Shown: one piece after another, positions 1 to 64,000 of the stretch
Position numbering within the stretch: the stretch's first letter is position 1
Layout: every line of letters starts with the position of its first letter
Source of the DNA: Escherichia coli
Lineage (GTDB): Bacteria; Pseudomonadota; Gammaproteobacteria; Enterobacterales; Enterobacteriaceae
Length of the DNA stretch: 64,000 nt
Strand: one strand, 5' to 3'
Assembly: GCF_003334815.1 (NCBI RefSeq)
Contig: NZ_QOWO01000018.1
Made by a program: the position numbers and the translations under genes
Notes under the pieces: model-generated
Told to the model about the DNA's origin: nothing
Database searches by the model: none
What the model saw: only the letters and a program-made list of their open reading frames with translations

Positions 1-72
1 CAGAAGTGAAACGCCGTAGCGCCGATGGTAGTGTGGGGTCTCCCCATGCGAGAGTAGGGAACTGCCAGGCAT
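1..72 (+). rRNA. rrfH: 5S rRNA, 3' partial (window starts inside the gene)
   Basis: Sequence cagaagtgaaacgccgtagcgccgatggtagtgtggggtctccccatgcgagagtagggaactgccaggcat matches the conserved 3' end of enterobacterial 5S rRNA; symbol inferred from downstream gene order. Confidence 0.85.
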
Positions 73-124
73 CAAATTAAGCAGTAAGCCGGTCATAAAA
101 CCGGTGGTTGTAAAAGAATTCGGT

Positions 125-201
125 GGAGCGGTAGTTCAGTCGGTTAGAATACCTGCCTGTCACGCAGGGGGTCGCGGGTTCGAGTCCCGTCCGTTCCGCC
201 A
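125..201 (+). tRNA. aspU: tRNA-Asp (GUC anticodon)
   Basis: 77-nt ggagcggtagttcagtcggttagaatacctgcctgtcacgcagggggtcgcgggttcgagtcccgtccgttccgcca, identical to the second copy at 8128..8204; follows the 5S rRNA. Confidence 0.95.
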
Positions 202-213
202 CTTATTAAGAAG

Positions 214-241
214 CCTCGAGTTAACGCTCGAGGTTTTTTTT
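214..241 (+). terminator. Rho-independent terminator after tRNA-Asp
   Basis: Hairpin cctcgag-ttaacg-ctcgagg followed by a T-run. Confidence 0.6.
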
Positions 242-363
242 CGTCTGTATATCTATTATTGCCAGAATCGCAAAAATCCTCTGCATTTTACGCTCTTTTT
301 CCTCAACAGTCTGAAGCCCATAATCACCTCAGTTAACGAAAATAGCATTAAAAGAGGCATATT

Positions 364-1167
364 ATGGCTATCCCTGCATTTGGTTTAGGTACTTTCCGTC
401 TGAAAGACGACGTTGTTATTTCATCTGTGATAACGGCGCTTGAACTTGGTTATCGCGCAATTGATACCGCACAAATCTATGATAACGAAGCCGCAGTAGG
501 TCAGGCGATTGCAGAAAGTGGCGTGCCACGTCATGAACTCTACATCACCACTAAAATCTGGATTGAAAATCTCAGCAAAGACAAATTGATCCCAAGTCTG
601 AAAGAGAGCCTGCAAAAATTGCGTACCGATTATGTTGATCTGACGCTAATCCACTGGCCGTCACCAAACGATGAAGTCTCTGTTGAAGAGTTTATGCAGG
701 CGCTGCTGGAAGCCAAAAAACAAGGGCTGACGCGTGAGATCGGTATTTCCAACTTCACGATCCCGTTGATGGAAAAAGCGATTGCTGCTGTTGGTGCTGA
801 AAACATCGCTACTAACCAGATTGAACTCTCTCCTTATCTGCAAAACCGTAAAGTGGTTGCCTGGGCTAAACAGCACGGCATCCATATTACTTCCTATATG
901 ACGCTGGCGTATGGTAAGGCCCTGAAAGATGAGGTTATTGCTCGTATCGCAGCTAAACACAATGCGACTCCGGCACAAGTGATTCTGGCGTGGGCTATGG
1001 GGGAAGGTTACTCAGTAATTCCTTCTTCTACTAAACGTAAAAACCTGGAAAGTAATCTTAAGGCACAAAATTTACAGCTTGATGCCGAAGATAAAAAAGC
1101 GATCGCCGCACTGGATTGCAACGACCGCCTGGTTAGCCCGGAAGGTCTGGCTCCTGAATGGGATTAA
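364..1167 (+). CDS. dkgB: 2,5-diketo-D-gluconate reductase B (aldo-keto reductase)
   Basis: 267-aa ORF with aldo-keto reductase motifs ([15 protein letters not shown]); position after rrn/tRNA-Asp as in E. coli. Confidence 0.85.
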
Positions 1168-2078
1168 GCCTCTCTGACAGCTCCTCCGGGAGCTGTTTTT
1201 ACATGCTCGCTAAGGAAATCGATAAAAGCCCGGATGCGCGTACTTACCGCACGGTCGCTGTAATAGACGGCACTGAATGGCATTTCCACTGGCAACACTT
1301 TATCTGCCATTAACTCCACCAATTCTCCGCGAGCGATTTCTTTGTCGATCATGTAGTCGGACAAACACGCAATCCCGTTGCCACTCAGGCAAAGCTGTTT
1401 CAGTGTTTCCCCACTATTGGATGACAAACCGTACTTCACCTCATGTAATTGTCCATCGCTACGGGCTATCGGCCAGGTATTGAGGGAAGCGGGTTCAGTG
1501 AATCCCAGGCAAATATGTTGCTTTAAATCGTCGATCGTTTCTGGCTTCCCGTAGCGGGAAATATAATCGGGGGAGGCGATAATTTTTCGATAACTGTTAA
1601 ATAACGGCCTGGCACGTAAGCTGGAATCCGTTAACGTACCAGCGCGTATCGCGACATCCACTTTTCTTTCGATCAAATTAATAATCGTTTCGGAGGAGAC
1701 TAGCGACAAAGTGACTTCCGGATAGCGTTCACGGAAAGGCTTAATTAACGGCATCAGAAAGTGCAGCACCACTGGAGTTGCGGCATCGATCCGTAACAGT
1801 CCACGCGGTGTATTACGCGTCTCCATAATTTCTGATTCTGCCGCTGCCATCTCCTGCAAAATTGACTGTACGCGACGAAAATAACGCTCGCCTTCTTCCG
1901 TCAGGCTAAGTTGTCGCGTGGTCCGATTAAGCAGGCTAACGCCAAGTTTCATCTCCAGCTTTTTCACCGCCCGGCTTACCGCTGAGTTTGCTTGCCCTAA
2001 TTGTTCCGCTGCCCGGCTAAAGCTGCCGCTTTCGACGACCGAAACAAAAATGGCGAGTTCTTCCGACGTGGCTTTCAT
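1164..2078 (-). CDS. yafC: LysR-family transcriptional regulator
   Basis: 304-aa ORF with N-terminal HTH ([23 protein letters not shown]) and LysR substrate-binding region. Confidence 0.8.
1178..1200. terminator. Bidirectional hairpin terminator between convergent dkgB and yafC
   Basis: cagctcc-tccg-ggagctg followed by ttttt. Confidence 0.5.
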
Positions 2079-2267
2079 TTTTGCTCCTGTTGCAAAATAG
2101 AAGAGATATTTTGAATTTATTTGTCATTAAACCATCAGGATGCGTGATATGTCATGCGATTTAATGTTCTCCATAATGAGCAAAATTCTGACCGGTGTAA
2201 GCACTTGCTTACATAACAATATACAATTGCTCGTTGAAAGAGTGAGCTAAAATCCCTATAACAGTAG

Positions 2268-3119
<852 letters not shown>

Positions 3120-3122
3120 GGT

Positions 3123-3746
3123 ATGTCAGGTCTGCCACAGGGCAGACCAACGTTTGGCGCTGCGCAAAACGTGAGCGCGGTGGTGGCGTATGACTTATCT
3201 GCCCACATGCTGGATGTCGTGGCACAAGCTGCCGAAGCCCGGCAACTGAAAAATATCACCACCCGCCAGGGATATGCCGAAAGTCTGCCATTTGCCGATA
3301 ACGCATTTGATATTGTTATCAGCCGTTATTCTGCCCATCACTGGCATGATGTTGGTGCAGCACTGCGAGAAGTGAATAGGATATTGAAACCTGGCGGTAG
3401 GCTGATTGTGATGGACGTAATGTCTCCGGGTCACCCAGTGCGCGACATCTGGTTACAGACGGTAGAAGCATTACGCGATACCTCTCACGTACGAAACTAC
3501 GCCAGCGGTGAGTGGTTGACGTTAATCAATGAAGCCAATCTGATAGTTGATAATTTAATTACAGATAAGTTACCGCTGGAATTTTCTTCATGGGTCGCGA
3601 GAATGCGTACGCCAGAAGCGTTAGTAGACGCTATTCGCATTTACCAACAGAGCGCATCGACAGAGGTGAGAACGTATTTTGCCTTGCAGAATGATGGCTT
3701 TTTCACCAGTGATATCATCATGGTAGATGCACATAAAGCGGCATAA
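3123..3746 (+). CDS. yafE: SAM-dependent methyltransferase (type 11-like)
   Basis: 207-aa ORF immediately after yafD; methyltransferase-like motifs (DIVISRYSAHHW, LKPGGRLIVMD). Confidence 0.7.
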   Translation: MSGLPQGRPTFGAAQNVSAVVAYDLSAHMLDVVAQAAEARQLKNITTRQGYAESLPFADNAFDIVISRYSAHHWHDVGAALREVNRILKPGGRLIVMDVMSPGHPVRDIWLQTVEALRDTSHVRNYASGEWLTLINEANLIVDNLITDKLPLEFSSWVARMRTPEALVDAIRIYQQSASTEVRTYFALQNDGFFTSDIIMVDAHKAA

Positions 3747-3749
3747 ATA

Positions 3750-3783
3750 AAAAAGGCACCGGGGGAATCGGTGCCTTTTTATT
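3750..3783. terminator. Bidirectional terminator between yafE and mltD
   Basis: aaaaaggcaccg-ggggaat-cggtgccttttt palindrome with flanking A/T runs. Confidence 0.65.
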
Positions 3784-3793
3784 ATCTGGTTTG

Positions 3794-5152
3794 TCAGGAA
3801 TCTGGCATGTTGTTGTTTTTCACAAACAACGTCAGCTTATCGCCTGGTTGCAGATTCGCAGTGTCGCTGTTCCAGCGCATCACATCTTTGATGTTCACGC
3901 CGTGGCGTTTAGCAATGCTTGAAAGCGAATCGCCTTTGCGCACACGATACGTAATGCTATCGCTGTTGTTTGCCAGTCGCTGTGCGCTACTGCCTGCACC
4001 AATCGTCAAACTTTGGCCTGGCTTCAGCTTAGATCCGCGCAGTTTGTTCCACTGCTGCAAATCTTTGGTGCTTACGCCGAGACGTGAAGCGATACTTGAA
4101 AGCGTGTCGCCAGAGCGTACGGTGTAAACACGGCTGTTAAGCGGCGTATTGTCGGCAACCAGCGTCGACTGTACAGCAGCAATTTCGCCTGAAGCCAGAG
4201 ATTCACGCAGTTGATCTGCATGCTTCTTTGGCACCATCACGTACTGCGGGCCACTTGCGCCCAGCGTGGAGCCTTTTACGCCAGCGTTGAATGTCTTCAG
4301 CTTGCTGACGGAAATCCCCGCCATATCTGCTACCTTCGCCATTTCAACCGGGCTGCTCAGGTGCACACGCGCCAGAGCACGGCTTTCATCGGTCGTTGGC
4401 AGACGTACGCCATAACGCTTGCTGTTTTTGAGAATATCACTCAATGCCAGCATTTTAGGCACGTACTGCTTCGTTTCCTGCGGCAACGGTAACGACCAGA
4501 AGTCCGTGGATTTCCCACGCGCTTTGTTCGTTTTAATTGCCTTCATGACCCGACCTTCGCCGCTGTTATAAGCCGCTACGGTCAGAAGCCAGTCGCCGTC
4601 AAACATTTTGTTCAGACGCTGCATCATATTCAGCGCGGCAGTTGTTGAAGCAACAACATCGCGACGCGCGTCATAATTGCGGGTCTGTTTCAAACCATAA
4701 TTGCGCCCCGTGCTCGGAATGATCTGCCAGATGCCTGCGGCATTGGCGCCAGACGTTGCGTGAGGATCAAAAGCGCTCTCCACTATGGGTAGTAGTACCA
4801 GTTCCATAGGCATGTTACGTTTTTTAACTTGCCCTGCTATCCAGTACATATACGGCTCTGCCCGTAAAGTTACATCGTGGAGATAGCTCTTATTGCGTAA
4901 ATATTTCTGTTTCTGTTCGCGAATCCGGTCATTTTCCGGAATTCCCATCTTTAGCTCGTCGCCAATGAAAGCCCACAAGTCACCATCTGGCGCGATAGAC
5001 GTCCCATCGTCCATCCATCGTGCCTGACTTGTAAACTTTGCTGCTTCCCCTTGACCAGCTGCAGAAAGGCTCTGTGCGTGCTGTTGAACGTTGCCGGTAC
5101 TCTGGCAACCCACGAGCAGGACAGAGGCGAGTAATATCGCTTTTGCCTTCAT
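3794..5152 (-). CDS. mltD: Membrane-bound lytic murein transglycosylase D (LysM-containing lipoprotein)
   Basis: 452-aa ORF; lipoprotein signal (LLVGC), transglycosylase SLT core, C-terminal LysM repeats (YTVRSGDTLSSIA, YRVRKGDSLSSIA). Confidence 0.9.
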   Translation of the reverse strand: MKAKAILLASVLLVGCQSTGNVQQHAQSLSAAGQGEAAKFTSQARWMDDGTSIAPDGDLWAFIGDELKMGIPENDRIREQKQKYLRNKSYLHDVTLRAEPYMYWIAGQVKKRNMPMELVLLPIVESAFDPHATSGANAAGIWQIIPSTGRNYGLKQTRNYDARRDVVASTTAALNMMQRLNKMFDGDWLLTVAAYNSGEGRVMKAIKTNKARGKSTDFWSLPLPQETKQYVPKMLALSDILKNSKRYGVRLPTTDESRALARVHLSSPVEMAKVADMAGISVSKLKTFNAGVKGSTLGASGPQYVMVPKKHADQLRESLASGEIAAVQSTLVADNTPLNSRVYTVRSGDTLSSIASRLGVSTKDLQQWNKLRGSKLKPGQSLTIGAGSSAQRLANNSDSITYRVRKGDSLSSIAKRHGVNIKDVMRWNSDTANLQPGDKLTLFVKNNNMPDS

Positions 5153-5223
5153 GTGTGTGTCAATAGTTGCTTAAAAGACGACCGATCATAACGGCGAACG
5201 GAGCCGATGACAAGAAAGTTTTA

Positions 5224-5982
<759 letters not shown>

Positions 5983-6012
5983 TTACCTCTCAGTGTGAAA
6001 CGGAAGGTTGTG

Positions 6013-6735
6013 ATGAAACCGGCAAGAGTCCCTCAAACTGTCGTGGCTCCTGATTGCTGGGGCGATTTGCCCTGGGGAAAGCTTTATCGCAAGGCGCTGG
6101 AGCGCCAGCTCAACCCGTGGTTCACTAAAATGTATGGTTCTCATCTGCTTAAGATTGGCAATTTAAGCGCAGAAATCAATTGCGAAGCGTGCGCGGTTTC
6201 TCATCAAGTGAATGTTTCTGCGCAAGGAATGCCCGTCCAGGTACAGGCGGACCCACTTCATCTTCCTTTTGCCGATAAATCCGTTGATGTTTGTCTACTG
6301 GCACATACATTGCCGTGGTGCACCGATCCGCATCGTTTATTGCGTGAAGCCGATCGGGTATTGATTGATGATGGCTGGCTGGTCATTAGTGGCTTCAATC
6401 CCATCAGTTTTATGGGATTACGCAAACTTGTGCCGGTATTGCGCAAAACCTCGCCCTATAACAGCCGGATGTTTACTCTGATGCGGCAGCTGGACTGGCT
6501 CTCTTTGTTGAATTTTGAAGTGCTACACGCCAGCCGTTTCCACGTTCTCCCGTGGAACAAACACGGAGGAAAACTATTGAATGCGCATATTCCTGCGCTT
6601 GGTTGCTTACAACTTATTGTTGCCCGGAAACGGACTATTCCTTTAACGCTAAATCCGATGAAACAGAGTAAAAACAAGCCACGAATTCGCCAGGCGGTTG
6701 GAGCCACCCGGCAATGTCGTAAACCACAGGCTTAA
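6013..6735 (+). CDS. yafS: Putative SAM-dependent methyltransferase
   Basis: ORF 5995..6735; ATG at 6013 chosen as start; conserved position between gloB and rnhA. Confidence 0.7.
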
Positions 6736-7199
6736 ACTTCAACTTGGTAGCCTGTATCTTCCAGTGTGGGATTCATCGCCGCGGCACGAGCCAGTTCATC
6801 ACAGCGTTCGTTTTCCGGGTGTCCGGCATGGCCTTTAACCCATTCCCATTTGATTTGATGCTGCCCCAATGCAGCATCAAGACGTTGCCAGAGATCGACA
6901 TTTTTTACTGGTTTTTTGTCTGCGGTTTTCCAGCCACGTTTTTTCCAGTTATGGATCCACTGGGTGATACCCTGGCGGACATACTGGCTGTCGGTACTCA
7001 AAATGACTTCGCAATGTTCTTTTAACGCCTCCAGCGCGACAATAGCGGCCATCAACTCCATACGGTTGTTGGTGGTGCGGGTGTAGCCAGCGCTAAAGGT
7101 TTTCTCGCGTCCGCGATAGCGTAAAATAGCGCCGTAACCCCCAGGTCCTGGATTGCCCAGACACGAACCATCGGTGAAAATTTCTACCTGTTTAAGCAT
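6732..7199 (-). CDS. rnhA: Ribonuclease HI
   Basis: 155-aa product [26 protein letters not shown]... with RNase H catalytic residues; the ORF track's longer N-terminus rejected in favour of the ATG at 7199. Confidence 0.9.
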
Positions 7200-7263
7200 C
7201 TCTGGTAGACTTCCTGTAATTGAATCGAACTGTAAAACGACAAGTCTGACATAAATGACCGCT

Positions 7264-7995
7264 ATGAGCACTGCAATTACACGCCAGATCGTTCTCGATA
7301 CCGAAACCACCGGTATGAACCAGATTGGTGCGCACTATGAAGGCCACAAGATCATTGAGATTGGTGCCGTTGAAGTGGTGAACCGTCGCCTGACGGGCAA
7401 TAACTTCCATGTTTATCTCAAACCCGATCGGCTGGTGGATCCGGAAGCCTTTGGCGTACATGGTATTGCCGATGAATTTTTGCTCGATAAGCCCACGTTT
7501 GCCGAAGTAGCCGATGAGTTCATGGACTATATTCGCGGCGCGGAGTTGGTGATCCATAACGCAGCGTTCGATATCGGCTTTATGGACTACGAGTTTTCGT
7601 TGCTTAAGCGCGATATTCCGAAGACCAATACTTTCTGTAAGGTCACCGATAGCCTTGCGGTGGCGAGGAAAATGTTTCCCGGTAAGCGCAACAGCCTCGA
7701 TGCGTTATGTGCTCGCTACGAAATAGATAACAGTAAACGAACGCTGCACGGGGCATTACTCGATGCCCAGATCCTTGCGGAAGTTTATCTGGCGATGACC
7801 GGTGGTCAAACGTCGATGGCTTTTGCGATGGAAGGAGAGACACAACAGCAACAAGGTGAAGCAACAATTCAGCGCATTGTACGTCAGGCAAGTAAGTTAC
7901 GCGTTGTTTTTGCGACAGATGAAGAGATTGCAGCTCATGAAGCCCGTCTCGATCTGGTGCAGAAGAAAGGCGGAAGTTGCCTCTGGCGAGCATAA
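7264..7995 (+). CDS. dnaQ: DNA polymerase III epsilon subunit (3'-5' proofreading exonuclease)
   Basis: [19 protein letters not shown]... DEDD exonuclease motifs; divergent from rnhA as in enterobacteria. Confidence 0.9.
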
Positions 7996-8070
7996 ATACC
8001 TGTGAAAGGCGCTAAAAATAGCGACTTGGGCGATTTTTGCAGCAAACGATTCAAAAGATGAGAAAAACCG

Positions 8071-8099
8071 TTGACGAAGGTCGAGGCAATCCGTAATAT
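8071..8099 (+). promoter_or_regulatory. Sigma-70-type promoter for aspV
   Basis: TTGACG, 17-bp spacer, TAATAT, about 30 bp upstream of the tRNA 5' end. Confidence 0.5.
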
Positions 8100-8127
8100 T
8101 CGCCTCGTTCCCAACGGAACACAACGC

Positions 8128-8204
8128 GGAGCGGTAGTTCAGTCGGTTAGAATACCTGCCTGTCACGCAGGGGGTCGCGGGTTCGAGTCCCGTCCGTTCC
8201 GCCA
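8128..8204 (+). tRNA. aspV: tRNA-Asp (GUC anticodon)
   Basis: Identical 77-nt tRNA-Asp sequence ending in CCA; tRNA genes are common island integration sites. Confidence 0.95.
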
Positions 8205-8234
8205 CTATTCACTCATGAAAATGAGTTCAGAGAG

Positions 8235-8265
8235 CCGCAAGATTTTTAATTTTGCGGTTTTTTTG
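8235..8265 (+). terminator. Rho-independent terminator after aspV
   Basis: ccgcaa-gatttttaattt-ttgcgg followed by a T7 run. Confidence 0.6.
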
Positions 8266-8531
8266 TATTTGAATTCCACCATTTCTCTGTTCAATGATTT
8301 TACTCTGGCGTAGGTGCGTGATTCTCGCTTGTTGTCTCATTCATTAAAATTCAATAATGATATCGAACCATTCAGCTTAAATATATTTCTAGAGAATAAA
8401 TTTATATTGATTAAATGAATGTATATTTCAAATTGATTTTGTTTGTTATTATTTAAGTGAGGTATATAATTAGAGTCCGTTATCAATGCTAAATATTCTA
8501 ATCATTATGACAGGCGAGGGAGTGTCCAATT

Positions 8532-9317
8532 ATGAATTCAAAAAAGCTTTGTTGCATATGTGTGTTATTCTCGCTGCTTGCAGGATGTGCCTCTGAATCT
8601 TCTATTGATGAAAAGAAGAAAAAAGCTCAAGTCACACAAAGTAATATTAATAAAAACACTCCCCAGCAACTGACAGACAAAGATTTATTCGGTAATGAAA
8701 CCACTCTGGCCGTATCCGAAGAGGATATTCAAGCTGCGCTTGATGGAGATGAGTTCCGCGTTCCCCTTAATTCTCCTGTAATACTTGTTCAATCCGGCAA
8801 CCGCGCACCGGAAACCATTATGCAGGAGGAGATGCGAAAATATTATACTGTTTCCACATTCTCTGGTATCCCGGACAGGCAAAAGCCTCTGACTTGTAAC
8901 AAAAACAAAGATAAAAATGAGAACGAGGATGTTGCCAGTGCTGAGAATATGAACTGGATGCAGGCACTGCGTTTTGTGGCTGCAAAAGGACATCAGAAAG
9001 CGATTATTGTTTACCAGGATATGTTGCAGACAGGAAAATATGACTCTGCGCTGAAATCAACAGTATGGTCCGACTATAAAAATGACAAACTCACTGACGC
9101 TATCTCCCTGCGCTACCTGGTACGTTTCACGCTGGTGGATGTGGCAACAGGTGAGTGGGCTACCTGGTCGCCGGTGAATTATGAATATAAAGTGCTTCCA
9201 CCATTGCCCGACAAGAATGAAGCCAGTACGACTGATATGACAGAGCAGCAAATCATGCAACTTAAGCAAAAGACCTATAAAGCGATGGTAAAAGATTTGG
9301 TTAACCGCTATCAATAA
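8532..9317 (+). CDS. yafT: Putative lipoprotein
   Basis: 261-aa ORF with lipoprotein signal peptide and lipobox (SLLAGC); AT-rich context downstream of aspV. Confidence 0.75.
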
Positions 9318-9453
9318 TAAATTATATCTGCCGCCAGGAATTTCTGGCGGCAATAATACAAAATTCTTTGCATAAGAAATTTTTCTTGACAAAGACAGTG
9401 CAAGAAAGGACATGGAATCCGGAGTTAAAAACTGTTTGTTTTAGAATATTTAA

Positions 9454-9933
9454 TTATTTAACTGCTGAATCTTCCTTGCGAGAAATATATCCATTATTAC
9501 ATTTCATGCCATTTTTAATATAGATTGCTCCTGGGAAAATTCCCGTATTATTACCGCAGGGGTGATAATTAGTATTGACATATCCTGTGACAAAAGGAGC
9601 TATTAAAGGTGCTATTACGATAGCTATTAGTAAAAATATAAGAGTTAGCTGTATTGTTATGTCTGTGGCGAAATTGACTACCTTCGTTTTTTTGATTAAG
9701 AATGATTTTATTATCGTAAGTAAAATTACATGAATATTTAAAAAGGAAAACGACATGAAACCGAAGCACAGAATCAACATTCTCCAATCATAAAATATTT
9801 CCGTGGAGCATTTTATTATTGAATATAGAGGTTTAACTCCGGTAAAAAACAAAGAAGCATTGAATGCAGGGAAAAATAATATGGCCATAAAAAACATCGA
9901 AAGAAACTCTTTTAATTTAACATGTAAACGCAT
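9454..9933 (-). CDS. ykfM: Small multi-pass membrane protein (candidate immunity protein)
   Basis: 159-aa very hydrophobic low-GC ORF; RBS GAGGA upstream; immediately downstream of the yafU-like gene. Confidence 0.65.
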   Translation of the reverse strand: MRLHVKLKEFLSMFFMAILFFPAFNASLFFTGVKPLYSIIKCSTEIFYDWRMLILCFGFMSFSFLNIHVILLTIIKSFLIKKTKVVNFATDITIQLTLIFLLIAIVIAPLIAPFVTGYVNTNYHPCGNNTGIFPGAIYIKNGMKCNNGYISRKEDSAVK

Positions 9934-9942
9934 GGTTAATCC

Positions 9943-10857
9943 TCATATCACGGGTGGAGTGTTAAGAACATACATAAATGGAGTCATGTTTTCCCTTTTC
10001 CATTTATCAAGTTCCTGTTGCCGTTTTAGTCCATCTCTAATTGCATATTTTAATTTTTCTGATAAATGGCATTGAGCATCGATTTCATTTAAAACAACTG
10101 TACACACTATCCCTGTCAGTAAAATTGCTCCTCCGACAAGAATTACTGGAAAGCCAAAGCTAACACAGGCAAAAGAAGCCAGACTTCCAATAGCGGTTGC
10201 AACACCACCGGCTATAACTGCTTTGGCCACATCCATTGAAAAATCGCCAAGAAAATTAACCAGATCTCGCTCTGAACTCATAATAAATTCTATGGTTCTC
10301 CAGGCTACTGAAAACCAGATACAGAACTTAACTCCTTTTATTGATTCAGATAAAGCTCCTCGCCAGCCAATAGCGAGTTCCAGAACTTGAGGCGCTCGTG
10401 AAGAGAAAATATATTTACCGAGCTTTTCTAAAAGCCAGGGGCTGGATGTTGTGATTTTTATATATTTCTCTCCAAGTATTTCAAAGTAACTTGCTTTTGT
10501 ATACTTTAAGGCATTAAGGTTAAATATAATTTTCCCATTGTCATCAAACTCAGTCATTAATTTACCCGCGTTAACTAACCAGGCGAGTGTATCTTTTATA
10601 CCTGAAGGATGTGTAGTGATAAAATGAATGTAATCAAATGATGTTATTGGGCTGAGTATTTTTTTTGCAACATCAAGTGTCAAGGGAATAACATGATGAG
10701 TGTTCTGATGCCTTAACTCATCAATGAGTGGGACGTCGTTAAGATAAGGGTGCTGAGGTACTAGCTGGTTTATCGGCTGAGCCCCCCGAAGAATGTCACC
10801 CACATAATCAGCCCACTGTGCATTCTGTGTGTTGTTGTTATTCCTTAAACCAGCCAT
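9943..10857 (-). CDS. yafU-like membrane protein with C-terminal transmembrane region (candidate Hcp-associated effector)
   Basis: ORF 9943..10872; ATG at 10857 preceded by GGAGAG RBS; C-terminal hydrophobic stretch VAKAVIAGGVATAIGSLASFACVSFGFPVILVGGAILLTGIVCTVVL; sits 43 bp downstream of hcp. Confidence 0.55.
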   Translation of the reverse strand: MAGLRNNNNTQNAQWADYVGDILRGAQPINQLVPQHPYLNDVPLIDELRHQNTHHVIPLTLDVAKKILSPITSFDYIHFITTHPSGIKDTLAWLVNAGKLMTEFDDNGKIIFNLNALKYTKASYFEILGEKYIKITTSSPWLLEKLGKYIFSSRAPQVLELAIGWRGALSESIKGVKFCIWFSVAWRTIEFIMSSERDLVNFLGDFSMDVAKAVIAGGVATAIGSLASFACVSFGFPVILVGGAILLTGIVCTVVLNEIDAQCHLSEKLKYAIRDGLKRQQELDKWKRENMTPFMYVLNTPPVI

Positions 10858-10900
10858 TTTATCTCTCCGCAATAGTAATTTATTATGTTATTACAGTAAG

Positions 10901-11383
10901 TTACTGTACACGATCCTGCCATTTACTCATTGCATTCGTACCGGCTAACGTATGCTCCCAGGAAATATCTTCATAAATAAAGGCAATTCTCTCCTGTGGT
11001 TCCAGTTCTTTTTCCAGGACAGCATGCGGTGTGACAAAATCAATACTTGATATTCGGGCTTTTGACAGATTTATTTTATAATAAGGCTGGTAAATACCCG
11101 CTTTACTGGTTCGGTAGAGTATAAATTCACATATTGCCATTTTTTCATTGTCACTAAGTGCTTTTGCCAGCAATGGTGAGGATTTATCAACCGGTTTGGT
11201 GATAATTAATTCATGATGATTGACATTTTGACTTCTTGAGATGGAATGCATTAACGCATAAACCATGATCTGATCTTTATGTTCTGGCTGCGCTTTGTTT
11301 CCGACAGAATCAAGCGTTGAGCAACCTGCTGAAATTAGCCCTTGTGTCTCTCCACTCAAAGATAAATAACTTATATTTGCCAT
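10901..11383 (-). CDS. hcp: Type VI secretion system tube protein Hcp
   Basis: 160-aa ORF with Hcp-family features (KPVDKSSPLL, C-terminal ...IYEDISWEH...); strong AGGAG RBS. Confidence 0.8.
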   Translation of the reverse strand: MANISYLSLSGETQGLISAGCSTLDSVGNKAQPEHKDQIMVYALMHSISRSQNVNHHELIITKPVDKSSPLLAKALSDNEKMAICEFILYRTSKAGIYQPYYKINLSKARISSIDFVTPHAVLEKELEPQERIAFIYEDISWEHTLAGTNAMSKWQDRVQ

Positions 11384-11406
11384 GATAATCTCCTTTAATT
11401 AAATAA

Positions 11407-12009
11407 TTATTTTTCGGCCGTGGTACCGGTTGCCGCCTCTGGCATGACGTTATTCTTCAGCAGCAGCCAGCGGCTTAACACGCCTTCGAGTCGCTCATTA
11501 ATTTGTTTTTCCAGCGCATCTGTATTCTGCTTCTGCGCACGGGCATCATGGTACTGCGTCAACAGAGACTCAACGGGTGTTTCCTGCCCCAGTCCCCGCT
11601 CCGCCTGCCAGATGACATTTTTGATATAGGAAAGGGTTAGTCCCTCTTTCTCGCGCTGCATCACTAGATCTGCAAAAGCATGTAAGTCCTGGCGGGTCTG
11701 CAACCAGCCACGCAACTGCGGGCTACTCTGTGCGCGGGTTTTGAGTGCCTCATTCCATTGTGTCGAGGCCTGTTGCTGTTGCAGGCTTTCCGGCCAGCGA
11801 CTGTCGGCAACACGCATCATCTGCATCCCGGTTTCCAGCGGCTGTACCGGGGAGGTATCAAGAAGTTGTTGCAGCCTGCGCTCATAGTTTTCGAGTTCAG
11901 GTGAGGCCATCCACACCGTTGCTGCGCCCTGAGCGGTGTCGTTAACCTGTAACAGTTGCTGCTGCACCGGATAGACCTGCCACCACCACAATGCTGAGGC
12001 GACAGCCAC
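11407..12009 (-). pseudogene. T6SS-associated membrane-anchored protein, probable fragment (family unassigned)
   Basis: In-frame translation opens right after the tssB stop with a hydrophobic helix (GFIAGIACSVAVASALWWW) but no ATG; only a GTG at 12009; Gln-rich soluble domain; no tssC follows tssB. Confidence 0.4.
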
Positions 12010-12071
12010 TGAACAGGCGATCCCTGCGATAAACCCTCTTACCGTAACCCTGTTTAATGAAATAGTGGTGG

Positions 12072-12572
12072 TTATTTATTGCTCACCTGGCCGATTTCTT
12101 TGAGCAACTGCTCGCGGGACTCTTCATTTTCCAGCAATGCCTGGAGCTGGGTACGGAATGCCGGAAGGTTACCCATCGGCCCCTTCAGTGCAGTCAGTGC
12201 TTCACGCAGTTCCAGCAATTTATTCACTTCCGGAACCTGCCGGGCCACGCTATCTGGTGAAAAATCATCCAGTGACTTGATATTCAGCGCCACATTCAGC
12301 TCATCGTCCGTTGTGCTTCCCTTCAGCGTGGCGGGGACGGTAAAATTGAGGCCAATGGCTGCTTCAGCCATCACTGCACCGAAATTGTGCTTGTTAACGG
12401 AAACTGCCTGACGTTCATCCAGTGAGGATGTTTCCTGCGTATTTCCGGTATCGCCGACAACGAGCATGTTAAGCGGAAGTTCCACTTCAGCCGTCTGGCC
12501 ATCTGTTTTTGGGACATACGATATATTAATACGTTCGCGAGGCGCGACGCTGCCTTCAAATTTTTTGCTCAT
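12072..12572 (-). CDS. tssB: Type VI secretion system contractile sheath small subunit TssB (VipA family), orphan
   Basis: 166-aa ORF with TssB-like N-terminus (MSKKFEGSVAPRERINISYVP...ELPLNMLVVGD); not followed by a tssC gene. Confidence 0.75.
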   Translation of the reverse strand: MSKKFEGSVAPRERINISYVPKTDGQTAEVELPLNMLVVGDTGNTQETSSLDERQAVSVNKHNFGAVMAEAAIGLNFTVPATLKGSTTDDELNVALNIKSLDDFSPDSVARQVPEVNKLLELREALTALKGPMGNLPAFRTQLQALLENEESREQLLKEIGQVSNK

Positions 12573-13266
12573 AAAAGTGATCCGTCATGTTATCTCGTAC
12601 AGGCCATGAACACGGCATATTCGTACCGTAAAAAATATCGGAAATGCCGCCTTGATGGCGGTGAAAATAAAATCACCACTCCTTCATCACCCCGCATTTT
12701 ACGCTTCAAAATAAATAAGAAAAGGACTTTTTATCGATCGTAAAGAGGGGTATTCTGCAAGCGTTAAATAGATTGTATGAACCTGTGCAATTCGCGTCAG
12801 GTGTATTATGGCAATAATTTAAATATAGAATTTTTATGTATCTTATTGAATTATATAATAATTTTATTAAACATAAGCTAATCTAATGATTGCTTGTTTA
12901 TATATTTGTTTTGTGATTGATTAAGTGGGTATTTTTAAGGAATATCTCAAAAATTATCAAAATGATAATTCAGAAAGGATAAATACAATATTTATTCATG
13001 ATTCAGCTTTGGCCATTTTATGGAGGCAATACGGACTTTGAACAGTTGGGTATGGTTATCCAGATATATATTATTAAGTTATTGCTGAATAAGAGATTTA
13101 ATGATTTTAAAAATAGTTTTTACGACAACCGTAAATTCTAGCTCGGTTTGTATGTAAAAAATACTGAAAATGATGCGGTTCCGTGAAGTGAGCTGCATCT
13201 GCCTGTCTGGGATTAACGGCAGGTCATTGTAAGTAGTAATTAACCACGTTAACAAGGAGTTTACAA
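12573..13266. promoter_or_regulatory. AT-rich divergent intergenic region between tssB and the Hcp-Rhs gene
   Basis: About 700 bp of low-GC non-coding sequence flanked by divergently oriented genes; typical of xenogeneic promoter regions. Confidence 0.4.
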
Positions 13267-14610
13267 ATGCCAACACCGTGTTATATCTCCATCACTGGTC
13301 AGACCCAGGGAAATATTACTGCAGGTGCATTTACCGCTGATTCTGTCGGCAACATCTATGTGCAGGGGCACGAAGACGAGATGCTGGTGCAGGAATTCCT
13401 GCATAACGTTACTGTCCCGACCGATCCTCAGTCCGGTCAGCCTGCGGGTCAGCGTGCTCACAAGCCTTTCATTTTTACCGTGGCGCTGAACAAAGCGGTT
13501 CCGCTGATGTACAACGCACTGGCCTCCGGCGAAATGCTGCCAACCACTGAACTTCACTGGTGGCGTACCTCTGTGGAAGGCAAACAGGAGCATTATTTCA
13601 CTACCCGCCTGACTGATTCGACGATTGTCGATATGAAACTGCATATGCCGCATTGCCAGGACCCGGCGAAACGCGAGTTTACGGACTGCTCGGGGTACAC
13701 GACGCGGTATGAGTACGACTGGTACGGTCAACAAATCGCCGTTCACCGGGAGGAAGGCATCAGCACTTACAGCAGTTATAACCCGCGTGGGCAACTGGTC
13801 AGTCAGAAGGATGCGCAGGGGCGGGAGACCCGTTATGAGTACAGTACCGCAGGCGACCTCACCGCTATCATTGCCCCGGACGGTAGCCGCAGTGAGACAC
13901 AGTATGATGCGTGGGGTAAAGCCATCAGCACCACGCAGGGCGGTCTGACGCGCAGCATGGGGTATGACGCTGCCGGGCGCATCACCGTGCTGACCAACGA
14001 GAACGGCAGCCAGTCCACGTTCCGGTATGACCCGGTGGACAGGCTGACTGAACAGCGCGGCTTTGACGGGCGGACGCAACGTTACCATTATGACCTGACC
14101 GGAAAACTCACGCAGAGTGAAGACGAGGGGCTTATCACCCTCTGGCATTACGATGCGTCAGACCGTATCACCCGGCGCACGGTGAACGGTGAACCGGCGG
14201 AGCAGTGGCAGTATGACGACCACGGCTGGCTGACAGAAATCAGCCACCTGAGTGAAGGCCACCGTGTGGCGGTCCACTACGGCTATGACGATAAAGGCCG
14301 CCTGACGGGCGAACGGCAGACGGTGGAGAACCCGGAGACGGGGGAGATGCTGTGGGAGCATGAGACGGGGCATGCGTACAGCGAACAGGGGCTGGCGACC
14401 CGTCAGGAGCCGGACGGTCTGCCGCCGGTGGAGTGGCTGACGTATGGCAGCGGTTATCTTGCGGGGATGAAGCTGGGCGGAACACCGCTGGTCGAGTACA
14501 CGCGGGACAGGCTGCACCGTGAGACGGCCCGCAGCTTCGGCGGGGAGGCATATGAACTTGCCACCGCCTGGAATACCAGCGGCCAGCTCCGGAGCGATTC
14601 ATGTCATTAG
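13267..14610 (+). CDS. Hcp-Rhs fusion, N-terminal fragment (Hcp domain plus YD repeats), truncated
   Basis: N-terminal about 140 aa Hcp-like ([20 protein letters not shown]...), then YD/Rhs repeats ([54 protein letters not shown]); ORF ends abruptly at the junction with the H-repeat fragment; AAGGAG RBS. Confidence 0.75.
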
Positions 14611-14629
14611 TGCGTTCTCAACAATGCAC

Positions 14630-15358
14630 AGTCTGGTCATCGGACAGATCAGGACGGATGAGAAATCCAATGAGATTAGAGCTATCCCTGAACTTCTTAA
14701 CATGCTGGATATTAAAGGAAAAATCATCACAACTGATGCGATGGGTTGCCAGAAAGATATTGCAGAGAAGATACAAAAACAGGGAGGTGATTATTTATTC
14801 GCGGTAAAAGGAAACCAGGGGCGGCTAAATAAAGCCTTTGAGGAAAAATTTCCGCTGAAAGAATTAAATAATCCAGAGCATGACAGTTACGCAATGAGTG
14901 AAAAGAGTCACGGCAGAGAAGAAATCCGTCTTCATATTGTTTGCGATGTCCCTGATGAACTTATTGATTTCACGTTTGAATGGAAAGGGCTGAAGAAATT
15001 ATGCGTGGCAGTCTCCTTTCGGTCCATAATAGCAGAACAAAAGAAAGAGCTAGAAATGACGGTCAGATATTATATCAGTTCTGCTGATTTAACCGCAGAG
15101 AAGTTCGCCACAGCAATCCGAAACCACTGGCACGTGGAGAATAAGCTGCACAGGCGTCTGGACGTGGTAATGAATGAAGACGACTACAAAATAAGAAGAG
15201 GAAACGCAGCAGAATTATTTTCAGGGATACGGCACATTGCTATTAATATTTTGACGAATGAGAAGGTATTCAAGGCAGGGTTAAGACGTAAGATGCGAAA
15301 AGCAGCCATGGACAGAAACTACCTGGCGTCAGTCCTTGCGGGGAGCGGGCTTTCGTAG
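14630..15358 (+). pseudogene. yafF: H-repeat-associated (ISAs1-family) transposase, C-terminal fragment
   Basis: Translation ...[17 protein letters not shown]...FAVKGNQ...[10 protein letters not shown]... matches the C-terminal part of H-rpt/ISAs1 transposases; no N-terminal half. Confidence 0.7.
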
Positions 15359-15398
15359 TAATACCCCGACTCTCCCCGTCCTTAAACACAACCCCCAC

Positions 15399-16169
15399 TC
15401 ACCACAACCTAAACTCATCCGCATCCTGCCATGCCGGAAACTTTTCTCTATATTCCCGCAATGCTGCCATCGACAGCTCCGCATCAATGCGCGTTGCCTG
15501 ATGCGCGTCGGCAGTAGCGATAATCTCTCCTTGCGGATTAATCACCCGGCTGTCACCGCGATAATGGCAGCCGTTGCCATCGCTGCCGACGCGATTGCAT
15601 CCCGCCACATACGCCTGATTCTCAATCGCGCGGGCCGTCAGCAATGCCTGCCAGTGCAGAGAGCGCGGAGCAGGCCAGTTGGCGACGTACAGGGCGAGGT
15701 CATAATCGTTGAGATTGCGCGACCACACAGGAAAACGTAAGTCGTAGCACACCAGCGGCAAAATACGCCAGCCGCGCCATTCCACAATCACTCGCGCATT
15801 GCCCGCTTTATAATGTAGATGCTCATCTGCCATGCGGAACAGATGACGCTTATCATAAAAATGTACCGTGCCGCCCGGCTCAACCAGCAAAAAGCGGTTA
15901 ACCGAACCAGACTCCGTTTGTAATGCAACACTGCCTGCAATCAGCGCATTGCACTGCTGCGCCTTAGCTGTCATCCAGTTCACTACGTCATCTTGTGCTA
16001 GCGACGAAGCTGCCGCTTCCATGGCAAAGCCGCTGGTAAACATCTCCGGTAGAACGATCACATCGCGCCCGGTAATACCTTCCAGTTGACGATCAAAATG
16101 ACGCAGGTTGGCAGGACCATCCATCCACACCAGTGGTTGCTGCAAAAGCGTAATCTTCAAACCAGGCAC
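15399..16169 (-). CDS. yafV: Omega-amidase (nitrilase-superfamily C-N hydrolase)
   Basis: CN-hydrolase motifs (catalytic Cys in LPLVCYDLRFP); GTG at 16169 with AAGGAG RBS chosen over the TTG opening the ORF-track call. Confidence 0.8.
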   Translation of the reverse strand: MPGLKITLLQQPLVWMDGPANLRHFDRQLEGITGRDVIVLPEMFTSGFAMEAAASSLAQDDVVNWMTAKAQQCNALIAGSVALQTESGSVNRFLLVEPGGTVHFYDKRHLFRMADEHLHYKAGNARVIVEWRGWRILPLVCYDLRFPVWSRNLNDYDLALYVANWPAPRSLHWQALLTARAIENQAYVAGCNRVGSDGNGCHYRGDSRVINPQGEIIATADAHQATRIDAELSMAALREYREKFPAWQDADEFRLW

Positions 16170-16322
16170 GGTGTACAACTCCTTTATGCGAAGGGTTTTA
16201 TAACTTTAACACCTTATCAGGCAGTTGCCTTAGCGCAGAATAAATTGATAACAAATGCTGATATTGGAAATATCTGATTTGCAAATTATCGTGTTATCGC
16301 CAGGCTTTAGGAGGTTAATAAC

Positions 16323-16796
16323 ATGGGCAGGATAAGCTCGGGAGGAATGATGTTTAAGGCAATAACGACAGTCGCCGCTCTGGTCATCGCCACCAGTGCA
16401 ATGGCGCAGGATGATTTAACCATTAGCAGCCTTGCAAAGGGCGAAACCACCAAAGCTGCATTTAATCAGATGGTACAAGGGCATAAGCTGCCTGCCTGGG
16501 TGATGAAAGGCGGTACTTATACTCCCGCACAAACCGTAACGTTGGGAGATGAGACGTATCAGGTGATGAGCGCGTGCAAACCGCATGACTGTGGCTCGCA
16601 ACGTATCGCTGTGATGTGGTCCGAGAAATCTAATCAGATGACGGGGCTGTTCTCGACTATTGATGAGAAAACGTCGCAAGAGAAACTCACCTGGCTGAAT
16701 GTGAACGATGCGCTTTCGATTGATGGTAAAACGGTGTTGTTCGCGGCGTTGACCGGCAGCCTGGAAAACCATCCGGATGGCTTTAATTTTAAATAA
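16323..16796 (+). CDS. ivy: Inhibitor of vertebrate lysozyme (periplasmic)
   Basis: 157-aa ORF with signal peptide and conserved CKPHDC loop motif. Confidence 0.85.
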   Translation: MGRISSGGMMFKAITTVAALVIATSAMAQDDLTISSLAKGETTKAAFNQMVQGHKLPAWVMKGGTYTPAQTVTLGDETYQVMSACKPHDCGSQRIAVMWSEKSNQMTGLFSTIDEKTSQEKLTWLNVNDALSIDGKTVLFAALTGSLENHPDGFNFK

Positions 16797-16812
16797 TTAG
16801 CGGATAAAGAAA

Positions 16813-16835
16813 CGGAGCCTTTCGGCTCCGTTATT
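16813..16835. terminator. Bidirectional terminator between ivy and fadE
   Basis: cggagcc-tttc-ggctccg followed by ttatt. Confidence 0.55.
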
Positions 16836-16838
16836 CAT

Positions 16839-19283
16839 TTACGCGGCTTCAACTTTCCGCACTTTCTCCGGCAACTTTACCGGCTTCGTCGCCAGCTCTT
16901 CCGGATCAAAGTCATCAACGTTAATACTGCGCAGACGGCTTTCTTCAGCTTTCACCAGAATAGCGGCTTCATCTTTATCAATCAGCCCCTTCACCAGCGC
17001 GTTGTGCGCCAGTTCATCCAGACGGGTAAACGGCAGGTTTTTACCCAGCTCTTTACAGATCCGCTGATGAATTGGGTCGGCGGCAATCACATCCACCAGC
17101 GCCTCTTCCAGCAAGCCAACCGGATTATGCTCGCTCGGCGTCAGGTACTGACCGCGACCAATGCGGGAACGGGTGGCGTTCGGCACTTGTAAAATCTTCG
17201 CCACTTTATGATCCAGCTTGTCAGAAGGTGCCAGATAATGACGTCCGGTCGGGAAGATCACCACATTCAGCAGCCCGGCAACCACGCGGTTCGGGAAGTT
17301 TTGCAGTAAATCATCCATCGCCTGTTCAGCCTGATACAGCGCATCTTGTACGCCCCAGTGCACCAGCGGCAGGTCGGCTTCATTACGGCCTTCGTCGTCA
17401 TAACGCTTCAGCACGGCAGAGGCGAGGTAGAGCTGGCTTAAAATATCCCCCAGACGGGCCGAGATGCGCTCGCGACGTTTCAGGCTGCCGCCCAGCACTG
17501 CCATCGAGACATCAGAAAGCAGGGCGAGGTTGGCGCTCAGGCGGTTCAGGTGCTGATAGTAGCGTTTAGTGGCATCGCCGGTTGGCGTGCTGCTGGTTAA
17601 ACCGCGCGTCAGGCCCAGCCAGAAGCTGCGAACTTTGTTGCTACCGACGTGACCGATATGTTTGAACAACAGTTTATCGAACGCGTTGACGTCATTGTTC
17701 TTCGCCGCTTCCATCTCTTCCAGCACGTACGGATGGCAACGAATCGCTCCTTGTCCGAAGATCATCATGCTGCGGGTCAGAATGTTAGCCCCTTCAACGG
17801 TGATGGCAATCGGTGCGCCCTGGTAAGCACGCGCCAGGAAGTTGCTTTGCCCGAGCATAATGCCTTTACCGCCGGTAATATCCATCGCATCAATAATCGA
17901 CTGCTGCCCGCGGTGGGTACAGTGATACTTAACGATAGCCGACAGCACGGCAGGTTTTTCGCCGAGCATAATGCCGTAGGTAATCAGCGATGCCGCAGCA
18001 TCCATCACGTAGGCATTACCGGCAATACGCGCCAGCGGCTCTTCAATCCCTTCCATCTTACCAATAGAGATTTTGAACTGACGGCGAATGTGAGCATACG
18101 CGCCGGTTGCCAGCGCTACCGATTTCACGCCGCCGGTTGAGTTGGAAGGCAGGGTGATGCCGCGGCCTACCGAGAGGCACTCCACCAGCATCCGCCAGCC
18201 TTGCCCGGCCATTTTCGGCCCGCCGATGATGTAATCGATCGGCACGAAGACATCTTTACCGCGCGTCGGTCCGTTCTGGAACGGTACGTTCAGCGGGAAG
18301 TGGCGACGACCAATTTCCACGCCCGGCGTGGTGGTTGGGATCAGCGCACAGGTAATGCCTAAATCTTCTGCACCGCCGAGTAATTTTTCCGGGTCGGAGA
18401 GTTTAAACGCCAGCCCAAGCACGGTCGCAATCGGTGCCAGCGTAATGTAGCGTTTGTTCCAGGTCAGACGCATCCCCAGCACCTGCTGGCCCTGCCATTC
18501 GCCCATGCAGACAATCCCGGTGTCCGGAATCGCGCCCGCATCGGAACCCGCTTCCGGGCTGGTCAGTGCAAAGCAGGGGATCTCCTGACCACGCGCCAGA
18601 CGCGGCAGATAGTGATCTTTCTGCTCGTCAGTGCCGTAATGTTGCAACAGTTCGCCCGGGCCTAATGAGTTTGGCACGCCGACGGTAATCGCCAGGATCC
18701 CGCTCACGCCGGAGAGTTTTTGCAGCACGCGAGACTGGGCATAAGCCGAGAACTCCAGCCCGCCGTACTCTTTTTTGATGATCATCGCGAAGAAACGATG
18801 CTCTTTAAGGTACGCCCACAACTCCGGCGGCAGATCCGCCAGCTCATGGGTGATCTGGAAATCATTCGCCATCCGGCAGGCTTCTTCTACCGGGCCGTCG
18901 AGAAACGCTTGCTCTTCGGCGGTCAGGCGCGGCTGCGGATAGTTATGCAGCTTTTTCCAGTCCGGCTTGCCCTGGAACAAGTCGCCCTCCCACCAGGTGG
19001 TGCCCGCATCAATCGCTTCTTTCTCAGTGCGCGACATCGGCGGCATCACCTTACGGAAACCGCGAAATACCGGCGCGGAAATCATCGACTTACGCATAGG
19101 CGCAAAGTTAAATGGCACGAGGATAATGGCCAGAGGCACCAGTACCCACGCCGACCACAGACCAGCAACGCCGAGGGCGGCTGTCCAGGCGAGCAAAATC
19201 AGACTGCTGATAAATAAGCTCACGCGGTGATAGAACAACGCGCCGAGCAGGACAACCGTAGCGAGAATACTCAAAATCATCAT
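16839..19283 (-). CDS. fadE: Acyl-CoA dehydrogenase (fatty acid beta-oxidation)
   Basis: Start chosen at the internal MMILSIL (814 aa) rather than the 840-aa ORF-track start; N-terminal membrane segment plus acyl-CoA dehydrogenase domains. Confidence 0.9.
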
Positions 19284-19522
19284 AACGAAAAGCCCCTTAC
19301 TTGTAGGAGGTCTGACCACTTGTGATGATATGGTTGTAGTGGATGCAAAAACATTTAGCAATATGTTTACAATATAATTACAACAAAGCTCACATTGTTG
19401 CTGTTTTTATCCGCACTTCAGGTCAAAAAGTCCTGGTCATAGCACCTGCCCGTACTTCTCGCTTTTGGCGGTATCCGGTACACTGCATTTTGTCTATTAC
19501 ATTTATGCTGAAGGATATCCTC

Positions 19523-20101
19523 ATGTACCAGGATCTTATTCGTAACGAACTGAACGAAGCGGCGGAAACGCTGGCTAACTTTTTAAAAGATGACGCCAAT
19601 ATTCACGCCATTCAGCGCGCGGCGGTCCTGTTAGCAGACAGCTTTAAAGCCGGTGGCAAAGTGCTTTCCTGCGGCAACGGCGGTTCCCATTGCGACGCTA
19701 TGCACTTTGCCGAAGAGTTGACCGGTCGCTACCGTGAAAACCGTCCGGGCTACCCGGCGATTGCTATTTCTGACGTTAGTCATATTTCCTGCGTCGGTAA
19801 TGATTTCGGTTTCAATGATATTTTCTCCCGCTACGTTGAAGCGGTAGGTCGCGAAGGCGATGTACTGCTGGGGATCTCCACCTCCGGTAACTCTGCAAAC
19901 GTGATCAAAGCGATCGCAGCGGCGCGTGAGAAGGGAATGAAAGTGATCACCCTGACCGGTAAAGACGGCGGCAAAATGGCTGGCACGGCGGATATCGAAA
20001 TTCGCGTACCGCACTTTGGTTATGCCGACCGCATTCAGGAGATTCACATTAAAGTGATCCATATCCTGATCCAGTTGATTGAAAAAGAGATGGTTAAGTA
20101 A
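19523..20101 (+). CDS. gmhA: Phosphoheptose isomerase (sedoheptulose-7-phosphate isomerase)
   Basis: 192-aa product [17 protein letters not shown]... SIS-domain motifs ([11 protein letters not shown]); ATG at 19523. Confidence 0.9.
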
Positions 20102-20107
20102 GTCTGG

Positions 20108-20265
20108 CGTAGGCCGGATAAGACGTTTACGCCGCATCCGGCATTTGTGCGCTGATGCCTGATGCGACGCTGACGCGTCTTATCATGCCTACAAATCTGT
20201 ACGCGAACCGTAGGCCGAATAATGCGTTCACGCCGCATCCGACCTGAAAATTCTTAAATCAATCT
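20108..20265. repeat. REP/BIME cluster
   Basis: Multiple copies of the REP palindrome (gccggatgcggcgtaaacgccttatccggcctac-type and gcctgatgcgacgctgacgcgtcttatcatgcctac-type) in alternating orientation. Confidence 0.75.
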
Positions 20266-20306
20266 TCGCCGGGGGCCATGCGCTCCCGCTGTTGTGGAGG
20301 TTACCC

Positions 20307-21074
20307 ATGTGCGAATTGCTCGGGATGAGCGCCAACGTCCCTACCGATATCTGCTTTAGTTTCACCGGGCTTGTACAGCGTGGTGGTGGAACCGGGCCAC
20401 ATAAAGATGGCTGGGGCATTACCTTTTACGAAGGTAAAGGCTGTCGCACATTTAAAGATCCACAACCCAGCTTTAATTCCCCCATCGCCAAACTTGTCCA
20501 GGACTACCCGATAAAATCCTGTTCGGTGGTGGCTCATATTCGCCAGGCTAATCGGGGCGAGGTGGCGCTGGAAAATACTCACCCATTTACCCGCGAGTTA
20601 TGGGGGCGTAACTGGACTTATGCCCATAACGGACAACTGACGGGCTACAAATCACTGGAAACCGGCAACTTCCGCCCGGTAGGCGAAACCGACAGCGAAA
20701 AAGCCTTCTGCTGGCTCCTGCATAAATTAACGCAGCGTTACCCGCGCACACCGGGCAACATGGCGGCGGTATTTAAATATATCGCCTCACTGGCGGATGA
20801 ACTGCGGCAGAAGGGCGTTTTCAACATGCTGCTTTCGGACGGGCGCTATGTAATGGCGTATTGCTCGACTAATTTACACTGGATCACCCGCCGCGCGCCG
20901 TTTGGCGTGGCAACGTTGCTGGATCAGGATGTGGAAATCGACTTCAGCTCGCAGACCACACCGAATGATGTGGTCACGGTGATTGCAACACAGCCGCTGA
21001 CGGGCAATGAAACCTGGCAAAAGATTATGCCAGGCGAATGGCGCTTATTTTGCCTCGGGGAGCGTGTAGTTTGA
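20307..21074 (+). CDS. yafJ: Class II glutamine amidotransferase-like protein
   Basis: [10 protein letters not shown]... N-terminal Cys nucleophile after Met; ATG at 20307. Confidence 0.8.
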
Positions 21075-21785
21075 TGCCAGTTGTGGCTGCACAACTTCGT
21101 GGCTTAACGGCTTGCTGACCACGTAACGACCATTGACCACAGAAACGGTTGGTGGCTTACGGGTTTGCTCAAAGTAGTCGTAACCCGGCTTCAGTTGCTC
21201 CCAGAAGTCCTTAAAGTTGGAATATTTATGGCGCTTCATATTGGCGTCGGTCATGCGGAACGGGTAAATACTCACTTGCACGCTCGGCTGACCAAACACC
21301 AGCGCACCAGTAACGAACTGGAATATCTCATCAATACCCTGATTGGTCATTGCGTAGCAGCCGATGGAAACACAATCGCCGTGGATCATCAGGTATTTCC
21401 CTTCATAACCATGCGCACGGTCATAGGCATTGGGGAAACCAATATTAATCGCTTTGTAGTAACGGCTGTCTGGTTTTAACTGATTACGCTGGACGCTATA
21501 AAACCCTTCCGGGCTTTTGAAATCGCCCTGACGCTGTTTTGGCCCTAAGCCGCCGGAATATTTACAGATTTTATAGCTGTCGAGCAGTTGATATTGCTCG
21601 CCCATTTTGACGTAGAGATCGAGCGTACGTTCTTCCTTGAAGATCTGGATGTAGACAGGGGATCCCATCAACTGCTGCTTATACTCTTTGCTCACAGGCG
21701 TGGTAGAGCTACTGCTGCCCAGCAAACCGGCAAATGAAACGCACGGGATCAACAACATCGCAAGAATTAATGCGATTTTACGCAT
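21045..21785 (-). CDS. yafK: L,D-transpeptidase-family periplasmic protein (YafK/DpaA)
   Basis: 246-aa ORF with signal peptide and YkuD-type catalytic motif ([12 protein letters not shown]). Confidence 0.85.
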
Positions 21786-21940
21786 ACTGCTTATTCCTTG
21801 ATAAAACGGTTACACACGCCAGGACGGCAAAATGGATCCCAAATCGGAATAGTCTGGATTTGGAAGGCTCACATTATCACCAAAAGAGTTTTACGCAAGC
21901 CTGTCGGCGCAGGGTTTACAAATTTCATCGGAAGCGGGCT

Positions 21941-22219
21941 TTACCCAAAGAGCGCCGCGTGAGTTCCAGTTCTCTCAAATCGTAAAAGTTTATCGGTAAG
22001 TTTGTAAATCAGGATCCAGTCCGGTTCGACATGAGCATCGCGATAACCTTTCCATGAACCTTGCAGCGGGTGGTCTTTATAAACAGCTGGAAGCGGTAAA
22101 GTATTATTGATAAGAAGCGTCATAAGATATTTCAATTTATTCATATCCTTATGACGCTTTTGTGCAAGTTTTACATCCTTTGAATATTGTCCCGAGTATT
22201 CAATATCCCTTTGAATCAT
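21941..22219 (-). CDS. yafQ: Toxin YafQ (RelE/ParE-family ribosome-dependent mRNA interferase)
   Basis: 92-aa ORF directly downstream of dinJ; matches the YafQ toxin. Confidence 0.85.
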   Translation of the reverse strand: MIQRDIEYSGQYSKDVKLAQKRHKDMNKLKYLMTLLINNTLPLPAVYKDHPLQGSWKGYRDAHVEPDWILIYKLTDKLLRFERTGTHAALFG

Positions 22220-22221
22220 AT

Positions 22222-22482
22222 TTAAATTCCTAATTTATCAAATAAATCATCGGCGTCTTTGGCCTTATGAACATCAATGCCAGCTTCGCTGTTTTTGATT
22301 GATTGAATGGTTAATTGATTAGGCTCGCGTAAATCAAACGGCAATGCCTTTTCACGCGCGACCTTTGTGAGGGTTATGCGAACCAGGTCAGAGATGGTCA
22401 GCCCCATCCCGGCCAGTACGTCCGCTGCCTGATTCTTCAGATCTTCATCGATTCGGGCGCGAACAAACGCGTTAGCAGCCAT
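22222..22482 (-). CDS. dinJ: Antitoxin DinJ
   Basis: 86-aa ORF MAANAFVRARIDEDLKNQAADVLAGMGLTISD... (RHH-type antitoxin), 3 bp upstream of yafQ. Confidence 0.85.
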   Translation of the reverse strand: MAANAFVRARIDEDLKNQAADVLAGMGLTISDLVRITLTKVAREKALPFDLREPNQLTIQSIKNSEAGIDVHKAKDADDLFDKLGI

Positions 22483-22498
22483 TGGGGTATCTCCTGTG

Positions 22499-22514
22499 CT
22501 GTATATTTATTCAG
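22499..22514 (-). promoter_or_regulatory. LexA box (SOS operator) upstream of dinJ
   Basis: CTGTATATTTATTCAG fits CTGT-N8-ACAG with one mismatch, 17 bp upstream of the dinJ start. Confidence 0.6.
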
Positions 22515-22691
22515 CTTGAATTGTAGCTCAAATGAGCAACAGCGACAATCCATGAGTAATTTAATAAACGGATGTTTTTACATAATTAACTGAAATATAT
22601 ATGTTAATTTTATAATAATGGTTTATTAAGTTTGTTCAGAAACGATCCGGGATACACTGCAACATTAAAGCATGACCAGCCATTATTGAGT

Positions 22692-23441
22692 ATGTCCTTG
22701 CCGTCGATTCCATCCTTTGTATTGTCGGGATTACTGTTGATTTGTTTGCCGTTTTCTTCATTTGCCAGCGCCACCACATCACATATCTCTTTCAGCTACG
22801 CCGCCCGCCAGCGGATGCAAAACCGTGCGCGTTTATTAAAACAGTACCAAACTCATCTGAAAAAGCAGGCCAGCTATATTGTGGAAGGCAATGCCGAAAG
22901 CAAAAGGGCGCTACGCCAGCACAACCGGGAGCAGATAAAACAGCATCCAGAATGGTTTCCTGCTCCGCTCAAGGCGAGTGACAGACGCTGGCAGGCGCTG
23001 GCGGAAAACAACCACTTTTTAAGCAGCGACCATCTGCATAACATTACCGAAGTGGCGATTCACCGCCTGGAGCAGCAGCTTGGCAAGCCTTACGTCTGGG
23101 GCGGTACGCGGCCTGATAAAGGCTTTGACTGTAGCGGGTTGGTTTTTTATGCCTACAACAAGATCCTTGAGGCTAAGCTCCCGCGCACGGCCAATGAGAT
23201 GTACCACTATCGCCGGGCAACGATTGTGGCGAACAACGACCTGCGCCGGGGAGATTTGCTGTTTTTCCATATCCACAGCCGCGAGATAGCCGATCATATG
23301 GGCGTGTATTTGGGCGATGGGCAATTTATCGAGTCGCCACGTACCGGCGAAACCATTCGGATAAGCCGATTAGCCGAACCTTTCTGGCAGGACCATTTTT
23401 TGGGCGCGCGCAGGATTTTGACGGAAGAGACGATTTTGTAG
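22692..23441 (+). CDS. yafL: NlpC/P60-family peptidoglycan endopeptidase lipoprotein
   Basis: 249-aa product; NlpC/P60 catalytic Cys (GFDCSGLVFYAY) and His; ATG at 22692. Confidence 0.8.
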   Translation: MSLPSIPSFVLSGLLLICLPFSSFASATTSHISFSYAARQRMQNRARLLKQYQTHLKKQASYIVEGNAESKRALRQHNREQIKQHPEWFPAPLKASDRRWQALAENNHFLSSDHLHNITEVAIHRLEQQLGKPYVWGGTRPDKGFDCSGLVFYAYNKILEAKLPRTANEMYHYRRATIVANNDLRRGDLLFFHIHSREIADHMGVYLGDGQFIESPRTGETIRISRLAEPFWQDHFLGARRILTEETIL

Positions 23442-23525
23442 GACGGATAAGGCGTTTACGCCGCATCCGGCAGTTGTACGCAGGTGCCTGATGCGACGCT
23501 GGCGCGTCTTATCATGCCTACGAGC
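23441..23525. repeat. REP pair (BIME) upstream of rayT
   Basis: Two inverted REP palindromes. Confidence 0.75.
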
Positions 23526-23616
23526 CCGCGAATATTTGCGAGCCGCTTTCCCGATATAAAACAACCTCATTGCCAACCTTTCCTTTTCTTCTTACCGTTG
23601 AGAAAAAGGAGTCGCC

Positions 23617-24114
23617 ATGTCTGAATATCGTCGTTATTACATCAAGGGGGGAACATGGTTTTTCACGGTGAATTTACGAAATCGTCGAAGCCAACTTTTG
23701 ACCACCCAGTACCAGATGCTCCGTCACGCCATTATTAAAGTTAAGCGAGACAGGCCTTTTGAAATCAACGCCTGGGTCGTTTTGCCAGAGCATATGCACT
23801 GTATCTGGACATTACCTGAAGGCGATGATGATTTTTCCTCGCGCTGGCGGGAAATTAAAAAGCAATTTACCCATGCTTGTGGATTGAAAAATATCTGGCA
23901 ACCACGTTTTTGGGAGCACGCCATCCGCAATACCAAAGATTATAGGCATCATGTTGATTATATTTATATAAATCCAGTAAAGCATGGTTGGGTAAAGCAA
24001 GTGAGTGATTGGCCATTCTCAACGTTCCATCGCGATGTCGCGCGAGGGTTATATCCCATCGATTGGGCGGGGGACGTAACGGATTTTAGTGCCGGGGAGC
24101 GTATCATTTCATAA
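23617..24114 (+). CDS. rayT: REP-associated tyrosine transposase (RayT / TnpA-REP)
   Basis: 165-aa ORF with HuH-type motif (EHMHCIW) and conserved Tyr region; flanked on both sides by REP clusters. Confidence 0.85.
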   Translation: MSEYRRYYIKGGTWFFTVNLRNRRSQLLTTQYQMLRHAIIKVKRDRPFEINAWVVLPEHMHCIWTLPEGDDDFSSRWREIKKQFTHACGLKNIWQPRFWEHAIRNTKDYRHHVDYIYINPVKHGWVKQVSDWPFSTFHRDVARGLYPIDWAGDVTDFSAGERIIS

Positions 24115-24325
24115 TTGTGCGCAGATGCCTGATGCGACGCTAGCGCGTCTTATCATGCCTACAAACTTGTGCCGGATCGGTAGGCCGGATAAGGCGTTTA
24201 TGCCGCATCCGGCAGTTATGCGCAGATGCCTGATGCGACGCTGGCGCGTCTTATCATGCCTACAAACTTGTGCCTGAACGGTAGGACGGATAAGGCGTTC
24301 ACGCCGCATCCGGCAGTTGTGCACC
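24115..24325. repeat. REP/BIME cluster downstream of rayT (four REP units)
   Basis: Alternating-orientation REP palindromes; two near-identical about 100-bp units. Confidence 0.75.
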
Positions 24326-24337
24326 AATGCTGGATAC

Positions 24338-26431
24338 TTACATCAACGCCCCCATAATCTTCAACTCCAGCTCATCCGGCACTTCGTTATACGACAGCAC
24401 ATGCAGCCCCGGCGCAAACAACCTTGCATAACGCGCCAGCAAAGGGCGCAGCTGCGGTGGCACCAGCAGCACCGGGTCTTTCCCCGCCGCTTTCATCTGC
24501 TCTTTCACCTGTGGCATCGTACTCTGGAACTGGTTGAGCATATTCGGATCGACCGGCACGCTGTCGAGCATCACTTTCCCGCCCTGTTGCGCCTGATTCA
24601 CCACGTTGGTCAGCAGATTTTCCAGCTCATTATTCAGCGTATACACCGTCAGCTCCTGCTTGCGAACGAACGGATGGGTAATGCTGCGCCGCAATGCCAG
24701 GCGCACATCGGCCGCCAGCAGAATATGATCTTTCGTCACCGTGCTACTGGCGACCAGCACGGTGGCGATGGTGACGATATCGCGCAGGGAAACGCCTTCG
24801 GTCAGCAGCGTCCGGTACACTTTCAGCAACTGGCTGTAATTGAGCGCCGCGCTCAAATCTTCCGCCAGACGCGGTGCCGTCGACGATAAACGGTTATGCA
24901 ACTGCGTAATATCATCATAGTTAAACAAATCAGGAATATAGCTGCGCACAATCTTATTTACATGGGTAGCGATCACGCTGGCGCTGTCGATCACCTGATA
25001 CCCCATATTCAGCGCCTTCGCTTTCTGCGCCGCCTGGATCCAGGTGACCGGCATCCCGTACGCCGGGTCGTTCCCCTGCACGCCGTCAATCTCGCCGTAG
25101 GTTTCGCTGGAGGGCAGGGCCATCAGTTTATCCGCCGGAATATCCGCTTCATCAGCCTTTATGCCGTTGATGAAAATGGCGTACTGACTGGGCTTAAGGC
25201 GGAAGTTTTCCCGAATGCGGATCTCCGGCAGCAGCACGCCGTTGCCGTCAGAAATCACCTGCCGCACGCCGCGAATCCGCTGGGTGAGCGGGTTACCCTG
25301 TGCTTTGTCCACCAGCGCCACCAGTTTGTAACCGAGGCTTAAACTGATAGGCTCGATCAGCGGAATGGTTTCCCAACTGACCTGCTGCTCGCTGGTTTCG
25401 GTGATGGTGCGGGTCAGCGTTTCGAGGCTTTTCTCTTCCGCCTCCGCCGCCAGCGGCTGTTTGCTCATCCGCCAGCCGGTAAAACCAAGCAGGGCGCTGA
25501 ACAGCAAAAACGGCAGGTGCGGCATTCCCGGTACCACCGCCAGCACGAACATAATCCCGGTGGCGGTGTAGAGCACCGACGGGCTTGCCAGCAGCTGGTT
25601 ACGCACGTCATGGGCGATATCGCCGTTGTCGCTGACGCGGGTGACGATAATCGCCGCCGCGGTGGAGAGCAGCAGGGAAGGGATCTGCGCCACCAGGCCG
25701 TCGCCGATGGTCATCAGCACATACTGCTGGAAGGCAGCATCGGCGCTCAGGTTGTATTTGAAGATCCCGATACAGACGCCGCCGATCAGGTTGATCGCCA
25801 GAATCATCATCCCGGCGATGGCGTCCCCGCGCACAAACTTCGATGCCCCGTCCATCGCGCCGTAGAAATCGGCCTCGCTGGCAACATCTTTACGCCGGGT
25901 TTGCGCCTGCGCCTGGTTGATCAATCCGGCGTTAAGATCGGCGTCAATCGCCATCTGTTTGCCGGGCATCGCGTCTAAGGTAAAGCGGGCAGAAACCTCG
26001 GAAATACGCTCGGCCCCTTTGGTGACGACAATAAAGTTGATGATCATCAGGATGATAAACACCACGAAGCCGACGACAAAGTTGCCGCCGATCACCACCT
26101 GACCAAACGACTCAATCACCTTACCCGCCGCGCCCGCGCCGAGATGCCCGTGCAGCAGCACCACGCGCGTAGAAGCAACGTTAAGCGTCAGGCGCATTAA
26201 GGTGGTGATCAGCAAAATGGTCGGGAACAGGCTGAATTCCAGCGGTCGTTTCGCCGACACCGCCACCAGCAGCACCATCACCGCCAGCACAATGTTGAAG
26301 GTGAACAGAATATCCAGCAGCGCAGGCGGCAGCGGCAAAATAACCATCGCCAGAATACACAGGATCACCAGCGGCACGCCGAGATTGCCGCCGCGCAGCA
26401 GCGCGAGGAACGATTTAGTTGTTTTCGCCAT
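24338..26431 (-). CDS. lfhA: Lateral flagellar export apparatus protein, FlhA homologue
   Basis: 697-aa full-length FlhA-family protein (N-terminal TM domain, FHIPEP region). Confidence 0.85.
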   Translation of the reverse strand: MAKTTKSFLALLRGGNLGVPLVILCILAMVILPLPPALLDILFTFNIVLAVMVLLVAVSAKRPLEFSLFPTILLITTLMRLTLNVASTRVVLLHGHLGAGAAGKVIESFGQVVIGGNFVVGFVVFIILMIINFIVVTKGAERISEVSARFTLDAMPGKQMAIDADLNAGLINQAQAQTRRKDVASEADFYGAMDGASKFVRGDAIAGMMILAINLIGGVCIGIFKYNLSADAAFQQYVLMTIGDGLVAQIPSLLLSTAAAIIVTRVSDNGDIAHDVRNQLLASPSVLYTATGIMFVLAVVPGMPHLPFLLFSALLGFTGWRMSKQPLAAEAEEKSLETLTRTITETSEQQVSWETIPLIEPISLSLGYKLVALVDKAQGNPLTQRIRGVRQVISDGNGVLLPEIRIRENFRLKPSQYAIFINGIKADEADIPADKLMALPSSETYGEIDGVQGNDPAYGMPVTWIQAAQKAKALNMGYQVIDSASVIATHVNKIVRSYIPDLFNYDDITQLHNRLSSTAPRLAEDLSAALNYSQLLKVYRTLLTEGVSLRDIVTIATVLVASSTVTKDHILLAADVRLALRRSITHPFVRKQELTVYTLNNELENLLTNVVNQAQQGGKVMLDSVPVDPNMLNQFQSTMPQVKEQMKAAGKDPVLLVPPQLRPLLARYARLFAPGLHVLSYNEVPDELELKIMGALM

Positions 26432-27554
26432 CCAGTTTAAGCACCTCTTTGGGAATGGAAATATGTCTGTTCAGGGCCGGGCGCGGCTGTGCACCCTCGC
26501 GCCAGTGTTTCATTTGCAGGACGTAGGTCAGAACGTGGGCGATGGCCCGGTAAAGCTGAAACGGAATTTGCTGGTTCACCTGGGTGGTGTAGTAAACCGA
26601 GCGCGCCAGTCGCGGGAACTCGACCACTTCCACCTGATTCTCAGCGGCGACCTGGCGAATATAGAGGGCGATTTCATCGGTGCCTTTCGCCACCACAAAC
26701 GGCGCGGCGGCGCGCGACGAGTCATACTGCAACGCCACGGCGTAGTGGGTCGGGTTGGTGATCACCACGTTGGCTTTCGGCACCACTTTGCGAATTTGCC
26801 CCATCGCCAACTGCCGTTGCAGACGCCGCACGCGCGCCTTCACTTCCGGCTTGCCTTCCTGGTTTTTATACTCTTCTTTCAGCTCCTGTTTGGTCATCTT
26901 CAGCCCTTTGGTAAACAGGGCTTTCGCCAGCGGCACGTCGATTAACGCAAAGAAGATAAACAGGATGACAAAGTTGCGCATCACGCAGGCGTAGAGCGAT
27001 AAACCCTCATTCATCGCCAGTTTGAACGGTAGCGCCTGCAGGCCGAGAAAGGCGGCAAAGTTATTGCGCAGGCTTACCCACAGCATCACCAGCACCACCA
27101 CCGACTTCACCGTCATCTTTCCCGTTTCCGCCAGATGTTCACTGGAAAACAGCCGCCCAATGCCTTTTAACGGGCTGATTTTGCTGAAATCCGGGAGGAT
27201 TTTTTTCGGCAGAAACAGCCAGCCGCCGGGCACCAGCGAAGAGAGTAGCGCGGCAGCGGGCATCGGCAGCAAGGTGAGAATAAACTTGCCGAGTATTAAC
27301 AGGTGATGGCGCAGAAACTGGCCGATCACCTCCGGGTTATTAATCTCCTGCGCGTACTGATGCACGCTGATAAAACTCTCGCGCACAAAATCGGCATACC
27401 ACGGGAAGCTGCTGGAGATCACCACAAACGCCGCAAACAGGCTCGCCGCCAGCCCCATATCCTTCGAGCGCGGCAGTTGCCCCTCTTCACGCGCTTTACG
27501 CAGCTTTTGCGCCGAGGGTTTTTCTGTTTTTTCTTCGCTGCTGCTATCCGCCAT
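26415..27554 (-). CDS. lfhB: Lateral flagellar export switch protein, FlhB homologue
   Basis: 379-aa ORF with FlhB N-terminus (EKTEKPSAQKLRKAREEG) and NPTH autocleavage motif. Confidence 0.85.
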   Translation of the reverse strand: MADSSSEEKTEKPSAQKLRKAREEGQLPRSKDMGLAASLFAAFVVISSSFPWYADFVRESFISVHQYAQEINNPEVIGQFLRHHLLILGKFILTLLPMPAAALLSSLVPGGWLFLPKKILPDFSKISPLKGIGRLFSSEHLAETGKMTVKSVVVLVMLWVSLRNNFAAFLGLQALPFKLAMNEGLSLYACVMRNFVILFIFFALIDVPLAKALFTKGLKMTKQELKEEYKNQEGKPEVKARVRRLQRQLAMGQIRKVVPKANVVITNPTHYAVALQYDSSRAAAPFVVAKGTDEIALYIRQVAAENQVEVVEFPRLARSVYYTTQVNQQIPFQLYRAIAHVLTYVLQMKHWREGAQPRPALNRHISIPKEVLKLDGENN

Positions 27555-28326
27555 AGTGACCTTTCAGCGCGTCGAGTTGCTGCAACACAAAATTCGCCAG
27601 ATGCAGATAGTGATCCGGCAGGTTGTAGAGCAGGGTGGCAAAGCAGACCAGCCCCGCCAGCATGTTGATGGGAAAACCGAGTGAAAAAAGGTTCAGCGGC
27701 GGCGCAATGCGGTTGAGCAGGCCAAAGCAGCCCTGCACAATCAGCATGATAAAAGTGGTTGGCAGCGCCAGCAGCGATGCGGACGCCAGCACCCAGCTAA
27801 AGGCCAGCGCGATGGTGCGCAGGGTTTGCGGATGCAGCGCGTTGCCAATCGGCCAGTAGGTAAAGCCCTTATACAGCACACTCACCAGCAGCAGATGCCC
27901 GTCCATGGCAAAAAACAGCAGGATCGCGTAGACGTTGATGAGCTCCGCCAGCACGGTGGTCGATGCGCCACTGCTCGGGTCGTTCATCACCGCCATGCTC
28001 ATCCCCATATTGAACGAGAGAATTTGCCCGGCCAGCTGTAGCGCCAGAAACAAAAACTGAAACATCAGCCCGAATAACATGCCCCATAAAATTTGCTCCA
28101 CCGTCAGGATCAGGCTGTTGAGTGAAAGCAGGTCGTGGGGAATGGGATGCGGAATTAACGGCGTGATGATGATTGCCAGCGCCAGCGACAAAATAATCCG
28201 CACGCGCACGGTCAGGGCGCTGTTATCCAGCACTGGCACATAGCGCAGAAACGCCATAATGCGCACAAAGGGAAACCACAGCCCCAGCGCCAGATCCATC
28301 AGTTGCGTAACGTCGCTTGTGCGCAT
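27544..28326 (-). CDS. lfiR: Lateral flagellar export apparatus protein, FliR homologue
   Basis: Polytopic membrane protein; ATG at 28326 next to the lfiQ stop. Confidence 0.8.
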   Translation of the reverse strand: MRTSDVTQLMDLALGLWFPFVRIMAFLRYVPVLDNSALTVRVRIILSLALAIIITPLIPHPIPHDLLSLNSLILTVEQILWGMLFGLMFQFLFLALQLAGQILSFNMGMSMAVMNDPSSGASTTVLAELINVYAILLFFAMDGHLLLVSVLYKGFTYWPIGNALHPQTLRTIALAFSWVLASASLLALPTTFIMLIVQGCFGLLNRIAPPLNLFSLGFPINMLAGLVCFATLLYNLPDHYLHLANFVLQQLDALKGHYGG

Positions 28327-28327
28327 C

Positions 28328-28600
28328 TTAATGCACCAGCAGGGCGGCCTGGGTAAACAGGTGAATGCAGAGATCATGCAACTGGATAATCATCCATTTG
28401 CCGCACACGCCCAGCACCACCAGCGTGACAATCAGCCTCGGCAAAAAGCTCAGGGTCTGTTCGTTAATCTGCGTTACCGCCTGGAACACGCTCACCAGCA
28501 GGCCGACCAGCAAACTCGGCACCACCAGTACCGAAACCAGCAAAATCACTACTTTTATGCCGCTGGCGACAATGTCGGCGGCAACGTCTACGGTCAACAT
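28328..28600 (-). CDS. lfiQ: Lateral flagellar export apparatus protein, FliQ homologue
   Basis: 90-aa two-TM protein typical of FliQ. Confidence 0.8.
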   Translation of the reverse strand: MLTVDVAADIVASGIKVVILLVSVLVVPSLLVGLLVSVFQAVTQINEQTLSFLPRLIVTLVVLGVCGKWMIIQLHDLCIHLFTQAALLVH

Positions 28601-28602
28601 AA

Positions 28603-29355
28603 TCAGCCCAGCCCCAGCCCGCGAATGCTGGTGGTGAGCGTGCCGATGGTCAGCGACCAGCCGTCGATCAGCACAAACAGCATCAGCTTAAAGGGCAGCG
28701 AAACAATCAGCGGCGACAGCATCATCATCCCCATCGCCATCAGTACGCTTGCGACAATCAGGTCGATAACCAGAAACGGGATGTAAATCATAAAGCCAAT
28801 CTGGAAAGCGGTTTTCAGCTCGCTCAACACATAGGCGGGCACCACGATAGAGAGATCCTGGTCGGCGGCATTGCCCTTCGCGCCTCCGATGGTCATGATT
28901 TGCGCCATCGCTTTTTTGTCGGTCTGCGCCAGCATAAAGCGTTTGAGTGGCGTCGCGGCGGTGCTTAACGCATCGGTCAGGGTAATCTGATCGTTTTCGA
29001 ACGGCACTACTGCGTGGTCGTAAATATTGAGCCAGATGGGGCGCATCACCAGCATGGTGAGGGAGAGCGCAATGCCAATCAGAATGCGGTTTGGCGGCGT
29101 TTGTTGCAGCCCTAGCGCCTGGCGCAGCAGCGACAGCACGATAATAAAGCGCGCAAAGCAGGTCATCATCAGCGCCATCGTCGGCAGCAAACCGACGAGG
29201 GTCATCAGAATCAGTACCTGAATTTTGACGCTGTACTCCTGAGTGTTGCCGTGGGTGACCACGTTAAGCAGCGCAATATCGCCGCCCTGGGCGATTGCCA
29301 GCGGCGCAAGCGCCAGCAGCCCAAGGCCCAGCGTCAGTTGAGTGCGGCGTTTCAT
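28603..29355 (-). CDS. lfiP: Lateral flagellar export apparatus protein, FliP homologue
   Basis: 250-aa ORF with signal peptide and FliP-like membrane core. Confidence 0.85.
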   Translation of the reverse strand: MKRRTQLTLGLGLLALAPLAIAQGGDIALLNVVTHGNTQEYSVKIQVLILMTLVGLLPTMALMMTCFARFIIVLSLLRQALGLQQTPPNRILIGIALSLTMLVMRPIWLNIYDHAVVPFENDQITLTDALSTAATPLKRFMLAQTDKKAMAQIMTIGGAKGNAADQDLSIVVPAYVLSELKTAFQIGFMIYIPFLVIDLIVASVLMAMGMMMLSPLIVSLPFKLMLFVLIDGWSLTIGTLTTSIRGLGLG

Positions 29356-29723
29356 GGTGCCAGGTCGTTGATATCGCGGGTGTTAAATTCCAGCACGCGC
29401 AGGCCGTACTTCTCGTTGACCACCACCACTTCCGCTTTGCCCAGCAGGATATTGTTCACTTTAATATCCAGCGGCTCCCCGGCGAGTTTATCCAGCTCAA
29501 TCACCGTGTCGTCGTCGATGTTAAGGAGGTCGGCTAACATGATCTCCACCGACGACACTTCCAGCGTTAAGGTCACCGGAATGCGTTTTAGCAGCGTCAT
29601 CGAGTCGGAAAAACGGTCTTCCAGGCGGGTGACCAGCGTTTCAGCGTCGGCGGATTTTGCGACAGGCGCAACTTCATCGGTGAGGCCAAAATCCCCGGCT
29701 AAAATATCTTCTTGCTTACTCAT
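29352..29723 (-). CDS. lfiN: Lateral flagellar motor switch protein, FliN homologue
   Basis: C-terminal SpoA/FliN domain (ELDKLAGEPLDIKVNNILLGKAEVVVVNEKYGLRV); ATG at 29723. Confidence 0.8.
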   Translation of the reverse strand: MSKQEDILAGDFGLTDEVAPVAKSADAETLVTRLEDRFSDSMTLLKRIPVTLTLEVSSVEIMLADLLNIDDDTVIELDKLAGEPLDIKVNNILLGKAEVVVVNEKYGLRVLEFNTRDINDLAP

Positions 29724-30567
29724 GGCTATTCTCATTTTTGCCCGCCAGCTCCGACAAAAACAGTTTGTCTTTGTCTTCCACAATCAGGGCGCTAAATAAT
29801 TCAGATTGCCCAATCGCCACCGGGAACGTTTCTCCCAGCGAGATGGGTAAAATATCCCCGGCTTTTATCTGCGTGAGATCCGCGACATTCATCGATAGCT
29901 CGGCGATTTTGACGTTCAGGGTCAGCGGCAGGGAGCGGATGATCTCTTTAATCAGGGCCGGTTTATTGACGGATTTCGCCACCTGCTGCGGTTTACTGTG
30001 CTCGCTGTGGCGGATCAGATTTAAAATAAAATCGGTGTGGGCGTCGTCGAGCAAAATACGAAAACAGCTCTCTTCATCGCCCGCAAGGGTAAAGGTTAAT
30101 TGATACGCCCAGTGGGTAATCACCGTGCTGCTGTCCAGCTTTAATTTCAGCGCAATACCGGAGGTTTGCAGATTAAATATCAGCGTGCAGATATCCAGCG
30201 CGAGTCGGTTCTTTAATCGTGTTTCGGTTTTGGTCGGCAGGCCGTTATGCGCTTTCGCCTCTTCAAGAGACGACTCCAGACCATAAAAATTGCCCAGCAG
30301 CATTAACAGCAAGGAGCGATCAATATCAAACGCCAGATGCCCGACCTGGGAAATCATTAGTTCAGCGTTTTTATTAATAATATCCATTTCGCAGCCAATC
30401 TTTTTTAAGGTGATATTGCTGCGATGCTTTTTGAGAAAGTAGCTGCCCAGATGCGAATCAATCACGTCAAAATTCCCCGTAAACAGGGTCGGCAGGTGAT
30501 GGTAGGGGCGTCCGAGCCGATTACCTTCTAATTTAAAGATGCCTGGCGTTTTACTGTACTTCAGCAT
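29716..30567 (-). CDS. lfiM: Lateral flagellar motor switch protein, FliM homologue
   Basis: 283-aa ORF, first gene of the lfiM-to-lfhA operon; FliM-like size and position. Confidence 0.75.
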   Translation of the reverse strand: MLKYSKTPGIFKLEGNRLGRPYHHLPTLFTGNFDVIDSHLGSYFLKKHRSNITLKKIGCEMDIINKNAELMISQVGHLAFDIDRSLLLMLLGNFYGLESSLEEAKAHNGLPTKTETRLKNRLALDICTLIFNLQTSGIALKLKLDSSTVITHWAYQLTFTLAGDEESCFRILLDDAHTDFILNLIRHSEHSKPQQVAKSVNKPALIKEIIRSLPLTLNVKIAELSMNVADLTQIKAGDILPISLGETFPVAIGQSELFSALIVEDKDKLFLSELAGKNENSHE

Positions 30568-30740
30568 GGCTTACTTTCTCTGCTGTAATGGTATGGGCGA
30601 TTTTGTGCACGCAAATCCGGCAGTGACACAAGGTGAGGTATTAAATAGAGGGGGAGTGAAAGGGGCAAATTATTAATAGGATGAAAAAATAATTAAATTA
30701 TTAAAGGGCTAGATATCAGGCATCGTCATAACACATTGCA

Positions 30741-30833
<93 letters not shown>

Positions 30834-30953
30834 ATAACTCATTGTTTACCATAAAATAATATTTTTATTATCGTTTAATTCGAACTTGTTAATCCCGCCG
30901 GTGATACGCTTCACAATATCCTGTTTTCTGTCGCTACTGATATCGTTCACCCT

Positions 30954-31940
30954 ATGTCTGAACTTATTGCAACTGCCGCTTCCAGCATTAACGCTTTTAC
31001 TCTGGCAAAGCGTGTCGCCGCATTTAACGTGCCGGTGCTCATTCAGGGCGAAACCGGCGCGGGCAAAGAATGCGTGGCGAAATATATTCACACCGTAGCC
31101 TTTGGTGAAAATGATAACGCGCCCTATATCGGCGTGAACTGCGCAGCGATCCCGGAAAACATGCTGGAAGCTACATTATTTGGCTACGACAAAGGCGCAT
31201 TTACCGGCGCAATTGCCAGTGTGCCAGGAAAAATGGAACTAGCGAATAACGGCACCTTATTACTCGATGAAATTGGCGATATGCCGCTGGCGCTACAGGC
31301 CAAAATATTACGCGTATTGCAGGAGCAACAGGTTGAGCGATTAGGCAGCAACCGACAAATTAAACTCAATTTTCGCCTGATTGCCTGCACCAATAAAAAC
31401 CTTGAACAGGAAGTGGCTGCCGGGCGTTTTCGTGAAGATCTCTATTATCGTCTGGCGGTTATTCCTATTACCATGCCGCCACTGCGTGAACGTCTGAACG
31501 ATATTATTCCGCTGGCAGAGTCATTTATAAAAAAGTACTCCACGGTGCTGGTGAAAAATATCACCCTTTCAGAATCTACCCGCCGGGCGCTGCTCAATTA
31601 CCGCTGGCCCGGCAACGTGCGCCAGCTGGAGAACGCCATTCAGCGGGGAATGATTTTAAATCGCGACGGCGTGATTTACCCGGATGCCTTAGGCCTGCCG
31701 GAAACGGACGTTGCCGACCGCAGCGAACTGCAATGGCCTGTTCAGCCCGCCGTCCACATTGCCGAAACCAGCGATTTGGGCCAGCACGGACGAAGCGCCC
31801 AGTATCAATATATCGCTGACCTGATGCGTAAATATCAGGGCAACCGCAGCAAAATCGCCGACCTGTTAGGCATTACCCCGCGCGCACTGCGCTATCGACT
31901 GGCCTCCATGCGCAAGCAAGGTATCGAAGTTTTCTCCTGA
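30954..31940 (+). CDS. lafK: Sigma-54-dependent transcriptional activator (AAA+ domain plus C-terminal HTH; no receiver domain)
   Basis: Walker A GETGAGKE about 30 aa from the N-terminus, GAFTGA sigma-54 contact motif, C-terminal HTH (IADLLGITPRALRYRL). Confidence 0.85.
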   Translation: MSELIATAASSINAFTLAKRVAAFNVPVLIQGETGAGKECVAKYIHTVAFGENDNAPYIGVNCAAIPENMLEATLFGYDKGAFTGAIASVPGKMELANNGTLLLDEIGDMPLALQAKILRVLQEQQVERLGSNRQIKLNFRLIACTNKNLEQEVAAGRFREDLYYRLAVIPITMPPLRERLNDIIPLAESFIKKYSTVLVKNITLSESTRRALLNYRWPGNVRQLENAIQRGMILNRDGVIYPDALGLPETDVADRSELQWPVQPAVHIAETSDLGQHGRSAQYQYIADLMRKYQGNRSKIADLLGITPRALRYRLASMRKQGIEVFS

Positions 31941-31954
31941 CCCGGAAGTTAAAA

Positions 31955-32296
31955 ATGAGCATTACCACAATCAACAGCACCATGCAGGCGCAAATCATGC
32001 AGGACGTGCAGCGGATGCAGGCCAACGCCCAGGCGCCGGTGCTACCCGCCATGACCTTCAGTTCCACAGACCCGGACGTGTCGTTTAACCGCATTATGTA
32101 CGGCGCGCTTGGTCATGTTGATCAGTTCCAGCAGGTGGCGGAGCAGCAGCAAACGGCTGTCGACACGGGCAAAAGTGATGACCTGGCAGGTGCGATGATC
32201 GCCAGCCAGCAGGCGTCGCTCTCTTTCTCCGCGCTGGTGCAGGTGCGCAATAAAATCGCCACCGGGTTTAACGACCTGATGAGTATGTCGATCTAA
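31955..32296 (+). CDS. lfiE: Lateral flagellar hook-basal body protein, FliE homologue
   Basis: 113-aa ORF at the head of the FliE-J cluster. Confidence 0.75.
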   Translation: MSITTINSTMQAQIMQDVQRMQANAQAPVLPAMTFSSTDPDVSFNRIMYGALGHVDQFQQVAEQQQTAVDTGKSDDLAGAMIASQQASLSFSALVQVRNKIATGFNDLMSMSI

Positions 32297-32300
32297 CCCT

Positions 32301-33947
32301 ATGAATGCACAAATAAAGAAGTTAACCCAGGCGTTTCCGGCGTTTCGACTGCGTCTCGTAGATAACAAACGCTGGGCGTTGATGGCGGGAGTGGGGCTTG
32401 CCGTGGCGGCGACGGCGATTATCGTCAGCGTGCTGTGGACCGGTAATCGCGGCTACGTTTCGCTCTACGGACGCCAGGAAAATCTGCCCGTGTCGCAGAT
32501 TGTCACGGTGCTGGACGGCGAAAAGCTCAGCTACCGCATCGACCCGCAGAGCGGGCAGATTCTGGTGCCGGAAGATGAACTGTCGAAAACGCGTATGACC
32601 CTTGCCGCGAAAGGCGTGCAGGCGATATTGCCCAGCGGCTACGAGCTGATGGACAAAGACGAAGTGCTCGGCAGCAGCCAGTTCGTGCAGAACGTGCGCT
32701 ATAAACGCAGCCTCGAAGGGGAGCTGGCGCAGAGCATTATGTCGCTGGACGCGGTGGAGAGCGCGCGGGTGCATCTGGCGCTCAACGAAGAAAGCTCGTT
32801 TGTGGTCAGCGATGAGCCGCAAAACAGCGCCTCGGTGGTGGTGCGTCTGCACTACGGCGCGAAGCTGAATATGGACCAGGTGAACGCCATCGTGCATCTG
32901 GTTTCCGGCAGTATTCCGGGGCTGCAGGCCAGCAAAGTCAGCGTCGTCGATCAGGCGGGAAATCTGCTAACCGACGGCATTGGCGCGGGCGAGGCGGTCT
33001 CTGCCGCTACCCGTAAACGCGATCAGATCCTCAAAGACATTCAGGACAAAACCCGCGCCAGCGTGGCGAACGTGCTGGATTCGCTGGTCGGCAGCGGGAA
33101 TTACCGTGTCAGCGTGATGCCGGATCTCGACCTCAGCACCATCGACGAAACTCAGGAACACTACGGAGACGCGCCGAAAATAAACCGCGAAGAGAGCGTG
33201 CTGGACAGCGACACCAATCAGGTGGCGATGGGTGTGCCCGGCTCTCTCAGCAACCGTCCGCCGGTTGCGGCGAATCAGATGACCAACGGCACGGAAGAAA
33301 ATCGCTCGCCGGAAGCGTTATCCAAACACAGCGAAAGCAAGCGCGATTACTCTTACGACCGCAGCGTCCAGCATATTCAGCATCCCGGCTTTGCGGTGAA
33401 ACGCCTCAACGTGGCGGTGGTGCTCAATCAAAACGCCCCGGCGCTGAAAAACTGGAAGCCGGAACAGACCACGCAGCTTACCGCGTTGCTGAACAATGCC
33501 GCCGGGATCGACGCGCAACGTGGAGATAACCTGACGCTTTCACTGCTTAACTTTGTCCCGCAGGTGGTCCCGGTCGAACCGGTGATCCCGCTGTGGAAAG
33601 ATGACAGCGTGCTGGCCTGGGTGCGGCTGATTGGCTGCGGCCTGCTGGCGCTGTTGTTGCTGTTCTTTGTGGTGCGCCCGGTAATGAAACGCCTGACGGC
33701 GGTGCGTGCGCCGGTTATCACACCAGAACCGGAAGCTGTCAGCGAACCGTGGATCGCTATGCCGGAAGAGGAGCGCAAAAACGTCGATCTGCCGTCGCTG
33801 CCCGGCGATGACAGCCTGCCTTCGCAGAGTTCCGGCCTCGAAGTGAAACTCGAGTTCCTGCAAAAACTGGCCATGAGCGACACCGATCGCGTAGCCGAAG
33901 TTCTCAGACAATGGATCACCAGCAATGAGCGAATTGACAACAAATAA
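32301..33947 (+). CDS. lfiF: Lateral flagellar MS-ring protein, FliF homologue
   Basis: 548-aa ORF with N- and C-terminal TM segments typical of FliF. Confidence 0.85.
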   Translation: MNAQIKKLTQAFPAFRLRLVDNKRWALMAGVGLAVAATAIIVSVLWTGNRGYVSLYGRQENLPVSQIVTVLDGEKLSYRIDPQSGQILVPEDELSKTRMTLAAKGVQAILPSGYELMDKDEVLGSSQFVQNVRYKRSLEGELAQSIMSLDAVESARVHLALNEESSFVVSDEPQNSASVVVRLHYGAKLNMDQVNAIVHLVSGSIPGLQASKVSVVDQAGNLLTDGIGAGEAVSAATRKRDQILKDIQDKTRASVANVLDSLVGSGNYRVSVMPDLDLSTIDETQEHYGDAPKINREESVLDSDTNQVAMGVPGSLSNRPPVAANQMTNGTEENRSPEALSKHSESKRDYSYDRSVQHIQHPGFAVKRLNVAVVLNQNAPALKNWKPEQTTQLTALLNNAAGIDAQRGDNLTLSLLNFVPQVVPVEPVIPLWKDDSVLAWVRLIGCGLLALLLLFFVVRPVMKRLTAVRAPVITPEPEAVSEPWIAMPEEERKNVDLPSLPGDDSLPSQSSGLEVKLEFLQKLAMSDTDRVAEVLRQWITSNERIDNK

Positions 33948-34935
33948 GAGCAACAGCTACCTGGAACAGGCGGCGATCCTGCTGCTGTGTCTGGGCGAAG
34001 AGGCGGCGGCGACGGTGATGCAAAAACTCAGCCGCGAAGAAGTAGTGCGCCTGAGCGAAAACATGGCGCGGCTTTCCGGCGTCAAAACCAGCATGGCGCG
34101 CAAAGTGATCAATAACTTCTTTGATGAGTTCCGCGAACAGAGCGGGATCAACGGCGCATCGCGATCCATGTTGCAGGGTATTCTCAACAAAGCCCTCGGC
34201 ACCGAGATCGCCAGCAGCGTGATCAACGGCATCTACGGCGATGAGATCCGCTCGCGGATGGCGCGCCTGCAATGGGTGGAACCACGCCAGCTGGCGATGC
34301 TGATCTCCGAAGAGCATTTGCAATTACAGGCGGTGTTCCTCGCGTTTCTGACGCCGGAAATCTCGGCGGCGGTGCTCTCGTATCTCAATGAATCGGTGCA
34401 AAACGAAATTCTCTATCGGGTGGCGAAACTCAACGACGTTAACCGCGACGTGGTGGATGAACTGGACAGGCTGATCGAACGCGGCCTGTCGGTGCTCTCT
34501 GAACATGGCTCGAAGGTGAAAGGCATCAAACAGGCGGCGGATATCGTCAACCGCTTCCAGGGTAACCAGCAGGTGATCCTCGACCAGATGCGCGAGCGCG
34601 ACGAAGAGGTGCTGGAGCAGCTCCAGGATGAGATGTACGACTTCTTTATCCTCAGCCGCCAGAACGAAGAGGTACGTCGACGTCTGCTCGACGAAGTGCC
34701 GATGGAAGACTGGGCGGTGGCGCTGAAAGGCACCGAAGCCCTGTTGCGGCGCTCGATTTACGCGGTAATGCCAAAACGTCAGGTGCAACAACTGGAAGCG
34801 ATCACCGCGCGCCTGGGGCCGGTGCCGGTCAGCCGTATCGAACAGATCCGCCGCGAAATCATGGGCATCGCCCGTGAACTGGAAGAGGCGGGCGAAATTC
34901 AGCTACAGCTCTTTGCGGAACAGACGGCGGAGTAA
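33925..34935 (+). CDS. lfiG: Lateral flagellar motor switch protein, FliG homologue
   Basis: 336-aa ORF, FliG-like, following FliF. Confidence 0.85.
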   Translation: MSELTTNKSNSYLEQAAILLLCLGEEAAATVMQKLSREEVVRLSENMARLSGVKTSMARKVINNFFDEFREQSGINGASRSMLQGILNKALGTEIASSVINGIYGDEIRSRMARLQWVEPRQLAMLISEEHLQLQAVFLAFLTPEISAAVLSYLNESVQNEILYRVAKLNDVNRDVVDELDRLIERGLSVLSEHGSKVKGIKQAADIVNRFQGNQQVILDQMRERDEEVLEQLQDEMYDFFILSRQNEEVRRRLLDEVPMEDWAVALKGTEALLRRSIYAVMPKRQVQQLEAITARLGPVPVSRIEQIRREIMGIARELEEAGEIQLQLFAEQTAE

Positions 34936-34938
34936 CCC

Positions 34939-35649
34939 ATGACCATTGAAACACTGCGCGGGCGCTATCGCCTGCACCGCTTCCCGCCGCGCCAGCGTGC
35001 GGTGACCGGAGAACCGCTCACCGCCAGCATTAGCGCCGCCGATTACCAGCGCCAGTTGATGGACGGTTTTCAGGAAGGGCTGCAAAAAGGTTTTGCTCAG
35101 GGAATGACCGAAGGTCAGGAGCAGGGCTTTAGCGAAGGTCATCAGCAAGGTTTTGCCGAGGGGCGACGCCAGGGCTACACCGAAGGCAGTCTCGCCGGGC
35201 AGCAGGAAGGGCGCAAACAGTTTGTTGAGGCGGCGCAGCCGCTGGAAGCCATCACCGGTAAAGTGAACGACTTTCTCGCCCATATCGAACGTAAACAGCG
35301 GGAAGATTTGCTGCAACTGGTGGAAAAGGTGACGCGGCAGGTGATCCGCTGCGAACTGGCGCTGCAACCGACGCAGTTGCTGGCGCTGGTGGAAGAGGCG
35401 CTGGCGGCCTTCCCGGCGATGCCGGAAACCCTGCAAGTGATGCTGAGTACGGAAGAGTTTAACCGCCTGCGCGACGCGGTGCCGGAAAAGGTCAGCGAAT
35501 GGGGGCTGACGCCTTCGCCGGATCTGCCACCGGGCGAATGCCGGGTGATCACCGACAAATCCGAACTGGATATCGGCTGCGAGCATCGCCTTGAACAATG
35601 CATGACCGCGCTGAAAGAAACACTCACGCCGGAGTCGCAGGGTGAGTGA
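34939..35649 (+). CDS. lfiH: Lateral flagellar export protein, FliH homologue
   Basis: 236-aa ORF with repeated GxxxG/EG-rich N-terminal region, between FliG and FliI homologues. Confidence 0.75.
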   Translation: MTIETLRGRYRLHRFPPRQRAVTGEPLTASISAADYQRQLMDGFQEGLQKGFAQGMTEGQEQGFSEGHQQGFAEGRRQGYTEGSLAGQQEGRKQFVEAAQPLEAITGKVNDFLAHIERKQREDLLQLVEKVTRQVIRCELALQPTQLLALVEEALAAFPAMPETLQVMLSTEEFNRLRDAVPEKVSEWGLTPSPDLPPGECRVITDKSELDIGCEHRLEQCMTALKETLTPESQGE

Positions 35650-36979
35650 TTTTTCTGCGTTCGATAACGCCCTGCGCTCGCTGGAGTCGATCCCGCTGGC
35701 CCGCGTCGCCGGGCGGCTGGTGCGCCTTAACGGCATCCTGCTGGAGAGTGTCGGCTGCCCGCTAATGACCGGGCAGCTGTGCCGCATCGAAAGTGCCAAT
35801 CACACGCTGATCGACGCGCAGGCCGTGGGCTTTAATCGCGACATCACCTATTTAATGCCGTTTAAACAGCCGGTCGGCCTGATGGCAGGCGCACGCGTCT
35901 TCCCGGAAGAAAAAGCCCACGACATCCTGATAGGCGAAAGCTGGTTAGGCCGCGTGGTGAATGGCCTCGGCGAACCGCTGGATGGCAAAGGCCGCCTGAA
36001 CGGCAACGACCTTCTGCCGCCGTTGCCGCCCTCGGTTAATCCCTTAACTCGTCGTTCGGTAGACGAACCGCTGGACGTGGGCGTGAAAGCGATCAACGGC
36101 CTGCTGACCATCGGCAAAGGCCAGCGCGTCGGACTAATGGCAGGCAGCGGCGTCGGGAAAAGCGTGCTGCTGGGGATGATCACCCGCCAGACCAAAGCCG
36201 ATATCGTGGTGGTTGGGCTGATTGGGGAACGCGGGCGCGAAGTGAAAGAGTTTATCGACCACTCGCTGGGCGCGGACGGGCTGGCAAAGTCTATCGTCGT
36301 CGTCGCGCCTGCCGATGAATCGCCGCTGATGCGTCTGAAAGCCACCGAACTGTGCCACTCCATCGCCGCCTGGTTTCGCGACCGCGGGCATCACGTCTTA
36401 CTGCTGGTGGATTCCCTGACCCGCTACGCGATGGCGCAGCGGGAAATCGCCCTCTCGCTCGGCGAACCGCCCGCCACCAAAGGTTATCCGCCATCGGCAT
36501 TCGGCATGATCCCCAAACTGGTCGAAAGCGCAGGCAACAGCGAAAGCGCGGGATCGATGACCGCCATCTACACCGTGCTGGCGGAAGGTGACGACCAGCA
36601 AGATCCGATTGTCGACTGCGCGCGCGCGGTGCTGGACGGGCATATCGTATTAACCCGCAAACTGGCGGAAGCGGGGCACTATCCGGCCATTGATATCGGC
36701 CAGTCGATCAGCCGCTGCATGAACCAGGTCACCAGCCTGGAACATCAGCAATCCGCCCGCGCGTTAAAGCAAAACTATGCCGCCTATATGGAGATCAAAC
36801 CTCTGATCCCGCTCGGCGGCTATGTGGCAGGTGCCGACGCCAGCGTCGACAAAGCGGTGAAAATGTTTCCGGCCATTGAGCGATTTTTGCGCCAGGAGAT
36901 GCGCGAACCCGCCTCCCTCGAACTGGTGCAAAGCCGCCTGCAAATCCTCTTTCCTTGTGCCAAAAAGGCAGAACAGTAA
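35642..36979 (+). CDS. lfiI: Lateral flagellum-specific export ATPase, FliI homologue
   Basis: 445-aa ORF with Walker A (GSGVGKSVLLGM) and Walker B (LLLVDSLTRYA). Confidence 0.9.
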   Translation: MSDFSAFDNALRSLESIPLARVAGRLVRLNGILLESVGCPLMTGQLCRIESANHTLIDAQAVGFNRDITYLMPFKQPVGLMAGARVFPEEKAHDILIGESWLGRVVNGLGEPLDGKGRLNGNDLLPPLPPSVNPLTRRSVDEPLDVGVKAINGLLTIGKGQRVGLMAGSGVGKSVLLGMITRQTKADIVVVGLIGERGREVKEFIDHSLGADGLAKSIVVVAPADESPLMRLKATELCHSIAAWFRDRGHHVLLLVDSLTRYAMAQREIALSLGEPPATKGYPPSAFGMIPKLVESAGNSESAGSMTAIYTVLAEGDDQQDPIVDCARAVLDGHIVLTRKLAEAGHYPAIDIGQSISRCMNQVTSLEHQQSARALKQNYAAYMEIKPLIPLGGYVAGADASVDKAVKMFPAIERFLRQEMREPASLELVQSRLQILFPCAKKAEQ

Positions 36980-36981
36980 CT

Positions 36982-37416
36982 ATGCGACAAATCATCGACA
37001 CCCTGGCGCAGTTGCAGCGCCTGCGGGATAAATCGGTCAAAGACAAAACCGTCGAGCTGGCAAAGCAAAAACAGATTTGCGCGGGTTATGACAACAATAT
37101 CAAGGCGTTAGGCTACCTTGTCGAGAAAACATCTGCGGGTGCGGCGGTGTCGGTGGAATCGCTGAAAAACGTCAGCGGCTACAAAGGCACCCTGCGCAAG
37201 GTAATCGCCTGGCAGGAGCAGGAAAAAACGCTGGCCAATATCAAAGCCACGCGAATGCAGAAAAACCTCACGGCGGCGGCGTGCGAAGAGAAAGTAGTCG
37301 CCCTGACGCTGGACGACAAACGCCGCGAGCAACAAGAAAGCGCCACGGCGAAAGCGCAAAAAGCGGTGGACGACATCGCCGTGCAGTGCTGGCTGCGGCA
37401 CAAATTAGCGGAGTAG
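36982..37416 (+). CDS. lfiJ: Lateral flagellar export chaperone, FliJ homologue
   Basis: Coiled-coil about 145-aa protein after FliI; ATG at 36982. Confidence 0.7.
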   Translation: MRQIIDTLAQLQRLRDKSVKDKTVELAKQKQICAGYDNNIKALGYLVEKTSAGAAVSVESLKNVSGYKGTLRKVIAWQEQEKTLANIKATRMQKNLTAAACEEKVVALTLDDKRREQQESATAKAQKAVDDIAVQCWLRHKLAE

Positions 37417-37418
37417 CC

Positions 37419-37814
37419 ATGAAAACGGTCATCACCTTCGGCACCTTCGATGTGTTTCATGTCGGTCATCTGCGCCTTTTACAACGCGCCCGCGCATTGG
37501 GCGAGCGGCTGCTGGTCGGCGTATCGTCCGACGCCCTGAACATCGCCAAAAAGGGCAGGGCACCGGTTTACCATCAGGATGACCGCATGGCGATCATCGC
37601 CGGGCTGGCGTGCGTGGATGGCGTATTTCTGGAAGAGTCGCTGGAGCAAAAAGCGGAGTATTTGCGCGGGTACAGTGCGGATATTTTAGTGATGGGGGAT
37701 GACTGGGCAGGGAAGTTTGACAGCTTTGCGTATATTTGTGAGGTGGTCTATTTCCCCCGCACGCCGTCGGTGTCGACGACGGGGATTATTGAGGTGATTA
37801 GAGGGCTTTTATAA
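37419..37814 (+). CDS. Glycerol-3-phosphate cytidylyltransferase (TagD-like, CDP-glycerol synthesis)
   Basis: 131-aa product MKTVITFGTFDVFHVGHLRLL...ILVMGDDWAGKFDSF...CEVVYFPRTPSVSTTGII with HxGH and RTxGISTT motifs; ATG at 37419. Confidence 0.8.
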   Translation: MKTVITFGTFDVFHVGHLRLLQRARALGERLLVGVSSDALNIAKKGRAPVYHQDDRMAIIAGLACVDGVFLEESLEQKAEYLRGYSADILVMGDDWAGKFDSFAYICEVVYFPRTPSVSTTGIIEVIRGLL

Positions 37815-37839
37815 AGTACTAAAACAGAGATGTATTTTC

Positions 37840-37930
<91 letters not shown>

Positions 37931-37931
37931 T

Positions 37932-40376
37932 TTACCCCAGCGCCTCCACAATCACAATCGCCGCCCGTTCTCCCGCCTTGCCATCCATAAACGCATCGCA
38001 ATAGTGATGGCGAATCTCCGTAAGCCGCGCCTGCACCGACCCCCAGTCAAACGCCTCTGACAACAAATAACGCAGTTCTGCAACATCATGAGCAACCGGC
38101 AATATTTCGCGGATTCGCTGGTCGGCGCTCTCTGCCGTGGAATAACTTTTCTCACCGTCGAGCAAATCATTCATGCCCGGAAAGTCGAGCAGGATCACCC
38201 GCTTATCAACGTGGATAGCATCGAAAATAAACCCGCTGTTATCGGTCAGCACGTAATCGGCTTTTGCCAGCAGCGCCAGCGTGTGGCGGGCGGAGTCGGT
38301 GCGCTGTTTTAAATGCCTGCGCACCAGGGCCAGCGATGCTGCTTCTTCCGGGCGTGAGCAGGTGCCATGGTGCAGTTTGCAAATCAGGTTCACATCACCG
38401 CTCAAGCGGCCCAATTTTTCAGCCCAGTGGGGCAGGGAGCTTAATGCGCCAAACGTTGGGGCATAGAGCACCGTAGGTTTACGGTAATCTGATTGGATGT
38501 TTTCCGGCAACGCGCGATCGAACGTGCCGTTATGCCAGGCGTCGAAGCGCGGGTTGCCGACCACTTTTGCGCTGCCGAAATGCGCCAGCGCCTGCTGACT
38601 GTAGTGGCTATAACACAAAATGCTTTGGTAAAAACGATTCCAGTCGGCGTGGTTCCACGTCTCTTTGGCTAAGCCGTACATAGCGCGGATGTTCACCGCC
38701 GCCAGGCCATTGAGCGCAGGCGTGTGGTAGGGGCTGACCAGGCATTTCACCCGCTGACCATGTGTCTGCATTTCTGACAGACGCATACCTTTAAGCTGCG
38801 GATCGTCGATGTTTTTCAGTGTTTCCAGCATCTCATCAAGAAACGGTTTAAACACGCGGTCATTGATCACTAGTGTGCAGCTCTGCCCCTGCGCCTGTAG
38901 AGCGGTGATGATTGGGCGGTACAGCGTGTAGTGGAATGAGGTTTCCATAAAAAAGCCGATGGTATCGGCGATGGGTAATGTAGATGGCTTGGTGGCTACG
39001 GGTAACTTATTGAAATAGTGAGCAATATTATCAGTCGTTTTTTTCTCGATATCACTAAAACCCGGTCGCTGGTAGCAAAGGCTCGGGTAACAGGCCAGCC
39101 ATTTGTCGGCGCGTAGCAGCGGCTGCCAGCAGGCTTCCAGCGAGTGCTCATCGTTGCTCATCTGCTGCGCCAGTTGCGGGTAGTAGCGGCTGTTCACCAG
39201 ATACGCGCACACTTTGCGGCAGTCCCGCGCGTGCACCAGCCCCGGCAAACTTTTTAGCATCGTTCCCTGCGAAATTTCGCCACCGAGGATCATCACCTGC
39301 CAGGGAATTTTCGCCAGGCTCGCCAGCAGCGTGTTCAGTACCTGAATATGTTTCTCCTGCTTGAGAATAACCGCGTCATCTTCCAGCAGCAGGTAGTTTT
39401 GCCAGCCGTGCTGTTGCGCCAGGCGCAGCGCCTGTAAGTGCGACTGACGGCGGCCCCGTTGACCGTTTTCATCTTCACTGGCGGCAAGGCGGGTGATCTT
39501 CTCAGGTGGAATATGCAGCAATGCCAGTTCTTCACGGATCTGTTGTAAGCGATCCGGGCGTTTATCCAGATTCAGCAGAACGATCTGATCGATCGCCTGA
39601 TGGTTGATCGCCTGGTGATGAGTGGCGTTATGCAGACTCAGATAAGCATTGCGCAGCAGCGGATCGCGGACGATATCCGTAAGCGCCGCGTTTACTGGCG
39701 TGCTGGCCCCGAGAATAAAATCTTTATCAAAGGTGTTGTGACTATGCGAGATACACAGAATCGTGCGCTCGCCGGGCAGTTGCAGCGGGTTTACGCTGAA
39801 ATTGTCGGTGAAACGTTTCTCTTCGCCTAAATTGCAATCATCGTCGTAACGGTGCTTTTTCAGGTAGTTACGGTGATAGCAAAAGGTGCCGTTGAGGATG
39901 TTATGCGGGCCAAAGCTGCGGCTTTGAAAGATGCGGTTGATGTGGCTGTACCAGATGGGGATCTGATCGGAGCCGGAGATGAGCGCCCGGTGTTTTTGCA
40001 TCATGGCGATGGTGTAAGAGATTTTATCTGCCGGGTAGTAGTCGTCATCGTCCATGCAGAGGATGTATTCGCCGCGCGCCAGTTCGTTGAGCATGTTGCG
40101 TTTTTTGCCCAGCGGCAGTTTTTCCGGGTGATGGATGTAGCGGATGTTAAAGGCTTCCGGCGTGCCATTGGTCAGGCGGTCGATGATGTGTTGATGGCTT
40201 TGTGGGGAATCGTCGAGGATGATGAGTTCGCGGCGGTCTGCCGGGTAATCCTGATAGCGGTACATATAGAGCAGGTACGGCAGGAATGCGCCGCGGTTCC
40301 AGGTTGGCGTGACGACGCTGACAAACGGTTTTTCGCGGTGGGTGTTGAGTGTTTTGATGATGGTTGGTGTTGGCAT
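37932..40376 (-). CDS. Multidomain glycosyltransferase (N-terminal GT-A/GT2-like, central GT25-like, C-terminal TagB/TagF-like CDP-glycerol glycerophosphotransferase)
   Basis: ORF 37932..40448; ATG at 40376 chosen (upstream residues lie in the inverted-repeat element); motifs VSVVTPTWNR, ILDDSP, DDDDYY, central VLLNLDKRPDRL, C-terminal VLYAPTF / YVLTDNSGFIFDAIHVDKRVILL. Confidence 0.65.
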   Translation of the reverse strand: MPTPTIIKTLNTHREKPFVSVVTPTWNRGAFLPYLLYMYRYQDYPADRRELIILDDSPQSHQHIIDRLTNGTPEAFNIRYIHHPEKLPLGKKRNMLNELARGEYILCMDDDDYYPADKISYTIAMMQKHRALISGSDQIPIWYSHINRIFQSRSFGPHNILNGTFCYHRNYLKKHRYDDDCNLGEEKRFTDNFSVNPLQLPGERTILCISHSHNTFDKDFILGASTPVNAALTDIVRDPLLRNAYLSLHNATHHQAINHQAIDQIVLLNLDKRPDRLQQIREELALLHIPPEKITRLAASEDENGQRGRRQSHLQALRLAQQHGWQNYLLLEDDAVILKQEKHIQVLNTLLASLAKIPWQVMILGGEISQGTMLKSLPGLVHARDCRKVCAYLVNSRYYPQLAQQMSNDEHSLEACWQPLLRADKWLACYPSLCYQRPGFSDIEKKTTDNIAHYFNKLPVATKPSTLPIADTIGFFMETSFHYTLYRPIITALQAQGQSCTLVINDRVFKPFLDEMLETLKNIDDPQLKGMRLSEMQTHGQRVKCLVSPYHTPALNGLAAVNIRAMYGLAKETWNHADWNRFYQSILCYSHYSQQALAHFGSAKVVGNPRFDAWHNGTFDRALPENIQSDYRKPTVLYAPTFGALSSLPHWAEKLGRLSGDVNLICKLHHGTCSRPEEAASLALVRRHLKQRTDSARHTLALLAKADYVLTDNSGFIFDAIHVDKRVILLDFPGMNDLLDGEKSYSTAESADQRIREILPVAHDVAELRYLLSEAFDWGSVQARLTEIRHHYCDAFMDGKAGERAAIVIVEALG

Positions 40377-40401
40377 GGTGTTTGGGTGAGTTAATGGGTG
40401 A

Positions 40402-40548
40402 ATGTGATGAATGTGCGCGCTGATGCCCTCACCCCAACCCTCTCCCACAGGGAGAGGGAGAAAATCAGCGCCGATTTTAACACTGTGCTCGATCGGTCCC
40501 CTCGCCCCTTTGGGGAGAGGGTTAGGGTGAGGGGCAAAGCGCGCACAG
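40402..40548. mobile_element. MITE-like element with about 35-bp terminal inverted repeats (family unassigned)
   Basis: Left arm tgtgcgcgctgatgccctcaccccaaccctctccc (40402..40436) and right arm, reverse-complemented, tgtgcgcgctttgcccctcaccctaaccctctccc (40514..40548); internal palindrome ccctctccc/gggagaggg. Confidence 0.55.
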
Positions 40549-40554
40549 AGCGAC

Positions 40555-41484
40555 TCACGTTAGCAGCGAAAACGCTGAAAGCAGCGGGTCGGCGGCACAT
40601 AACGACTGAATTTGCTGGCGAACCAACAGCGCATTTTCACTGGCTCGCCAGCGTTCAAACATGGCAAAGAGGGCGAAAATATCCTCCTGCCGCAGCGAAG
40701 AACCATCCAGCGTCCATAAACTGATTAACGTGCGGAGGAGATAAAAATCGCACACCAGCGGGAAATAATCCGCCCCGTCAGTCTGCCCAATCACATCGTG
40801 GTAAACGCGGTAAATCAGCCAGTTACGCATCATCCAGGGCGCGGTGGCAAAATGCTGTTGCCAGGTGGTTTGCCACTGCGTCTGAAGCTGCTGTTGTAAC
40901 AGGGCTTCGCTGTTAGCGTCATGCAGCGTCAGCAAAGGCATCTGCAACGGCAGCGAAGTTTTGCGCGGGCTTTCCGGCAAAATCGACCAGTCAAACGTAA
41001 AACTCCCGAGTAACGTGGCCAGGTGACGCGCCAGCTGTGGCACGGGCGGCAGCTGGGCGAACTGTGCCTGTAGGATGCCTTTTTTCGCATGATCGGCCAG
41101 CGCCTGCGGCAGCGTCGTCAAACGGGCAAGAATATCTCCGTCTCTGCCCGGCATTTTACTGGCGCGGGAGAGCAGGATACCGACGGCATACAATGACAGT
41201 TCTGGTGTTAAATCACGGAGCGTGAGGGTACTCAAAATCACCTGGTTTACTATCGCATCGCGCGCGGAAAGCTCTGCGGCATTTTCTTCCACAGGACGGT
41301 AGGTGAGCTGTAAATCAAAGGCCCTGACATCGTTGAGCATCGCTTCGCAGCTTTCTGGCTCTGTCAGCATCAGGCTCAGGCGAATCTCGTTTTTCCACAC
41401 CTTGCGGACGTATAAAGGCGAACCGGGGTATTGCGTCATAAAATTGCGCACGTATTCCGGTTCGTAACATTCAATAAAACTCAT
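40555..41484 (-). CDS. Hypothetical protein (Flag-2 accessory, unknown function)
   Basis: 309-aa ORF from the ATG at 41484; no recognisable motifs; sigma-54-type promoter upstream. Confidence 0.6.
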   Translation of the reverse strand: MSFIECYEPEYVRNFMTQYPGSPLYVRKVWKNEIRLSLMLTEPESCEAMLNDVRAFDLQLTYRPVEENAAELSARDAIVNQVILSTLTLRDLTPELSLYAVGILLSRASKMPGRDGDILARLTTLPQALADHAKKGILQAQFAQLPPVPQLARHLATLLGSFTFDWSILPESPRKTSLPLQMPLLTLHDANSEALLQQQLQTQWQTTWQQHFATAPWMMRNWLIYRVYHDVIGQTDGADYFPLVCDFYLLRTLISLWTLDGSSLRQEDIFALFAMFERWRASENALLVRQQIQSLCAADPLLSAFSLLT

Positions 41485-41518
41485 AGGTGGCTTCCAGTCT
41501 TTAATGCTGTGCAGGATG

Positions 41519-41534
41519 TGCAATAAGCGTGCCG
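41519..41534 (-). promoter_or_regulatory. Sigma-54-type promoter (-24 GG / -12 GC) upstream of the hypothetical/glycosyltransferase genes
   Basis: Minus strand reads CGGCACG-CTTA-TTGCA (plus strand tgcaataagcgtgccg), matching TGGCACG-N4-TTGCA at 14 of 15 fixed positions with correct GG/GC spacing; about 35 bp upstream of the ATG at 41484. Confidence 0.55.
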
Positions 41535-41611
41535 GGATTTTTTGTAGTCAAAAACAAGGGATTGGCAATCAGGCGGAAAATCCGTTTCCGCGATGGGGGA
41601 AGGTATTGTCG

Positions 41612-42040
41612 TTATTCCTGATACAGAAAATCTGCTTCGCTGCCTAAAAACGACTGAATAAATTCATACTGGCGAATCAACAACTCGCCGTTTTTATCGT
41701 TGTAGGCTTTGCAGCGTTCCGCTTTTTGCTCAAGGTGTTGCCACAATTGTTGTGCTGCCGCTTTTTGTACCGCCGGAAGCCAGGCAAACACCTGCGCCAG
41801 ACCGTCACGATTTACGCTAACACCGAGCATTTTCAGCAGGCTATGCCGCTGATGGCTATGGCTGTGTAACTGCTCATAGTGATGCGTAATCTCATCGTTT
41901 ACCGCCAGCAACTCCTCGCTGGCGCGGCGAATCATGCAGATCCGCTGGCGCTGGAGACGTTCGCGCAGGGAATCATACAGCGCGTCGTCGTCACGAATTC
42001 CCTGCAACAACGCCTTCACCTGTTGTAACCGGATACTCAC
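41612..42040 (-). CDS. lfgN: Lateral flagellar chaperone, FlgN homologue
   Basis: 142-aa ORF downstream of the FlgM homologue; FlgN-like size and helical character. Confidence 0.65.
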   Translation of the reverse strand: MSIRLQQVKALLQGIRDDDALYDSLRERLQRQRICMIRRASEELLAVNDEITHHYEQLHSHSHQRHSLLKMLGVSVNRDGLAQVFAWLPAVQKAAAQQLWQHLEQKAERCKAYNDKNGELLIRQYEFIQSFLGSEADFLYQE

Positions 42041-42052
42041 TTCATCGGCCTC

Positions 42053-42331
42053 TTAGTTCTGGAAAAAACTCAGCATGTCGCTGGCTAACTGTTCAGTGTC
42101 CACTTGCGGGCTGCCGGACGCCAGCATCGCCTGCACTTGCGCCACTTTGTTGCTGTCGATATCGCTCTCTTGCTGGTCGTTCAGCGTTTGCTGGGCAGAC
42201 TGCAATCCCGCCTGAGTAATGTCGTCGGCGCTCAGCGTCGTGGTGGTGGTCGCCGTGGTTTTGCGCGGCTGGCTGGAGCCTGCCGTTGTGGTTGTTGGGC
42301 GATTGCCTGGCATAGTCGGGGTGATTTTCAT
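42053..42331 (-). CDS. lfgM: Anti-sigma-28 factor, FlgM homologue
   Basis: 92-aa ORF with Thr-rich N-terminus and conserved FlgM C-terminal region (ASGSPQVDTEQLASDML). Confidence 0.7.
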   Translation of the reverse strand: MKITPTMPGNRPTTTTAGSSQPRKTTATTTTTLSADDITQAGLQSAQQTLNDQQESDIDSNKVAQVQAMLASGSPQVDTEQLASDMLSFFQN

Positions 42332-42411
42332 CGCAACCTCGTCTCGGTATTTGGGTGGGTTACTCCGGTAAAGCGGTTAACAGGCGGCAAAACTTTAATC
42401 GCCAGCGCAAA

Positions 42412-43149
42412 TTACTCCGCGCTTACCGTTGTCACCACGCCGCTTTCCGCCACCATCGCGCTGATGACCCGCTGGCTGCTGGCGTTACGCACTTTCACCA
42501 TCTCGCCTTTGCGACCATTTTTCAGCGTCACGCCGGGCATCGAGGCGGTGATCCCCGCGCTCTGGTAAACAATCATCACCGGCTGATCGCGCCCGACCAG
42601 CACCGGAGACACCAGCTCTTCTTTGGTGATTGGCCTGCCTGGTTGCAGCGCGTGTTTACTGCTGAAACCAATCGCGTCATCGAGTTCCATCAACACCTCC
42701 CTGCGCTGGGCGCTGACGTTGTAGGGCTTCAACTCCACATCATTTGCCGTGAGCGGCGTATCGCGGGCAACCAGTGACTTTGTCATCACCACCGGCACCA
42801 GCACATCCGGGCGCACCGCCACGTTCATCTGCCAGCTTTGCGGGCAACTGACGGTGAAGTTCATCCGGTTGAGGGCGATTTCCGCAGGCGAAGTGAGCGT
42901 AACGCCGGGTGTAGTCGCACAGGGCGCGGCGGTCGCAATCTGCGAGGGAATGTAGACCTTAAAGGTGTAGTGATAGTCATGCCACTGCCGCTGTTGCGCC
43001 AGCGATTCAATTTTTTGGCTCGCGGCATTCAGCACCTGGGCGTTGACTTGTTCCCGCGCGCTGTGCTGCACGGGGTGGACGGCGGCGTAGCCCGGTAAGG
43101 CCAGCGCCAGGAGGAAATAAAACTTCCGCCTGCAAAATTGAAAACTCAT
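42412..43149 (-). CDS. lfgA: Lateral flagellar P-ring assembly chaperone, FlgA homologue
   Basis: Signal peptide plus FlgA-like C-terminal domain; ATG at 43149; divergent from lfgB. Confidence 0.7.
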   Translation of the reverse strand: MSFQFCRRKFYFLLALALPGYAAVHPVQHSAREQVNAQVLNAASQKIESLAQQRQWHDYHYTFKVYIPSQIATAAPCATTPGVTLTSPAEIALNRMNFTVSCPQSWQMNVAVRPDVLVPVVMTKSLVARDTPLTANDVELKPYNVSAQRREVLMELDDAIGFSSKHALQPGRPITKEELVSPVLVGRDQPVMIVYQSAGITASMPGVTLKNGRKGEMVKVRNASSQRVISAMVAESGVVTTVSAE

Positions 43150-43178
43150 AAACCCTTTCTCATCAGTCACTTAAAAAA

Positions 43179-43193
43179 TGGCACGGCGATTGC
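43179..43193 (+). promoter_or_regulatory. Sigma-54 promoter upstream of lfgB
   Basis: Perfect TGGCAC-N5-TTGC (tggcacggcgattgc), about 40 bp upstream of the proposed lfgB start. Confidence 0.7.
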
Positions 43194-43230
43194 TTAGCGT
43201 ATGCGGATTGAAGCAGGAGTGACGCAGGAA

Positions 43231-43566
43231 ATGGGGATCAGTTTTCAACAGGCATTGGGAGTACATCCGCAGGCAGTGAAGTTACGTCTTGAGAGGACCG
43301 AGCTACTGACTGCGAATCTGGCGAACGTCGATACGCCAAATTTCAAGGCTAAAGATATTGATTTTGCCAGGGAGATGCAACGGGCAAATAACGCGGCGGT
43401 GGATGTCCAGTACCGCGTGCCGATGCAGCCGTCGGAAGATGGCAACACCGTGGAGCTGAACAGCGAACAGGCGCGGTTTTCACAAAATAGTATGGATTAT
43501 CAAAGCAGTCTGACCTTTCTGAATCTGCAAATCAGCGGCATCAGAGAGGCCATTGAAGGGAAATAA
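43231..43566 (+). CDS. lfgB: Lateral flagellar proximal rod protein, FlgB homologue
   Basis: ORF 43201..43566; ATG at 43231 chosen because the ORF-track start overlaps the promoter/TSS; FlgB-like N-terminus. Confidence 0.75.
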   Translation: MGISFQQALGVHPQAVKLRLERTELLTANLANVDTPNFKAKDIDFAREMQRANNAAVDVQYRVPMQPSEDGNTVELNSEQARFSQNSMDYQSSLTFLNLQISGIREAIEGK

Positions 43567-43568
43567 GC

Positions 43569-44000
43569 ATGTCATTTACTGATATCTATCAGATTTCCGG
43601 CTCGGCGATGACGGCACAGACCATTCGCCTGAATACCGTCGCCAGTAACCTGGCGAACGCCGAGGCGCCTGCCGGTAGCGAGGCGCAGGCGTATAAAGCG
43701 CGCAGCCCGGTGTTTGCGGCGGTGTATCACCACAGCTTGCTGGCGGGTACACATCGTCATGCCATTGACGCTGCCAGCGTGCAGGTGCAGGACGTGCTGC
43801 AAACCGGCGGGGCGGTGAAACGCTATGAACCGCATTCACCTCTGGCGGATGCTAACGGGGATGTCTGGTATCCCGACGTCAACGTGGTGGAACAGATGGC
43901 GGACATGATGTCGGCTTCGCGCGATTTCGAAACCAATGTCGATGTGCTCAACAACGTGAAAAGTATGCAGCAAAGTTTGCTGAAACTGGGAGAAGCCTGA
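43569..44000 (+). CDS. lfgC: Lateral flagellar rod protein, FlgC homologue
   Basis: 143-aa ORF with conserved rod-protein N- and C-terminal segments. Confidence 0.8.
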   Translation: MSFTDIYQISGSAMTAQTIRLNTVASNLANAEAPAGSEAQAYKARSPVFAAVYHHSLLAGTHRHAIDAASVQVQDVLQTGGAVKRYEPHSPLADANGDVWYPDVNVVEQMADMMSASRDFETNVDVLNNVKSMQQSLLKLGEA

Positions 44001-44713
44001 TGAATACCCTGGCGCTGAATGCGCAATCGCCGCAGCCGACCGCCACGGCGGAAAGCAATAATGTGGCGGCCAGCGACACGACAAGCAGCAGCGATAGCTC
44101 GCCCGTCGATACCTTCCTGACGCTGTTTGTCGCCGAGATCCAAAACCAGGACCCGACCGACCCAACCGACGCCACCGAATATATCGACCAGCTTTCGTCG
44201 ATGGCGCAGGTGGCGATGATGGAAGAGATGAGCGTGCAGGCCAACACCAACGCGGTGCTGATGAGCAACATTCAGGTGATGGCGCTCGGCAACCTGGTGG
44301 GCGACGACATTATGGTGCAGACCACCGCCTTGCAGGTCAGCGACCAGACCATTAACGGTCGCGCCACGCTGGACGACGCCTGTACCACCGCCGATCTCCA
44401 CTTTACCGATGCCGCAGGCGATGACTACACCGTCTCGCTGATCCCGCAAGGTAGTTCGTCCGTCGGGCCAGGCCAGGTGGATTTCTCGGTGGATCCCGCC
44501 GATTACGGCATCCCGCCGGGCGATTACGACGTTTCGGTGGTGACCAACACCGGCGAAGAAGAGGTGCCGATTGAAGTCTCCGGCGAAGTAGAAGATGTGC
44601 GCATCCCGCTCGACGGCAGCTCTCCGGTGCTCAACGTTGCAGGCGTGGGCGAAGTGCCGTTCACCATGATTAGCCAGTTTGGCGTACCCGATGCCGACAG
44701 TGATGTGGCGTGA
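44000..44713 (+). CDS. lfgD: Lateral flagellar hook capping protein, FlgD homologue
   Basis: 237-aa ORF with FlgD N-terminal motif (DTFLTLFVAEIQNQDPTDP). Confidence 0.8.
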   Translation: MNTLALNAQSPQPTATAESNNVAASDTTSSSDSSPVDTFLTLFVAEIQNQDPTDPTDATEYIDQLSSMAQVAMMEEMSVQANTNAVLMSNIQVMALGNLVGDDIMVQTTALQVSDQTINGRATLDDACTTADLHFTDAAGDDYTVSLIPQGSSSVGPGQVDFSVDPADYGIPPGDYDVSVVTNTGEEEVPIEVSGEVEDVRIPLDGSSPVLNVAGVGEVPFTMISQFGVPDADSDVA

Positions 44714-44717
44714 TGTC

Positions 44718-44816
44718 CGGTGCCAAATTGCCTGATGCGCTTCGCTTATCAGGCCTACATGAAACTGCATTGTTTTGTAGGCCGGATAAGGTGTTCACGC
44801 CGCATCCGGCAAAACA
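44718..44816. repeat. REP pair (BIME) between lfgD and lfgE
   Basis: Two inverted REP palindromes. Confidence 0.7.
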
Positions 44817-44856
44817 ACGGGCACGCTGTCAAAATTTGAATTAACAGGAAGACACA

Positions 44857-46059
44857 ATGAGTTATGAAATTGCCGCGACGGGGCTGAATGCCGTTAACGA
44901 ACAACTGGACGGGATCAGTAACAACATCGCCAACGCCGGAACGGTGGGCTATAAGTCGATGACCACTCAGTTTTCAGCTATGTATGCCGGAAGTCAGGCG
45001 ATGGGCGTCAGCGTGGCGGGTACGGCGCAGAGCATTTCGCGCGGCGGTTCGCTGGTCTCCACCGGTAACGCGCTGGATCTGGCGATTAACGACGACGGCT
45101 TTTTTGTTACCTGCGACAGCGCGGGCAACATTTCCTACACCCGCGCCGGATCGTTTGAAACCGACAAAAACGGCTATATCGTCAACGCCTCGGGCGCTTA
45201 TTTGCAGGGCTATCCGGTCGATGACACTGGCACTCTGCAAACCGGTACGGTCACCGATATCCAGATCAAAACCGGCAATATCCCGGCGCAGGCCAGCAGC
45301 AGCCTGACTTTTACCGCCAACTTCGATGCCAGCGACGATGCTATCGACCGTACAACCGTACCGTTTGATGCGACCAACAGCAGCTCGTACACCGACAGCT
45401 ACACCACCACGGTATATGACTCATTAGGCAACGAACATTCGGTATGCCAGTACTTCACCAAAACCAGCGATAACACCTGGGAAGTGCAGTACACCTTCGA
45501 CGGTCAGCAGCAGACTGGTGTTCCGGCGACGACGTTAACCTTCGACCCGAACACCGGGAAGCTGACCTCGCCAACCACGCCGCAGACCATTGAATTTCAA
45601 ACCGACGCCGCCGCACCCATCGACTTAACCGTCGATTACTCGACCTGTACGCAATACGGCTCGGACTTCTCGGTCACCACCAACGCCGCCAACGGCTACG
45701 CTTCCGCGACTCAGAACGGTGTGCAGGTCGATGACGATGGCAAAGTTTACGCTACCTACAGCAACGGCGAGCGCATGTTGCAGGGCCAGGTGGTGCTGGC
45801 GACTTTCCCGAATGAAAACGGACTCGAAGCGGTAAGCGGCACCGCGTGGGTACAAACCGGGGAATCCGGTACCCCGCTGATTGGCGTTCCCGGCTCCGGT
45901 ACCTGCGGTACGCTGTCGTCCGGCGTGCTCGAAAGCTCTAACGTCGATATCACCAGCGAACTGGTCAACCTGATGACCGCCCAGCGTAACTATCAGGCCA
46001 ACACCAAAGTTATCGCTACCAGCACGCAGCTCGATGACGCGCTGTTCCAGGCAATGTAA
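44857..46059 (+). CDS. lfgE: Lateral flagellar hook protein, FlgE homologue
   Basis: 400-aa ORF with conserved axial-protein N-terminus and C-terminus (MTAQRNYQANTKVI). Confidence 0.85.
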   Translation: MSYEIAATGLNAVNEQLDGISNNIANAGTVGYKSMTTQFSAMYAGSQAMGVSVAGTAQSISRGGSLVSTGNALDLAINDDGFFVTCDSAGNISYTRAGSFETDKNGYIVNASGAYLQGYPVDDTGTLQTGTVTDIQIKTGNIPAQASSSLTFTANFDASDDAIDRTTVPFDATNSSSYTDSYTTTVYDSLGNEHSVCQYFTKTSDNTWEVQYTFDGQQQTGVPATTLTFDPNTGKLTSPTTPQTIEFQTDAAAPIDLTVDYSTCTQYGSDFSVTTNAANGYASATQNGVQVDDDGKVYATYSNGERMLQGQVVLATFPNENGLEAVSGTAWVQTGESGTPLIGVPGSGTCGTLSSGVLESSNVDITSELVNLMTAQRNYQANTKVIATSTQLDDALFQAM

Positions 46060-46796
46060 TGGACCGCCTGATTTATACCGCCCTGAGCGGTGCTTCTCAG
46101 ACCCTGTACGAGCAGCAGATTAGCGCCAACAACCTGGCGAACGTCAACACCAACGGTTTTCGCGCCGATATGGCAATGGCAACCAACGACAAGGTGAAAG
46201 GCGGCGGCTTCGACACGCGCTATATGGCGCAGGAAGGGGCCAGCGGCGTGAACGACAGCACGGGTGTAGCGGAGAAAACCGAACGCCCGCTGGACGTGGC
46301 GATTCAGGGCGCGGGTTACATTGCGGTGCAGGATAAAAACGGCAACGAAGTGTATACCCGCAACGGCAACATTCAGCAGGACGACCAGGGGCAACTGGCC
46401 ATCGACGGCAATCTGGTGCTGGGGGATAACGGCCCGATCATTCTGCCGCCGAATGCCATTGCTTCGTTTGGCAGCGACGGCACGCTGTCGGTGACGCCCG
46501 ATGACGGCGACGTGACCGCGACGATGGATATCGACCGCCTGAAGCTGGTGGATATCCCGGTCGCTAACCTGGCGAAAAATCCTGAAGGGATGTTGATAAC
46601 GGCGGACGGCGTTCCGGCCCAGCGCGATGAAAATATCAAAGTCAGCGGCGGTTTTCTCGAGGGCAGCAACGTCTCGGCGGTGAGCGAAATGATGTCGTCC
46701 ATCGCCATGAACCGCCAGTTCGAAGCGCAGATCAAGATGATGAAAACCGCCGAAGATATCAGCGACGCGGGCAACCGCTTATTGCGCGGCTCGTAA
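46059..46796 (+). CDS. lfgF: Lateral flagellar rod protein, FlgF homologue
   Basis: 245-aa axial protein with conserved termini (NRQFEAQIKMMKTAED). Confidence 0.8.
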   Translation: MDRLIYTALSGASQTLYEQQISANNLANVNTNGFRADMAMATNDKVKGGGFDTRYMAQEGASGVNDSTGVAEKTERPLDVAIQGAGYIAVQDKNGNEVYTRNGNIQQDDQGQLAIDGNLVLGDNGPIILPPNAIASFGSDGTLSVTPDDGDVTATMDIDRLKLVDIPVANLAKNPEGMLITADGVPAQRDENIKVSGGFLEGSNVSAVSEMMSSIAMNRQFEAQIKMMKTAEDISDAGNRLLRGS

Positions 46797-46802
46797 CCGC
46801 AC

Positions 46803-46848
46803 ATCGTAGGCCGGATAAGGCGTTCACGCCGCATCCGGCAACCGCGGC
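46803..46848. repeat. Single REP element between lfgF and lfgG
   Basis: gtaggccggataaggcgttcacgccgcatccggca. Confidence 0.7.
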
Positions 46849-46874
46849 CCAAAAATAACACGGAATTTACCACC

Positions 46875-47660
46875 ATGAACGCAGCATTATGGATCAGCAA
46901 AACCGGCCTCTCGGCGCAGGATGCTGAAATGAGCGCGATTGCCAACAACATCGCCAACGTTAATACCACCGGCTTCAAGCGCGACCGGGTGATGTTTCAG
47001 GATCTGTTCTACCAGACCCAGGAAGCGCCGGGCGCGATGCTCGACCAGAACAACATCATGCCGACCGGGCTGCAATTCGGTAGCGGCGTGCGCATTGTCG
47101 GTACCCAGAAAACCTTCACCGAAGGCAACGTCGAAACCACCGACAACGCGATGAATGTCGCCATTATGGGGCAGGGATTTTTGCAGGTGCAAAAGGCTAA
47201 CGGCGATATCGCCTATACCCGCGATGGCAACTTGCAGGTGAACGCCGACGGCGTGCTGACCAACTCGCAGGGCTTGCCGTTGCAGCCGGAAATCGACGTT
47301 CCGGCAGGGGCCACCAACGTCGCGTTTGGTGAGGATGGCACAGTGACGGCGATCTTACCCGGCGACAGCGACGCGACCGAGTTAGGGCAACTGACGCTGG
47401 TTAACTTCGCCAACCCGGCGGGGCTTTCCGCCGAGGGCGACAACCTGTATCTGGAAACCGCCGCCAGCGGTCAGCCGACAGAAGGTGTGCCGGGCGAAGA
47501 TGGGCTTGGCACTTTGCAGGACAACGCACTGGAAGGCTCGAACGTGGATATCGTCAACGAAATGGTGGCGATGATTACGGTGCAACGCGCGTACGAGATG
47601 AACGCCAAAATGGTGTCGGCGGCGGACGATATGTTGCAGTACATCAGCCAGACGCTGTAA
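46875..47660 (+). CDS. lfgG: Lateral flagellar distal rod protein, FlgG homologue
   Basis: 261-aa ORF with typical FlgG termini (MNAALWISKTGLSAQ...; ITVQRAYEMNAKMVS). Confidence 0.85.
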   Translation: MNAALWISKTGLSAQDAEMSAIANNIANVNTTGFKRDRVMFQDLFYQTQEAPGAMLDQNNIMPTGLQFGSGVRIVGTQKTFTEGNVETTDNAMNVAIMGQGFLQVQKANGDIAYTRDGNLQVNADGVLTNSQGLPLQPEIDVPAGATNVAFGEDGTVTAILPGDSDATELGQLTLVNFANPAGLSAEGDNLYLETAASGQPTEGVPGEDGLGTLQDNALEGSNVDIVNEMVAMITVQRAYEMNAKMVSAADDMLQYISQTL

Positions 47661-47664
47661 GGCG

Positions 47665-47833
47665 AAATGTCGGATGCGACGCTGACGCCCTTGTAGGCAC
47701 GATAAGCGAGTGGACGGTGCACATAGTTTGGTTGATTAACCGTTTATAAACCGTCCACACGCGCATCGGGCAATGTGCACACGCTTGTTGTCGGATGCGA
47801 CGCTGACGCGTCTTATCCGACCTACAAGAGCAC
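47665..47833. repeat. REP cluster with an internal hairpin between lfgG and lfgH
   Basis: REP-like palindromes at both ends; central gtggacgg...ccgtccac inverted repeat. Confidence 0.6.
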
Positions 47834-47863
47834 ATAACTCACTGTATTTAAAACAGGCAGAAC

Positions 47864-48529
47864 GTGAAAAATTATCTCTGGCTGGTGGCACTGCTTCCCC
47901 TGCTTAGCGGGTGTGAATCGCAGGCCATTCTGGTCAAAAAAGACGACGCATACTTTGCGCCACCGAAAACCGAAGCACCGCCTCCGGCAGACGGGCGTGC
48001 TGGCGGTGTATTTGAAACTGGCTACAACTGGTCGCTGACCGCCGATCGGCGGGCTTATCGCGTGGGCGATATCCTGACGGTGATCCTCGAAGAATCCACC
48101 CAGTCGAGCAAACAGGCGAAAACCAACTTCGGCAAAAGCAACACCGTCGATATCGGCGCACCGACCATTTTTGGTCACACTAAAGATAAGCTTTCCGGCT
48201 CTATCGACGCCAACCGCGACTTTGACGGCAGCGCCACTTCCCAGCAGCAGAACAGCCTGCGCGGGGAGATCACCGTTTCCGTCCATGCGGTGCAGCCCAA
48301 CGGCATCCTGGAAATTCGCGGCGAGAAATGGCTCACCCTCAACCAGGGCGATGAGTACATCCGCTTAAGCGGCCTGGTGCGCGCCGACGACATCCAGAAC
48401 GACAACTCGGTTTCCTCCCAGCGGATCGCCGACGCCCGTATCTCCTATGCCGGACGTGGCGCGTTAAGCGACGCCAATGCCGCAGGCTGGCTGACGCGGT
48501 TGTTTAACCATCCTCTGTTCCCGATTTAA
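47864..48529 (+). CDS. lfgH: Lateral flagellar L-ring lipoprotein, FlgH homologue
   Basis: GTG start; lipoprotein signal with lipobox LLSGC; FlgH-like. Confidence 0.8.
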
Positions 48530-48543
48530 TGCCGGAGAGTGCA

Positions 48544-49644
48544 ATGCAAAACTGGATAAAAACAGTGGTCGTAGCCGTAAGCCTGGCGCTACCCGGCGTG
48601 GTGCTGGCGCAATCGCTGGAGTCACTGGTTAACGTACAGGGCGTGCGTGAAAACCAACTGGTCGGCTACAGCCTGGTGGTCGGCCTCGACGGTACCGGTG
48701 ATAAAAACCAGGTCAAATTCACCAACCAGACCATCACCAATATGCTGCGCCAGTTTGGCGTGCAGTTGCCGAATAAAATCGACCCGAAGGTGAAAAACGT
48801 CGCCGCAGTGGCGGTGAGCGCCACGTTGCCGCCGATGTACTCGCGCGGGCAGACCATTGATGTCACCGTCTCGTCGATTGGCGATGCGAAAAGTATTCGC
48901 GGCGGCACCTTGCTGTTGACGCAGTTGCACGGCGCAGATGGTGAAGTGTATGCCCTGGCGCAGGGCAGCGTGGTGGTCGGCGGGATGAACGCCACCGGGG
49001 CTAGTGGCTCCAGCGTAACGGTTAATACTCCAACCGCCGGGTTAATTCCTAACGGCGCAACGGTGGAGCGCGAGATCCCCAGCGATTTTCAGATGGGCGA
49101 CACTATCACCCTCAACCTGAAACGTCCGTCGTTTAAAGACGCTAACAACATTGCGGCGGCGATTAACGCCTCGTTTGGTGGCATTGCCACCGCACAGAGT
49201 TCCACCAACGTTACCGTGCGTGCGCCTACCAGCCCCGGTGCGCGGGTGGCGTTTATGTCGCAACTGGACGATGTGCAGGTGCAGGCAGAGAAAATCCGCG
49301 CTCGCGTGGTGTTTAACTCGCGTACCGGCACGGTGGTGATGGGCGATGGCGTTGCGCTGCACGCGGCGGCGGTGTCGCACGGCAGTTTGACCGTTTCGAT
49401 TAACGAAACCAGCAACGTCAGCCAGCCGAATTCCTTTGCGGGCGGGCGCACGGCGGTAACGCCGCAGAGCAATATCGCGGTGAATCATGCCCGTCCGGGC
49501 GTGGTGAGTTTGCCGGAGTCGAGCAGCCTGAAAACGCTGGTCAATGCGTTGAACAGTTTAGGTGCGACGCCGGATGACATTATGTCAATTTTGCAGGCGC
49601 TGCATGAAGCGGGCGCGCTGGATGCCGACCTGGAGGTGATCTGA
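48544..49644 (+). CDS. lfgI: Lateral flagellar P-ring protein, FlgI homologue
   Basis: Signal peptide [23 protein letters not shown]; FlgI-like; ATG at 48544. Confidence 0.85.
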
Positions 49645-49943
49645 TGAAAGTTAACGGCAGCGGCGGGATTGACGGCAGCGATGCGTTAATGGGGCCGAAG
49701 GTTCAGGCCAATGATATCAGGCAGGCCGCCGAACAGTTTGAGGCGATTTTTTTACGCAACATGCTGAAAGAGATGCGTAAAACCAACGAGTTGTTTGATT
49801 CGAAAGATAACCCATTTAACAGCGATTCGGTGCGCATGATGCAGGGATTTTATGACGATGAGTTGTGTAACACCCTGGCGCAGCAGCACGGGATTGGGAT
49901 TGCGGCGATGATTGTGAAGCAGTTGTCGCCGAAGCATAGGTGA
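49644..49943 (+). CDS. lfgJ: FlgJ homologue, rod-binding domain only (no muramidase domain)
   Basis: 99-aa ORF with FlgJ N-terminal motif (AAEQFEAIFLRNMLKEMR). Confidence 0.7.
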   Translation: MKVNGSGGIDGSDALMGPKVQANDIRQAAEQFEAIFLRNMLKEMRKTNELFDSKDNPFNSDSVRMMQGFYDDELCNTLAQQHGIGIAAMIVKQLSPKHR

Positions 49944-49951
49944 AGCTCCGA

Positions 49952-50175
<224 letters not shown>

Positions 50176-50246
50176 GTTTACGGAATTTAAGAATCCCCAT
50201 CTTCACGCCGCTTTTAACCGGCACGATTTACCGGTAAGGATCCAAC

Positions 50247-51623
50247 ATGGACATGATTAACATCGGCTACAGCGGCGCATCAACCGCGCAGGTGGAGCTG
50301 AACGTCACGGCGCAAAACACCGCTAACGCCATGATCACTGGCTACACTCGCCAGGTGGCGGAGATCAGCACCATCGGTGCCAGCGGCGGTTCGCCGAACA
50401 GCGCCGGTAACGGCGTACAGGTGGACAGCATTCGCCGCGTCTCCAACCAGTATCAGGTGAATCAGGTGTGGTATGCCGCCAGCGATTACGGCTATTACAG
50501 CACCCAGCAGGGGTATCTCAGCCAACTGGAAGCGGTACTAAGCGACGATAACAGCAGCCTGAGCGGCGGCTTCGATAACTTCTTCGCCGCCCTTAACGAA
50601 GCGACCACCAGCCCCGATGATTCCGCCCTGCGCGAGCAGGTGATCAGCGAAGCCGGGGCGCTGTCGTTGCGTATTGATAACACGCTCGATTACGTCGACT
50701 CGCAAAGCACGGAAATCATCAGCCAGCAGCAGGCGATGGTGTCGCAAATCAACACGCTCACCAGCGGTATCGCCAGCTATAACCAGCAAATTGCTCAGGC
50801 CGAAGCCAACGGTGATAACGCCTCTGCGCTGTACGACGCCCGCGATCAGATGGTGGAAGAACTGAGCGGGATGATGGAAGTGCAGGTCAATATCGACGAC
50901 CAGGGCAACTACAACGTCACCCTGAAAAACGGTCAGCCGCTGGTGAGCGGGCAACAAAGCTCGACCATCGCGCTGGAAACCAACGCCGACGGCACGCCGA
51001 CCATGTCGCTGACCTTCGCTGGCACCACCTCGACGATGACCACCGACACTGGAGGTTCATTAGGCGCACTGTTTGATTATCAAAACGATGTGCTGACGCC
51101 GTTGACCGACACCATCAACAGCATGGCCTCGCAGTTTGCCGATGCGGTCAACAACCAGCTGGCGCAGGGCTACGATCTCAACGGTAACCCCGGCGAGCCG
51201 CTGTTTATTTATGACGCCAGCAATGCCGATGGCCCACTGACCGTTAACCCGGATATCACCGCCGATGAGCTGGCGTTTTCCAGTTCGCCGGACGAAAGCG
51301 GTAACAGCGACAACCTGCAGGCGCTGATCAACATCTCCACCGAACCGCTGGAAATTGCCAATCTTGGCAGTGTGACGGTCGGGCAGGCGTGCTCGTCAAT
51401 CATCAGCAATATCGGCATTTACAGCCAGCAAAACCAGACGGAAGTCGATGCCGCGTCCAATGTCTATTCCGCAGCGCAAAACCAGCAGAGCAGCGTCAGC
51501 GGCGTCAGCATGGACGAAGAGGCGGTTAACCTGATCACCTATCAACAAATTTATGAAGCCAATCTGAAAGTCATTTCCGCCGGGGCCGAGATTTTCGATT
51601 CGGTGCTGGAAATGTGCAGCTAA
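50247..51623 (+). CDS. lfgK: Lateral flagellar hook-associated protein 1, FlgK homologue
   Basis: 458-aa ORF with axial-protein N-terminus and conserved C-terminus (ITYQQIYEANLKVISAG). Confidence 0.8.
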   Translation: MDMINIGYSGASTAQVELNVTAQNTANAMITGYTRQVAEISTIGASGGSPNSAGNGVQVDSIRRVSNQYQVNQVWYAASDYGYYSTQQGYLSQLEAVLSDDNSSLSGGFDNFFAALNEATTSPDDSALREQVISEAGALSLRIDNTLDYVDSQSTEIISQQQAMVSQINTLTSGIASYNQQIAQAEANGDNASALYDARDQMVEELSGMMEVQVNIDDQGNYNVTLKNGQPLVSGQQSSTIALETNADGTPTMSLTFAGTTSTMTTDTGGSLGALFDYQNDVLTPLTDTINSMASQFADAVNNQLAQGYDLNGNPGEPLFIYDASNADGPLTVNPDITADELAFSSSPDESGNSDNLQALINISTEPLEIANLGSVTVGQACSSIISNIGIYSQQNQTEVDAASNVYSAAQNQQSSVSGVSMDEEAVNLITYQQIYEANLKVISAGAEIFDSVLEMCS

Positions 51624-51637
51624 GCGGGAGCGCGAAA

Positions 51638-52567
51638 ATGCGAGTAACCACCCAACAAACCTACGTCTCGATGACGCAAAGTTTTAATGATCTCTCCGGC
51701 GATCTGGCGCATGTGGTCGAGCAGATGGCAACCGGCAAGCAGATTTTGCAGCCGTCCGATGACCCGATCGCCGCCACGCGCATTACCCAGTTAAACCGCC
51801 AGCAGTCGGCGATTGAGCAGTATCAGAGCAATATCGACTCCGCGTCGGCGGGGTTAAGCCAGCAGGAATCAATTCTCGATGGCGTCAACAACAGCCTGCT
51901 GGCGGTGCGTGACGACCTGCTGGAAGCAGCGAACGGCACCAATACCGCCGATTCGCTCGCAAGTCTCGGGCAGGATATTGAGTCGCTCACCGAATCAATG
52001 GTCGCGGCGCTGAACTATCAGGACGAAGACGGGCACTACGTGTTTGGCGGCACTATCAACGATCAGCCGCCGATTGTGGCGGTGGACGATGACGGCGACG
52101 GCGTGACCGATAGCTACAGCTATCAGGGCAACAGCGACCACCGCCAGACCACCGTTTCGAACGGCGTGGAAGTGGATACCAACGTGGCGGCGAGCGATTT
52201 CTTCGGTAGCAATTTAGATGTGCTCAACACGCTCAATTCGCTCTCTCAGGAGTTGCAAGCCCCCAACGTTGACCCGGCAGATCCGCAGGTGCAGAGCGAT
52301 ATTCAGAACGCCGTTGATGTGGTGGATACCGCTTCGGACGATCTCAACGCCTCAATTGCGTCGCTTGGCGAGACGCAGAACACCATGTCGATGCTGAGCG
52401 ATGCGCAGACCGATATTTCTACCTCTAATGATGAGTTGATTGGTTCTTTACAGGATCTCGATTACGGCCCGGCGTCGATCACCTTTACCGGACTGGAAGT
52501 GGCAATGGAAGCTACTCTCAAGACTTACTCGAAAGTGAGTGAGTTGAATTTGTTCAGCGTTCTCTAA
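51638..52567 (+). CDS. lfgL: Lateral flagellar hook-associated protein 3, FlgL homologue
   Basis: ATG at 51638 chosen (the ORF-track start is a GTG overlapping the lfgK stop); flagellin-like terminal helices. Confidence 0.75.
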   Translation: MRVTTQQTYVSMTQSFNDLSGDLAHVVEQMATGKQILQPSDDPIAATRITQLNRQQSAIEQYQSNIDSASAGLSQQESILDGVNNSLLAVRDDLLEAANGTNTADSLASLGQDIESLTESMVAALNYQDEDGHYVFGGTINDQPPIVAVDDDGDGVTDSYSYQGNSDHRQTTVSNGVEVDTNVAASDFFGSNLDVLNTLNSLSQELQAPNVDPADPQVQSDIQNAVDVVDTASDDLNASIASLGETQNTMSMLSDAQTDISTSNDELIGSLQDLDYGPASITFTGLEVAMEATLKTYSKVSELNLFSVL

Positions 52568-52583
52568 CTCTTTCAGGAACCGT

Positions 52584-53561
52584 ATGCAGGTCGGACTTAC
52601 TTCTTCGTCACTCGCCACCGGCAGCGCGCATAGCGCTGCGGTATCGTCGTCAACCGTTGCGCCCACTCAGGCGGTGCGGCAAAAACTCCCGGCGACGGCG
52701 AGTGAATATCCGGCCTCGCCGCTGATTACCACTCGCCCGCAGCGTTACAGCGTGCAGCTTAACGACCAGCTCACCACGTTGCAGCAGGCGGATCACTACC
52801 TCGGGCAACTGGAGCAGCAGTTGCTCGATTATCGTCACAGCCAGCGTAAGGGCGGGCAGGCGCAGAGTACGGCGCTGATGCAGATGCTGGACAAACGCAC
52901 CGCGCTTTCCGGCGGTGCGGTAGACCGCCAGTTGCAGCCAGTGTTGCAGGGCGAGGCGCGGGTGACTTTTCACTCGCCGGATCTGGCGAATCTCGTACAC
53001 AACCCCACGCCGGGAACGCGCATGTTCAGCGTCTCTGACGGGCGGCAGACTCAGCTTTCGGCGGTGATGCTGTCTGAGGATGACAGCGCCGCGCAGTATC
53101 AGACGCGGCTGACCAACGCCCTGCGCCGCGTGGGTGTGCAACTGCATCAGCAAGCGGACGGCATCAGCTTCTCCACCACCGAAAAGCAGTGGCCCAACAT
53201 TGAAAGCACCTTAAGCGTGCGCACCGATGGTGATAAGTCGGCGTTTATGCCGCTAAAAACCTTTGCCGAACCGTCGCAGGCCGAGCGTTTAGCGCAAAGC
53301 CTGCAACAGGGCGGGGCAGGGATTTCCCAGATGTTAGAAAACATTAATCAGCAGCGCGCGCAAATGGCGGTGCAGCAGGAAAAAGCCCGCCAGTTGATCG
53401 ACGGCATGTCCCGCTTCCCGCAAACGGAAAACGCCGTGCAGGCGTCGGAAAATCTCGGCGGCGTGTTGGATAGCGCGAATCATAACTATCAGGTGTTATT
53501 GCAGGCGGTGAATGGTCAGGCGCGAATTTCCAGCCAGACGGTGAGGAGTTTATTGGGATAA
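52584..53561 (+). CDS. lafW: Flag-2 hypothetical protein (Gln-rich, unknown function)
   Basis: 325-aa ORF after lfgL; no recognisable motifs; symbol from expected Flag-2 gene order only. Confidence 0.5.
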   Translation: MQVGLTSSSLATGSAHSAAVSSSTVAPTQAVRQKLPATASEYPASPLITTRPQRYSVQLNDQLTTLQQADHYLGQLEQQLLDYRHSQRKGGQAQSTALMQMLDKRTALSGGAVDRQLQPVLQGEARVTFHSPDLANLVHNPTPGTRMFSVSDGRQTQLSAVMLSEDDSAAQYQTRLTNALRRVGVQLHQQADGISFSTTEKQWPNIESTLSVRTDGDKSAFMPLKTFAEPSQAERLAQSLQQGGAGISQMLENINQQRAQMAVQQEKARQLIDGMSRFPQTENAVQASENLGGVLDSANHNYQVLLQAVNGQARISSQTVRSLLG

Positions 53562-53564
53562 TTA

Positions 53565-53615
53565 TCGGTAGGCCGGATAAGACGCGTTTAGCGTCGCATC
53601 CGGCATATATTGGCA
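53565..53615. repeat. Single REP element between convergent lafW and lafZ
   Basis: gtaggccggataagacgcgtttagcgtcgcatccggca. Confidence 0.7.
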
Positions 53616-53619
53616 CTCA

Positions 53620-54462
53620 TCAGCACTTCTGCACAGTATTTAACAACTTCTCTAAATTCTGATACATCGCGCTATTAATATCGCTATTCTGCCACTCATC
53701 CACATTAAAGGTTAATTGCCAGCTACCGTTGCACTGGTTGCGCAGAACAATATCACTCTCCAGTCGGTTACGAACATATTTATAATAGGTTGTCATTGTC
53801 ATATTATGCGCTGACAATAAATTATCGAGTTTGTCTTTTCCTGGTGCGAGGGTTTGTGACAGTAACGGTGCGGAATTATTTTCTTTTCCAGAACTAAGGT
53901 GAAATATTTTTATTCTTGGGCTGTTAATTGACTCTTTTACCAGTTGCGGGGCGTCAGGTGTACTTTTCAAGTGTGAATACCCCACGGTCGAGCCAATAAA
54001 TATAACAGCCGCGGTCAACGCTAACCCCATCAGTCCTTTATGTTTTTTTCTAACAGGCACAGGCAGGGTTGTCGAAGATATCTCTCCTGGCACAGTTTCC
54101 TGTACCTGGTTGGTAATAATCAGCGCTTCCGCAGGCGATGACTCCGGCAAAGACACATACTCTTTATTGCACAGGTAACCTTTTTTCGGGATGGTTTTAA
54201 TAATGTTCTGTTGTTTGCCATCATCGTCGATAGCAACGCGTAATGCATGTATCGCCGTCGGCAGGCTGTTACCGCCGACAATGCGGTTCTTCCATACTTC
54301 GGCACATAAATAAGATCGCGATAAAACCACATCGGCATTTTTTGCTAATGTTTCCAGCAAAATAAAATGGTATTCGCCGAGACGACGTGTTTCACCCGTT
54401 TCGCAATGTATTAAGGCATTAAGCGACGGGTCCATCCGCCAGTTGTTGATAATAATACTCAT
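53620..54462 (-). CDS. lafZ: ToxR/CadC-like transmembrane transcriptional regulator (OmpR-type winged helix, single TM, periplasmic domain)
   Basis: ATG at 54462 verified codon by codon; N-terminal winged-helix region then TM helix LMGLALTAAVIFIGSTVGY; divergent from lafA. Confidence 0.6.
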   Translation of the reverse strand: MSIIINNWRMDPSLNALIHCETGETRRLGEYHFILLETLAKNADVVLSRSYLCAEVWKNRIVGGNSLPTAIHALRVAIDDDGKQQNIIKTIPKKGYLCNKEYVSLPESSPAEALIITNQVQETVPGEISSTTLPVPVRKKHKGLMGLALTAAVIFIGSTVGYSHLKSTPDAPQLVKESINSPRIKIFHLSSGKENNSAPLLSQTLAPGKDKLDNLLSAHNMTMTTYYKYVRNRLESDIVLRNQCNGSWQLTFNVDEWQNSDINSAMYQNLEKLLNTVQKC

Positions 54463-54947
54463 AGTTGAGTTTACCTTAGCAAGGGATAAATGTTTCCTGA
54501 TAGTGCTTTGCATAAAGCACAGTCTTATACGTCCCTGAGAAGATGATTTTTCTGCGTGATAATTAATATTTTATGGTAATAGGATTATTCTTAATCACTA
54601 TATGGCGTGGAAATGTAACGAAATGACAGGACAGGTACAATAGCCAAATGTGTACTATTTGCAACGCAATGTAAATTTTGGCATCAGTACATTGAGAAGA
54701 AAACGCGTTAATTGATGGTAATCTTAACTATATCAAGCGTTTGATAAAGACATATTTTGATACCTGGCCATGTGGCAGATATTGCTAATAATCTTTTTAT
54801 CTGAATTTAAACTCTGCTTTTTTTAGCTAAAAGTGGCATCAGATAAACCGCAGTGAAATTTTTTTAACGGCGGTTTTAAGTTTGCTCCCGAGGTGTCGTT
54901 TTTACAGGGTATCGAAACGAAAACGATTAATCCCAAGGAGCAGTATC

Positions 54948-55862
54948 ATGTTATCTATTAACACCAATAACGCCTCAATGGCCGCCGTTAATGCAATCAG
55001 CAAAAGCAGCTCTTCTCTGTCTACATCTATGGAACGCCTGGCGACAGGTAACCGGATTAACTCTTCTGCCGATGACGCCGCAGGCAAACAAATTGCTAAC
55101 CGTCTGACAGCACAGTCCAGCGGTATGGATGTTGCGCTGAGCAACATCAATGATGCCACCGCGATGCTGCAAACCGCCGACAGCATGTTCGACGAAATGT
55201 CTGACGTGCTGGGTCGTATGAAAGACCTGTCAACTCAGGCAGCGAACGGCACCTACAGCGACGACGATCTGCAGGCGATGCAGGACGAATACGACGAACT
55301 GGGCCAGCAGATGTCTGACATGCTGCAAAACACCACCTACGGCGGCACCAACCTGTTCGGTGTTTCCGGCACCAGCAACACCGGTACTGACGGCCTGTTC
55401 CAGAGCGCGGTAACTTTCCAGGTGGGCGCGGAATCTTCCGACACCATGACCGTGAACATCTCTAGCCAACTGAACACGCTGGTGACTGACCTTTCTGCTA
55501 TCAGCAACTCCTTCAGTGCGGATCAGGCAGACACCACAGGCACCGCAGGCGTTTCTGGCGGTACTGAACTGACTGCGTCTGGCTCGGCTAACCAGATGAT
55601 CACCAGCATTTCTACCGCGATGGATGATGTTTCGCAGATCCAGTCCAAGCTGGGTGCGTCTATCAACCGTCTGAACGACACGGCTAATAACCTGACCAGT
55701 ATGCAGGACAACACCGAAGTTGCTATCGGTAACATCATGGATACCGACTACGCTACGGAAGCGTCCAATATGACCAAACAGCAGGTGCTGATGCAGACCG
55801 GCATCACCATGCTGAAACAGTCCAACAGCATGTCCAGCATGGTTTCCAGCCTGCTGCAGTAA
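54948..55862 (+). CDS. lafA: Lateral flagellin
   Basis: 304-aa product MLSINTNNASMAAVNAISKSS...RLATGNRINSSADDAAG... with conserved flagellin termini; AAGGAG RBS; variable Ser/Thr-rich central region. Confidence 0.9.
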   Translation: MLSINTNNASMAAVNAISKSSSSLSTSMERLATGNRINSSADDAAGKQIANRLTAQSSGMDVALSNINDATAMLQTADSMFDEMSDVLGRMKDLSTQAANGTYSDDDLQAMQDEYDELGQQMSDMLQNTTYGGTNLFGVSGTSNTGTDGLFQSAVTFQVGAESSDTMTVNISSQLNTLVTDLSAISNSFSADQADTTGTAGVSGGTELTASGSANQMITSISTAMDDVSQIQSKLGASINRLNDTANNLTSMQDNTEVAIGNIMDTDYATEASNMTKQQVLMQTGITMLKQSNSMSSMVSSLLQ

Positions 55863-55869
55863 TGGCGGA

Positions 55870-55978
55870 CTTGCCGGATGCGGCGTGAACGCCTTATCCG
55901 GCCTACAAAATATTGCAAATTCAATATATTGCAGAAACCTTGTAGGCCTGATAAGCGCAGCGCATCAGGCAGTGTTGC
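55870..55978. repeat. REP pair (BIME) downstream of lafA
   Basis: Two inverted REP palindromes. Confidence 0.7.
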
Positions 55979-55991
55979 GTTTGTCATCAGT

Positions 55992-56020
55992 CTCAACACC
56001 GCCTGCGGGCGGTGTTGTTC
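55992..56020 (+). terminator. Rho-independent terminator downstream of lafA
   Basis: caacaccgcc-tgcg-ggcggtgttg hairpin followed by a T-rich tract. Confidence 0.55.
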
Positions 56021-56105
56021 TTTCTGCGGCAGGCGTATTTCCACCAGACCGGAAATGGCCTTTCCGCCCATTTTTCAATCTATTGATTATTCACATAAAA
56101 ATTAT

Positions 56106-56120
56106 TGGCACGCCTTTTGC
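56106..56120 (+). promoter_or_regulatory. Sigma-54 promoter upstream of lafB
   Basis: Perfect TGGCAC-N5-TTGC (tggcacgccttttgc), 33 bp upstream of the lafB start. Confidence 0.7.
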
Positions 56121-56152
56121 CAATAACCTGACATCGTTATCCGGAGTCATCA

Positions 56153-57469
56153 ATGATCAACCCAAGAACCATTGCGCAAGAAATCGCTTATGCAGATGTC
56201 GCCACTCAGGCGGCAAACTTGCAGGAGAAGCAAACGGAGCTGGATGCCGAAAGCAGCGGCCTGGACTCGCTCAGCTCGGCGTTGAGCGATTTCCAGAGCG
56301 CCGTGGATGCGCTAAACAGCGATACCGACGGCCCGGTGACCTTCGCTGCCACCAGCAATAATGACTCGGCGACCGTTTCCGCTAACTCGCAGGCGCAGGC
56401 GGGAAGCTACTCGTTTTTCGTTGAACAACTGGCGCAGGGGCAGCAGACCACGTTCAGTATGGGTGATGACACCTTTTCTGCGACGGGGACGTTCGAAATG
56501 ACCATGGGCGACAGCACCATGGATATTGATCTGGCGGCGGCGGATCAGAACGGTGACGGCGACGGTTTTATCGACGCCAGTGAACTGGTGAATGCGATTA
56601 ACGACTCCGATGACAATCCGGGCGTGTCGGCTGCGCTGGTAAAAACCGACGGCACCACCACGATTATGCTCACCTCGGATAGCACCGGGGCGCAGAGCGC
56701 GTTTTCGGTGAGCGTAACGGGGCATGATGCCAGCAACGATAGCGCCAGCGCGCCCGTTGCCACGGATGTTTCCTCCGCTCAGGACGCGATTATTCATCTC
56801 GGTAGCGCCACAGGGCCTGAGATCACCAACAGCAGCAATACATTTGATGATGTGATCCCCGGCGTCACCATGACTTTCACCGAAGTCAGCGATTCTGACA
56901 GCGATCTCACTACCTTTAACATCAGCGAAGATTCCAGCGCCAGTCAGGAGAAAGTACAGACCTTTGTCGATGCCTATAACACCTTGATTGATACGGTTGA
57001 TTCACTGACTACTCATGGTGATGACAGTACCAGCGCCGGGGTATTTGCAGGCGACGCCGGACTCAATTCACTGGCGAACCAGCTCGATGACATCGCCCAT
57101 GCCAACTACAACGGCGTGTCGATTGTTGACTATGGCATCACGCTTGATTCTCACGGCCACTTACAGATTGACTCCGACCAGTTCAACGACGAAATGGCGA
57201 AAAATCCTGACGGTCTGACCTCTATTTTCGTTGGCGACAACAGCATGGTGGCGCAGATGGACGACCTGATTAACACCTACACGGACTCCAGCAACGGCAT
57301 CATCACCCTGCGCCAGCAGAACATTGACGATCAGATGAGCAAAATTCAGGACGAAGGCGATCAGCTTACCGATACCTATAACGCCAACTACGACCGTTAT
57401 CTCGAGGAGTACACCAACACGCTGGTCGAGGTGTACACCATGAAAGCCAGCATGGCGGCATTCGCGTAA
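56153..57469 (+). CDS. lafB: Lateral flagellar filament cap protein, FliD homologue (HAP2)
   Basis: 438-aa ORF; FliD-like coiled-coil termini and Ser/Thr/Asp-rich central domain. Confidence 0.8.
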   Translation: MINPRTIAQEIAYADVATQAANLQEKQTELDAESSGLDSLSSALSDFQSAVDALNSDTDGPVTFAATSNNDSATVSANSQAQAGSYSFFVEQLAQGQQTTFSMGDDTFSATGTFEMTMGDSTMDIDLAAADQNGDGDGFIDASELVNAINDSDDNPGVSAALVKTDGTTTIMLTSDSTGAQSAFSVSVTGHDASNDSASAPVATDVSSAQDAIIHLGSATGPEITNSSNTFDDVIPGVTMTFTEVSDSDSDLTTFNISEDSSASQEKVQTFVDAYNTLIDTVDSLTTHGDDSTSAGVFAGDAGLNSLANQLDDIAHANYNGVSIVDYGITLDSHGHLQIDSDQFNDEMAKNPDGLTSIFVGDNSMVAQMDDLINTYTDSSNGIITLRQQNIDDQMSKIQDEGDQLTDTYNANYDRYLEEYTNTLVEVYTMKASMAAFA

Positions 57470-57491
57470 CTCAGAAGGAATATCCCTAAAG

Positions 57492-57884
57492 ATGTACCAA
57501 GTACAGGACGGCTATTCACAATATAAAGAGATCGATCTCGCGGCGCGTACTGCGGCGGCATCGCCTCTGGAACTGGTGCTGGTGCTGTTTTCTGGCCTGA
57601 TGGACGAGCTGGAACGCGCCAAAAGCCATATTGAAGGGCGGCGTTTCGAGAAGAAAGCCCAGAGCATCAATAAATGCATCGACATTCTCAATGCGCTTAC
57701 CAGTTCGCTGGAGTTTGAAACCGGCGGTGAGCTGGTGGTCAACCTTTCGCGACTCTATGACCACTGCGTTTACCGATTGTATGAGGCCAGCGGCGAATTA
57801 TCGGCAGAGAAAATCGATGAAGTGATGCTGATCTTAAGCAACCTGCGCGAAGGCTGGGAAGGGCTTTCGGGCAAGCTGGGTTAA
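57492..57884 (+). CDS. lafC: Flagellin chaperone, FliS homologue
   Basis: 130-aa ORF with FliS-family core (ELVLVLFSGLMDEL...LSRLYDHCVYRL). Confidence 0.8.
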   Translation: MYQVQDGYSQYKEIDLAARTAAASPLELVLVLFSGLMDELERAKSHIEGRRFEKKAQSINKCIDILNALTSSLEFETGGELVVNLSRLYDHCVYRLYEASGELSAEKIDEVMLILSNLREGWEGLSGKLG

Positions 57885-57888
57885 GACG

Positions 57889-58200
57889 ATGGAAAAACAA
57901 CGCAGGCAACTTTTCGCACTGGTCGAGGCGATGAATGAAGCCCTCGACAAGCAACGCTGGCGACGCCTTCCGGCACTGCATCAGCAGTTGATGCGCCAGT
58001 TTCACGATTACGCGGCGGCGGAAACCGACGCGGCGCAGTTCTGTGCGGTAAAGGCGCATTTGTACGGCGCGTTTAATGCCCTGATTAAACGGCGCGAGCA
58101 GCGCGCAGAAGTGTTGAAGGCGCGTATGGAACAGCATCAGCGGCATCAGGAAGGTGTGCTCGCCTACTCAATTGTTAATTTACTTTCGGAGAAGTCATGA
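57889..58200 (+). CDS. lafD: Small helical protein (possible FliT-like chaperone)
   Basis: 103-aa ORF following the FliS homologue; position analogous to fliT. Confidence 0.5.
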   Translation: MEKQRRQLFALVEAMNEALDKQRWRRLPALHQQLMRQFHDYAAAETDAAQFCAVKAHLYGAFNALIKRREQRAEVLKARMEQHQRHQEGVLAYSIVNLLSEKS

Positions 58201-59258
58201 ATCCGGCATTGCTTGCCACGCTCGGAACGCTTGCGGAAACCGCTTCGTTGAAGGCGGATATTTTACCGCCGGTGAGCGGTGAAAACGCGCCCGCGTTTAC
58301 CCTGCCGAAAATGGCGGTCGCGGCGGTGGCGGAGCGCGTTCATAGCGCTAAAACCAGTCAGCAACAGGCGACGCGCCCGCAGGAGAACGATCCGGTGGCG
58401 ATGCAGGCGCTAATGGCGCTGTTACTTCCACAACCTGCCGCGCCGCATCAGCACACGCCGCAGCCGCGAAACGTCGCAACATCGCCGGTTATCCAGCAAT
58501 TGACGAAAGCGGTGGTGCAAAACGCGCCGCAACGCCAGACGCAACAGCAGGAACTCACGCCGTTGCCGCCGCAGTTGCAGGAACTGATCAGTCAGTTGCC
58601 ACAGGCGAAGCCCGAACAGCAGGCCAGACTGGCGACTTACGCCAGTGAAGATTTACATGCCATTGCGCCGACGCAGCCGCGCGTTTCAACACAGCCAGCT
58701 CGCCCAAAACCTGAACTAACCCGTGTGACCGCGCGCCCGCAGGTCGAGCGTAAAACGGAAAAAGTGCCGGACAGCGAACCGGTTATTGCGCGTGCGGTGT
58801 TGCAGGTTAAGACGCCGGAGCTGCTCAGCGAGCATCAGGAGATTGTCGCCAAACCAGCCACGCTTTCGATGGACGAACTGGGCGAAAAACTGACGACGCT
58901 TTTGAAAGATCAGATCCACTTTCAGCTCAACAAACAACAGCAGATCTCCACCATCCGTCTCGATCCACCGTCGCTTGGCAAGCTCGAGATCGCCGTACAA
59001 CTCGACAACGGCAAACTGATGGTGCACATCGGCGCGAACCAAAGTGAAGTTTGCCGCGCGTTACAGCAGTTTAGCGACGATCTCCGCCAGCATCTGACGG
59101 CGCAAAATTTTATGGAGGTGAACGTACAGGTCTCCTCCGAAGGGCAGTCGCAGCAACAACAACAGTCGGGCCATCAGCAGGAAGAGGTGAGTGCCGCCTT
59201 ACAGCTTGATGATGCGCCTCAATTTCAACAGAACGAATCCGTTTTGATCAAAGTGTAA
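58197..59258 (+). CDS. lafE: Hook-length control protein, FliK homologue
   Basis: 353-aa Pro/Gln-rich protein with FliK-like C-terminal domain. Confidence 0.7.
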   Translation: MNPALLATLGTLAETASLKADILPPVSGENAPAFTLPKMAVAAVAERVHSAKTSQQQATRPQENDPVAMQALMALLLPQPAAPHQHTPQPRNVATSPVIQQLTKAVVQNAPQRQTQQQELTPLPPQLQELISQLPQAKPEQQARLATYASEDLHAIAPTQPRVSTQPARPKPELTRVTARPQVERKTEKVPDSEPVIARAVLQVKTPELLSEHQEIVAKPATLSMDELGEKLTTLLKDQIHFQLNKQQQISTIRLDPPSLGKLEIAVQLDNGKLMVHIGANQSEVCRALQQFSDDLRQHLTAQNFMEVNVQVSSEGQSQQQQQSGHQQEEVSAALQLDDAPQFQQNESVLIKV

Positions 59259-59265
59259 AGGCAAT

Positions 59266-59733
59266 ATGAAGAAAATCGTGGTGGCGGGCGTGGTCAGCGC
59301 CGTTCTGGCGTTGGTGGTGGGGGCCGGAGCTGGATGGGGTGTCTGGCATCATTATGCCGGAAAAGGAAAACCGACTGCCGCCGCGCAGACGGAAACGGTG
59401 GAAACCCTGGATGAAAGCAAAAGCGTGTTTGTGACGTTGCCGGAAACCATTGTCACGCTGCATGACAACAACGGCGCGGACCATTATTTGTCGGCGGAAT
59501 TAGTGATGGTGGTCGCCAGTGACAAAGAAGCGGAAAAAATAAAACATCAGGAGCCGCTGTATCAAAGTATTGCGGTTGAATGCCTGACGGAAATGAAATT
59601 TGAAGATTTGCGTGGCATGAAAATATCCGCCATCCGCAAACTCATTTCTGACGCGTTAAAGAAAGATCTTCAGCGTCGCAAAATGAGCGCACCGTATAAG
59701 GATTTGCTGGTGAAAAAAGTGGTCTTCCAGTAA
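59266..59733 (+). CDS. lafF: Flagellar basal-body-associated protein, FliL homologue
   Basis: 155-aa ORF with a single N-terminal TM helix and FliL-like domain. Confidence 0.7.
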   Translation: MKKIVVAGVVSAVLALVVGAGAGWGVWHHYAGKGKPTAAAQTETVETLDESKSVFVTLPETIVTLHDNNGADHYLSAELVMVVASDKEAEKIKHQEPLYQSIAVECLTEMKFEDLRGMKISAIRKLISDALKKDLQRRKMSAPYKDLLVKKVVFQ

Positions 59734-59752
59734 TCACCAGGCGGATATAAAT

Positions 59753-60469
59753 ATGCTACAGGATGTATTCGAGTCGGAAGAATTTGCTGCCGCGCCGGTA
59801 TTAACCCCGCAGCAGGAGAGCCACTACTTGCAGGCCTATTTACCGTTGGTGCGTAAAGTGGTGCGGCAACTTGCCCCGCAGTGTAATTGCATTATTGATC
59901 GTCAGGATATGGAACAAACGGCGTTAATGGGGCTGCTTAATGCCATCCGTCGCTACGGGCTGCCGGACGAAGGTTTTGCGGGCTATGCCGTGCACCGTAT
60001 TCGCGGCGCGATCCTGGATGAGCTGCGCGCTCTCGACTGGCGACCGCGCCAGCTGCGACAGAAATATCATCAGATGAAAGATCTGATTCGCGAAACGCGC
60101 AAAAAACTGGGGCACGAACCGGAGTGGTCAGAACTGGCCGTGGAAGGGATCTCGCATGAAGATTATCTCGAATATCAGCAACTGGAAGGGGCGGAAACGC
60201 TCGCCAGCCTGGACGAACTGCTGAACGGCGAAGGGCCTGGCATTCTGCTTGCTGGCAGGGAGCTGGAAGATCAGTTTGTCACCCAGCAAATGCTGCAACA
60301 GGCGCTTTCACAATTAAGCGAAAAAGAGCAACTGATCCTCTCCATGTATTACCAGCATGAGATGAATCTCAAAGAGATTGCGCTGGTATTAGGGCTAACC
60401 GAGGCCCGAATTTGTCAACTGAATAAACAGATCGCGCAGAAAATTCGTGATTTTGTCTATCCGAATTAA
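59753..60469 (+). CDS. lafS: Lateral flagellar sigma factor (sigma-28/FliA family)
   Basis: 238-aa ORF with sigma-70 region 2 and C-terminal region 4 HTH (LKEIALVLGLTEARICQL). Confidence 0.85.
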   Translation: MLQDVFESEEFAAAPVLTPQQESHYLQAYLPLVRKVVRQLAPQCNCIIDRQDMEQTALMGLLNAIRRYGLPDEGFAGYAVHRIRGAILDELRALDWRPRQLRQKYHQMKDLIRETRKKLGHEPEWSELAVEGISHEDYLEYQQLEGAETLASLDELLNGEGPGILLAGRELEDQFVTQQMLQQALSQLSEKEQLILSMYYQHEMNLKEIALVLGLTEARICQLNKQIAQKIRDFVYPN

Positions 60470-60481
60470 AGTGAAGAAATC

Positions 60482-61345
60482 ATGCAAAAAATATTAGGTT
60501 TACTGGTGGTGCTCGGCTGCGTATTTGGCGGTTATTTTGAAGCGGGCGGGCAATTAGTGGCTATCTGGCAACCGGCGGAAATGATCATTATTTTGGGTGC
60601 CGGTTTCGGGGCGATGATTATTGGTAACCCGAAACATGTGCTGAAAGAGATTGCCCATCAAATTAAAGGCGTAATCAGTAAAAAACAGCTCGGGCCGGAG
60701 TTTCAGCGCCAGCTATTAATGTGCCTGTATGAGTTACTCGAAATGGTGCAAAACGGTGGTCTGCGCATGCTGGATCAACATATTGAGCAACCGGAAGAGA
60801 GCACCATTTTCCAGAAATACCCGCTGGTGTTAACCCAGAAGCGGCTGGTGACCTTTATTGCCGATAACTTTCGCCTGATGGCGATGGGTAAAATCGACGC
60901 CCATGAACTGGAAGGCATTCTCGATCAGGAACTGGACACCGCGGAAGAGTCGCTGCTAACGCCGTCGCGCTCGCTGCAACGTACCGCCGAAGCGATGCCG
61001 GGGTTTGGCATTTGTGCGGCGGTGTTGGGCATCATCATCACCATGCAGTCGATTGACGGCTCTATCGCCCTGATTGGCCTGAAAGTGGCGGCAGCGCTGG
61101 TGGGGACATTTTTAGGCGTCTTTATCTGCTACTGCCTGATGGACCCACTCGCCAACGCCATGGAACAACAGGCGCGGGCAGAACATTCTTTGCTGGAATG
61201 CGTGCGTACCGTGCTGGAGGCGCAGGCAGGCGGCAAACCGACGCTGCTGGCGGTGGACGCCGGGCGTAAGCTACTGCATCTGGCGTCCAAACCGACCTTC
61301 GCCAACCTCGACGCGTGGGTGAATGCGATGCTGGAGCAAGAATAA
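60482..61345 (+). CDS. lafT: Lateral flagellar motor stator protein, MotA homologue
   Basis: 287-aa four-TM protein with MotA-like cytoplasmic loop. Confidence 0.8.
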   Translation: MQKILGLLVVLGCVFGGYFEAGGQLVAIWQPAEMIIILGAGFGAMIIGNPKHVLKEIAHQIKGVISKKQLGPEFQRQLLMCLYELLEMVQNGGLRMLDQHIEQPEESTIFQKYPLVLTQKRLVTFIADNFRLMAMGKIDAHELEGILDQELDTAEESLLTPSRSLQRTAEAMPGFGICAAVLGIIITMQSIDGSIALIGLKVAAALVGTFLGVFICYCLMDPLANAMEQQARAEHSLLECVRTVLEAQAGGKPTLLAVDAGRKLLHLASKPTFANLDAWVNAMLEQE

Positions 61346-61347
61346 GC

Positions 61348-62271
61348 ATGAGAAAGACGGGTAACCGCCGCGATCGTGGGGCAAAAACCACCATCGTCCG
61401 GCGGCAGATCAAAAAGAATCATGCCGGGCACCACGGCGGGGCGTGGAAGGTGGCGTTCGCCGACTTTACTTTGGCAATGATGGCGCTGTTTATGACGCTG
61501 TGGATTGTCAACAGCGTCAGTAAATCCGAGCGTGAAAGCATTATCGCCGCGCTGCACGGGCAGTCGATTTTTAACGGTGGTGGGCTGTCGCCGTTAAATA
61601 AAATCAGCCCGTCTCATCCGCCAAAACCTGCCACCGTGGCGGTGCCGGAAGAGACGGAGAAAAAAGCGCGTGATGTGAATGAGAAAACGGCGCTGCTGAA
61701 GAAGAAATCCGCCACCGAGCTTGGTGAGCTGGCAACCAGTATCAACACCATTGCCCGTGATGCGCATATGGAAGCGAATCTGGAGATGGAGATTGTTCCC
61801 CAGGGATTACGCGTGCTGATTAAAGACGACCAGAACCGCAATATGTTTGAACGCGGCAGCGCGAAGATTATGCCGTTCTTTAAAACGCTGCTGGTGGAGC
61901 TCGCGCCAGTGTTCGACTCGCTCGATAATAAAATTATTATTACCGGGCATACCGATGCGATGGCCTACAAAAACAATATCTACAACAACTGGAACCTTTC
62001 GGGTGACCGCGCGCTTTCGGCTCGTCGGGTGCTGGAAGAGGCCGGAATGCCGGAAGATAAAGTGATGCAGGTAAGCGCAATGGCGGACCAGATGCTGCTG
62101 GATTCCAAAAATCCGCAAAGCGCGGGCAACCGGCGCATTGAGATTATGGTGCTGACCAAAAGTGCGTCCGATACGCTGTATCAATACTTTGGTCAGCATG
62201 GGGATAAAGTGGTGCAGCCGCTGGTGCAAAAGCTGGATAAGCAGCAGGTGCTTTCGCAGCGAACGCGTTAA
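61348..62271 (+). CDS. lafU: Lateral flagellar motor stator protein, MotB homologue (OmpA-like C-terminus)
   Basis: ATG at 61348; N-terminal TM helix, C-terminal OmpA-like peptidoglycan-binding motif (ITGHTD...NWNLSGDRALSARRVL). Confidence 0.8.
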   Translation: MRKTGNRRDRGAKTTIVRRQIKKNHAGHHGGAWKVAFADFTLAMMALFMTLWIVNSVSKSERESIIAALHGQSIFNGGGLSPLNKISPSHPPKPATVAVPEETEKKARDVNEKTALLKKKSATELGELATSINTIARDAHMEANLEMEIVPQGLRVLIKDDQNRNMFERGSAKIMPFFKTLLVELAPVFDSLDNKIIITGHTDAMAYKNNIYNNWNLSGDRALSARRVLEEAGMPEDKVMQVSAMADQMLLDSKNPQSAGNRRIEIMVLTKSASDTLYQYFGQHGDKVVQPLVQKLDKQQVLSQRTR

Positions 62272-62307
62272 ATGCTGAATCTTTACGCATTTCTCAAACC
62301 CTGAAAT

Positions 62308-62327
62308 CACTGTATACTTTACCAGTG
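62308..62327 (+). promoter_or_regulatory. LexA box (SOS operator) upstream of dinB
   Basis: cactgtatactttaccagtg contains CTGT-N8-CCAG, 15 bp upstream of the dinB start. Confidence 0.7.
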
Positions 62328-62341
62328 TTGAGAGGTGAGCA

Positions 62342-63397
62342 ATGCGTAAAATCATTCATGTGGATATGGACTGCTTTTTCGCCGCAGTGGAGATGCGCGA
62401 CAATCCCGCCCTGCGCGATATCCCTATTGCTATTGGCGGCAGCCGCGAACGTCGGGGGGTGATCAGCACCGCCAATTATCCCGCGCGTAAATTTGGCGTA
62501 CGTAGCGCTATGCCGACAGGGATGGCGCTCAAATTATGCCCACATCTCACCTTGCTTCCGGGGCGCTTTGACGCCTACAAAGAAGCCTCAAATCATATCC
62601 GTGAAATCTTCTCGCGCTACACCTCGCGCATTGAACCGTTGTCACTGGATGAGGCTTATCTCGATGTCACCGATAGCGTCCATTGCCACGGTTCTGCGAC
62701 CCTCATCGCCCAGGAAATCCGCCAGACAATCTTCAACGAGCTGCAACTGACGGCGTCTGCGGGCGTGGCACCAGTAAAGTTTCTCGCCAAAATCGCCTCC
62801 GACATGAATAAACCCAACGGCCAGTTTGTGATTACGCCGGCAGAAGTTCCGGCATTTTTACAAACCTTACCGCTGGCAAAAATCCCCGGCGTCGGCAAAG
62901 TCTCAGCGGCAAAACTGGAAGCGATGGGGCTGCGGACCTGCGGTGATGTACAAAAGTGTGATCTGGTGATGCTGCTTAAACGCTTTGGCAAATTTGGCCG
63001 CATTTTGTGGGAGCGTAGTCAGGGGATTGACGAACGCGATGTTAACAGCGAACGGTTGCGAAAATCCGTCGGCGTGGAACGCACGATGGCGGAAGATATT
63101 CATCACTGGTCTGAATGTGAAGCGATTATCGAGCGGCTGTATCCGGAACTTGAACGCCGTCTGGCAAAGGTAAAACCTGATTTACTGATTGCTCGCCAGG
63201 GGGTGAAATTAAAGTTCGACGATTTTCAGCAAACCACCCAGGAGCACGTCTGGCCGCGGCTGAATAAAGCTGATCTAATCGCCACCGCGCGTAAAACCTG
63301 GGATGAACGCCGCGGCGGGCGCGGTGTGCGTCTGGTGGGGCTGCATGTGACGTTGCTTGACCCGCAAATGGAAAGACAACTGGTGCTGGGATTATGA
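62342..63397 (+). CDS. dinB: DNA polymerase IV (Y-family translesion polymerase)
   Basis: 351-aa [36 protein letters not shown]... with Y-family catalytic motifs. Confidence 0.9.
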
Positions 63398-63448
63398 TGT
63401 ATACTATTATGTATATTCTGGTGTGCATTATTATGAGGGTATCACTGT

Positions 63449-63742
63449 ATGCATCGAATTCTCGCTGAAAAATCGGTCAATATCACTGAGTTACGTAAAA
63501 ACCCAGCTAAATACTTTATTGATCAACCGGTTGCGGTTCTTTCTAATAATCGCCCCGCAGGATATCTCTTAAGTGCCAGCGCATTCGAAGCGTTAATGGA
63601 CATGCTTGCTGAACAAGAGGAGAAAAAGCCCATAAAGGCGCGCTTCCGTCCAAGTGCTGCAAGATTAGAGGAAATTACACGCCGCGCTGAACAATATCTT
63701 AATGATATGACGGATGATGATTTCAATGACTTTAAGGAATAA
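63449..63742 (+). CDS. yafN: Antitoxin YafN (Phd/YefM family)
   Basis: 97-aa ORF MHRILAEKSVNITELRKNPAKYF... followed 2 bp later by the toxin gene. Confidence 0.85.
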   Translation: MHRILAEKSVNITELRKNPAKYFIDQPVAVLSNNRPAGYLLSASAFEALMDMLAEQEEKKPIKARFRPSAARLEEITRRAEQYLNDMTDDDFNDFKE

Positions 63743-63744
63743 GG

Positions 63745-64000
63745 ATGCGGGTATTCAAAACAAAACTTATTCGCCTGCAACTTACAGCAGAGGAACTTGA
63801 TGCGTTAACGGCGGATTTTATTTCCTATAAGCGTGACGGTGTTTTGCCAGATATATTTGGTCGCGATGCACTCTACGACGACTCCTTTACCTGGCCATTA
63901 ATCAAATTTGAGCGAGTTGCTCATATTCATCTGGCAAATGAGAATAATCCATTTCCGCCACAGTTGCGCCAATTCAGCAGAACGAATGACGAAGCGCATT
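63745..64000 (+). CDS. yafO: Toxin YafO (ribosome-dependent mRNA interferase), 5' partial at window end
   Basis: ATG at 63745 with AAGGA RBS; translation MRVFKTKLIRLQLTAEELDALTADFISYKRDGVLPDIFGRDALYDD...; runs off the window. Confidence 0.75.
   Translation, partial: MRVFKTKLIRLQLTAEELDALTADFISYKRDGVLPDIFGRDALYDDSFTWPLIKFERVAHIHLANENNPFPPQLRQFSRTNDEAH

Follow-up and report, generated by a model that had tools for sequence, protein, structure and literature searches.

The Flag-2 (lateral flagella) locus of Escherichia coli raises the question as to how a flagellar sigma-54 activator carrying no sensory domain of its own might be controlled. The window, i.e., the whole stretch of 64,000 nucleotides of E. 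coli DNA analyzed here, carries this locus, and the stretch is present in approximately 23% of the complete E. coli genomes in our collection and missing from approximately 77%. The Flag-2 genes in the window encode flagellar structural, export, or modification proteins, along with LafZ, LafS, and LfgM. LafZ is a Flag-2-specific CadC/ToxR-like membrane regulator. The gene encoding the activator, lafK, lies between the lfiM operon and lfiE, which is the location typical of LafK orthologues; the lafK-fliE adjacency was also found in Vibrio, in one Aeromonadaceae genome, and in P. fragi. Since lfiE begins 14 nt past the lafK stop codon, lafK and lfiEFGHIJ probably form one operon. The features of this region are as follows.

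29716..30567, minus strand: lfiM (FliM-like), first gene of the divergent lfiMNPQR-lfhBA operon (open reading frame list, annotation)
30568..30953, no strand: divergent lfiM-lafK intergenic region, 386 bp (composition, frame, and motif scans)
30747..30829, no strand: REP pair (BIME), two inverted REP hairpins (inverted repeats I1-I3)
30831..30860, plus strand: weak sigma-70-like promoter match TGGATA-18-AATAAT (consensus match only)
30954..31940, plus strand: lafK coding sequence (open reading frame list, RefSeq/PGAP, Pfam)
30969..31469, plus strand: sigma-54 interaction (AAA+) domain, residues 6-172 (Pfam PF00158)
31485..31691, plus strand: AAA+ lid domain, residues 178-246 (Pfam PF25601)
31803..31904, plus strand: Fis-type HTH_8 DNA-binding domain, residues 284-317 (Pfam PF02954)
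31955..32296, plus strand: lfiE (FliE-like) (open reading frame list, annotation)

The lafK open reading frame begins with an ATG and consists of 328 codons plus a stop. The same 328-aa coding sequence with the same start is annotated by RefSeq/PGAP in an identical E. coli chromosome (WP_001292204.1), and the gene is 100% identical across many E. coli chromosomes. The Pfam scan identified Sigma54_activat (E 8.6e-64, model positions 3-167 of 168), AAA_lid_14 (E 1.1e-19), and HTH_8 (E 2.3e-8), and no domain before residue 6. The catalytic motifs are all intact: Walker A (GETGAGKE) occupies residues 32-39 (31047-31070), an exact GAFTGA is present at residues 81-86 (31194-31211), Walker B (LDEI) at residues 104-107, and FREDLYYRL, the arginine-finger region, at residues 159-167; WPGNVRQL was found at residues 218-225. 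E. coli LafK consists only of a sigma-54 AAA+ module and a C-terminal HTH, without any sensor domain. The open reading frame, the Pfam domains, and the positions of the motifs therefore confirm the minimal architecture put forward in the original prediction, which placed Walker A approximately 30 residues from the N-terminus. With its AAA+ domain bearing Walker A and B, an arginine-finger region, a GAFTGA loop, and a Fis-type HTH, LafK has the features of a bacterial enhancer-binding protein (bEBP); it lacks the N-terminal phosphorylatable REC of NtrC-type response regulators, and, as in type Ic (receiver-less) bEBPs, its AAA+ domain stands at the very beginning of the protein while the HTH is kept.

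The relatives occurring at the lafK position elsewhere (FlrC/FleR and Vibrio LafK) do carry N-terminal domains, and the short gene might therefore result from an error in annotation or sequence, in which case the true protein would begin upstream and include a receiver. This is hardly conceivable in view of the lfiM-lafK spacer, which amounts to only 386 bp, is common to the divergent lfiM promoter, holds the REP pair, and shows stops in all three forward frames. The nearest in-frame stop (TAA, 30876-30878) lies 25 codons upstream of lafK, and no ATG, GTG, or TTG occurs between this stop and the lafK ATG. When the receiver-type N-termini of eight relatives were used in tblastn searches, the best match in 30400-31000 had an E of 0.14 and nothing significant was obtained window-wide; no separate REC-like open reading frame was found within the window either. 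A hidden upstream start or a frameshift was rejected on these grounds (stops in all frames, no start codon, and no receiver-like translation). In addition, the short form recurs in many genera, and the few receiver-bearing LafK "relatives" of 462-521 aa are assembly chimeras, so that the artefact reading can be taken to be already refuted at the sequence level. The G+C content of the spacer is 43%, and 35-40% outside the REP pair, vs. 52.6% for the window: an AT-rich spacer with a REP pair and no in-frame receiver remnant had been noted, and its composition, the BIME at 30747-30829, and the tblastn results all bear this out.

As to the expression of lafK, the match at 30831..30860 was the only candidate lafK promoter found, and a generic sigma-70 and terminator scan yielded weak matches only. 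No recognizable Shine-Dalgarno-like sequence precedes the lafK ATG, and given this absence, the translation of lafK could be poor or regulated.

The ranking obtained upon searching 1.84 billion representatives mixes LafK-like and generic NtrC-family proteins showing 45-52% identity. Since rank alone could not define the LafK orthologues, these were defined by gene order, not by search rank. All the named enterobacterial orthologues are 324-348 aa long, have no receiver, show 60-84% identity across many genera, and form a clade with 100% bootstrap support, the deep branching of the tree being left unsettled. All the Vibrionaceae orthologues are 441-456 aa long, the Aeromonadaceae orthologue (one genome, order flhA-lafK-fliE) is 450 aa long and has a receiver, and the P. 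fragi homologue, which is located upstream of fliEFGH and falls closest to the enterobacterial clade in 54% of bootstrap replicates, is 468 aa long. These long forms carry approximately 120-145 extra N-terminal residues, which correspond to a degenerate receiver in Vibrionaceae and Aeromonadaceae. The comparison on the Vibrio side covered close Harveyi-clade and other Vibrionaceae orthologues, including that of V. campbellii (444 aa), where fliM_L is divergent from motY_L lafK fliE_L fliF_L fliG_L. The first methionine of E. coli LafK aligns with residue 123 of the V. campbellii protein, residues 7-113 of which give a weak full-length match with Response_reg (E 3.5e-4), and in the Harveyi-type sequences the acidic pocket and the phospho-Asp of the receiver have been replaced.

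E. coli LafK is therefore without the (pseudo)receiver of Vibrionaceae/Aeromonadaceae LafK, and this domain is a lineage feature, not part of the published definition of LafK. The suggestion that a short N-terminus might be universal stands as far as the named enterobacterial orthologues are concerned, and because it is universal there, it is not informative about this strain in particular; it does not extend to LafK overall, where the Vibrionaceae, Aeromonadaceae, and P. fragi proteins are longer. Likewise, the alignment with Vibrio orthologues that had been proposed upheld the receiver-less nature of the E. coli protein, but not that of the V. campbellii type, which adds approximately 122 residues at the N-terminus. 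The enterobacterial short form most probably arose by the loss of a degenerate receiver of approximately 120 residues, loss being preferred to gain in Enterobacterales because it is parsimonious. Four receiver- or ACT-domain-bearing proteins with 62-73% identity and 462-521 aa (P0053, P0068, P0110, and P0080) were discarded as metagenome assembly chimeras, in which E. coli NtrC or TyrR N-termini are joined to LafK C-termini at the words FREDL(Y/F)(Y/H)RL, PPLRER, or WPGNVR. An Aeromonas caviae match (H21) turned out to be the polar FlrC.

Sites of the TGGCAC-N5-TTGC type, as expected of bEBP target promoters, lie directly 5' of lfgB, lafB, and a fliB-like gene encoding a flagellin lysine-methylase, which is followed by a glycosyltransferase gene. 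The sigma-54 promoters at lfgB and lafB have been previously reported in strain PCN033 (PMC4578781). At each of the three promoters, an 18-nt inverted-repeat-like motif, GGAAA-N6-TTCCGCC, was found 56-67 bp upstream of the -24 element (spacings of 56, 56, and 67 bp).

43113..43194, plus strand: candidate LafK enhancer GGAAATAAAACTTCCGCC (43113-43130) and sigma-54 promoter TGGCACGGCGATTGCT (43179-43194), before lfgB (probable ATG 43232) (motif/promoter scans)
56051..56121, plus strand: candidate LafK enhancer GGAAATGGCCTTTCCGCC (56051-56068) and sigma-54 promoter TGGCACGCCTTTTGCC (56106-56121), before lafB (ATG 56153) (motif/promoter scans)
41519..41589, minus strand: candidate LafK enhancer GGAAACGGATTTTCCGCC (41589-41572) and sigma-54 promoter CGGCACGCTTATTGCA (41534-41519), before the FliB-like flagellin lysine-methylase gene (ATG 41484) (motif/promoter scans)

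Exact copies of the motif number three, one per promoter, vs. 0.02 expected, and when one mismatch was allowed, seven were observed vs. 0.43 expected. A scan for the motif and promoter together in 100,044 species genomes gave 19 matches, 15 of which are located directly upstream of lfgB, lafB, or fliB-like homologues, including those in Vibrio rotiferianus and Photobacterium galatheae. Judging by its position and its conservation from Escherichia to Vibrio and Photobacterium, GGAAA-N6-TTCCGCC is a candidate LafK enhancer. It lies nearer its promoter than classical enhancers do. Neither a sigma-54 promoter nor the candidate motif was found upstream of lafK or lfiM in the spacer between them, and the same was true upstream of lafK in V. 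campbellii, the Aeromonadaceae genome, and P. fragi. A sigma-28 scan with the E. coli FliA-type consensus (TAAAG-N14-GCCGATAA) did not yield any convincing site at lafA.

Taken together, these data suggest, with a probability of roughly three in four, that LafK is a two-part bEBP acting at three Flag-2 promoters, that its activity follows its concentration, and that its receiver has been lost in Enterobacterales. The HTH would bind GGAAA-N6-TTCCGCC upstream of the lfgB, lafB, and fliB-like promoters; LafK would then oligomerize and hydrolyze ATP, and its GAFTGA loop would remodel the sigma-54 holoenzyme, giving rise to open complexes. The lafS gene (sigma-28), which is part of the lafB operon, would subsequently drive the late genes. 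The activity of LafK would follow its concentration, so that whether lateral flagella are made would be decided when lafK is transcribed or translated (class 1). This concentration-driven model is the simplest because LafK has no input domain and the lafK promoter region has neither a sigma-54 promoter nor a LafK site. The idea put forward in the original prediction that LafK may be constitutively active, control being exerted at lafK transcription or via a partner, is plausible: argued from the absence of a domain, it agrees with the classing of the receiver-less PspF and HrpR/S (Francke et al., 2011) and with the control of lafK in V. parahaemolyticus. In the latter species, the lafK mRNA is strongly controlled, OpaR repressing it approximately 50-100 fold; the lateral hook-basal-body and filament-cap operons require LafK, whereas the fliM_L operon is LafK-independent (PMC3930126). 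The searchable literature yielded no experimental work on E. coli LafK, and the function of Flag-2 in E. coli is unproven.

A separate protein, encoded within Flag-2 or elsewhere, might gate the AAA+ domain of LafK, along the lines of PspF/PspA, HrpS/HrpV, and FleQ/FleN: PspF is held by PspA and HrpS by HrpV, while FleQ is antagonized by FleN. This is unlikely since the annotated Flag-2 genes of the window include no obvious partner candidate. LafK presumably also has no Trp where PspF carries W56, its contact with PspA, which likewise speaks against gating of this kind. In its favor, the best-studied receiver-less activators work via partner proteins (the class described in PMC3162934), and the EAL-like LafV of V. 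parahaemolyticus modulates the surface regulon in a LafK-dependent manner (PMC9303241).

A variant of the loss scenario, which we put forward only tentatively, is that LafK of Enterobacterales represents a Vibrio-type LafK which has naturally lost its N-terminal part and still serves the same enhancer/promoter set. The lost pseudo-receiver would then have been dispensable and probably inhibitory, and the input would have moved elsewhere (e.g., to LafZ at the AT-rich lafK promoter, or to a partner protein), while the compact, helically phased spacing of 56, 56, and 67 bp would reflect a LafK-specific short-range geometry.

Direct sensing of a small molecule such as c-di-GMP by the AAA+ domain, as in FleQ/FlrA, would make a separate sensor unnecessary. 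In FleQ, an Arg of the LFRS motif, which immediately precedes the AAA+ core, and an Arg/Asn after Walker A are among the residues that contact c-di-GMP. LafK presumably begins past the position of the first of these and probably reads K43-Y44 at the second; in addition, its closest solved relative is FlrC, not FleQ. This possibility is therefore very improbable, although a structural relationship with FleQ can be detected (E about 5e-64) and Vibrio lateral flagella are under the control of c-di-GMP (PMC9303241).

Finally, the loss of the N-terminal part might have inactivated or uncoupled LafK, in which case E. coli lafK would be a decaying remnant and Flag-2 cryptic. Flag-2 has been described as probably inactive in strain 042, which has an lfgC frameshift (PMC4578781); the absence of the locus from so many complete genomes, the lack of a Shine-Dalgarno sequence before lafK, and the existence of disrupted variants (a LafK-LfiE fusion, P0009; truncated clusters; IS1 next to lafK) all point in the same direction. 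The remnant reading is improbable, however, given that the catalytic motifs have all been kept, that the short LafK has been maintained at its level of identity over many genera, its mean identity (67.2%) being similar to that of its gene cluster (67.8%; PMC6993521), and that the presumed target promoters and the enhancer motif are conserved across genera. The Flag-2 open reading frames of the window, including lfgC, all appear to be full length.

The receiver-less architecture of LafK was already known (Francke et al., 2011). What the comparison appears to add is that the Vibrio-type LafK retains a degenerate receiver which enterobacterial LafK has most probably lost. The label "LafK without a signal domain" suits the protein of Enterobacterales better than it does the prototype from Vibrio. 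Any environmental control of E. coli Flag-2 would have to be looked for outside LafK, either at the promoter of lafK or in a partner. The comparison also provides a conserved candidate LafK site and a regulon of three promoters that takes in flagellin-modification genes, both of which can now be tested directly.

Among the known systems, LafK has been listed along with PspF and HrpR/S as an activator without a signal domain, type Ic (Francke et al., 2011, PMC3162934). In PspF, the phage-shock activator of E. coli, and in HrpR/HrpS of P. syringae, as in LafK, the AAA+ domain is directly N-terminal and followed by the HTH in a protein of approximately 325 aa, and LafK residue 4 aligns with residue 8 of the PspF AAA+ constructs. 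However, PspF and HrpS have dedicated partners (PspA and HrpV) encoded beside them and none is evident in the Flag-2 annotation; the presumed targets of LafK are flagellar, and its similarity to PspF amounts to 184 bits vs. 256 bits to FlrC.

The Vibrio LafK (V. parahaemolyticus VPA1538 type) occupies the orthologous position, lafK fliE_L fliF_L being divergent from fliM_L, and is 48% identical to E. coli LafK over the entire length of the latter, with a near-identical HTH region in V. campbellii; the same candidate enhancer and sigma-54 promoter occur upstream of the Vibrio lafB homologue. It differs in its length (441-456 aa), the approximately 122 extra N-terminal residues constituting the degenerate receiver, and in that motY_L precedes lafK in Vibrio. 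FlrC and FleR, which are the class-III response regulators for the polar flagella of Vibrio, Aeromonas, and Pseudomonas, are likewise encoded immediately upstream of fliE and show about 48% identity with LafK, the AAA+ domain of V. cholerae FlrC being the closest solved structure (E 3.7e-75); they have a canonical phosphorylatable receiver and an upstream cognate kinase (FlrB, FleS), whereas LafK has neither. FleT of Rhodobacter sphaeroides, H. pylori FlgR, and Chlamydia CtcC are, like LafK, flagellar or related sigma-54 activators which have shed accessory domains: FleT has neither receiver nor HTH, FlgR and CtcC have lost the HTH but keep the receiver, whereas LafK keeps the HTH and has no receiver.

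As originally predicted, LafK consists only of the AAA+ sigma-54 module and a C-terminal HTH: three Pfam domains were identified in the protein, and no further Pfam domain occurs N-terminal of them. The Walker A motif lies near the N-terminus and the GAFTGA motif is present, as had also been claimed, and this structural interpretation is correct. The features are located as follows:

30954-31940 (+): lafK ORF, 328 aa, with the same start in PGAP
LafK residues 6-172: Sigma54_activat domain (Pfam, E 8.6e-64, model positions 3-167 of 168)
LafK residues 178-246: AAA lid (Pfam)
LafK residues 284-317: HTH_8 (Pfam)
LafK residues 32-39: Walker A
LafK residues 81-86: GAFTGA
LafK residues 104-107: Walker B
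LafK residues 159-167: arginine-finger region
LafK residues 218-225: sensor II

The NCBIfam matches fall on the middle and C-terminal portions of longer activators, such as NifA, FlbD, NorR, NtrC, and PspF, and all of them are far under the family cut-offs. Among the solved structures, the AAA+ domain of V. cholerae FlrC is the best match (E 3.7e-75), and residue 8 of the PspF constructs aligns with LafK residue 4.

The lfiM-lafK spacer (30568-30953) is 386 bp long and has a G+C content of 43%, or 35-40% outside the REP pair, versus 52.6% in the window:

30747-30829: two inverted REP hairpins in the lfiM-lafK spacer

Stops are present in all three forward frames of the spacer; the in-frame one before lafK is a TAA at 30876-30878, 25 codons upstream of the ATG, and no alternative start codon lies between the two. 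In tblastn searches with eight receiver-type N-termini, no receiver remnant was found in the spacer (the best match, obtained with permissive settings, covered 17 aa at E 0.14), nor was there an ORF in the window for a separate receiver-like protein. The G+C content, hairpins, stops, and tblastn results agree with the AT-rich upstream region, REP pair, and lack of an in-frame receiver remnant described initially, and together with the ORF, domain, and motif checks they therefore bear out every element of that observation. A longer hidden LafK protein is ruled out at the sequence level by the stops in all forward frames, the lack of an alternative start, and the lack of a receiver match.

The locus is that of the Flag-2 lateral flagella, published as lfhAB-lfiRQPNM-lafK-lfiEFGHIJ (PMC6993521). 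The 1.8-kb stretch around lafK matches many E. coli chromosomes at 100% identity, and at least 80% of it is present in 1271 of the 5426 complete E. coli genomes. The gene order in an annotated copy is dpaA-yafQ-dinJ-yafL-rayT, followed by flhA-flhB-fliR-fliQ-fliP-fliN-fliM on the minus strand and then by the sigma-54 protein gene and fliE-fliF-fliG-fliH-fliI-fliJ. All the Flag-2 ORFs of the window, including lfgC, are apparently of full length. The window edges (62342-63397, +, and 21941-24114) agree with the K-12 neighborhood, where dinB follows lafU and yafQ-dinJ-yafL-rayT precede lfhA; the comparison with an annotated genome covered the left flank, and dinB was assigned from its position and its length of 351 aa. 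Since these edges match, the intact Flag-2 locus occupies the site at which K-12 presumably carries only Flag-2 remnants. In E. coli O6:H16 strain M9682-C1 (NZ_CP024275.1 366520-369097), an IS1 lies inside the lfiM-lafK stretch, and the match is in two pieces spanning 2578 bp versus 1801 bp. In one genome, that of strain ECZU08, a LafK-LfiE fusion of 446 aa is annotated (P0009), in which lafK runs into lfiE through a frameshift within the HTH-coding region.

The possibility that the short N-terminus might be universal holds in Enterobacterales but not outside this order. The intact Enterobacterales orthologues, from Escherichia, Citrobacter, Leminorella, Enterobacter, Pseudescherichia, Scandinavium, Atlantibacter, Siccibacter, Budvicia, Pantoea, Regiella, Hafnia, Pragia, Paramixta, and others, are 324-348 aa long, show 59-84% identity and the same three Pfam domains, and carry no receiver. 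A few matches of 462-521 aa with a Response_reg or ACT domain (P0053, P0068, P0110, and P0080) were rejected as metagenome assembly chimeras, their N-terminal halves being E. coli NtrC or TyrR and their C-terminal halves LafK; the joints fall in short words that sigma-54 activators share (FREDLYYRL and PPLRER, for example), which calls for caution in surveys of domain architecture. By contrast, the ORF on the second chromosome of V. campbellii (stored as a "plasmid") is 444 aa long and shows 47.6% identity to E. coli LafK over 100% of the length of the latter, in the order fliM_L (reverse), then motY_L, lafK, fliE_L, fliF_L, and fliG_L (forward). Its residue 123 aligns with M1 of E. coli LafK, and over the first 113 residues it matches Response_reg, weakly but along the full length of the model (E 3.5e-4, model 1-110 of 111). 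The other Vibrionaceae orthologues (Vibrio, Photobacterium, Grimontia, and Enterovibrio) are all 441-456 aa long, many with a precomputed PF00072; in one Aeromonadaceae genome, the protein encoded between flhA and fliE is 450 aa long and has a clear receiver, and Pseudomonas fragi has a 468-aa homologue encoded directly upstream of fliEFGH. When the N-termini were aligned, those of the Harveyi-type vibrios were found to have lost the acidic pocket (LLVEP-NE), with the phospho-acceptor Asp replaced by S or G and the conserved Lys by R or Q, whereas the Aeromonadaceae-type sequences keep both Asp and Lys; E. coli LafK starts exactly at the receiver-AAA+ linker.

In neighbor-joining trees of the region shared by the LafK relatives, the short enterobacterial proteins form one clade in all 200 bootstraps (100%). 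The nearest neighbor of this clade is the P. fragi protein in 54% of them, and the deeper nodes lack resolution. Since all the orthologues outside Enterobacterales defined by gene order, and nearly all the other relatives, carry an N-terminal domain, the parsimonious reading would be that this domain was lost at the root of the Flag-2 lineage of Enterobacterales. Other receiver-less activators of 336-350 aa, scattered in the tree, are encoded immediately before fliE in unrelated clusters of the polar type, and losses of this kind seem to have taken place repeatedly:

L002 and L003, 5001-6053: receiver-less activator
L004, 5001-6038: receiver-less activator
L005, 5001-6011: receiver-less activator

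In L002, this gene follows a FleQ-like gene and a gene for a 251-aa HisKA/HATPase kinase, which would have no receiver on the neighboring activator. L004 and L005 each contain two receiver-less activator genes side by side. In another lateral-type cluster (L010, GCA_003263805.1), seemingly degraded, the coding sequences of flhB, flhA, and fliF are each broken up into multiple ORFs; its 368-aa LafK homologue retains only the last part of a receiver-like domain and may be either a sequencing artefact or an intermediate stage of N-terminal loss.

Three intergenic matches to sigma-54 promoters were found in the locus, and reading of the sequence before them revealed an 18-nt element, GGAAA-N6-TTCCGCC:

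43179-43194 (+): sigma-54 promoter TGGCACGGCGATTGCT, before lfgB
56106-56121 (+): sigma-54 promoter TGGCACGCCTTTTGCC, before lafB
41534-41519 (-): sigma-54 promoter CGGCACGCTTATTGCA, before the FliB-like gene 40555-41484 (-)
43113-43130 (+): element GGAAATAAAACTTCCGCC, upstream of the lfgB promoter
56051-56068 (+): element GGAAATGGCCTTTCCGCC, upstream of the lafB promoter
41572-41589 (-): element GGAAACGGATTTTCCGCC, upstream of the FliB-like gene promoter

The 64-kb window contains three exact copies versus 0.02 expected from shuffles, and seven matches versus 0.43 expected when one mismatch is allowed. The distances from the element start to the -24 GG are 56, 56, and 67 bp, so that the copies are one helical turn apart in spacing. 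One genome per species (100,044 species) was scanned for the element followed after 35-52 nt by GGCAC-N5-TTGC, which gave 19 matches versus about 2-3 by chance on our own estimate. Fifteen of the 19 lie directly upstream of lfgB, lafB, or fliB-like homologues, in Escherichia spp., Citrobacter, Pseudocitrobacter, Enterobacteriaceae bacterium B14, Vibrio rotiferianus, and Photobacterium galatheae, the lafB homologues of the last two showing 34-36% identity; no flagellar gene lies downstream of the other four (Acidobacteria, Bacteroides, Micrarchaeota, and Schlesneria). The element is therefore common to lineages with receiver-bearing and receiver-less LafK, in agreement with the near-identical HTH regions of E. 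coli and V. campbellii LafK, and its position and conservation point to a candidate LafK enhancer. Flagellin modification would then belong to the LafK regulon via the third promoter: the product of the gene at 40555-41484 weakly matches the flagellin lysine-N-methylase FliB (E 3e-11, under the curated cut-off), and a glycosyltransferase gene (37932-40448, -, 838 aa) follows, both in the variable region that separates Flag-2 cluster 1 from cluster 2. Between lafA and lafB, a second REP pair (BIME, 55872-55975) immediately precedes the candidate enhancer and the promoter of lafB, so that two regulatory regions of Flag-2 are flanked by REP elements. Because of the promoter at 43179-43194, the ORF-called starts of lfgA (GTG 43170) and lfgB (ATG 43201) are probably too long, and the most likely starts are ATG 43149 and ATG 43232, the latter preceded by AGGAG.

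Neither a sigma-54 promoter nor a copy of the element was found in the lfiM-lafK spacer or before lafK at the loci of Vibrio, Aeromonadaceae, and P. fragi. The lafK gene therefore seems to belong to class 1 and to be transcribed from a promoter of the sigma-70 type, to which there is one weak match (30831-30860). Since lfiE starts 14 nt past the lafK stop, the two genes are probably co-transcribed. Since LafK lacks an input domain, its activity would, on the simplest model, follow its concentration, control being exerted on lafK transcription or translation in the AT-rich spacer, where no Shine-Dalgarno sequence was found before the ATG. The functional corollary drawn originally, a constitutively active LafK whose regulon would be governed by lafK transcription or by a partner protein, would be reasonable. 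LafK might instead be a decaying, pseudogene-like regulator, but its motifs are intact, the short form is kept across genera, and its presumed targets are conserved. Gating by a partner protein, which would have precedents in PspA-PspF and HrpV-HrpS, appears less probable; no candidate partner emerged among the annotated Flag-2 genes. Direct sensing of c-di-GMP in the manner of FleQ would be unlikely, judging from the contact residues of FleQ. The Flag-2-specific LafZ (53620-54513, -), which has an N-terminal CadC/ToxR/OmpR-type winged-helix DNA-binding domain and is possibly a membrane-bound sensor-regulator of the system, might speculatively act as an upstream regulator.

The idea of a receiver-less LafK is already known: sigma-54 activators have been classed by domain organization (Francke et al., 2011; PMC3162934), and a receiver-less class naming LafK is present in the literature. 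The PCN033 genome paper reported a full-length Sigma54 activation domain in E. coli LafK and TGGCAC-N5-TTGC sites before lfgB and lafB (PMC4578781), and comparative Flag-2 papers describe LafK as a predicted regulator specific to Flag-2 (PMC6993521 among them). The additions of the present analysis are modest: the longer orthologues of Vibrio, Aeromonadaceae, and P. fragi, whose contrast with the short form suggests that a degenerate receiver was lost in Enterobacterales, the conserved candidate enhancer, and the third LafK-type promoter, before flagellin-modification genes. LafK of V. parahaemolyticus is an activator of the lateral genes that depend on sigma-54, and the fliM_L operon does not depend on LafK (PMC3930126, PMC4481668); lafK transcription in this species is heavily regulated, with repression by OpaR lowering it to 0.01-0.02 of its level without repression (PMC4406679); in Aeromonas hydrophila, LafK and other class I lateral flagellar genes are described as sigma-70-dependent (PMC4481668). 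The literature label "no signal domain" fits E. coli LafK strictly and Vibrio LafK only loosely.

Follow-up and report, generated by a model that had tools for sequence, protein, structure and literature searches.

What is the inverted repeat that fills most of the spacer between two genes of the Flag-2 modification operon of Escherichia coli, and does it regulate that operon, move as a unit of its own, or simply reside there? In the window, i.e., the whole stretch of 64,000 nucleotides that was analysed (contig NZ_QOWO01000018.1), a sequence-only reading had noticed this repeat and taken it for an unrecognised, MITE-like element of 147 bp, which could either be a miniature transposable element or fold in the mRNA and act as an attenuator or stabiliser for the downstream gene. 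The window is indeed E. coli DNA, with 651 bp round the element 100% identical to many complete E. coli genomes, and the region is annotated in ATCC 8739 as a Flag-2 flagellar locus. The element was also placed correctly between a 309-aa hypothetical gene and a glycosyltransferase gene. The first of these, upstream on the minus strand (40555..41484), encodes a LafV/FliB-like lysine N-methylase according to the RefSeq annotation of the identical locus, where some records name it lysine-N-methylase, and to PMC6993521, which assigns LafV, a lysine N-methylase of the FliB type, to the flag-2 variable region VR1. Its TGA stop codon (40555-40557) lies 6 nt from the element. The downstream gene (37932..40376, minus strand) encodes a glycosyltransferase (GT) of 814 amino acids by RefSeq annotation, and its ATG (40374-40376) lies 35 nt past the element, in a context that is kept in 8 other taxa. 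Of the 178 bp of the lafV-GT spacer, the element proper occupies 137.

Anatomy and identity of the element

The inverted repeat is real, but its extent had to be revised: the composite runs from 40412 to 40548 (137 bp, no strand assigned), and the first 10 nucleotides formerly counted in (40402-40411) are flank. The two terminal arms, each 35 nt in length, lie at 40412-40446 and 40513-40547 and have 86% complementarity, pairing at 30 of 35 positions without gaps rather than at the 31 reported before, and the composite as a whole begins and ends with TGTGCGCGC ... GCGCGCACA(G). The internal ccctctccc/gggagaggg palindrome was found as described, in the left arm at 40438-40458, where it reads CCCTCTCCC-aca-GGGAGAGGG; it is perfect, and was recovered in 0 of 100 shuffles. 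The composite is 100% identical in many E. coli genomes, and is conserved as a unit at Flag-2, phnK-phnL and yjdP-phnP. A separate, minor feature of this end of the spacer is an 8-nt tandem direct repeat, TGAATGTG-a-TGAATGTG, at 40399-40415, which overlaps the left end of the element.

The identity of the element was given by its arms. An intrastrand triplex motif, TMECO, which had earlier been named BoxC in the 1990s and PIT element by Hoyne et al. in 2000, was analysed by Holder et al. in 2015 (PMC4666352), and that paper gives its consensus as CCCTCNCCC-N3-6-GGGNGAGGG-N3-GGGNGAGGG. This consensus has exactly two exact matches in the 64 kb, namely the two arms (40426-40458 on the minus strand and 40499-40533 on the plus strand), against 0 expected from shuffles, and a pattern search of the window returned no BoxC copy besides these two. 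Among the TMECO motifs of K-12 given there, nos. 7, 11 and 15 (type A-mm, the loop TTA denoting type A) have exactly the sequence of the right arm. The left arm differs at one base from no. 20 (type B), reading TTG instead of TCG in loop 2. K-12 is stated there to carry 23 TMECO motifs, with inverted pairs at 5 loci, each pair invariably made of one type A and one type B, and the pair in the window follows this rule. Lastly, Table S8 of PMC4666352 lists, for ATCC 8739 (NC_010468), TMECO no. 119 at 3694841-3694806 and no. 120 at 3694882-3694915; the two entries match the arms in the window base for base, and they lie within the stretch that matches the window at 100%. This exact copy has therefore been catalogued already, and the element consists of two BoxC repeats in inverted orientation, one a type-A and the other a type-B unit, rather than of an unrecognised sequence.

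The agreement with the BoxC/PIT/TMECO family extends to every feature compared: exact consensus in both arms, inverted A+B pairing, an intergenic position, many copies per genome, and the entry in Table S8. Nothing essential differs from what PMC4666352 describes; the B arm has TTG in loop 2, where CCG or TCG is usual, and the layout with the tails outward and a 40-bp core is the less common of the two found among the K-12 pairs, being that of 1 of the 5. Thus, the literature already contains the family, its A+B pairing rule and the present copy. Among the papers searched, nothing relevant on BoxC/TMECO was found after 2015. Another tabulation gives BoxC a length of 56 bp and about 32 copies in E. 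coli. BoxC repeats were reportedly studied by Bachellier et al. in the 1990s. With the family described in that decade and re-analysed between 2000 and 2015, the locus carries little weight as a discovery.

A stack of 29 motifs from 15 loci, aligned on the G-rich strand, allowed a clearer view of how the composite is built. Each stacked motif was found to lie inside a longer conserved unit, in which type-A motifs are preceded by the head flank ...GCTCGATCGGTC and followed by the tail GCAAAGCGCGCACA, and type-B motifs by the head ...GCGCTGGTTTTCT and the tail CATCAGCGCGCACA. The two arms of the window element are accordingly separate units of about 60 bp, arranged as a reverse-complemented B unit, both head flanks and an A unit, and their outward tails supply the terminal GTGCGCGC/GCGCGCAC. 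From left to right, the element starts with the tail flank of the type-B unit (40412..40424, minus strand), which in minus-strand reading is the same CATCAGCGCGCACA that was kept after every type-B motif in the stack. It is followed by the type-B-like BoxC/TMECO motif CCCTCTCCCTGTGGGAGAGGGTTGGGGTGAGGGC (40425..40458, minus strand), a consensus match that contains the small palindrome and corresponds to ATCC 8739 no. 120. The 40-bp core (40459..40498, no strand assigned) consists of the head flanks of both units, AGAAAATCAGCGCC... for B and ...GTGCTCGATCGGTC for A, as defined by the stack of 15 loci. The type A-mm motif CCCTCGCCCCTTTGGGGAGAGGGTTAGGGTGAGGGG (40499..40534, plus strand), likewise a consensus match and identical to ATCC 8739 no. 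119, and the type-A tail flank CAAAGCGCGCACAG (40535..40548, plus strand), of a kind that is kept after type-A motifs, complete the composite. Each arm shows a three-block layout of pyrimidine, purine and purine.

The sequence-only reading had proposed a BLASTN count of copies, on the understanding that a unique element would favour a local regulatory hairpin. When the 147 bp were compared by blastn with 5426 complete E. coli genomes, matches were obtained at 78,723 places in 5400 of them, with a median of 16 per genome, and only 55 of the 78,723 places were on plasmids, nearly all being chromosomal. The element thus belongs to a dispersed family and is not a locus-specific hairpin. The copy in the window and all paralogues fetched are intergenic, and PGAP had annotated "none" under every match of the query. 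Leaving BoxC repeats unmarked in this way invites their rediscovery as novel MITEs or hairpins, and it is mainly for annotation that the present identification has value. In a scan of the element against Rfam, no model matched at its gathering score; the sub-threshold matches were to plant and animal miRNA hairpin models, and these were rejected as generic matches to a long hairpin.

Copies at other loci and the question of mobility

Whether the composite moves as such was examined through its copies elsewhere. The complete arrangement, core included, recurs at phnK-phnL with 86.6% identity over 134 bp and at yjdP-phnP with 81.5% over 122 nt. At cpxA-yiiM the core is longer and at K-12 lldD-trmL it is unrelated, and the outer GTGCGCGC ends are absent from both loci. 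At K-12 mrcB-hrpB the order itself is permuted to A unit followed by B' unit, with the tails inward and the head flanks outside the motifs, so that the BoxC arms are to be regarded as modular units, much like the REPs in BIMEs. Each of the six composites examined is found on the 3' side of one or more genes. The K-12 copy at yjdP-phnP (TMECO no. 22) was considered as a clean single BoxC and rejected as such, since comparison with strain SJC33 revealed a decayed doublet, in which the B' arm is short of 12 bp (CCCCGGCCCTCT) and has therefore lost its consensus match.

The phnK-phnL spacer holds a BoxC doublet in E. coli EC20 (401-534), and such a doublet occupies it in 546 E. coli genomes. Among 40 entries sampled down the ranking, every locus without BoxC had a spacer 66 bp shorter, some with flanks 100% identical, and in K-12 this spacer (197-306) contains a BIME made of two REPs, which takes up precisely that slot. 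None of the sampled loci had an empty slot; the only states seen were BoxC doublet and BIME.

In many respects, the element does resemble the MITEs of bacteria (ERIC/IRU, Correia/NEMIS, RUP), with which it shares its size, terminal inverted repeats, multiple copies and a long RNA hairpin if co-transcribed. It differs from them, however, in having no target-site duplication, no fixed outer boundary, and modular units that occur singly or permuted. A scan of 8 copies for target-site duplications found that the longest flanking direct repeats did not exceed the level of shuffles, with the exception of the element's own GCGCGC. Since target-site duplication is a defining feature of a MITE, the element was not filed as one. 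What stands of the MITE-like description is therefore its terminal inverted repeats, small size, non-coding nature and multiple copies; the duplication that had been proposed as a check is lacking, and the units also come singly, in threes and in permuted order. We know of no report of a parent IS or transposase with ends that match BoxC.

A further likeness is to REP/BIME sequences and REPIN doublets, which are also short, G+C-rich palindromic units located 3' of genes, often in inverted doublets of two types, and polymorphic between strains, to the extent that BIME and BoxC doublet share the identical phnK-phnL slot in different strains. Nonetheless, BoxC units are about 60 bp long with a three-block purine/pyrimidine motif, in contrast to the simple 35-bp stem-loop of REP. 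A REP consensus of the GCCGGATG...CATCCGGC type was not found in the element, and direct comparison with the K-12 phnK-phnL BIME showed the sequences to be unrelated; the earlier statement that the element is neither REP/BIME nor ERIC was correct. No link of BoxC to a RAYT-type transposase is known to us.

These comparisons bear on the proposal that the 137-bp composite moves as a whole, through a transposase that would act in trans and recognise its terminal inverted repeats or hairpins. The proposal would account for a small, non-coding, multi-copy element with terminal inverted repeats, for the presence of the whole composite at unrelated loci with 82-87% identity even though the core is unneeded for pairing, and for the presence at phnK-phnL of a doublet in place of a BIME, with flanks that in some strains are 100% identical; moreover, transposition of the hairpin-recognising IS200/IS605 or RAYT type would leave no target-site duplication. 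Against it are the shuffle-level flanking repeats in the 8 copies, the lack of a clean empty site at Flag-2 or phnK-phnL, the units that are single, in threes or permuted A-B', the missing outer ends at cpxA-yiiM and lldD-trmL, and the rarity of plasmid copies. PMC4666352 likewise reports no association with transposons, phages or plasmids. We thus consider movement of the composite by such a transposase highly doubtful. Conservation of the entire composite, core included, at unrelated loci nevertheless hints, as far as sequence comparison goes, at some copying mechanism that would go beyond a purely passive view. A particular form of it, in which BoxC doublets rather than single units would be the replicating entity, in the manner of REPINs and through a hairpin-recognising enzyme that makes no target-site duplication, is a conjecture to which we give similarly little credence. 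If true, it would mean that BoxC competes with BIMEs for the slots behind stop codons in operons and that doublets, once inserted, flip in place, and it would explain both the recurrence of the composite at Flag-2, phnK-phnL and yjdP-phnP and the alternation of BoxC with BIME at phnK-phnL.

Structural states of the Flag-2 spacer

The Flag-2 site proved to be strongly polymorphic. In E. coli N96 (401-537) the element is flipped between its terminal palindromes: the window copy, when flipped, is 90.5% identical to the N96 copy, compared to 66.5% unflipped, and the flanking coding sequence is 90-91% identical. The two are therefore the same long-resident element in opposite orientation. Searches specific for the junctions found the window-type junction in 631 genomes and the flipped type in 13. 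Flipped alleles carry an extra 10 nt at the left junction, GCCCCCCTTATCC against TTC in the window, and the junction sequence therefore varies with orientation. The available portion of PMC4666352 holds no mention of this flip or of the other alleles at the Flag-2 site.

Beyond E. coli, the orientation of the window is shared by Escherichia sp. E1V33 and a Citrobacter MAG. Pseudocitrobacter vendiensis has the flipped orientation, with an element identical to that of N96 at 137 of 137 positions. Together with the difference of about 9-10% between the window and N96, this identity suggests that this part of the Flag-2 variable region may have been exchanged between genera. In P. faecalis, also flipped, a type-A motif is followed by a type-B tail in the right arm; such a chimera is consistent with exchange between the arms, as judged from their sequences. 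In a Pseudocitrobacter MAG (2811-2989), the A unit and its head flank are tandemly duplicated, giving three BoxC motifs in the order B'-core-A-core-A. By contrast in number of units, E. whittamii and Escherichia sp. MOD1-EC7003 retain the A unit only, with a stub of the core.

Alleles devoid of BoxC were also encountered. In Citrobacter youngae, whose LafV is 53% identical, the spacer (3440-3505) has a small hairpin that resembles a terminator, GGCCGGG-tgaatg-CCCGGCC and then TTTTT. In E. coli URN1-2021 and MS8320 (500-570), a 46-bp unalignable spacer has the hairpin GGCCGG-gaaaa-CCGGCC at the same position. The lineage of these two strains is about 9% divergent from the window allele (about 91% identical), and because of this divergence and the unalignable spacer, the boundaries of insertion cannot be read at Flag-2. 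In the URN1-type allele, moreover, the first GT codons contain an indel of 6 nt. Overall, across Escherichia, Pseudocitrobacter and Citrobacter, the lafV-GT spacer exists in five states: two orientations, one unit, three units, and none. It is thus a compact natural example of the rearrangement of a BoxC palindrome. PMC4666352 describes TMECO loci as unusually variable and palindromic pairs as prone to partial deletions, and the rearrangements at Flag-2 and yjdP-phnP match this statement. The modest interest that remains in the locus lies in this five-state spacer with its flip in place and in the alternation of BoxC and BIME at phnK-phnL, both of which bear on how BoxC spreads.

The variability could also be ascribed to an intrastrand DNA triplex that would stall replication and would have been favoured by selection as a local generator of variation in the Flag-2 variable region. 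Each arm has the appropriate pyrimidine-purine-purine layout, the element lies in flag-2 variable region VR1 (PMC6993521), and the site is strongly polymorphic. Furthermore, PMC4666352 reports a purine-motif triplex in vitro for a sequence identical to the type-A motif, the isolated strand forming a stable triplex that blocks DNA polymerase in vitro; the same source, however, found no triplex in duplex DNA or by in vivo DMS footprinting. Selection for variability is in any case speculative, and since the inversion, arm loss and unit duplication are products of any long palindrome, a triplex is not needed for them. Overall, we regard a selected triplex as unlikely.

The reading that we prefer, and hold to be very probably correct, is that the element is a known, mainly passive or selfish structural repeat, which destabilises its own locus and has at most a REP-like effect on mRNA; such doubt as is left in it concerns almost entirely function and not identity. 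Inversion between inverted arms, loss of an arm, duplication of a unit and conversion of one arm by another are what fold-back and template switching normally produce at long palindromes during replication. The BoxC doublet would thus occupy a slot 3' of a gene as a mainly passive or selfish repeat, and at replication, when it is single-stranded, its long palindrome and purine/pyrimidine blocks would fold back. Template switching and slippage at the folded strand could then give rise to the flips and deletions that were observed, and the three-block layout of purines and pyrimidines may add stalling of the polymerase.

Folding of the transcript and its possible effect

The long stem-loop that had been foreseen in the mRNA was recovered by RNA folding. 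In the minus-strand, gene-sense RNA, the element forms one long hairpin of -96.4 kcal/mol (z = -9.6), and as single-stranded DNA it folds at -48.6 kcal/mol (z = -8.6). Orientation matters little to the RNA, the values in the two being -96.4 and -94.6 kcal/mol, and the potential to form a hairpin is present on both strands. The GT start codon lies outside the span of this hairpin. Single-unit and BoxC-free alleles, on the other hand, have weak hairpins, with z of -1.1 to -1.8, and the strong hairpin is therefore dispensable at the lafV-GT position.

These results were weighed against the idea of a dedicated hairpin of the Flag-2 modification operon, acting as attenuator, terminator or stabiliser and thereby setting the ratio of lafV to GT expression. 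The high stability in the sense transcript, the location with the lafV stop 6 nt upstream and the GT start 35 nt downstream, and the retention of the hairpin in both orientations would all suit such a role, as would the small G+C hairpin that BoxC-free alleles hold at the same place, with TTTTT behind it in C. youngae. A terminator would nevertheless be expected to look different: behind the outer stem there is no U-run, the stem being followed by UUCAUCACAUUC, and the scans for terminators and promoters gave nothing convincing at the element, the terminator scan detecting a weak inner 7-bp stem only. In the tests cited by PMC4666352, PIT/BoxC motifs acted neither as promoters nor as terminators and left RNA polymerase unaffected. 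An attenuator, as suggested by the sequence-only reading, is accordingly disfavoured on both counts. The same element is also found in unrelated operons, and the gene pair has been preserved in E. whittamii and Escherichia sp. MOD1 with only one unit between the genes, which forms no significant hairpin. A dedicated regulatory hairpin is, in our judgement, distinctly unlikely.

With no U-run and, in the tests cited by PMC4666352, no promoter or terminator activity, a REP-like barrier to 3'-exonucleases would be the most plausible effect of the mainly passive doublet on RNA, and a stabilisation of the upstream message is possible by analogy with REP. Such a role fits the alternation of BIME and BoxC in the phnK-phnL slot and the position of six of six composites 3' of a gene. 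Thus, the lafV-GT transcript would carry, in either orientation, a hairpin of about -95 kcal/mol that is probably neither a terminator nor a dedicated Flag-2 regulator. At most it may act like a REP/BIME, as an obstacle to 3'-exonucleases that would stabilise the upstream lafV segment and uncouple lafV from GT. The lafV-GT spacer is a convenient place to test this REP-like effect of a BoxC doublet on a polycistronic mRNA.

Two further observations concern the sequences on either side of the element. Between the element and the first GT codons, a tract of 72 nt (40340-40411, minus strand) contains 43% C and 1% G, as compared to 29% C and 25% G in the operon segment, and this C-rich, G-poor tract is conserved in all 8 other taxa. 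Because its composition is that of a rut site, Rho-dependent polarity on the GT gene is conceivable. The GT start codon in this tract is preceded by CTCACCCAAACACC (CTCACCCAAACACC-ATG), and has no visible Shine-Dalgarno sequence. On the other side, within the last codons of the lafV-like gene and about 15 nt before its stop, a terminator-like CGCTGCTTTCAGCG followed by TTTTCGCTGC is present at 40573-40586 (minus strand), which may be a chance match.

Follow-up and report, generated by a model that had tools for sequence, protein, structure and literature searches.

A σ54-type −24/−12 element lies directly upstream of lafV in the Flag-2 (lateral flagella) locus of Escherichia coli, where it very probably works as a promoter for this putative flagellin-modification gene, and it probably does so as part of the same regulon as the lfgB and lafB promoters. 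Co-regulation with the hook–basal-body genes, which the original prediction had proposed for the genes behind this element, is supported in silico by a conserved motif core, a shared and helically phased upstream repeat and an intact gene for the σ54 activator LafK. To our knowledge, next to nothing has been described of how enterobacteria regulate Flag-2.

The window (the whole stretch of DNA analysed, 64,000 nucleotides) represents the E. coli Flag-2 locus, with identities of up to 100% to E. coli chromosomes. The annotation of E. coli strain 300709 places the locus between rayT and dinB. Of 5426 complete E. coli genomes, 1279 (roughly one in four) carry the Flag-2 region. The plus strand carries lafK–lfiEFGHIJ followed, 3 nt past lfiJ, by a gene for a TagD-like glycerol-3-phosphate cytidylyltransferase (37419–37814; TIGR01518, E = 2e-33), which is probably part of the lafK–lfiEFGHIJ transcript. 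On the minus strand the order is lfgA (42412–43149), lfgM, lfgN (41612–42040, with its stop codon at 41614–41612), lafV and a gene for an 814-aa glycosyltransferase, while lfgB, which belongs to the hook–basal-body operon and is divergent from lfgA, starts at 43231 on the plus strand. An indel of 118 bp, located between lfgJ and lfgK, separates the window from strain 300709 and accounts for the shifted position of lafA (54948–55862) and for that of lafB (56153–57469), the filament cap gene, which heads an operon with the lafS σ28 gene and motor genes.

The first gene of the predicted transcription unit (40555–41484, minus strand; 309 aa) had been called hypothetical, a label that comes from the RefSeq annotation only; its product carries the name LafV (De Maayer et al. 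2020, PMC6993521). All homologues have the precomputed PF27117 (FliB_C) assignment and are annotated as ‘lysine-N-methylase’ or ‘lateral flagellar associated protein’. LafV itself matches the FliB model NF038110 with E = 3e-11 and 43.4 bits, under the cut-off of 85, aligning only to positions 105–363 of 373 and thus without the first ~100 residues. A Pfam-A scan of the 309-aa protein gave no match, and the family call is taken from NCBIfam and the precomputed Pfam data. These comparisons point to a FliB-like flagellin lysine-N-methylase homologue, and we treat LafV as a putative methylase. It has the FliB C-terminal domain in common with Salmonella FliB (NF038110), and both genes are embedded in a flagellar cluster; by analogy, LafV presumably acts on flagellin. 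Unlike fliB, lafV is paired with a large glycosyltransferase gene and is predicted to be σ54/LafK-dependent.

That glycosyltransferase (37932–40376, minus strand), whose gene is presumed to come second in the unit, combines an N-terminal GT2 domain with a C-terminal region that shows a weak CDP-glycerol glycerophosphotransferase-like match, which fits the nearby TagD-like gene. The original prediction had taken lafV and the glycosyltransferase for non-flagellar genes; both are already regarded as flagellin-modification genes. In a survey of variable-region (VR1) cargo in enterobacterial Flag-2 loci, LafV, a GT2-type glycosyltransferase and TagD were the commonest VR1 content and were viewed as a putative flagellin glycosylation/methylation machinery, and neither ‘promoter’ nor ‘transcri*’ occurs in its text (De Maayer et al. 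2020, PMC6993521). The genes of that survey are the same as those here, and the promoter wiring that we propose is additional to it.

The element reads CGGCACGCTTATTGCA on the minus strand (41534–41519), with GG at 41533–41532 and GC at 41521–41520 and exactly 10 nt between them, which bears out the earlier claim of a σ54-type motif with exact GG/GC spacing upstream of the 309-aa gene. It sits in the 127-nt spacer between lfgN and lafV, on the same strand as lafV, whose ATG at 41484 follows 34 nt past the last motif base. Against TGGCACG-N4-TTGCW, 11 of the 12 specified positions agree, the sole mismatch being T→C at the first base; the motif match thus stands, but the count of 14 of 15 given previously could not be reproduced, as the consensus behind it was left unstated. 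The two comparison sites named at that time were also found: a perfect match, TGGCACGGCGATTGCT, 36 nt before lfgB (43179–43194, plus strand), and TGGCACGCCTTTTGCC, 31 nt before lafB (56106–56121, plus strand).

When GG and GC were kept intact and one mismatch at most was allowed, the lfgB, lafB and lafV sites were the sole three matches on either strand of the window, and an i.i.d. estimate for this criterion is ~0.35 matches per window. A σ54 weight matrix, the means by which the original prediction had suggested estimating the background, was made for this analysis as an approximation of the Barrios 1999 consensus and run over the 64-kb window. With this approximate matrix the three sites ranked first to third (lfgB, 18.6 bits; lafB, 17.5 bits; lafV, 16.6 bits), and block-shuffled windows held 0.09 sites of at least 16.6 bits each. 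It is nevertheless conceivable, if highly improbable, that the lafV motif matches by chance and does not act as a promoter. Loose σ54-like matches are common, with 14 seen in the window against 16.8 expected at two mismatches or fewer, and good scores do arise within genes. Since there is no enrichment at this looser setting, the argument is built on how good the match is, where it lies and how well it is conserved: few matches of such quality are seen in shuffled sequence, the strand and the distance to lafV are correct within a 127-nt intergenic region, and the motif is kept in other species and accompanied by the shared repeat described below.

Three other candidates were rejected. A 15.2-bit site at 6299 lies inside an open reading frame and has no upstream repeat, and the lafK–lfiM intergenic region (30568–30953) contains REP elements and no σ54 site. 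The sequence TGGCATGACTATCGCT, which recurs inside lfgA in many loci and resembles a fourth σ54 site, encodes W-H-D-Y-R and is degenerate in the window (..ATCACT), so that its recurrence is explained by coding conservation.

Conservation was assessed by scanning one genome per species for a lafV orthologue, giving 24 loci with 40–92% identity from Escherichia spp., Pseudocitrobacter, many Citrobacter, Phytobacter, Enterobacter spp., Leminorella and one further enterobacterium. GGCA[CT][GA]-N4-TTGC was present 50–112 nt upstream of the lafV orthologue in 22 of the 24 species’ loci, which form ~10 sequence-diverged groups with varying distances to the ATG. When 12 lineage representatives were aligned on the motif, GGCA and TTGC were the sole invariant columns upstream of lafV, and the flanks could not be aligned between groups. 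The motif also occurs in E. fergusonii-like, E. albertii and further Citrobacter loci, and five further E. coli alleles (91–95% identical here) keep all 16 motif bases while their flanks vary. Retention of the core amid diverged flanks, both across species and among E. coli alleles, practically excludes a chance match. The lfgB element was likewise kept in all 23 loci that reach that far. In one case (L020) the tagD–lafV–glycosyltransferase module lies at another place within the locus, and repeat and motif are still present. The two exceptions, both Enterobacter loci (L019 and L021), have lafV ~25 nt past lfgN with no promoter of its own; here the gene has been joined to the lfgN operon, and some lineages can thus do without the promoter.

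At σ54 promoters the start site is typically ~12 nt downstream of the −12 GC. This standard geometry puts the predicted lafV transcription start at 41506–41510 on the minus strand, ~11–13 nt past the −12 C, and would leave a 5′ untranslated region of ~24 nt with a likely ribosome-binding site, GGAAG, at 41494–41490.

Downstream of lafV, the glycosyltransferase gene follows on the same strand in 24 of 24 species’ loci. Outside Escherichia and Pseudocitrobacter the gap between the two genes is 23–100 nt (~50–100 nt in most, 23–28 nt at the shortest); in the window it is a 178-nt spacer (40377–40554) filled with GC-rich palindromic repeat units such as CCCTCTCCC-N3-GGGAGAGGG. Of 5426 E. coli genomes, 4610 contain this palindromic repeat, each in 1–13 copies, and an Rfam scan of 40300–43300 returned only sub-threshold eukaryotic families, lying on it. 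The spacer contains one weak terminator-like site, at chance level, and no T-tract terminator above chance. At the corresponding junction of an E. fergusonii-like locus there are a terminator-like hairpin and a T-run. On the strength of the conserved gene pair, the glycosyltransferase gene is likely to be co-transcribed with lafV across the 178-nt spacer.

Competing transcription signals were also sought. No consensus σ70 promoter and no intrinsic terminator was present in the lfgN–lafV spacer, and totals for 37400–43300 were at chance level. The σ28 pattern TAAA-N14-17-GCCGATAA was absent from the whole window, and no GCCGATAA-like σ28 −10 was seen in 41485–41611. A σ28-like promoter (TTAAAGTTT ... 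CCGCTTTA) does precede lfgM (42366–42398, minus strand), and an element of this kind, TAAAGTTT ... CGCTTTA, is kept upstream of lfgM in all loci; a comparable TAAGTTT-N12-TCGTTTTA stands upstream of lafA (54877–54902).

Because a σ28-like promoter precedes lfgM and no terminator follows lfgN, class III transcripts may read through into lafV. We consider it unlikely, however, that lafV and the glycosyltransferase gene are expressed mainly by read-through from upstream flagellar promoters, chiefly that of lfgMN or that of lfgA, with the σ54 site playing a minor part and the genes belonging to class III or to a mixed class II/III. The resemblance of the universally kept lfgM element to the one before lafA speaks for such expression, as do the hairpin after lfgN, which has no U-tract and is no canonical terminator, the Enterobacter loci in which lafV is fused to the lfgN operon, and the loci (within L037–L044) in which the glycosyltransferase gene begins 65–76 nt past lfgN with no σ54 motif. 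Purifying selection on the −24/−12 core, in ~10 lineages with diverged flanks, is hard to square with an unimportant promoter, although the two routes are not mutually exclusive.

The likely activator of the lafV promoter, judged by the make-up of the locus, is LafK. Its gene (30954–31940, plus strand) encodes a 328-aa σ54 activator with a Walker A motif (GETGAGKE), a Walker B motif, GAFTGA at residues 81–86 and a C-terminal helix–turn–helix (HTH), and without an N-terminal sensory domain. LafK has been classed with PspF and HrpR/S in class Ic, activators that consist of AAA+ and DNA-binding domains and have no signal domain (PMC3162934). In the lateral flagellar hierarchies of Vibrio parahaemolyticus and Aeromonas, LafK and σ54 act at class II, followed by a σ28 tier (PMC3930126, PMC4481668, PMC11242183). 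There LafK is not a strict master regulator, and dependence on it is known only for the Vibrio and Aeromonas structural operons (PMC3930126, PMC4481668). By analogy with V. parahaemolyticus, LafK may be expected to control lfgB and lafB in E. coli.

Motif-anchored alignment brought out an inverted repeat, GGAAA-N5-YTTCC, that precedes the lafV, lfgB and lafB σ54 sites and to which, we infer, LafK may bind. At lafV the repeat reads GCGGAAAcggatTTTCCGC (41573–41591, minus strand). Measured from its midpoint, it lies 48.5 nt before the GG and at ~−73 relative to the predicted start, and we regard it as a candidate LafK enhancer (upstream activating sequence, UAS). The lfgB repeat, GGAAAtaaaaCTTCCGC (43113–43129, plus strand), is centred 59.5 nt upstream of the GG and falls within the first codons of the divergent lfgA, and this distance is held at 59.5–61.5 nt across loci despite a diverging LfgA N-terminus. 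The lafB repeat, CGGAAAtggccTTTCCGC (56050–56067, plus strand), is preceded by TTTCC-N8 and, as at lafV, is centred 48.5 nt before the GG. Its position downstream of a terminator-like hairpin behind lafA (55994–56025) sets it apart from the lafA terminator. An exact GGAAANNNNNYTTCC occurs in the window only at 41575, 43113 and 56051, each time upstream of a σ54 site, and the distance from repeat to motif is 40 nt at lafV and lafB and 51 nt at lfgB. A third half-site, CCTTCC (41598–41603, minus strand), directly follows the lfgN stop and is kept in the class A consensus; it gives the lafV promoter a triple arrangement, TTCC-N8-GGAA-N7-TTCC, and the lafB promoter has the same triple layout.

For a count across loci, 23 lafV-type and 23 lfgB-type promoters were combined with the lafB promoter. 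The repeat was present in all 47, with at most one mismatch and always with a spacer of 5, as against 1.5–2.4% of random positions over the same search range. Its centres lie 47.5–49.5 or 57.5–61.5 nt from the GG and so fall into two classes one helical turn apart. A composite scan (repeat, 34–57 nt, GG-N10-GC) of ~300 kb of loci returned essentially only the lafV, lfgB and lafB promoters. Two weak pairs of repeat and motif, one in lfiI (36894, antisense) and another in the glycosyltransferase gene of L019 and L021, were set aside: both are out of phase, have 3–4 mismatches and lie in conserved coding sequence.

An IHF-like site, CAATCCCTTGTTT (41552–41564, minus strand), with one mismatch to the reverse complement of WATCAANNNNTTR, lies between the lafV repeat and the −24 element. 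At lafB a perfect IHF-consensus match, CAATCTATTGATT (56076–56088), comes after the repeat, and the match is also perfect in several Citrobacter lafV promoters. With a degenerate consensus, a fixed offset and at most one mismatch, 18 of the 26 representative promoters have such a site, which is suggestive only of an IHF-type bend between the repeat and −24.

Loci that differ in cargo bear on what the repeat does. In the cargo-less loci L035 and L036, where lfgN converges on lfiJ, neither repeat nor motif follows lfgN and both are kept at lfgB, a pattern that fits the enhancer reading. In L037, L038 and L042–L044, the loci with a glycosyltransferase gene close behind lfgN and no lafV, the repeat is kept with no −24/−12 motif; it may be either a relic of a deletion or an element with a second role, for instance as a hairpin in the 3′-terminal part of the lfgN RNA. 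These five repeats are the main evidence against the repeat serving as an enhancer only.

They lend some weight to an explanation that we think improbable, in which the σ54 promoter is real and the repeat is a stem–loop in the lfgN 3′ RNA or the site of another regulator (for example the transmembrane LafZ), with LafK or another σ54 activator acting from elsewhere or from solution. When the lfgN 3′ region was folded as RNA, the repeat formed a 7-bp hairpin; we rejected it as a canonical terminator, as it has no U-tract and a z-score of −1.3. Pairing is preserved by G–U-type changes in L017 and L024, and in the literature searched we found other regulators on laf genes and no published LafK binding site or EMSA. 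Against this explanation, the GGAA/TTCC sequence itself is invariant and not just its complementarity, and the repeat recurs in three unrelated transcript contexts (after lfgN, antisense in lfgA and past the lafA terminator), which together argue that it is not a mere terminator or mRNA 3′ hairpin. Its distances to −24 in these contexts differ by about one helical turn, and it is missing behind lfgN in loci that lack cargo there. The symmetry of the repeat and the 10-bp spacing of its half-sites would also be better suited to LafK, as a dimeric HTH protein, than to a winged-helix protein of the ToxR type.

We therefore keep to the enhancer reading in a guarded form. GGAAA-N5-YTTCC, often extended to TTCC-N8-10-GGAA-N7-TTCC, may be a so-far undescribed LafK box; together with the IHF-like site and the −24/−12 element it would make up a compact and portable cassette that marks out class II of the hierarchy. 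The lafV–glycosyltransferase cargo, gained horizontally, would have been wired into flagellar assembly by bringing this entire cassette along or by acquiring it, as opposed to a simple operon insertion. On the sequence evidence at hand, we put this proposal slightly ahead of its negation.

Under the proposed mechanism, σ54 holoenzyme would occupy CGGCACG-N4-TTGCA as a closed complex. LafK, a domain-minimal activator encoded in the same locus, would bind GGAAA-N5-TTTCC and the third TTCC half-site, centred at ~−73, and open the complex, probably assisted by an IHF-type bend at ~−50. Transcription would start at ~41508 on the minus strand, drive lafV first and most probably run on into the gene for the 814-aa glycosyltransferase. 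The lfgB and lafB promoters would share this layout of repeat, bend and promoter, with the repeat placed as at lafV or one helical turn farther upstream. As class II products, the modification enzymes would then be made ahead of the σ28-dependent flagellin. This full model, with LafK bound at the shared repeat and read-through into the glycosyltransferase gene, is one that we favour with some reserve.

The primary flagellar system uses FlhDC/σ70 and σ28. The lateral systems of V. parahaemolyticus and Aeromonas come closer to what is seen here (PMC3930126, PMC4481668, PMC11242183): an activator of the same family is encoded beside fliE–J homologues, −24/−12 promoters precede the flgB-type and fliD/lafB-type operons, and a σ28 flagellin tier comes later. 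The difference from Vibrio and Aeromonas is that here the promoter would drive accessory flagellin-modification genes in VR1 and not structural genes.

If the lafV promoter functions as proposed, a putative flagellin methylase and a glycosyltransferase would be made in the LafK/σ54 tier, before flagellin, and cargo of the ‘variable region’ would belong to the flagellar programme. Three E. coli promoters would also share one simple composite signature, usable for predicting the regulon elsewhere. If the repeat is indeed the LafK box, the LafK regulon should be predictable from sequence in any Flag-2-positive genome, and the helical phasing of the box offers a model, open to direct testing, for how class II is regulated in enterobacterial Flag-2 loci. 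The lafV promoter changes no general principle: other bacteria are well known to place flagellar and flagellin-modification genes under σ54 control.

The layout is also like that of promoters of the PspF–pspA type, in which an activator without a sensory domain acts from a palindromic UAS, with an IHF site between the UAS and −24; here, too, a repeat and an A/T-rich IHF-like site precede the −24/−12 element, but the sequence of the LafK-locus repeat is unrelated. A separate observation concerns distance: a repeat centred at −73 is near the promoter for a looping enhancer, which counts against the enhancer reading. The psp UAS lies further from its promoter than does the Flag-2 repeat, which is centred at about −73 or −84.

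The repeat and sigma-54 cassette (the inverted repeat GGAAA-N5-YTTCC, a candidate LafK enhancer, followed by a -24/-12 motif) was compared across Flag-2 loci that differ in gene order. In L020, the locus of Enterobacteriaceae bacterium RIT691, the tagD–lafV–glycosyltransferase module (4000-9500) adjoins the flagellin (lafA-like) genes rather than lying 3' of lfgN. The module nonetheless keeps the cassette, which is placed between tagD and lafV; the opposite strand carries one of the lafB type. Judged from sequence, this arrangement suggests that the cassette either moves with the genes or gets rebuilt. Pseudescherichia-like loci (L037, L038, L042, L043 and L044; ~4430-4500) lack lafV, with lfgN followed directly by the glycosyltransferase gene; here, the repeat is kept as TTCCGC-AGC-GGAAAA-N4-YTTCCG and the -24/-12 motif is absent. 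The repeat in these loci may have been left behind when the promoter and lafV were deleted, or it may be a sign of a second function.

Two weaker sigma-54-like matches were seen on the plus strand of the window: TGGCACATACATTGCC at 6299-6314 (15.2 bits), within an open reading frame outside Flag-2, and TGGCATTCTGCTTGCT at 60238-60253 (14.1 bits), within the 3' part of lafS and 244 nt before lafT. Both are probably chance matches, because the upstream repeat is absent at each. We found no recognisable promoter, sigma-54 site or repeat upstream of lfgA (43150-43230), nor any of these for the lfiM–lfhA and lafK operons (30568-30953).

A sigma-28-like promoter, TTAAAGTTT...CCGCTTTA, lies upstream of lfgM on the minus strand (42366-42398) and is kept across all fetched loci. 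Another, TAAGTTT-N12-TCGTTTTA, is found on the plus strand at 54877-54902, 46 nt upstream of lafA. Taken together, these elements point to a consensus of the LafS type in which the -10 is non-canonical, reading CG[CT]TTTA and not GCCGATAA. In the Escherichia albertii loci L033 and L034, genes for an EcoRII restriction endonuclease and a Dcm-type methylase (823-3540) are inserted between lfgA and lfgM, parting lfgA from the region of the sigma-28-like lfgM promoter; such inserts have been described in 21 Escherichia strains (De Maayer 2020, PMC6993521).

The window is 100% identical to the annotated strain 300709 over 37800-43300. It lacks 118 bp found between lfgJ and lfgK of that strain (~49944-50246 in the window), and annotation coordinates carried over from strain 300709 are therefore shifted by 118 beyond ~50 kb.

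LafV (40555-41484) matched the FliB model only at positions 105-363 of 373 and scored below the cut-off. As the N-terminal ~100 residues of FliB are missing from LafV, the label 'lysine-N-methylase', used by some sources, may overstate present knowledge. The spacer separating lafV from the glycosyltransferase gene (40377-40554) is made up of palindromic repeats rich in GC, with the units CCCTCTCCC-N3-GGGAGAGGG and CCCCTCGCCC/GGGTGAGGGG, of which 4610 of 5426 E. coli genomes carry 1-13 each; in related genera, the junction spans merely 23-100 nt. REP/BIME-type palindromic elements (GCCGGATGCGGCGT... and GCCTGATAAG...CATCAGGC) occur in the window where the tagD-like and glycosyltransferase genes converge (37842-37920), in the lafK–lfiM intergenic region (30737-30833) and 3' of lafA (55946-55970).

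Follow-up and report, generated by a model that had tools for sequence, protein, structure and literature searches.

Our analysis provides clear evidence that lfgJ of the Escherichia coli Flag-2 flagellar system encodes a natural single-domain protein, a FlgJ homologue that ends with its rod-binding domain and is not a truncation product. We propose, with a probability of about 0.55, that LfgJ serves as a rod cap and scaffold and that the enzyme opening the wall in trans is a Slt70-like housekeeping lytic transglycosylase whose gene lies outside the flagellar cluster. The gene was studied within a 64-kb stretch of E. coli DNA (hereafter the window), in which the Flag-2 locus extends from lfhA to lafU (24338-62271) on a gene map compared with the RefSeq annotation of a near-identical locus.

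lfgJ is an ATG-to-TGA open reading frame that spans exactly positions 49644-49943 on the plus strand and encodes 99 amino acids. Its start codon shares one base with the stop codon of lfgI (TGATG) and is preceded by a GGAGG Shine-Dalgarno sequence; the same 1-nt overlap is found between flgI and flgJ in K-12. The upstream gene lfgI (48544-49644, plus strand) encodes a P-ring protein of 366 aa, which is annotated as FlgI and is 59% identical to the lateral FlgI of Plesiomonas and 49% identical to K-12 FlgI. The next gene after lfgJ is lfgK (50247-51623, plus strand), annotated as flgK, whose product is hook-associated protein 1 with the Pfam domains FlgK_D1 and Flg_bbr_C. According to their reading frames, annotation and Pfam matches the rod and hook genes lfgB, lfgC, lfgD, lfgE, lfgF and lfgG (43231-47660, plus strand) are all intact, and LfgJ presumably binds the rod proteins of this set.

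The domain search on LfgJ that the sequence-only reading had called for returned the Pfam rod-binding domain PF10135 as the sole domain (residues 42-93, the full 51-position model, E=5.9e-14) and no glucosaminidase domain PF01832. NCBIfam FlgJ models matched over the N-terminal ~90 positions only. The model for dual-domain FlgJ, TIGR02541, scored 67.8 bits (cutoff 193) and covered profile positions 21-91 of 294. In BLASTP, residues 22-98 of LfgJ aligned with residues 30-102 of K-12 FlgJ at 35% identity and no counterpart of K-12 FlgJ 103-313 was found in LfgJ; the end of LfgJ therefore corresponds to the end of the rod-binding domain. Comparison with FlgJ proteins that are fused to a lytic transglycosylase (SLT) domain likewise puts the LfgJ C-terminus (residue 99) 1-3 residues past this domain, and no C-terminal PF01464 is present on the LfgJ polypeptide. 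An AlphaFold2 model of only moderate confidence (50 homologues, pLDDT 70.6) predicts helices at residues 22-51, 61-80 and 86-94 and a disordered stretch at residues 1-17; a solved structure of the rod-binding domain was sought and none was found. The profile match and the gene position between flgI and flgK both assign LfgJ to the PF10135 family. Reading frame, Pfam, NCBIfam and BLASTP thus bear out the earlier claim that lfgJ encodes nothing more than a 99-aa rod-binding/scaffolding domain.

The RefSeq product name for lfgJ is "rod-binding protein", and LfgJ is already annotated in this way in more than 1000 genomes. NCBIfam additionally matches LfgJ with short models of 97-140 positions (NF009349-NF009352), which are titled 'peptidoglycan hydrolase' and cover the rod-binding domain only; they match both the window (49644-49940) and the LfgJ of locus L046. 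The LfgJ of Budvicia scores above the NF009349 cutoff (145.9 vs 141 bits), and enzyme-less proteins can therefore inherit the hydrolase name. We suggest that lfgJ be annotated as a rod-binding or rod-cap protein and not as "peptidoglycan hydrolase".

An in-frame muramidase domain further downstream, concealed by a sequencing frameshift, was the one finding that the sequence-only reading had named as contradicting a single-domain LfgJ. No such domain was found. The K-12 FlgJ and Plesiomonas FlgJL C-terminal domains were searched by tblastn against the 64 kb in all six frames and gave chance matches only (E>=0.016), the best of which (E=0.016) sits out of frame within lfgH. A glucosaminidase HMM built from 64 FlgJ C-terminal domains recovered its positive controls (K-12, E=3e-53; Plesiomonas, E=1e-61) and detected nothing in the whole 64-kb window. 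The 303-bp spacer between lfgJ and lfgK (49944-50246) could not encode an enzyme domain and consists of REP DNA, with two REP-containing units at a spacing of 118 bp (49956-50047 and 50074-50165) that are 90% identical to each other and form the direct repeat family D1. A frameshift or hidden enzyme domain at lfgJ is ruled out by these searches together with the nature of the spacer.

Across Escherichia genomes the length of this spacer varies (85, 189-210, 303, 421 and 794 bp), with one additional 118-bp unit in many E. coli. A scan of the spacer for an lfgK promoter yielded no match to a sigma-70, sigma-28 or terminator consensus. The window also contains the REP-associated transposase gene rayT (23617-24114).

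lfgJ is a real gene, because the identical protein occurs in 4837 blocks of the assembly collection, the lfgJ segment is carried by 1207 of 5426 complete E. coli genomes (at least 80% of segment 49300-50400 in one place), and the dN/dS values are 0.04-0.07 in comparison both with E. whittamii and Escherichia sp. and with Citrobacter where dS is unsaturated. These substitution ratios indicate strong purifying selection on lfgJ. The segment 49300-50400 is 99.8% identical to that of E. coli FORC_081. In a large protein collection the 104 close relatives of LfgJ are about 55-135 aa long and none of them carries PF01832; among the best non-enterobacterial representatives a glucosaminidase was undetectable in 89 of 138.

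The gene could also be a remnant in a cryptic locus, truncated or in decay, or its short form could stem from a sequencing frameshift. Most E. coli have lost Flag-2 by deletion, the locus of strain 042 carries a frameshift (PMC6993521), and some Flag-2 loci contain pseudogenes, such as fliI in FORC_081. In the ST131 strain EC958, Flag-2 is unexpressed and confers no motility under laboratory conditions (PMC4637896), and since expression in the laboratory was not seen in this strain, the function of Flag-2 in E. coli itself remains putative. Yet decay at lfgJ has next to no probability in our view: the 97-135-aa architecture is common to 45 species-level Enterobacterales genomes, dN/dS is low, traces of an enzyme domain are absent in all frames with REP DNA following the gene, and every Flag-2 gene of the window is intact.

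In the window the Flag-2 locus is flanked by rayT/yafL on one side and by dinB on the other, and the locus as well as all of its genes appear intact. The FORC_081 locus is listed in RefSeq with a complete lfi/lfg/laf gene set. Its lfiI carries an internal stop (the two loci are 99.8% similar), and the lfiI of the window (35642-36979), a FliI ATPase homologue of 445 aa, is intact. Between lfiJ and lfgN lies a variable region (37281-41523) with a TagD-like cytidylyltransferase, a glycosyltransferase of ~814-838 aa and a FliB-like flagellin lysine methylase, a gene content that suggests modification of the lateral flagellin. Elsewhere in the window, a 447-aa open reading frame at 13267-14610 (plus strand) has an Hcp/TssD type VI tube domain at its N-terminus (1-140), followed by an RHS core fragment (137-444), and is probably what a deletion has left of a T6SS/Rhs region; its counterpart in FORC_081 consists of partial RHS and IcmF genes and IS elements.

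The Flag-2 locus itself was searched by annotation, Pfam, NCBIfam and the SLT and glucosaminidase HMMs, and not a single peptidoglycan-lytic enzyme was found in it. Its content comprises flagellar components, regulators, flagellin-modification cargo (glycosyltransferase, cytidylyltransferase and FliB-like methylase) and two small genes without an assignment. Neither LafW (325 aa) nor the fliS-like 103-aa open reading frame after lafC had a Pfam or NCBIfam match. The unassigned genes were considered as sources of a lytic enzyme and rejected, the 309-aa open reading frame being FliB-like, LafU MotB-like, and the cargo a glycosyltransferase and a cytidylyltransferase. Any wall-lytic activity that serves Flag-2 must therefore be encoded outside the cluster.

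The single match in the window to an SLT HMM built from the FlgJ-SLT fusions (E=2.7e-7) is mltD (3794-5152, minus strand), a housekeeping membrane-bound lytic transglycosylase (NCBIfam NF008050, 883.7 bits) about 19 kb from Flag-2. A search for a flagellum-associated lytic transglycosylase or muramidase, as the sequence-only reading had recommended, accordingly ends within the window with no candidate from Flag-2 and with this one housekeeping SLT gene. Four peptidoglycan-related genes lie on one side of Flag-2, namely mltD, ivy (16323-16796, a lysozyme inhibitor), dpaA/yafK (21045-21785) and yafL (22632-23441, a C40 peptidase). The FORC_081 annotation has yafL and dpaA as chromosomal genes that lie beyond the locus, with mltD and ivy further out, and on the K-12 map the four genes also flank the Flag-2 deletion remnant. 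All four were judged to be housekeeping neighbours and were not retained as Flag-2 wall genes. Their proximity to Flag-2 is probably coincidental, since mltD is also present in K-12-type genomes that lack Flag-2.

Cap architectures were compared across lateral-type clusters by a scan that used one genome per species, was anchored on LfgI and yielded 80 loci. A rod-binding open reading frame directly follows lfgI in all 80, and the order lfgI-lfgJ-lfgK of the window is shared by every one of them. Within +/-6 kb no glucosaminidase was detected at any of the 80 loci. The 45 Enterobacterales Flag-2 loci have a bare LfgJ of 97-135 aa (Escherichia, Citrobacter, Enterobacter, Buttiauxella, Yersinia, Pantoea, Mangrovibacter, Budvicia, Pragia and others), and the four loci from Photobacterium (two), Grimontia and Aeromonas have a bare LfgJ of 132-177 aa. 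The short form, which had been taken as noteworthy, is hence the norm for the family. The observation of a single-domain LfgJ is correct but ordinary and does not point to a new kind of system.

The remaining 31 loci, from Pseudomonas, Stutzerimonas, Cellvibrio and related MAGs (L054-L069, L071-L072, L074-L083 and L086-L088; match region about 7100-8300 in each), encode a rod-binding domain followed by a C-terminal extension of 220-300 residues. This extension contains the motifs ES..G, GLMQLMP and AYNAGPG in the 31 longer FlgJ proteins, and in a Stutzerimonas example (L055) Pfam assigns Rod-binding plus SLT PF01464 (E=9e-25). In NCBIfam the SLT part comes closest to the models for BB0259, the flagellar lytic transglycosylase of Borrelia (E=4e-35), and for Slt70 (E=2e-25). 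An HMM of the SLT extension was also run +/-6 kb around lfgJ at the 49 bare-LfgJ loci, and a separate SLT gene was found at none of them.

The gene order lfgE-G-H-I-J-K-L is retained in 12 of 12 loci checked. A homologue of LafW, a protein absent from Flag-1 (PMC6993521), is present in four of four Enterobacterales loci and, among five sampled fusion loci, in four; none was found in Cellvibrio mixtus (L088) or in the Vibrionaceae/Aeromonas loci. As judged by sequence comparison, the 31 SLT-fusion clusters are orthologous and of the Flag-2 kind. E. coli LfgJ shares with these fusions the orthologous cluster context and a similar rod-binding domain, but it lacks the C-terminal SLT lytic-transglycosylase domain of about 240-300 residues. 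The fusions connect this rod-binding domain in function with a lytic transglycosylase of family 1, a link that concerns other genera and not recruitment in E. coli.

Relative to the dual-domain FlgJ of E. coli and Salmonella, LfgJ shares the N-terminal rod-binding domain, the position between flgI and flgK and the 1-nt overlap with flgI. Unlike the dual-domain FlgJ of beta/gamma-proteobacteria (TIGR02541), it has neither the linker nor the C-terminal GH73 glucosaminidase (FlgJ 103-313). The combination of single-domain FlgJ with separate lytic enzymes is already established (Nambu et al. 2006, cited in PMC8517470; PMC7277832). Rhodobacter sphaeroides has a single-domain FlgJ and a separate SltF, the gene for which lies within the flagellar flgG operon (PMC7277832), and Borrelia burgdorferi has FlgJ and the separate lytic transglycosylase BB0259 (PMC8517470). 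LfgJ resembles these FlgJ proteins in being a single-domain protein with rod-binding/scaffold parts only; in both organisms a different polypeptide cleaves the peptidoglycan. In contrast to Rhodobacter, neither the Flag-2 locus of E. coli nor the +/-6 kb around lfgJ at the 49 related loci contains an enzyme gene, and no linked dedicated lytic transglycosylase was found in the Flag-2 locus or the 64-kb window.

Plesiomonas shigelloides, also a member of the Enterobacterales, has a functional lateral Flag-2 system (PMC4481668) with the same gene order as E. coli Flag-2. Unlike the bare LfgJ of E. coli, its FlgJL (328 aa; P0202, L008 6001-6987) combines Rod-binding with Glucosaminidase. The enzyme domain has its closest match in the Plesiomonas polar FlgJ (58% identity) and the N-domain is nearest to the short lateral LfgJ proteins. 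This chimeric look suggests, on limited sampling, that the glucosaminidase of FlgJL is a secondary acquisition.

The sequence-only reading had offered two sources for the missing hydrolase, the primary flagellar FlgJ or a lytic transglycosylase, and the two turn out not to be equally likely (DISCRIMINATING): Budvicia and Pragia count against the former, and the 31 SLT fusions speak for the latter. If the dual-domain FlgJ from the Flag-1 (primary) system supplied its muramidase in trans to Flag-2 rods, the donor would rarely be missing. Of 5426 complete E. coli genomes, 5425 have a full-length primary flgJ, which is therefore available in practically every Flag-2-positive strain, and the case of Plesiomonas shows that a lateral system can use a glucosaminidase domain. 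We nevertheless consider such a supply quite improbable. Flag-2 is the sole flagellar locus in Budvicia (2/2 strains) and Pragia (4/4), in which flag-1, 3a, 3b, 4 and 5 are absent (De Maayer et al., PMC7526173 Table 1), and motility has been described for both genera (PMC7526173 Table 1; PMC6993521). Their LfgJ is the same bare form (106 aa in Budvicia and 103 aa in Pragia), with lfgK following 113-132 bp further on. Since both are Flag-2-only by the published tables, a Flag-2 system with a bare cap would need no primary FlgJ. Further, primary FlgJ has its enzyme domain attached to a rod-binding domain that shares just 35% identity with LfgJ, the purifying selection on LfgJ implies system-specific capping, and the two systems differ in regulation (LafK/sigma-54 in Flag-2).

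Another possibility is that no dedicated lysis takes place, so that the lateral rod uses gaps from normal peptidoglycan turnover and LfgJ is purely a cap. The 49 bare-LfgJ clusters, none of which has a lytic enzyme inside or nearby, are in line with this. Salmonella FlgJ without its C-terminal enzyme domain reportedly still gives weak motility (Hirano et al. 2001). For this reason the "must" in the earlier statement that the hydrolase must come from elsewhere is too strong; the location outside the cluster stands, given the enzyme-free Flag-2 locus. Against a purely passive passage, relatives have arrived at three independent solutions that put an enzyme with the cap (SLT fusion, glucosaminidase fusion and the separate SltF/BB0259), which suggests that local lysis matters. 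In Borrelia, moreover, the lytic-transglycosylase mutant cannot penetrate the wall (PMC8517470). On balance, rod assembly without dedicated lysis seems unlikely, if less so than a supply by primary FlgJ.

The SLT fusions and the precedents of Rhodobacter SltF and Borrelia BB0259 favour a lytic transglycosylase that acts in trans, and because the cluster itself encodes no transglycosylase, our best guess at its identity is a Slt70-like housekeeping enzyme. In the resulting scenario of a bare cap with a borrowed transglycosylase, the disordered N-terminus of LfgJ would carry the export signal and the protein would leave the cell interior through the Flag-2 type III export gate. LfgJ would then sit on the growing rod (LfgB/C/F/G) and promote rod polymerisation, as the N-terminal FlgJ domain does in Salmonella. 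The peptidoglycan at the rod tip would be opened in trans by a family-1 lytic transglycosylase that has a housekeeping role and its gene outside the cluster, Slt70-like enzymes being the best lead. A more specific version, which we put forward tentatively and rate clearly below this scenario, is that one orthologous family possesses three interchangeable caps (bare, SLT and glucosaminidase) and that the bare LfgJ specifically recruits a housekeeping Slt70-like transglycosylase to the rod tip.

The passage of a rod through the wall when no enzyme is tethered to it is a recognised problem, on which work exists in Rhodobacter, Borrelia and other bacteria. To this the Flag-2 family adds a natural comparison between clusters that are otherwise syntenic and differ in their cap, which is bare, fused to SLT or fused to a glucosaminidase. 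If the proposed recruitment is true, Flag-2 assembly would depend on a general cell-wall enzyme, and the SLT fusions would point to the partner.
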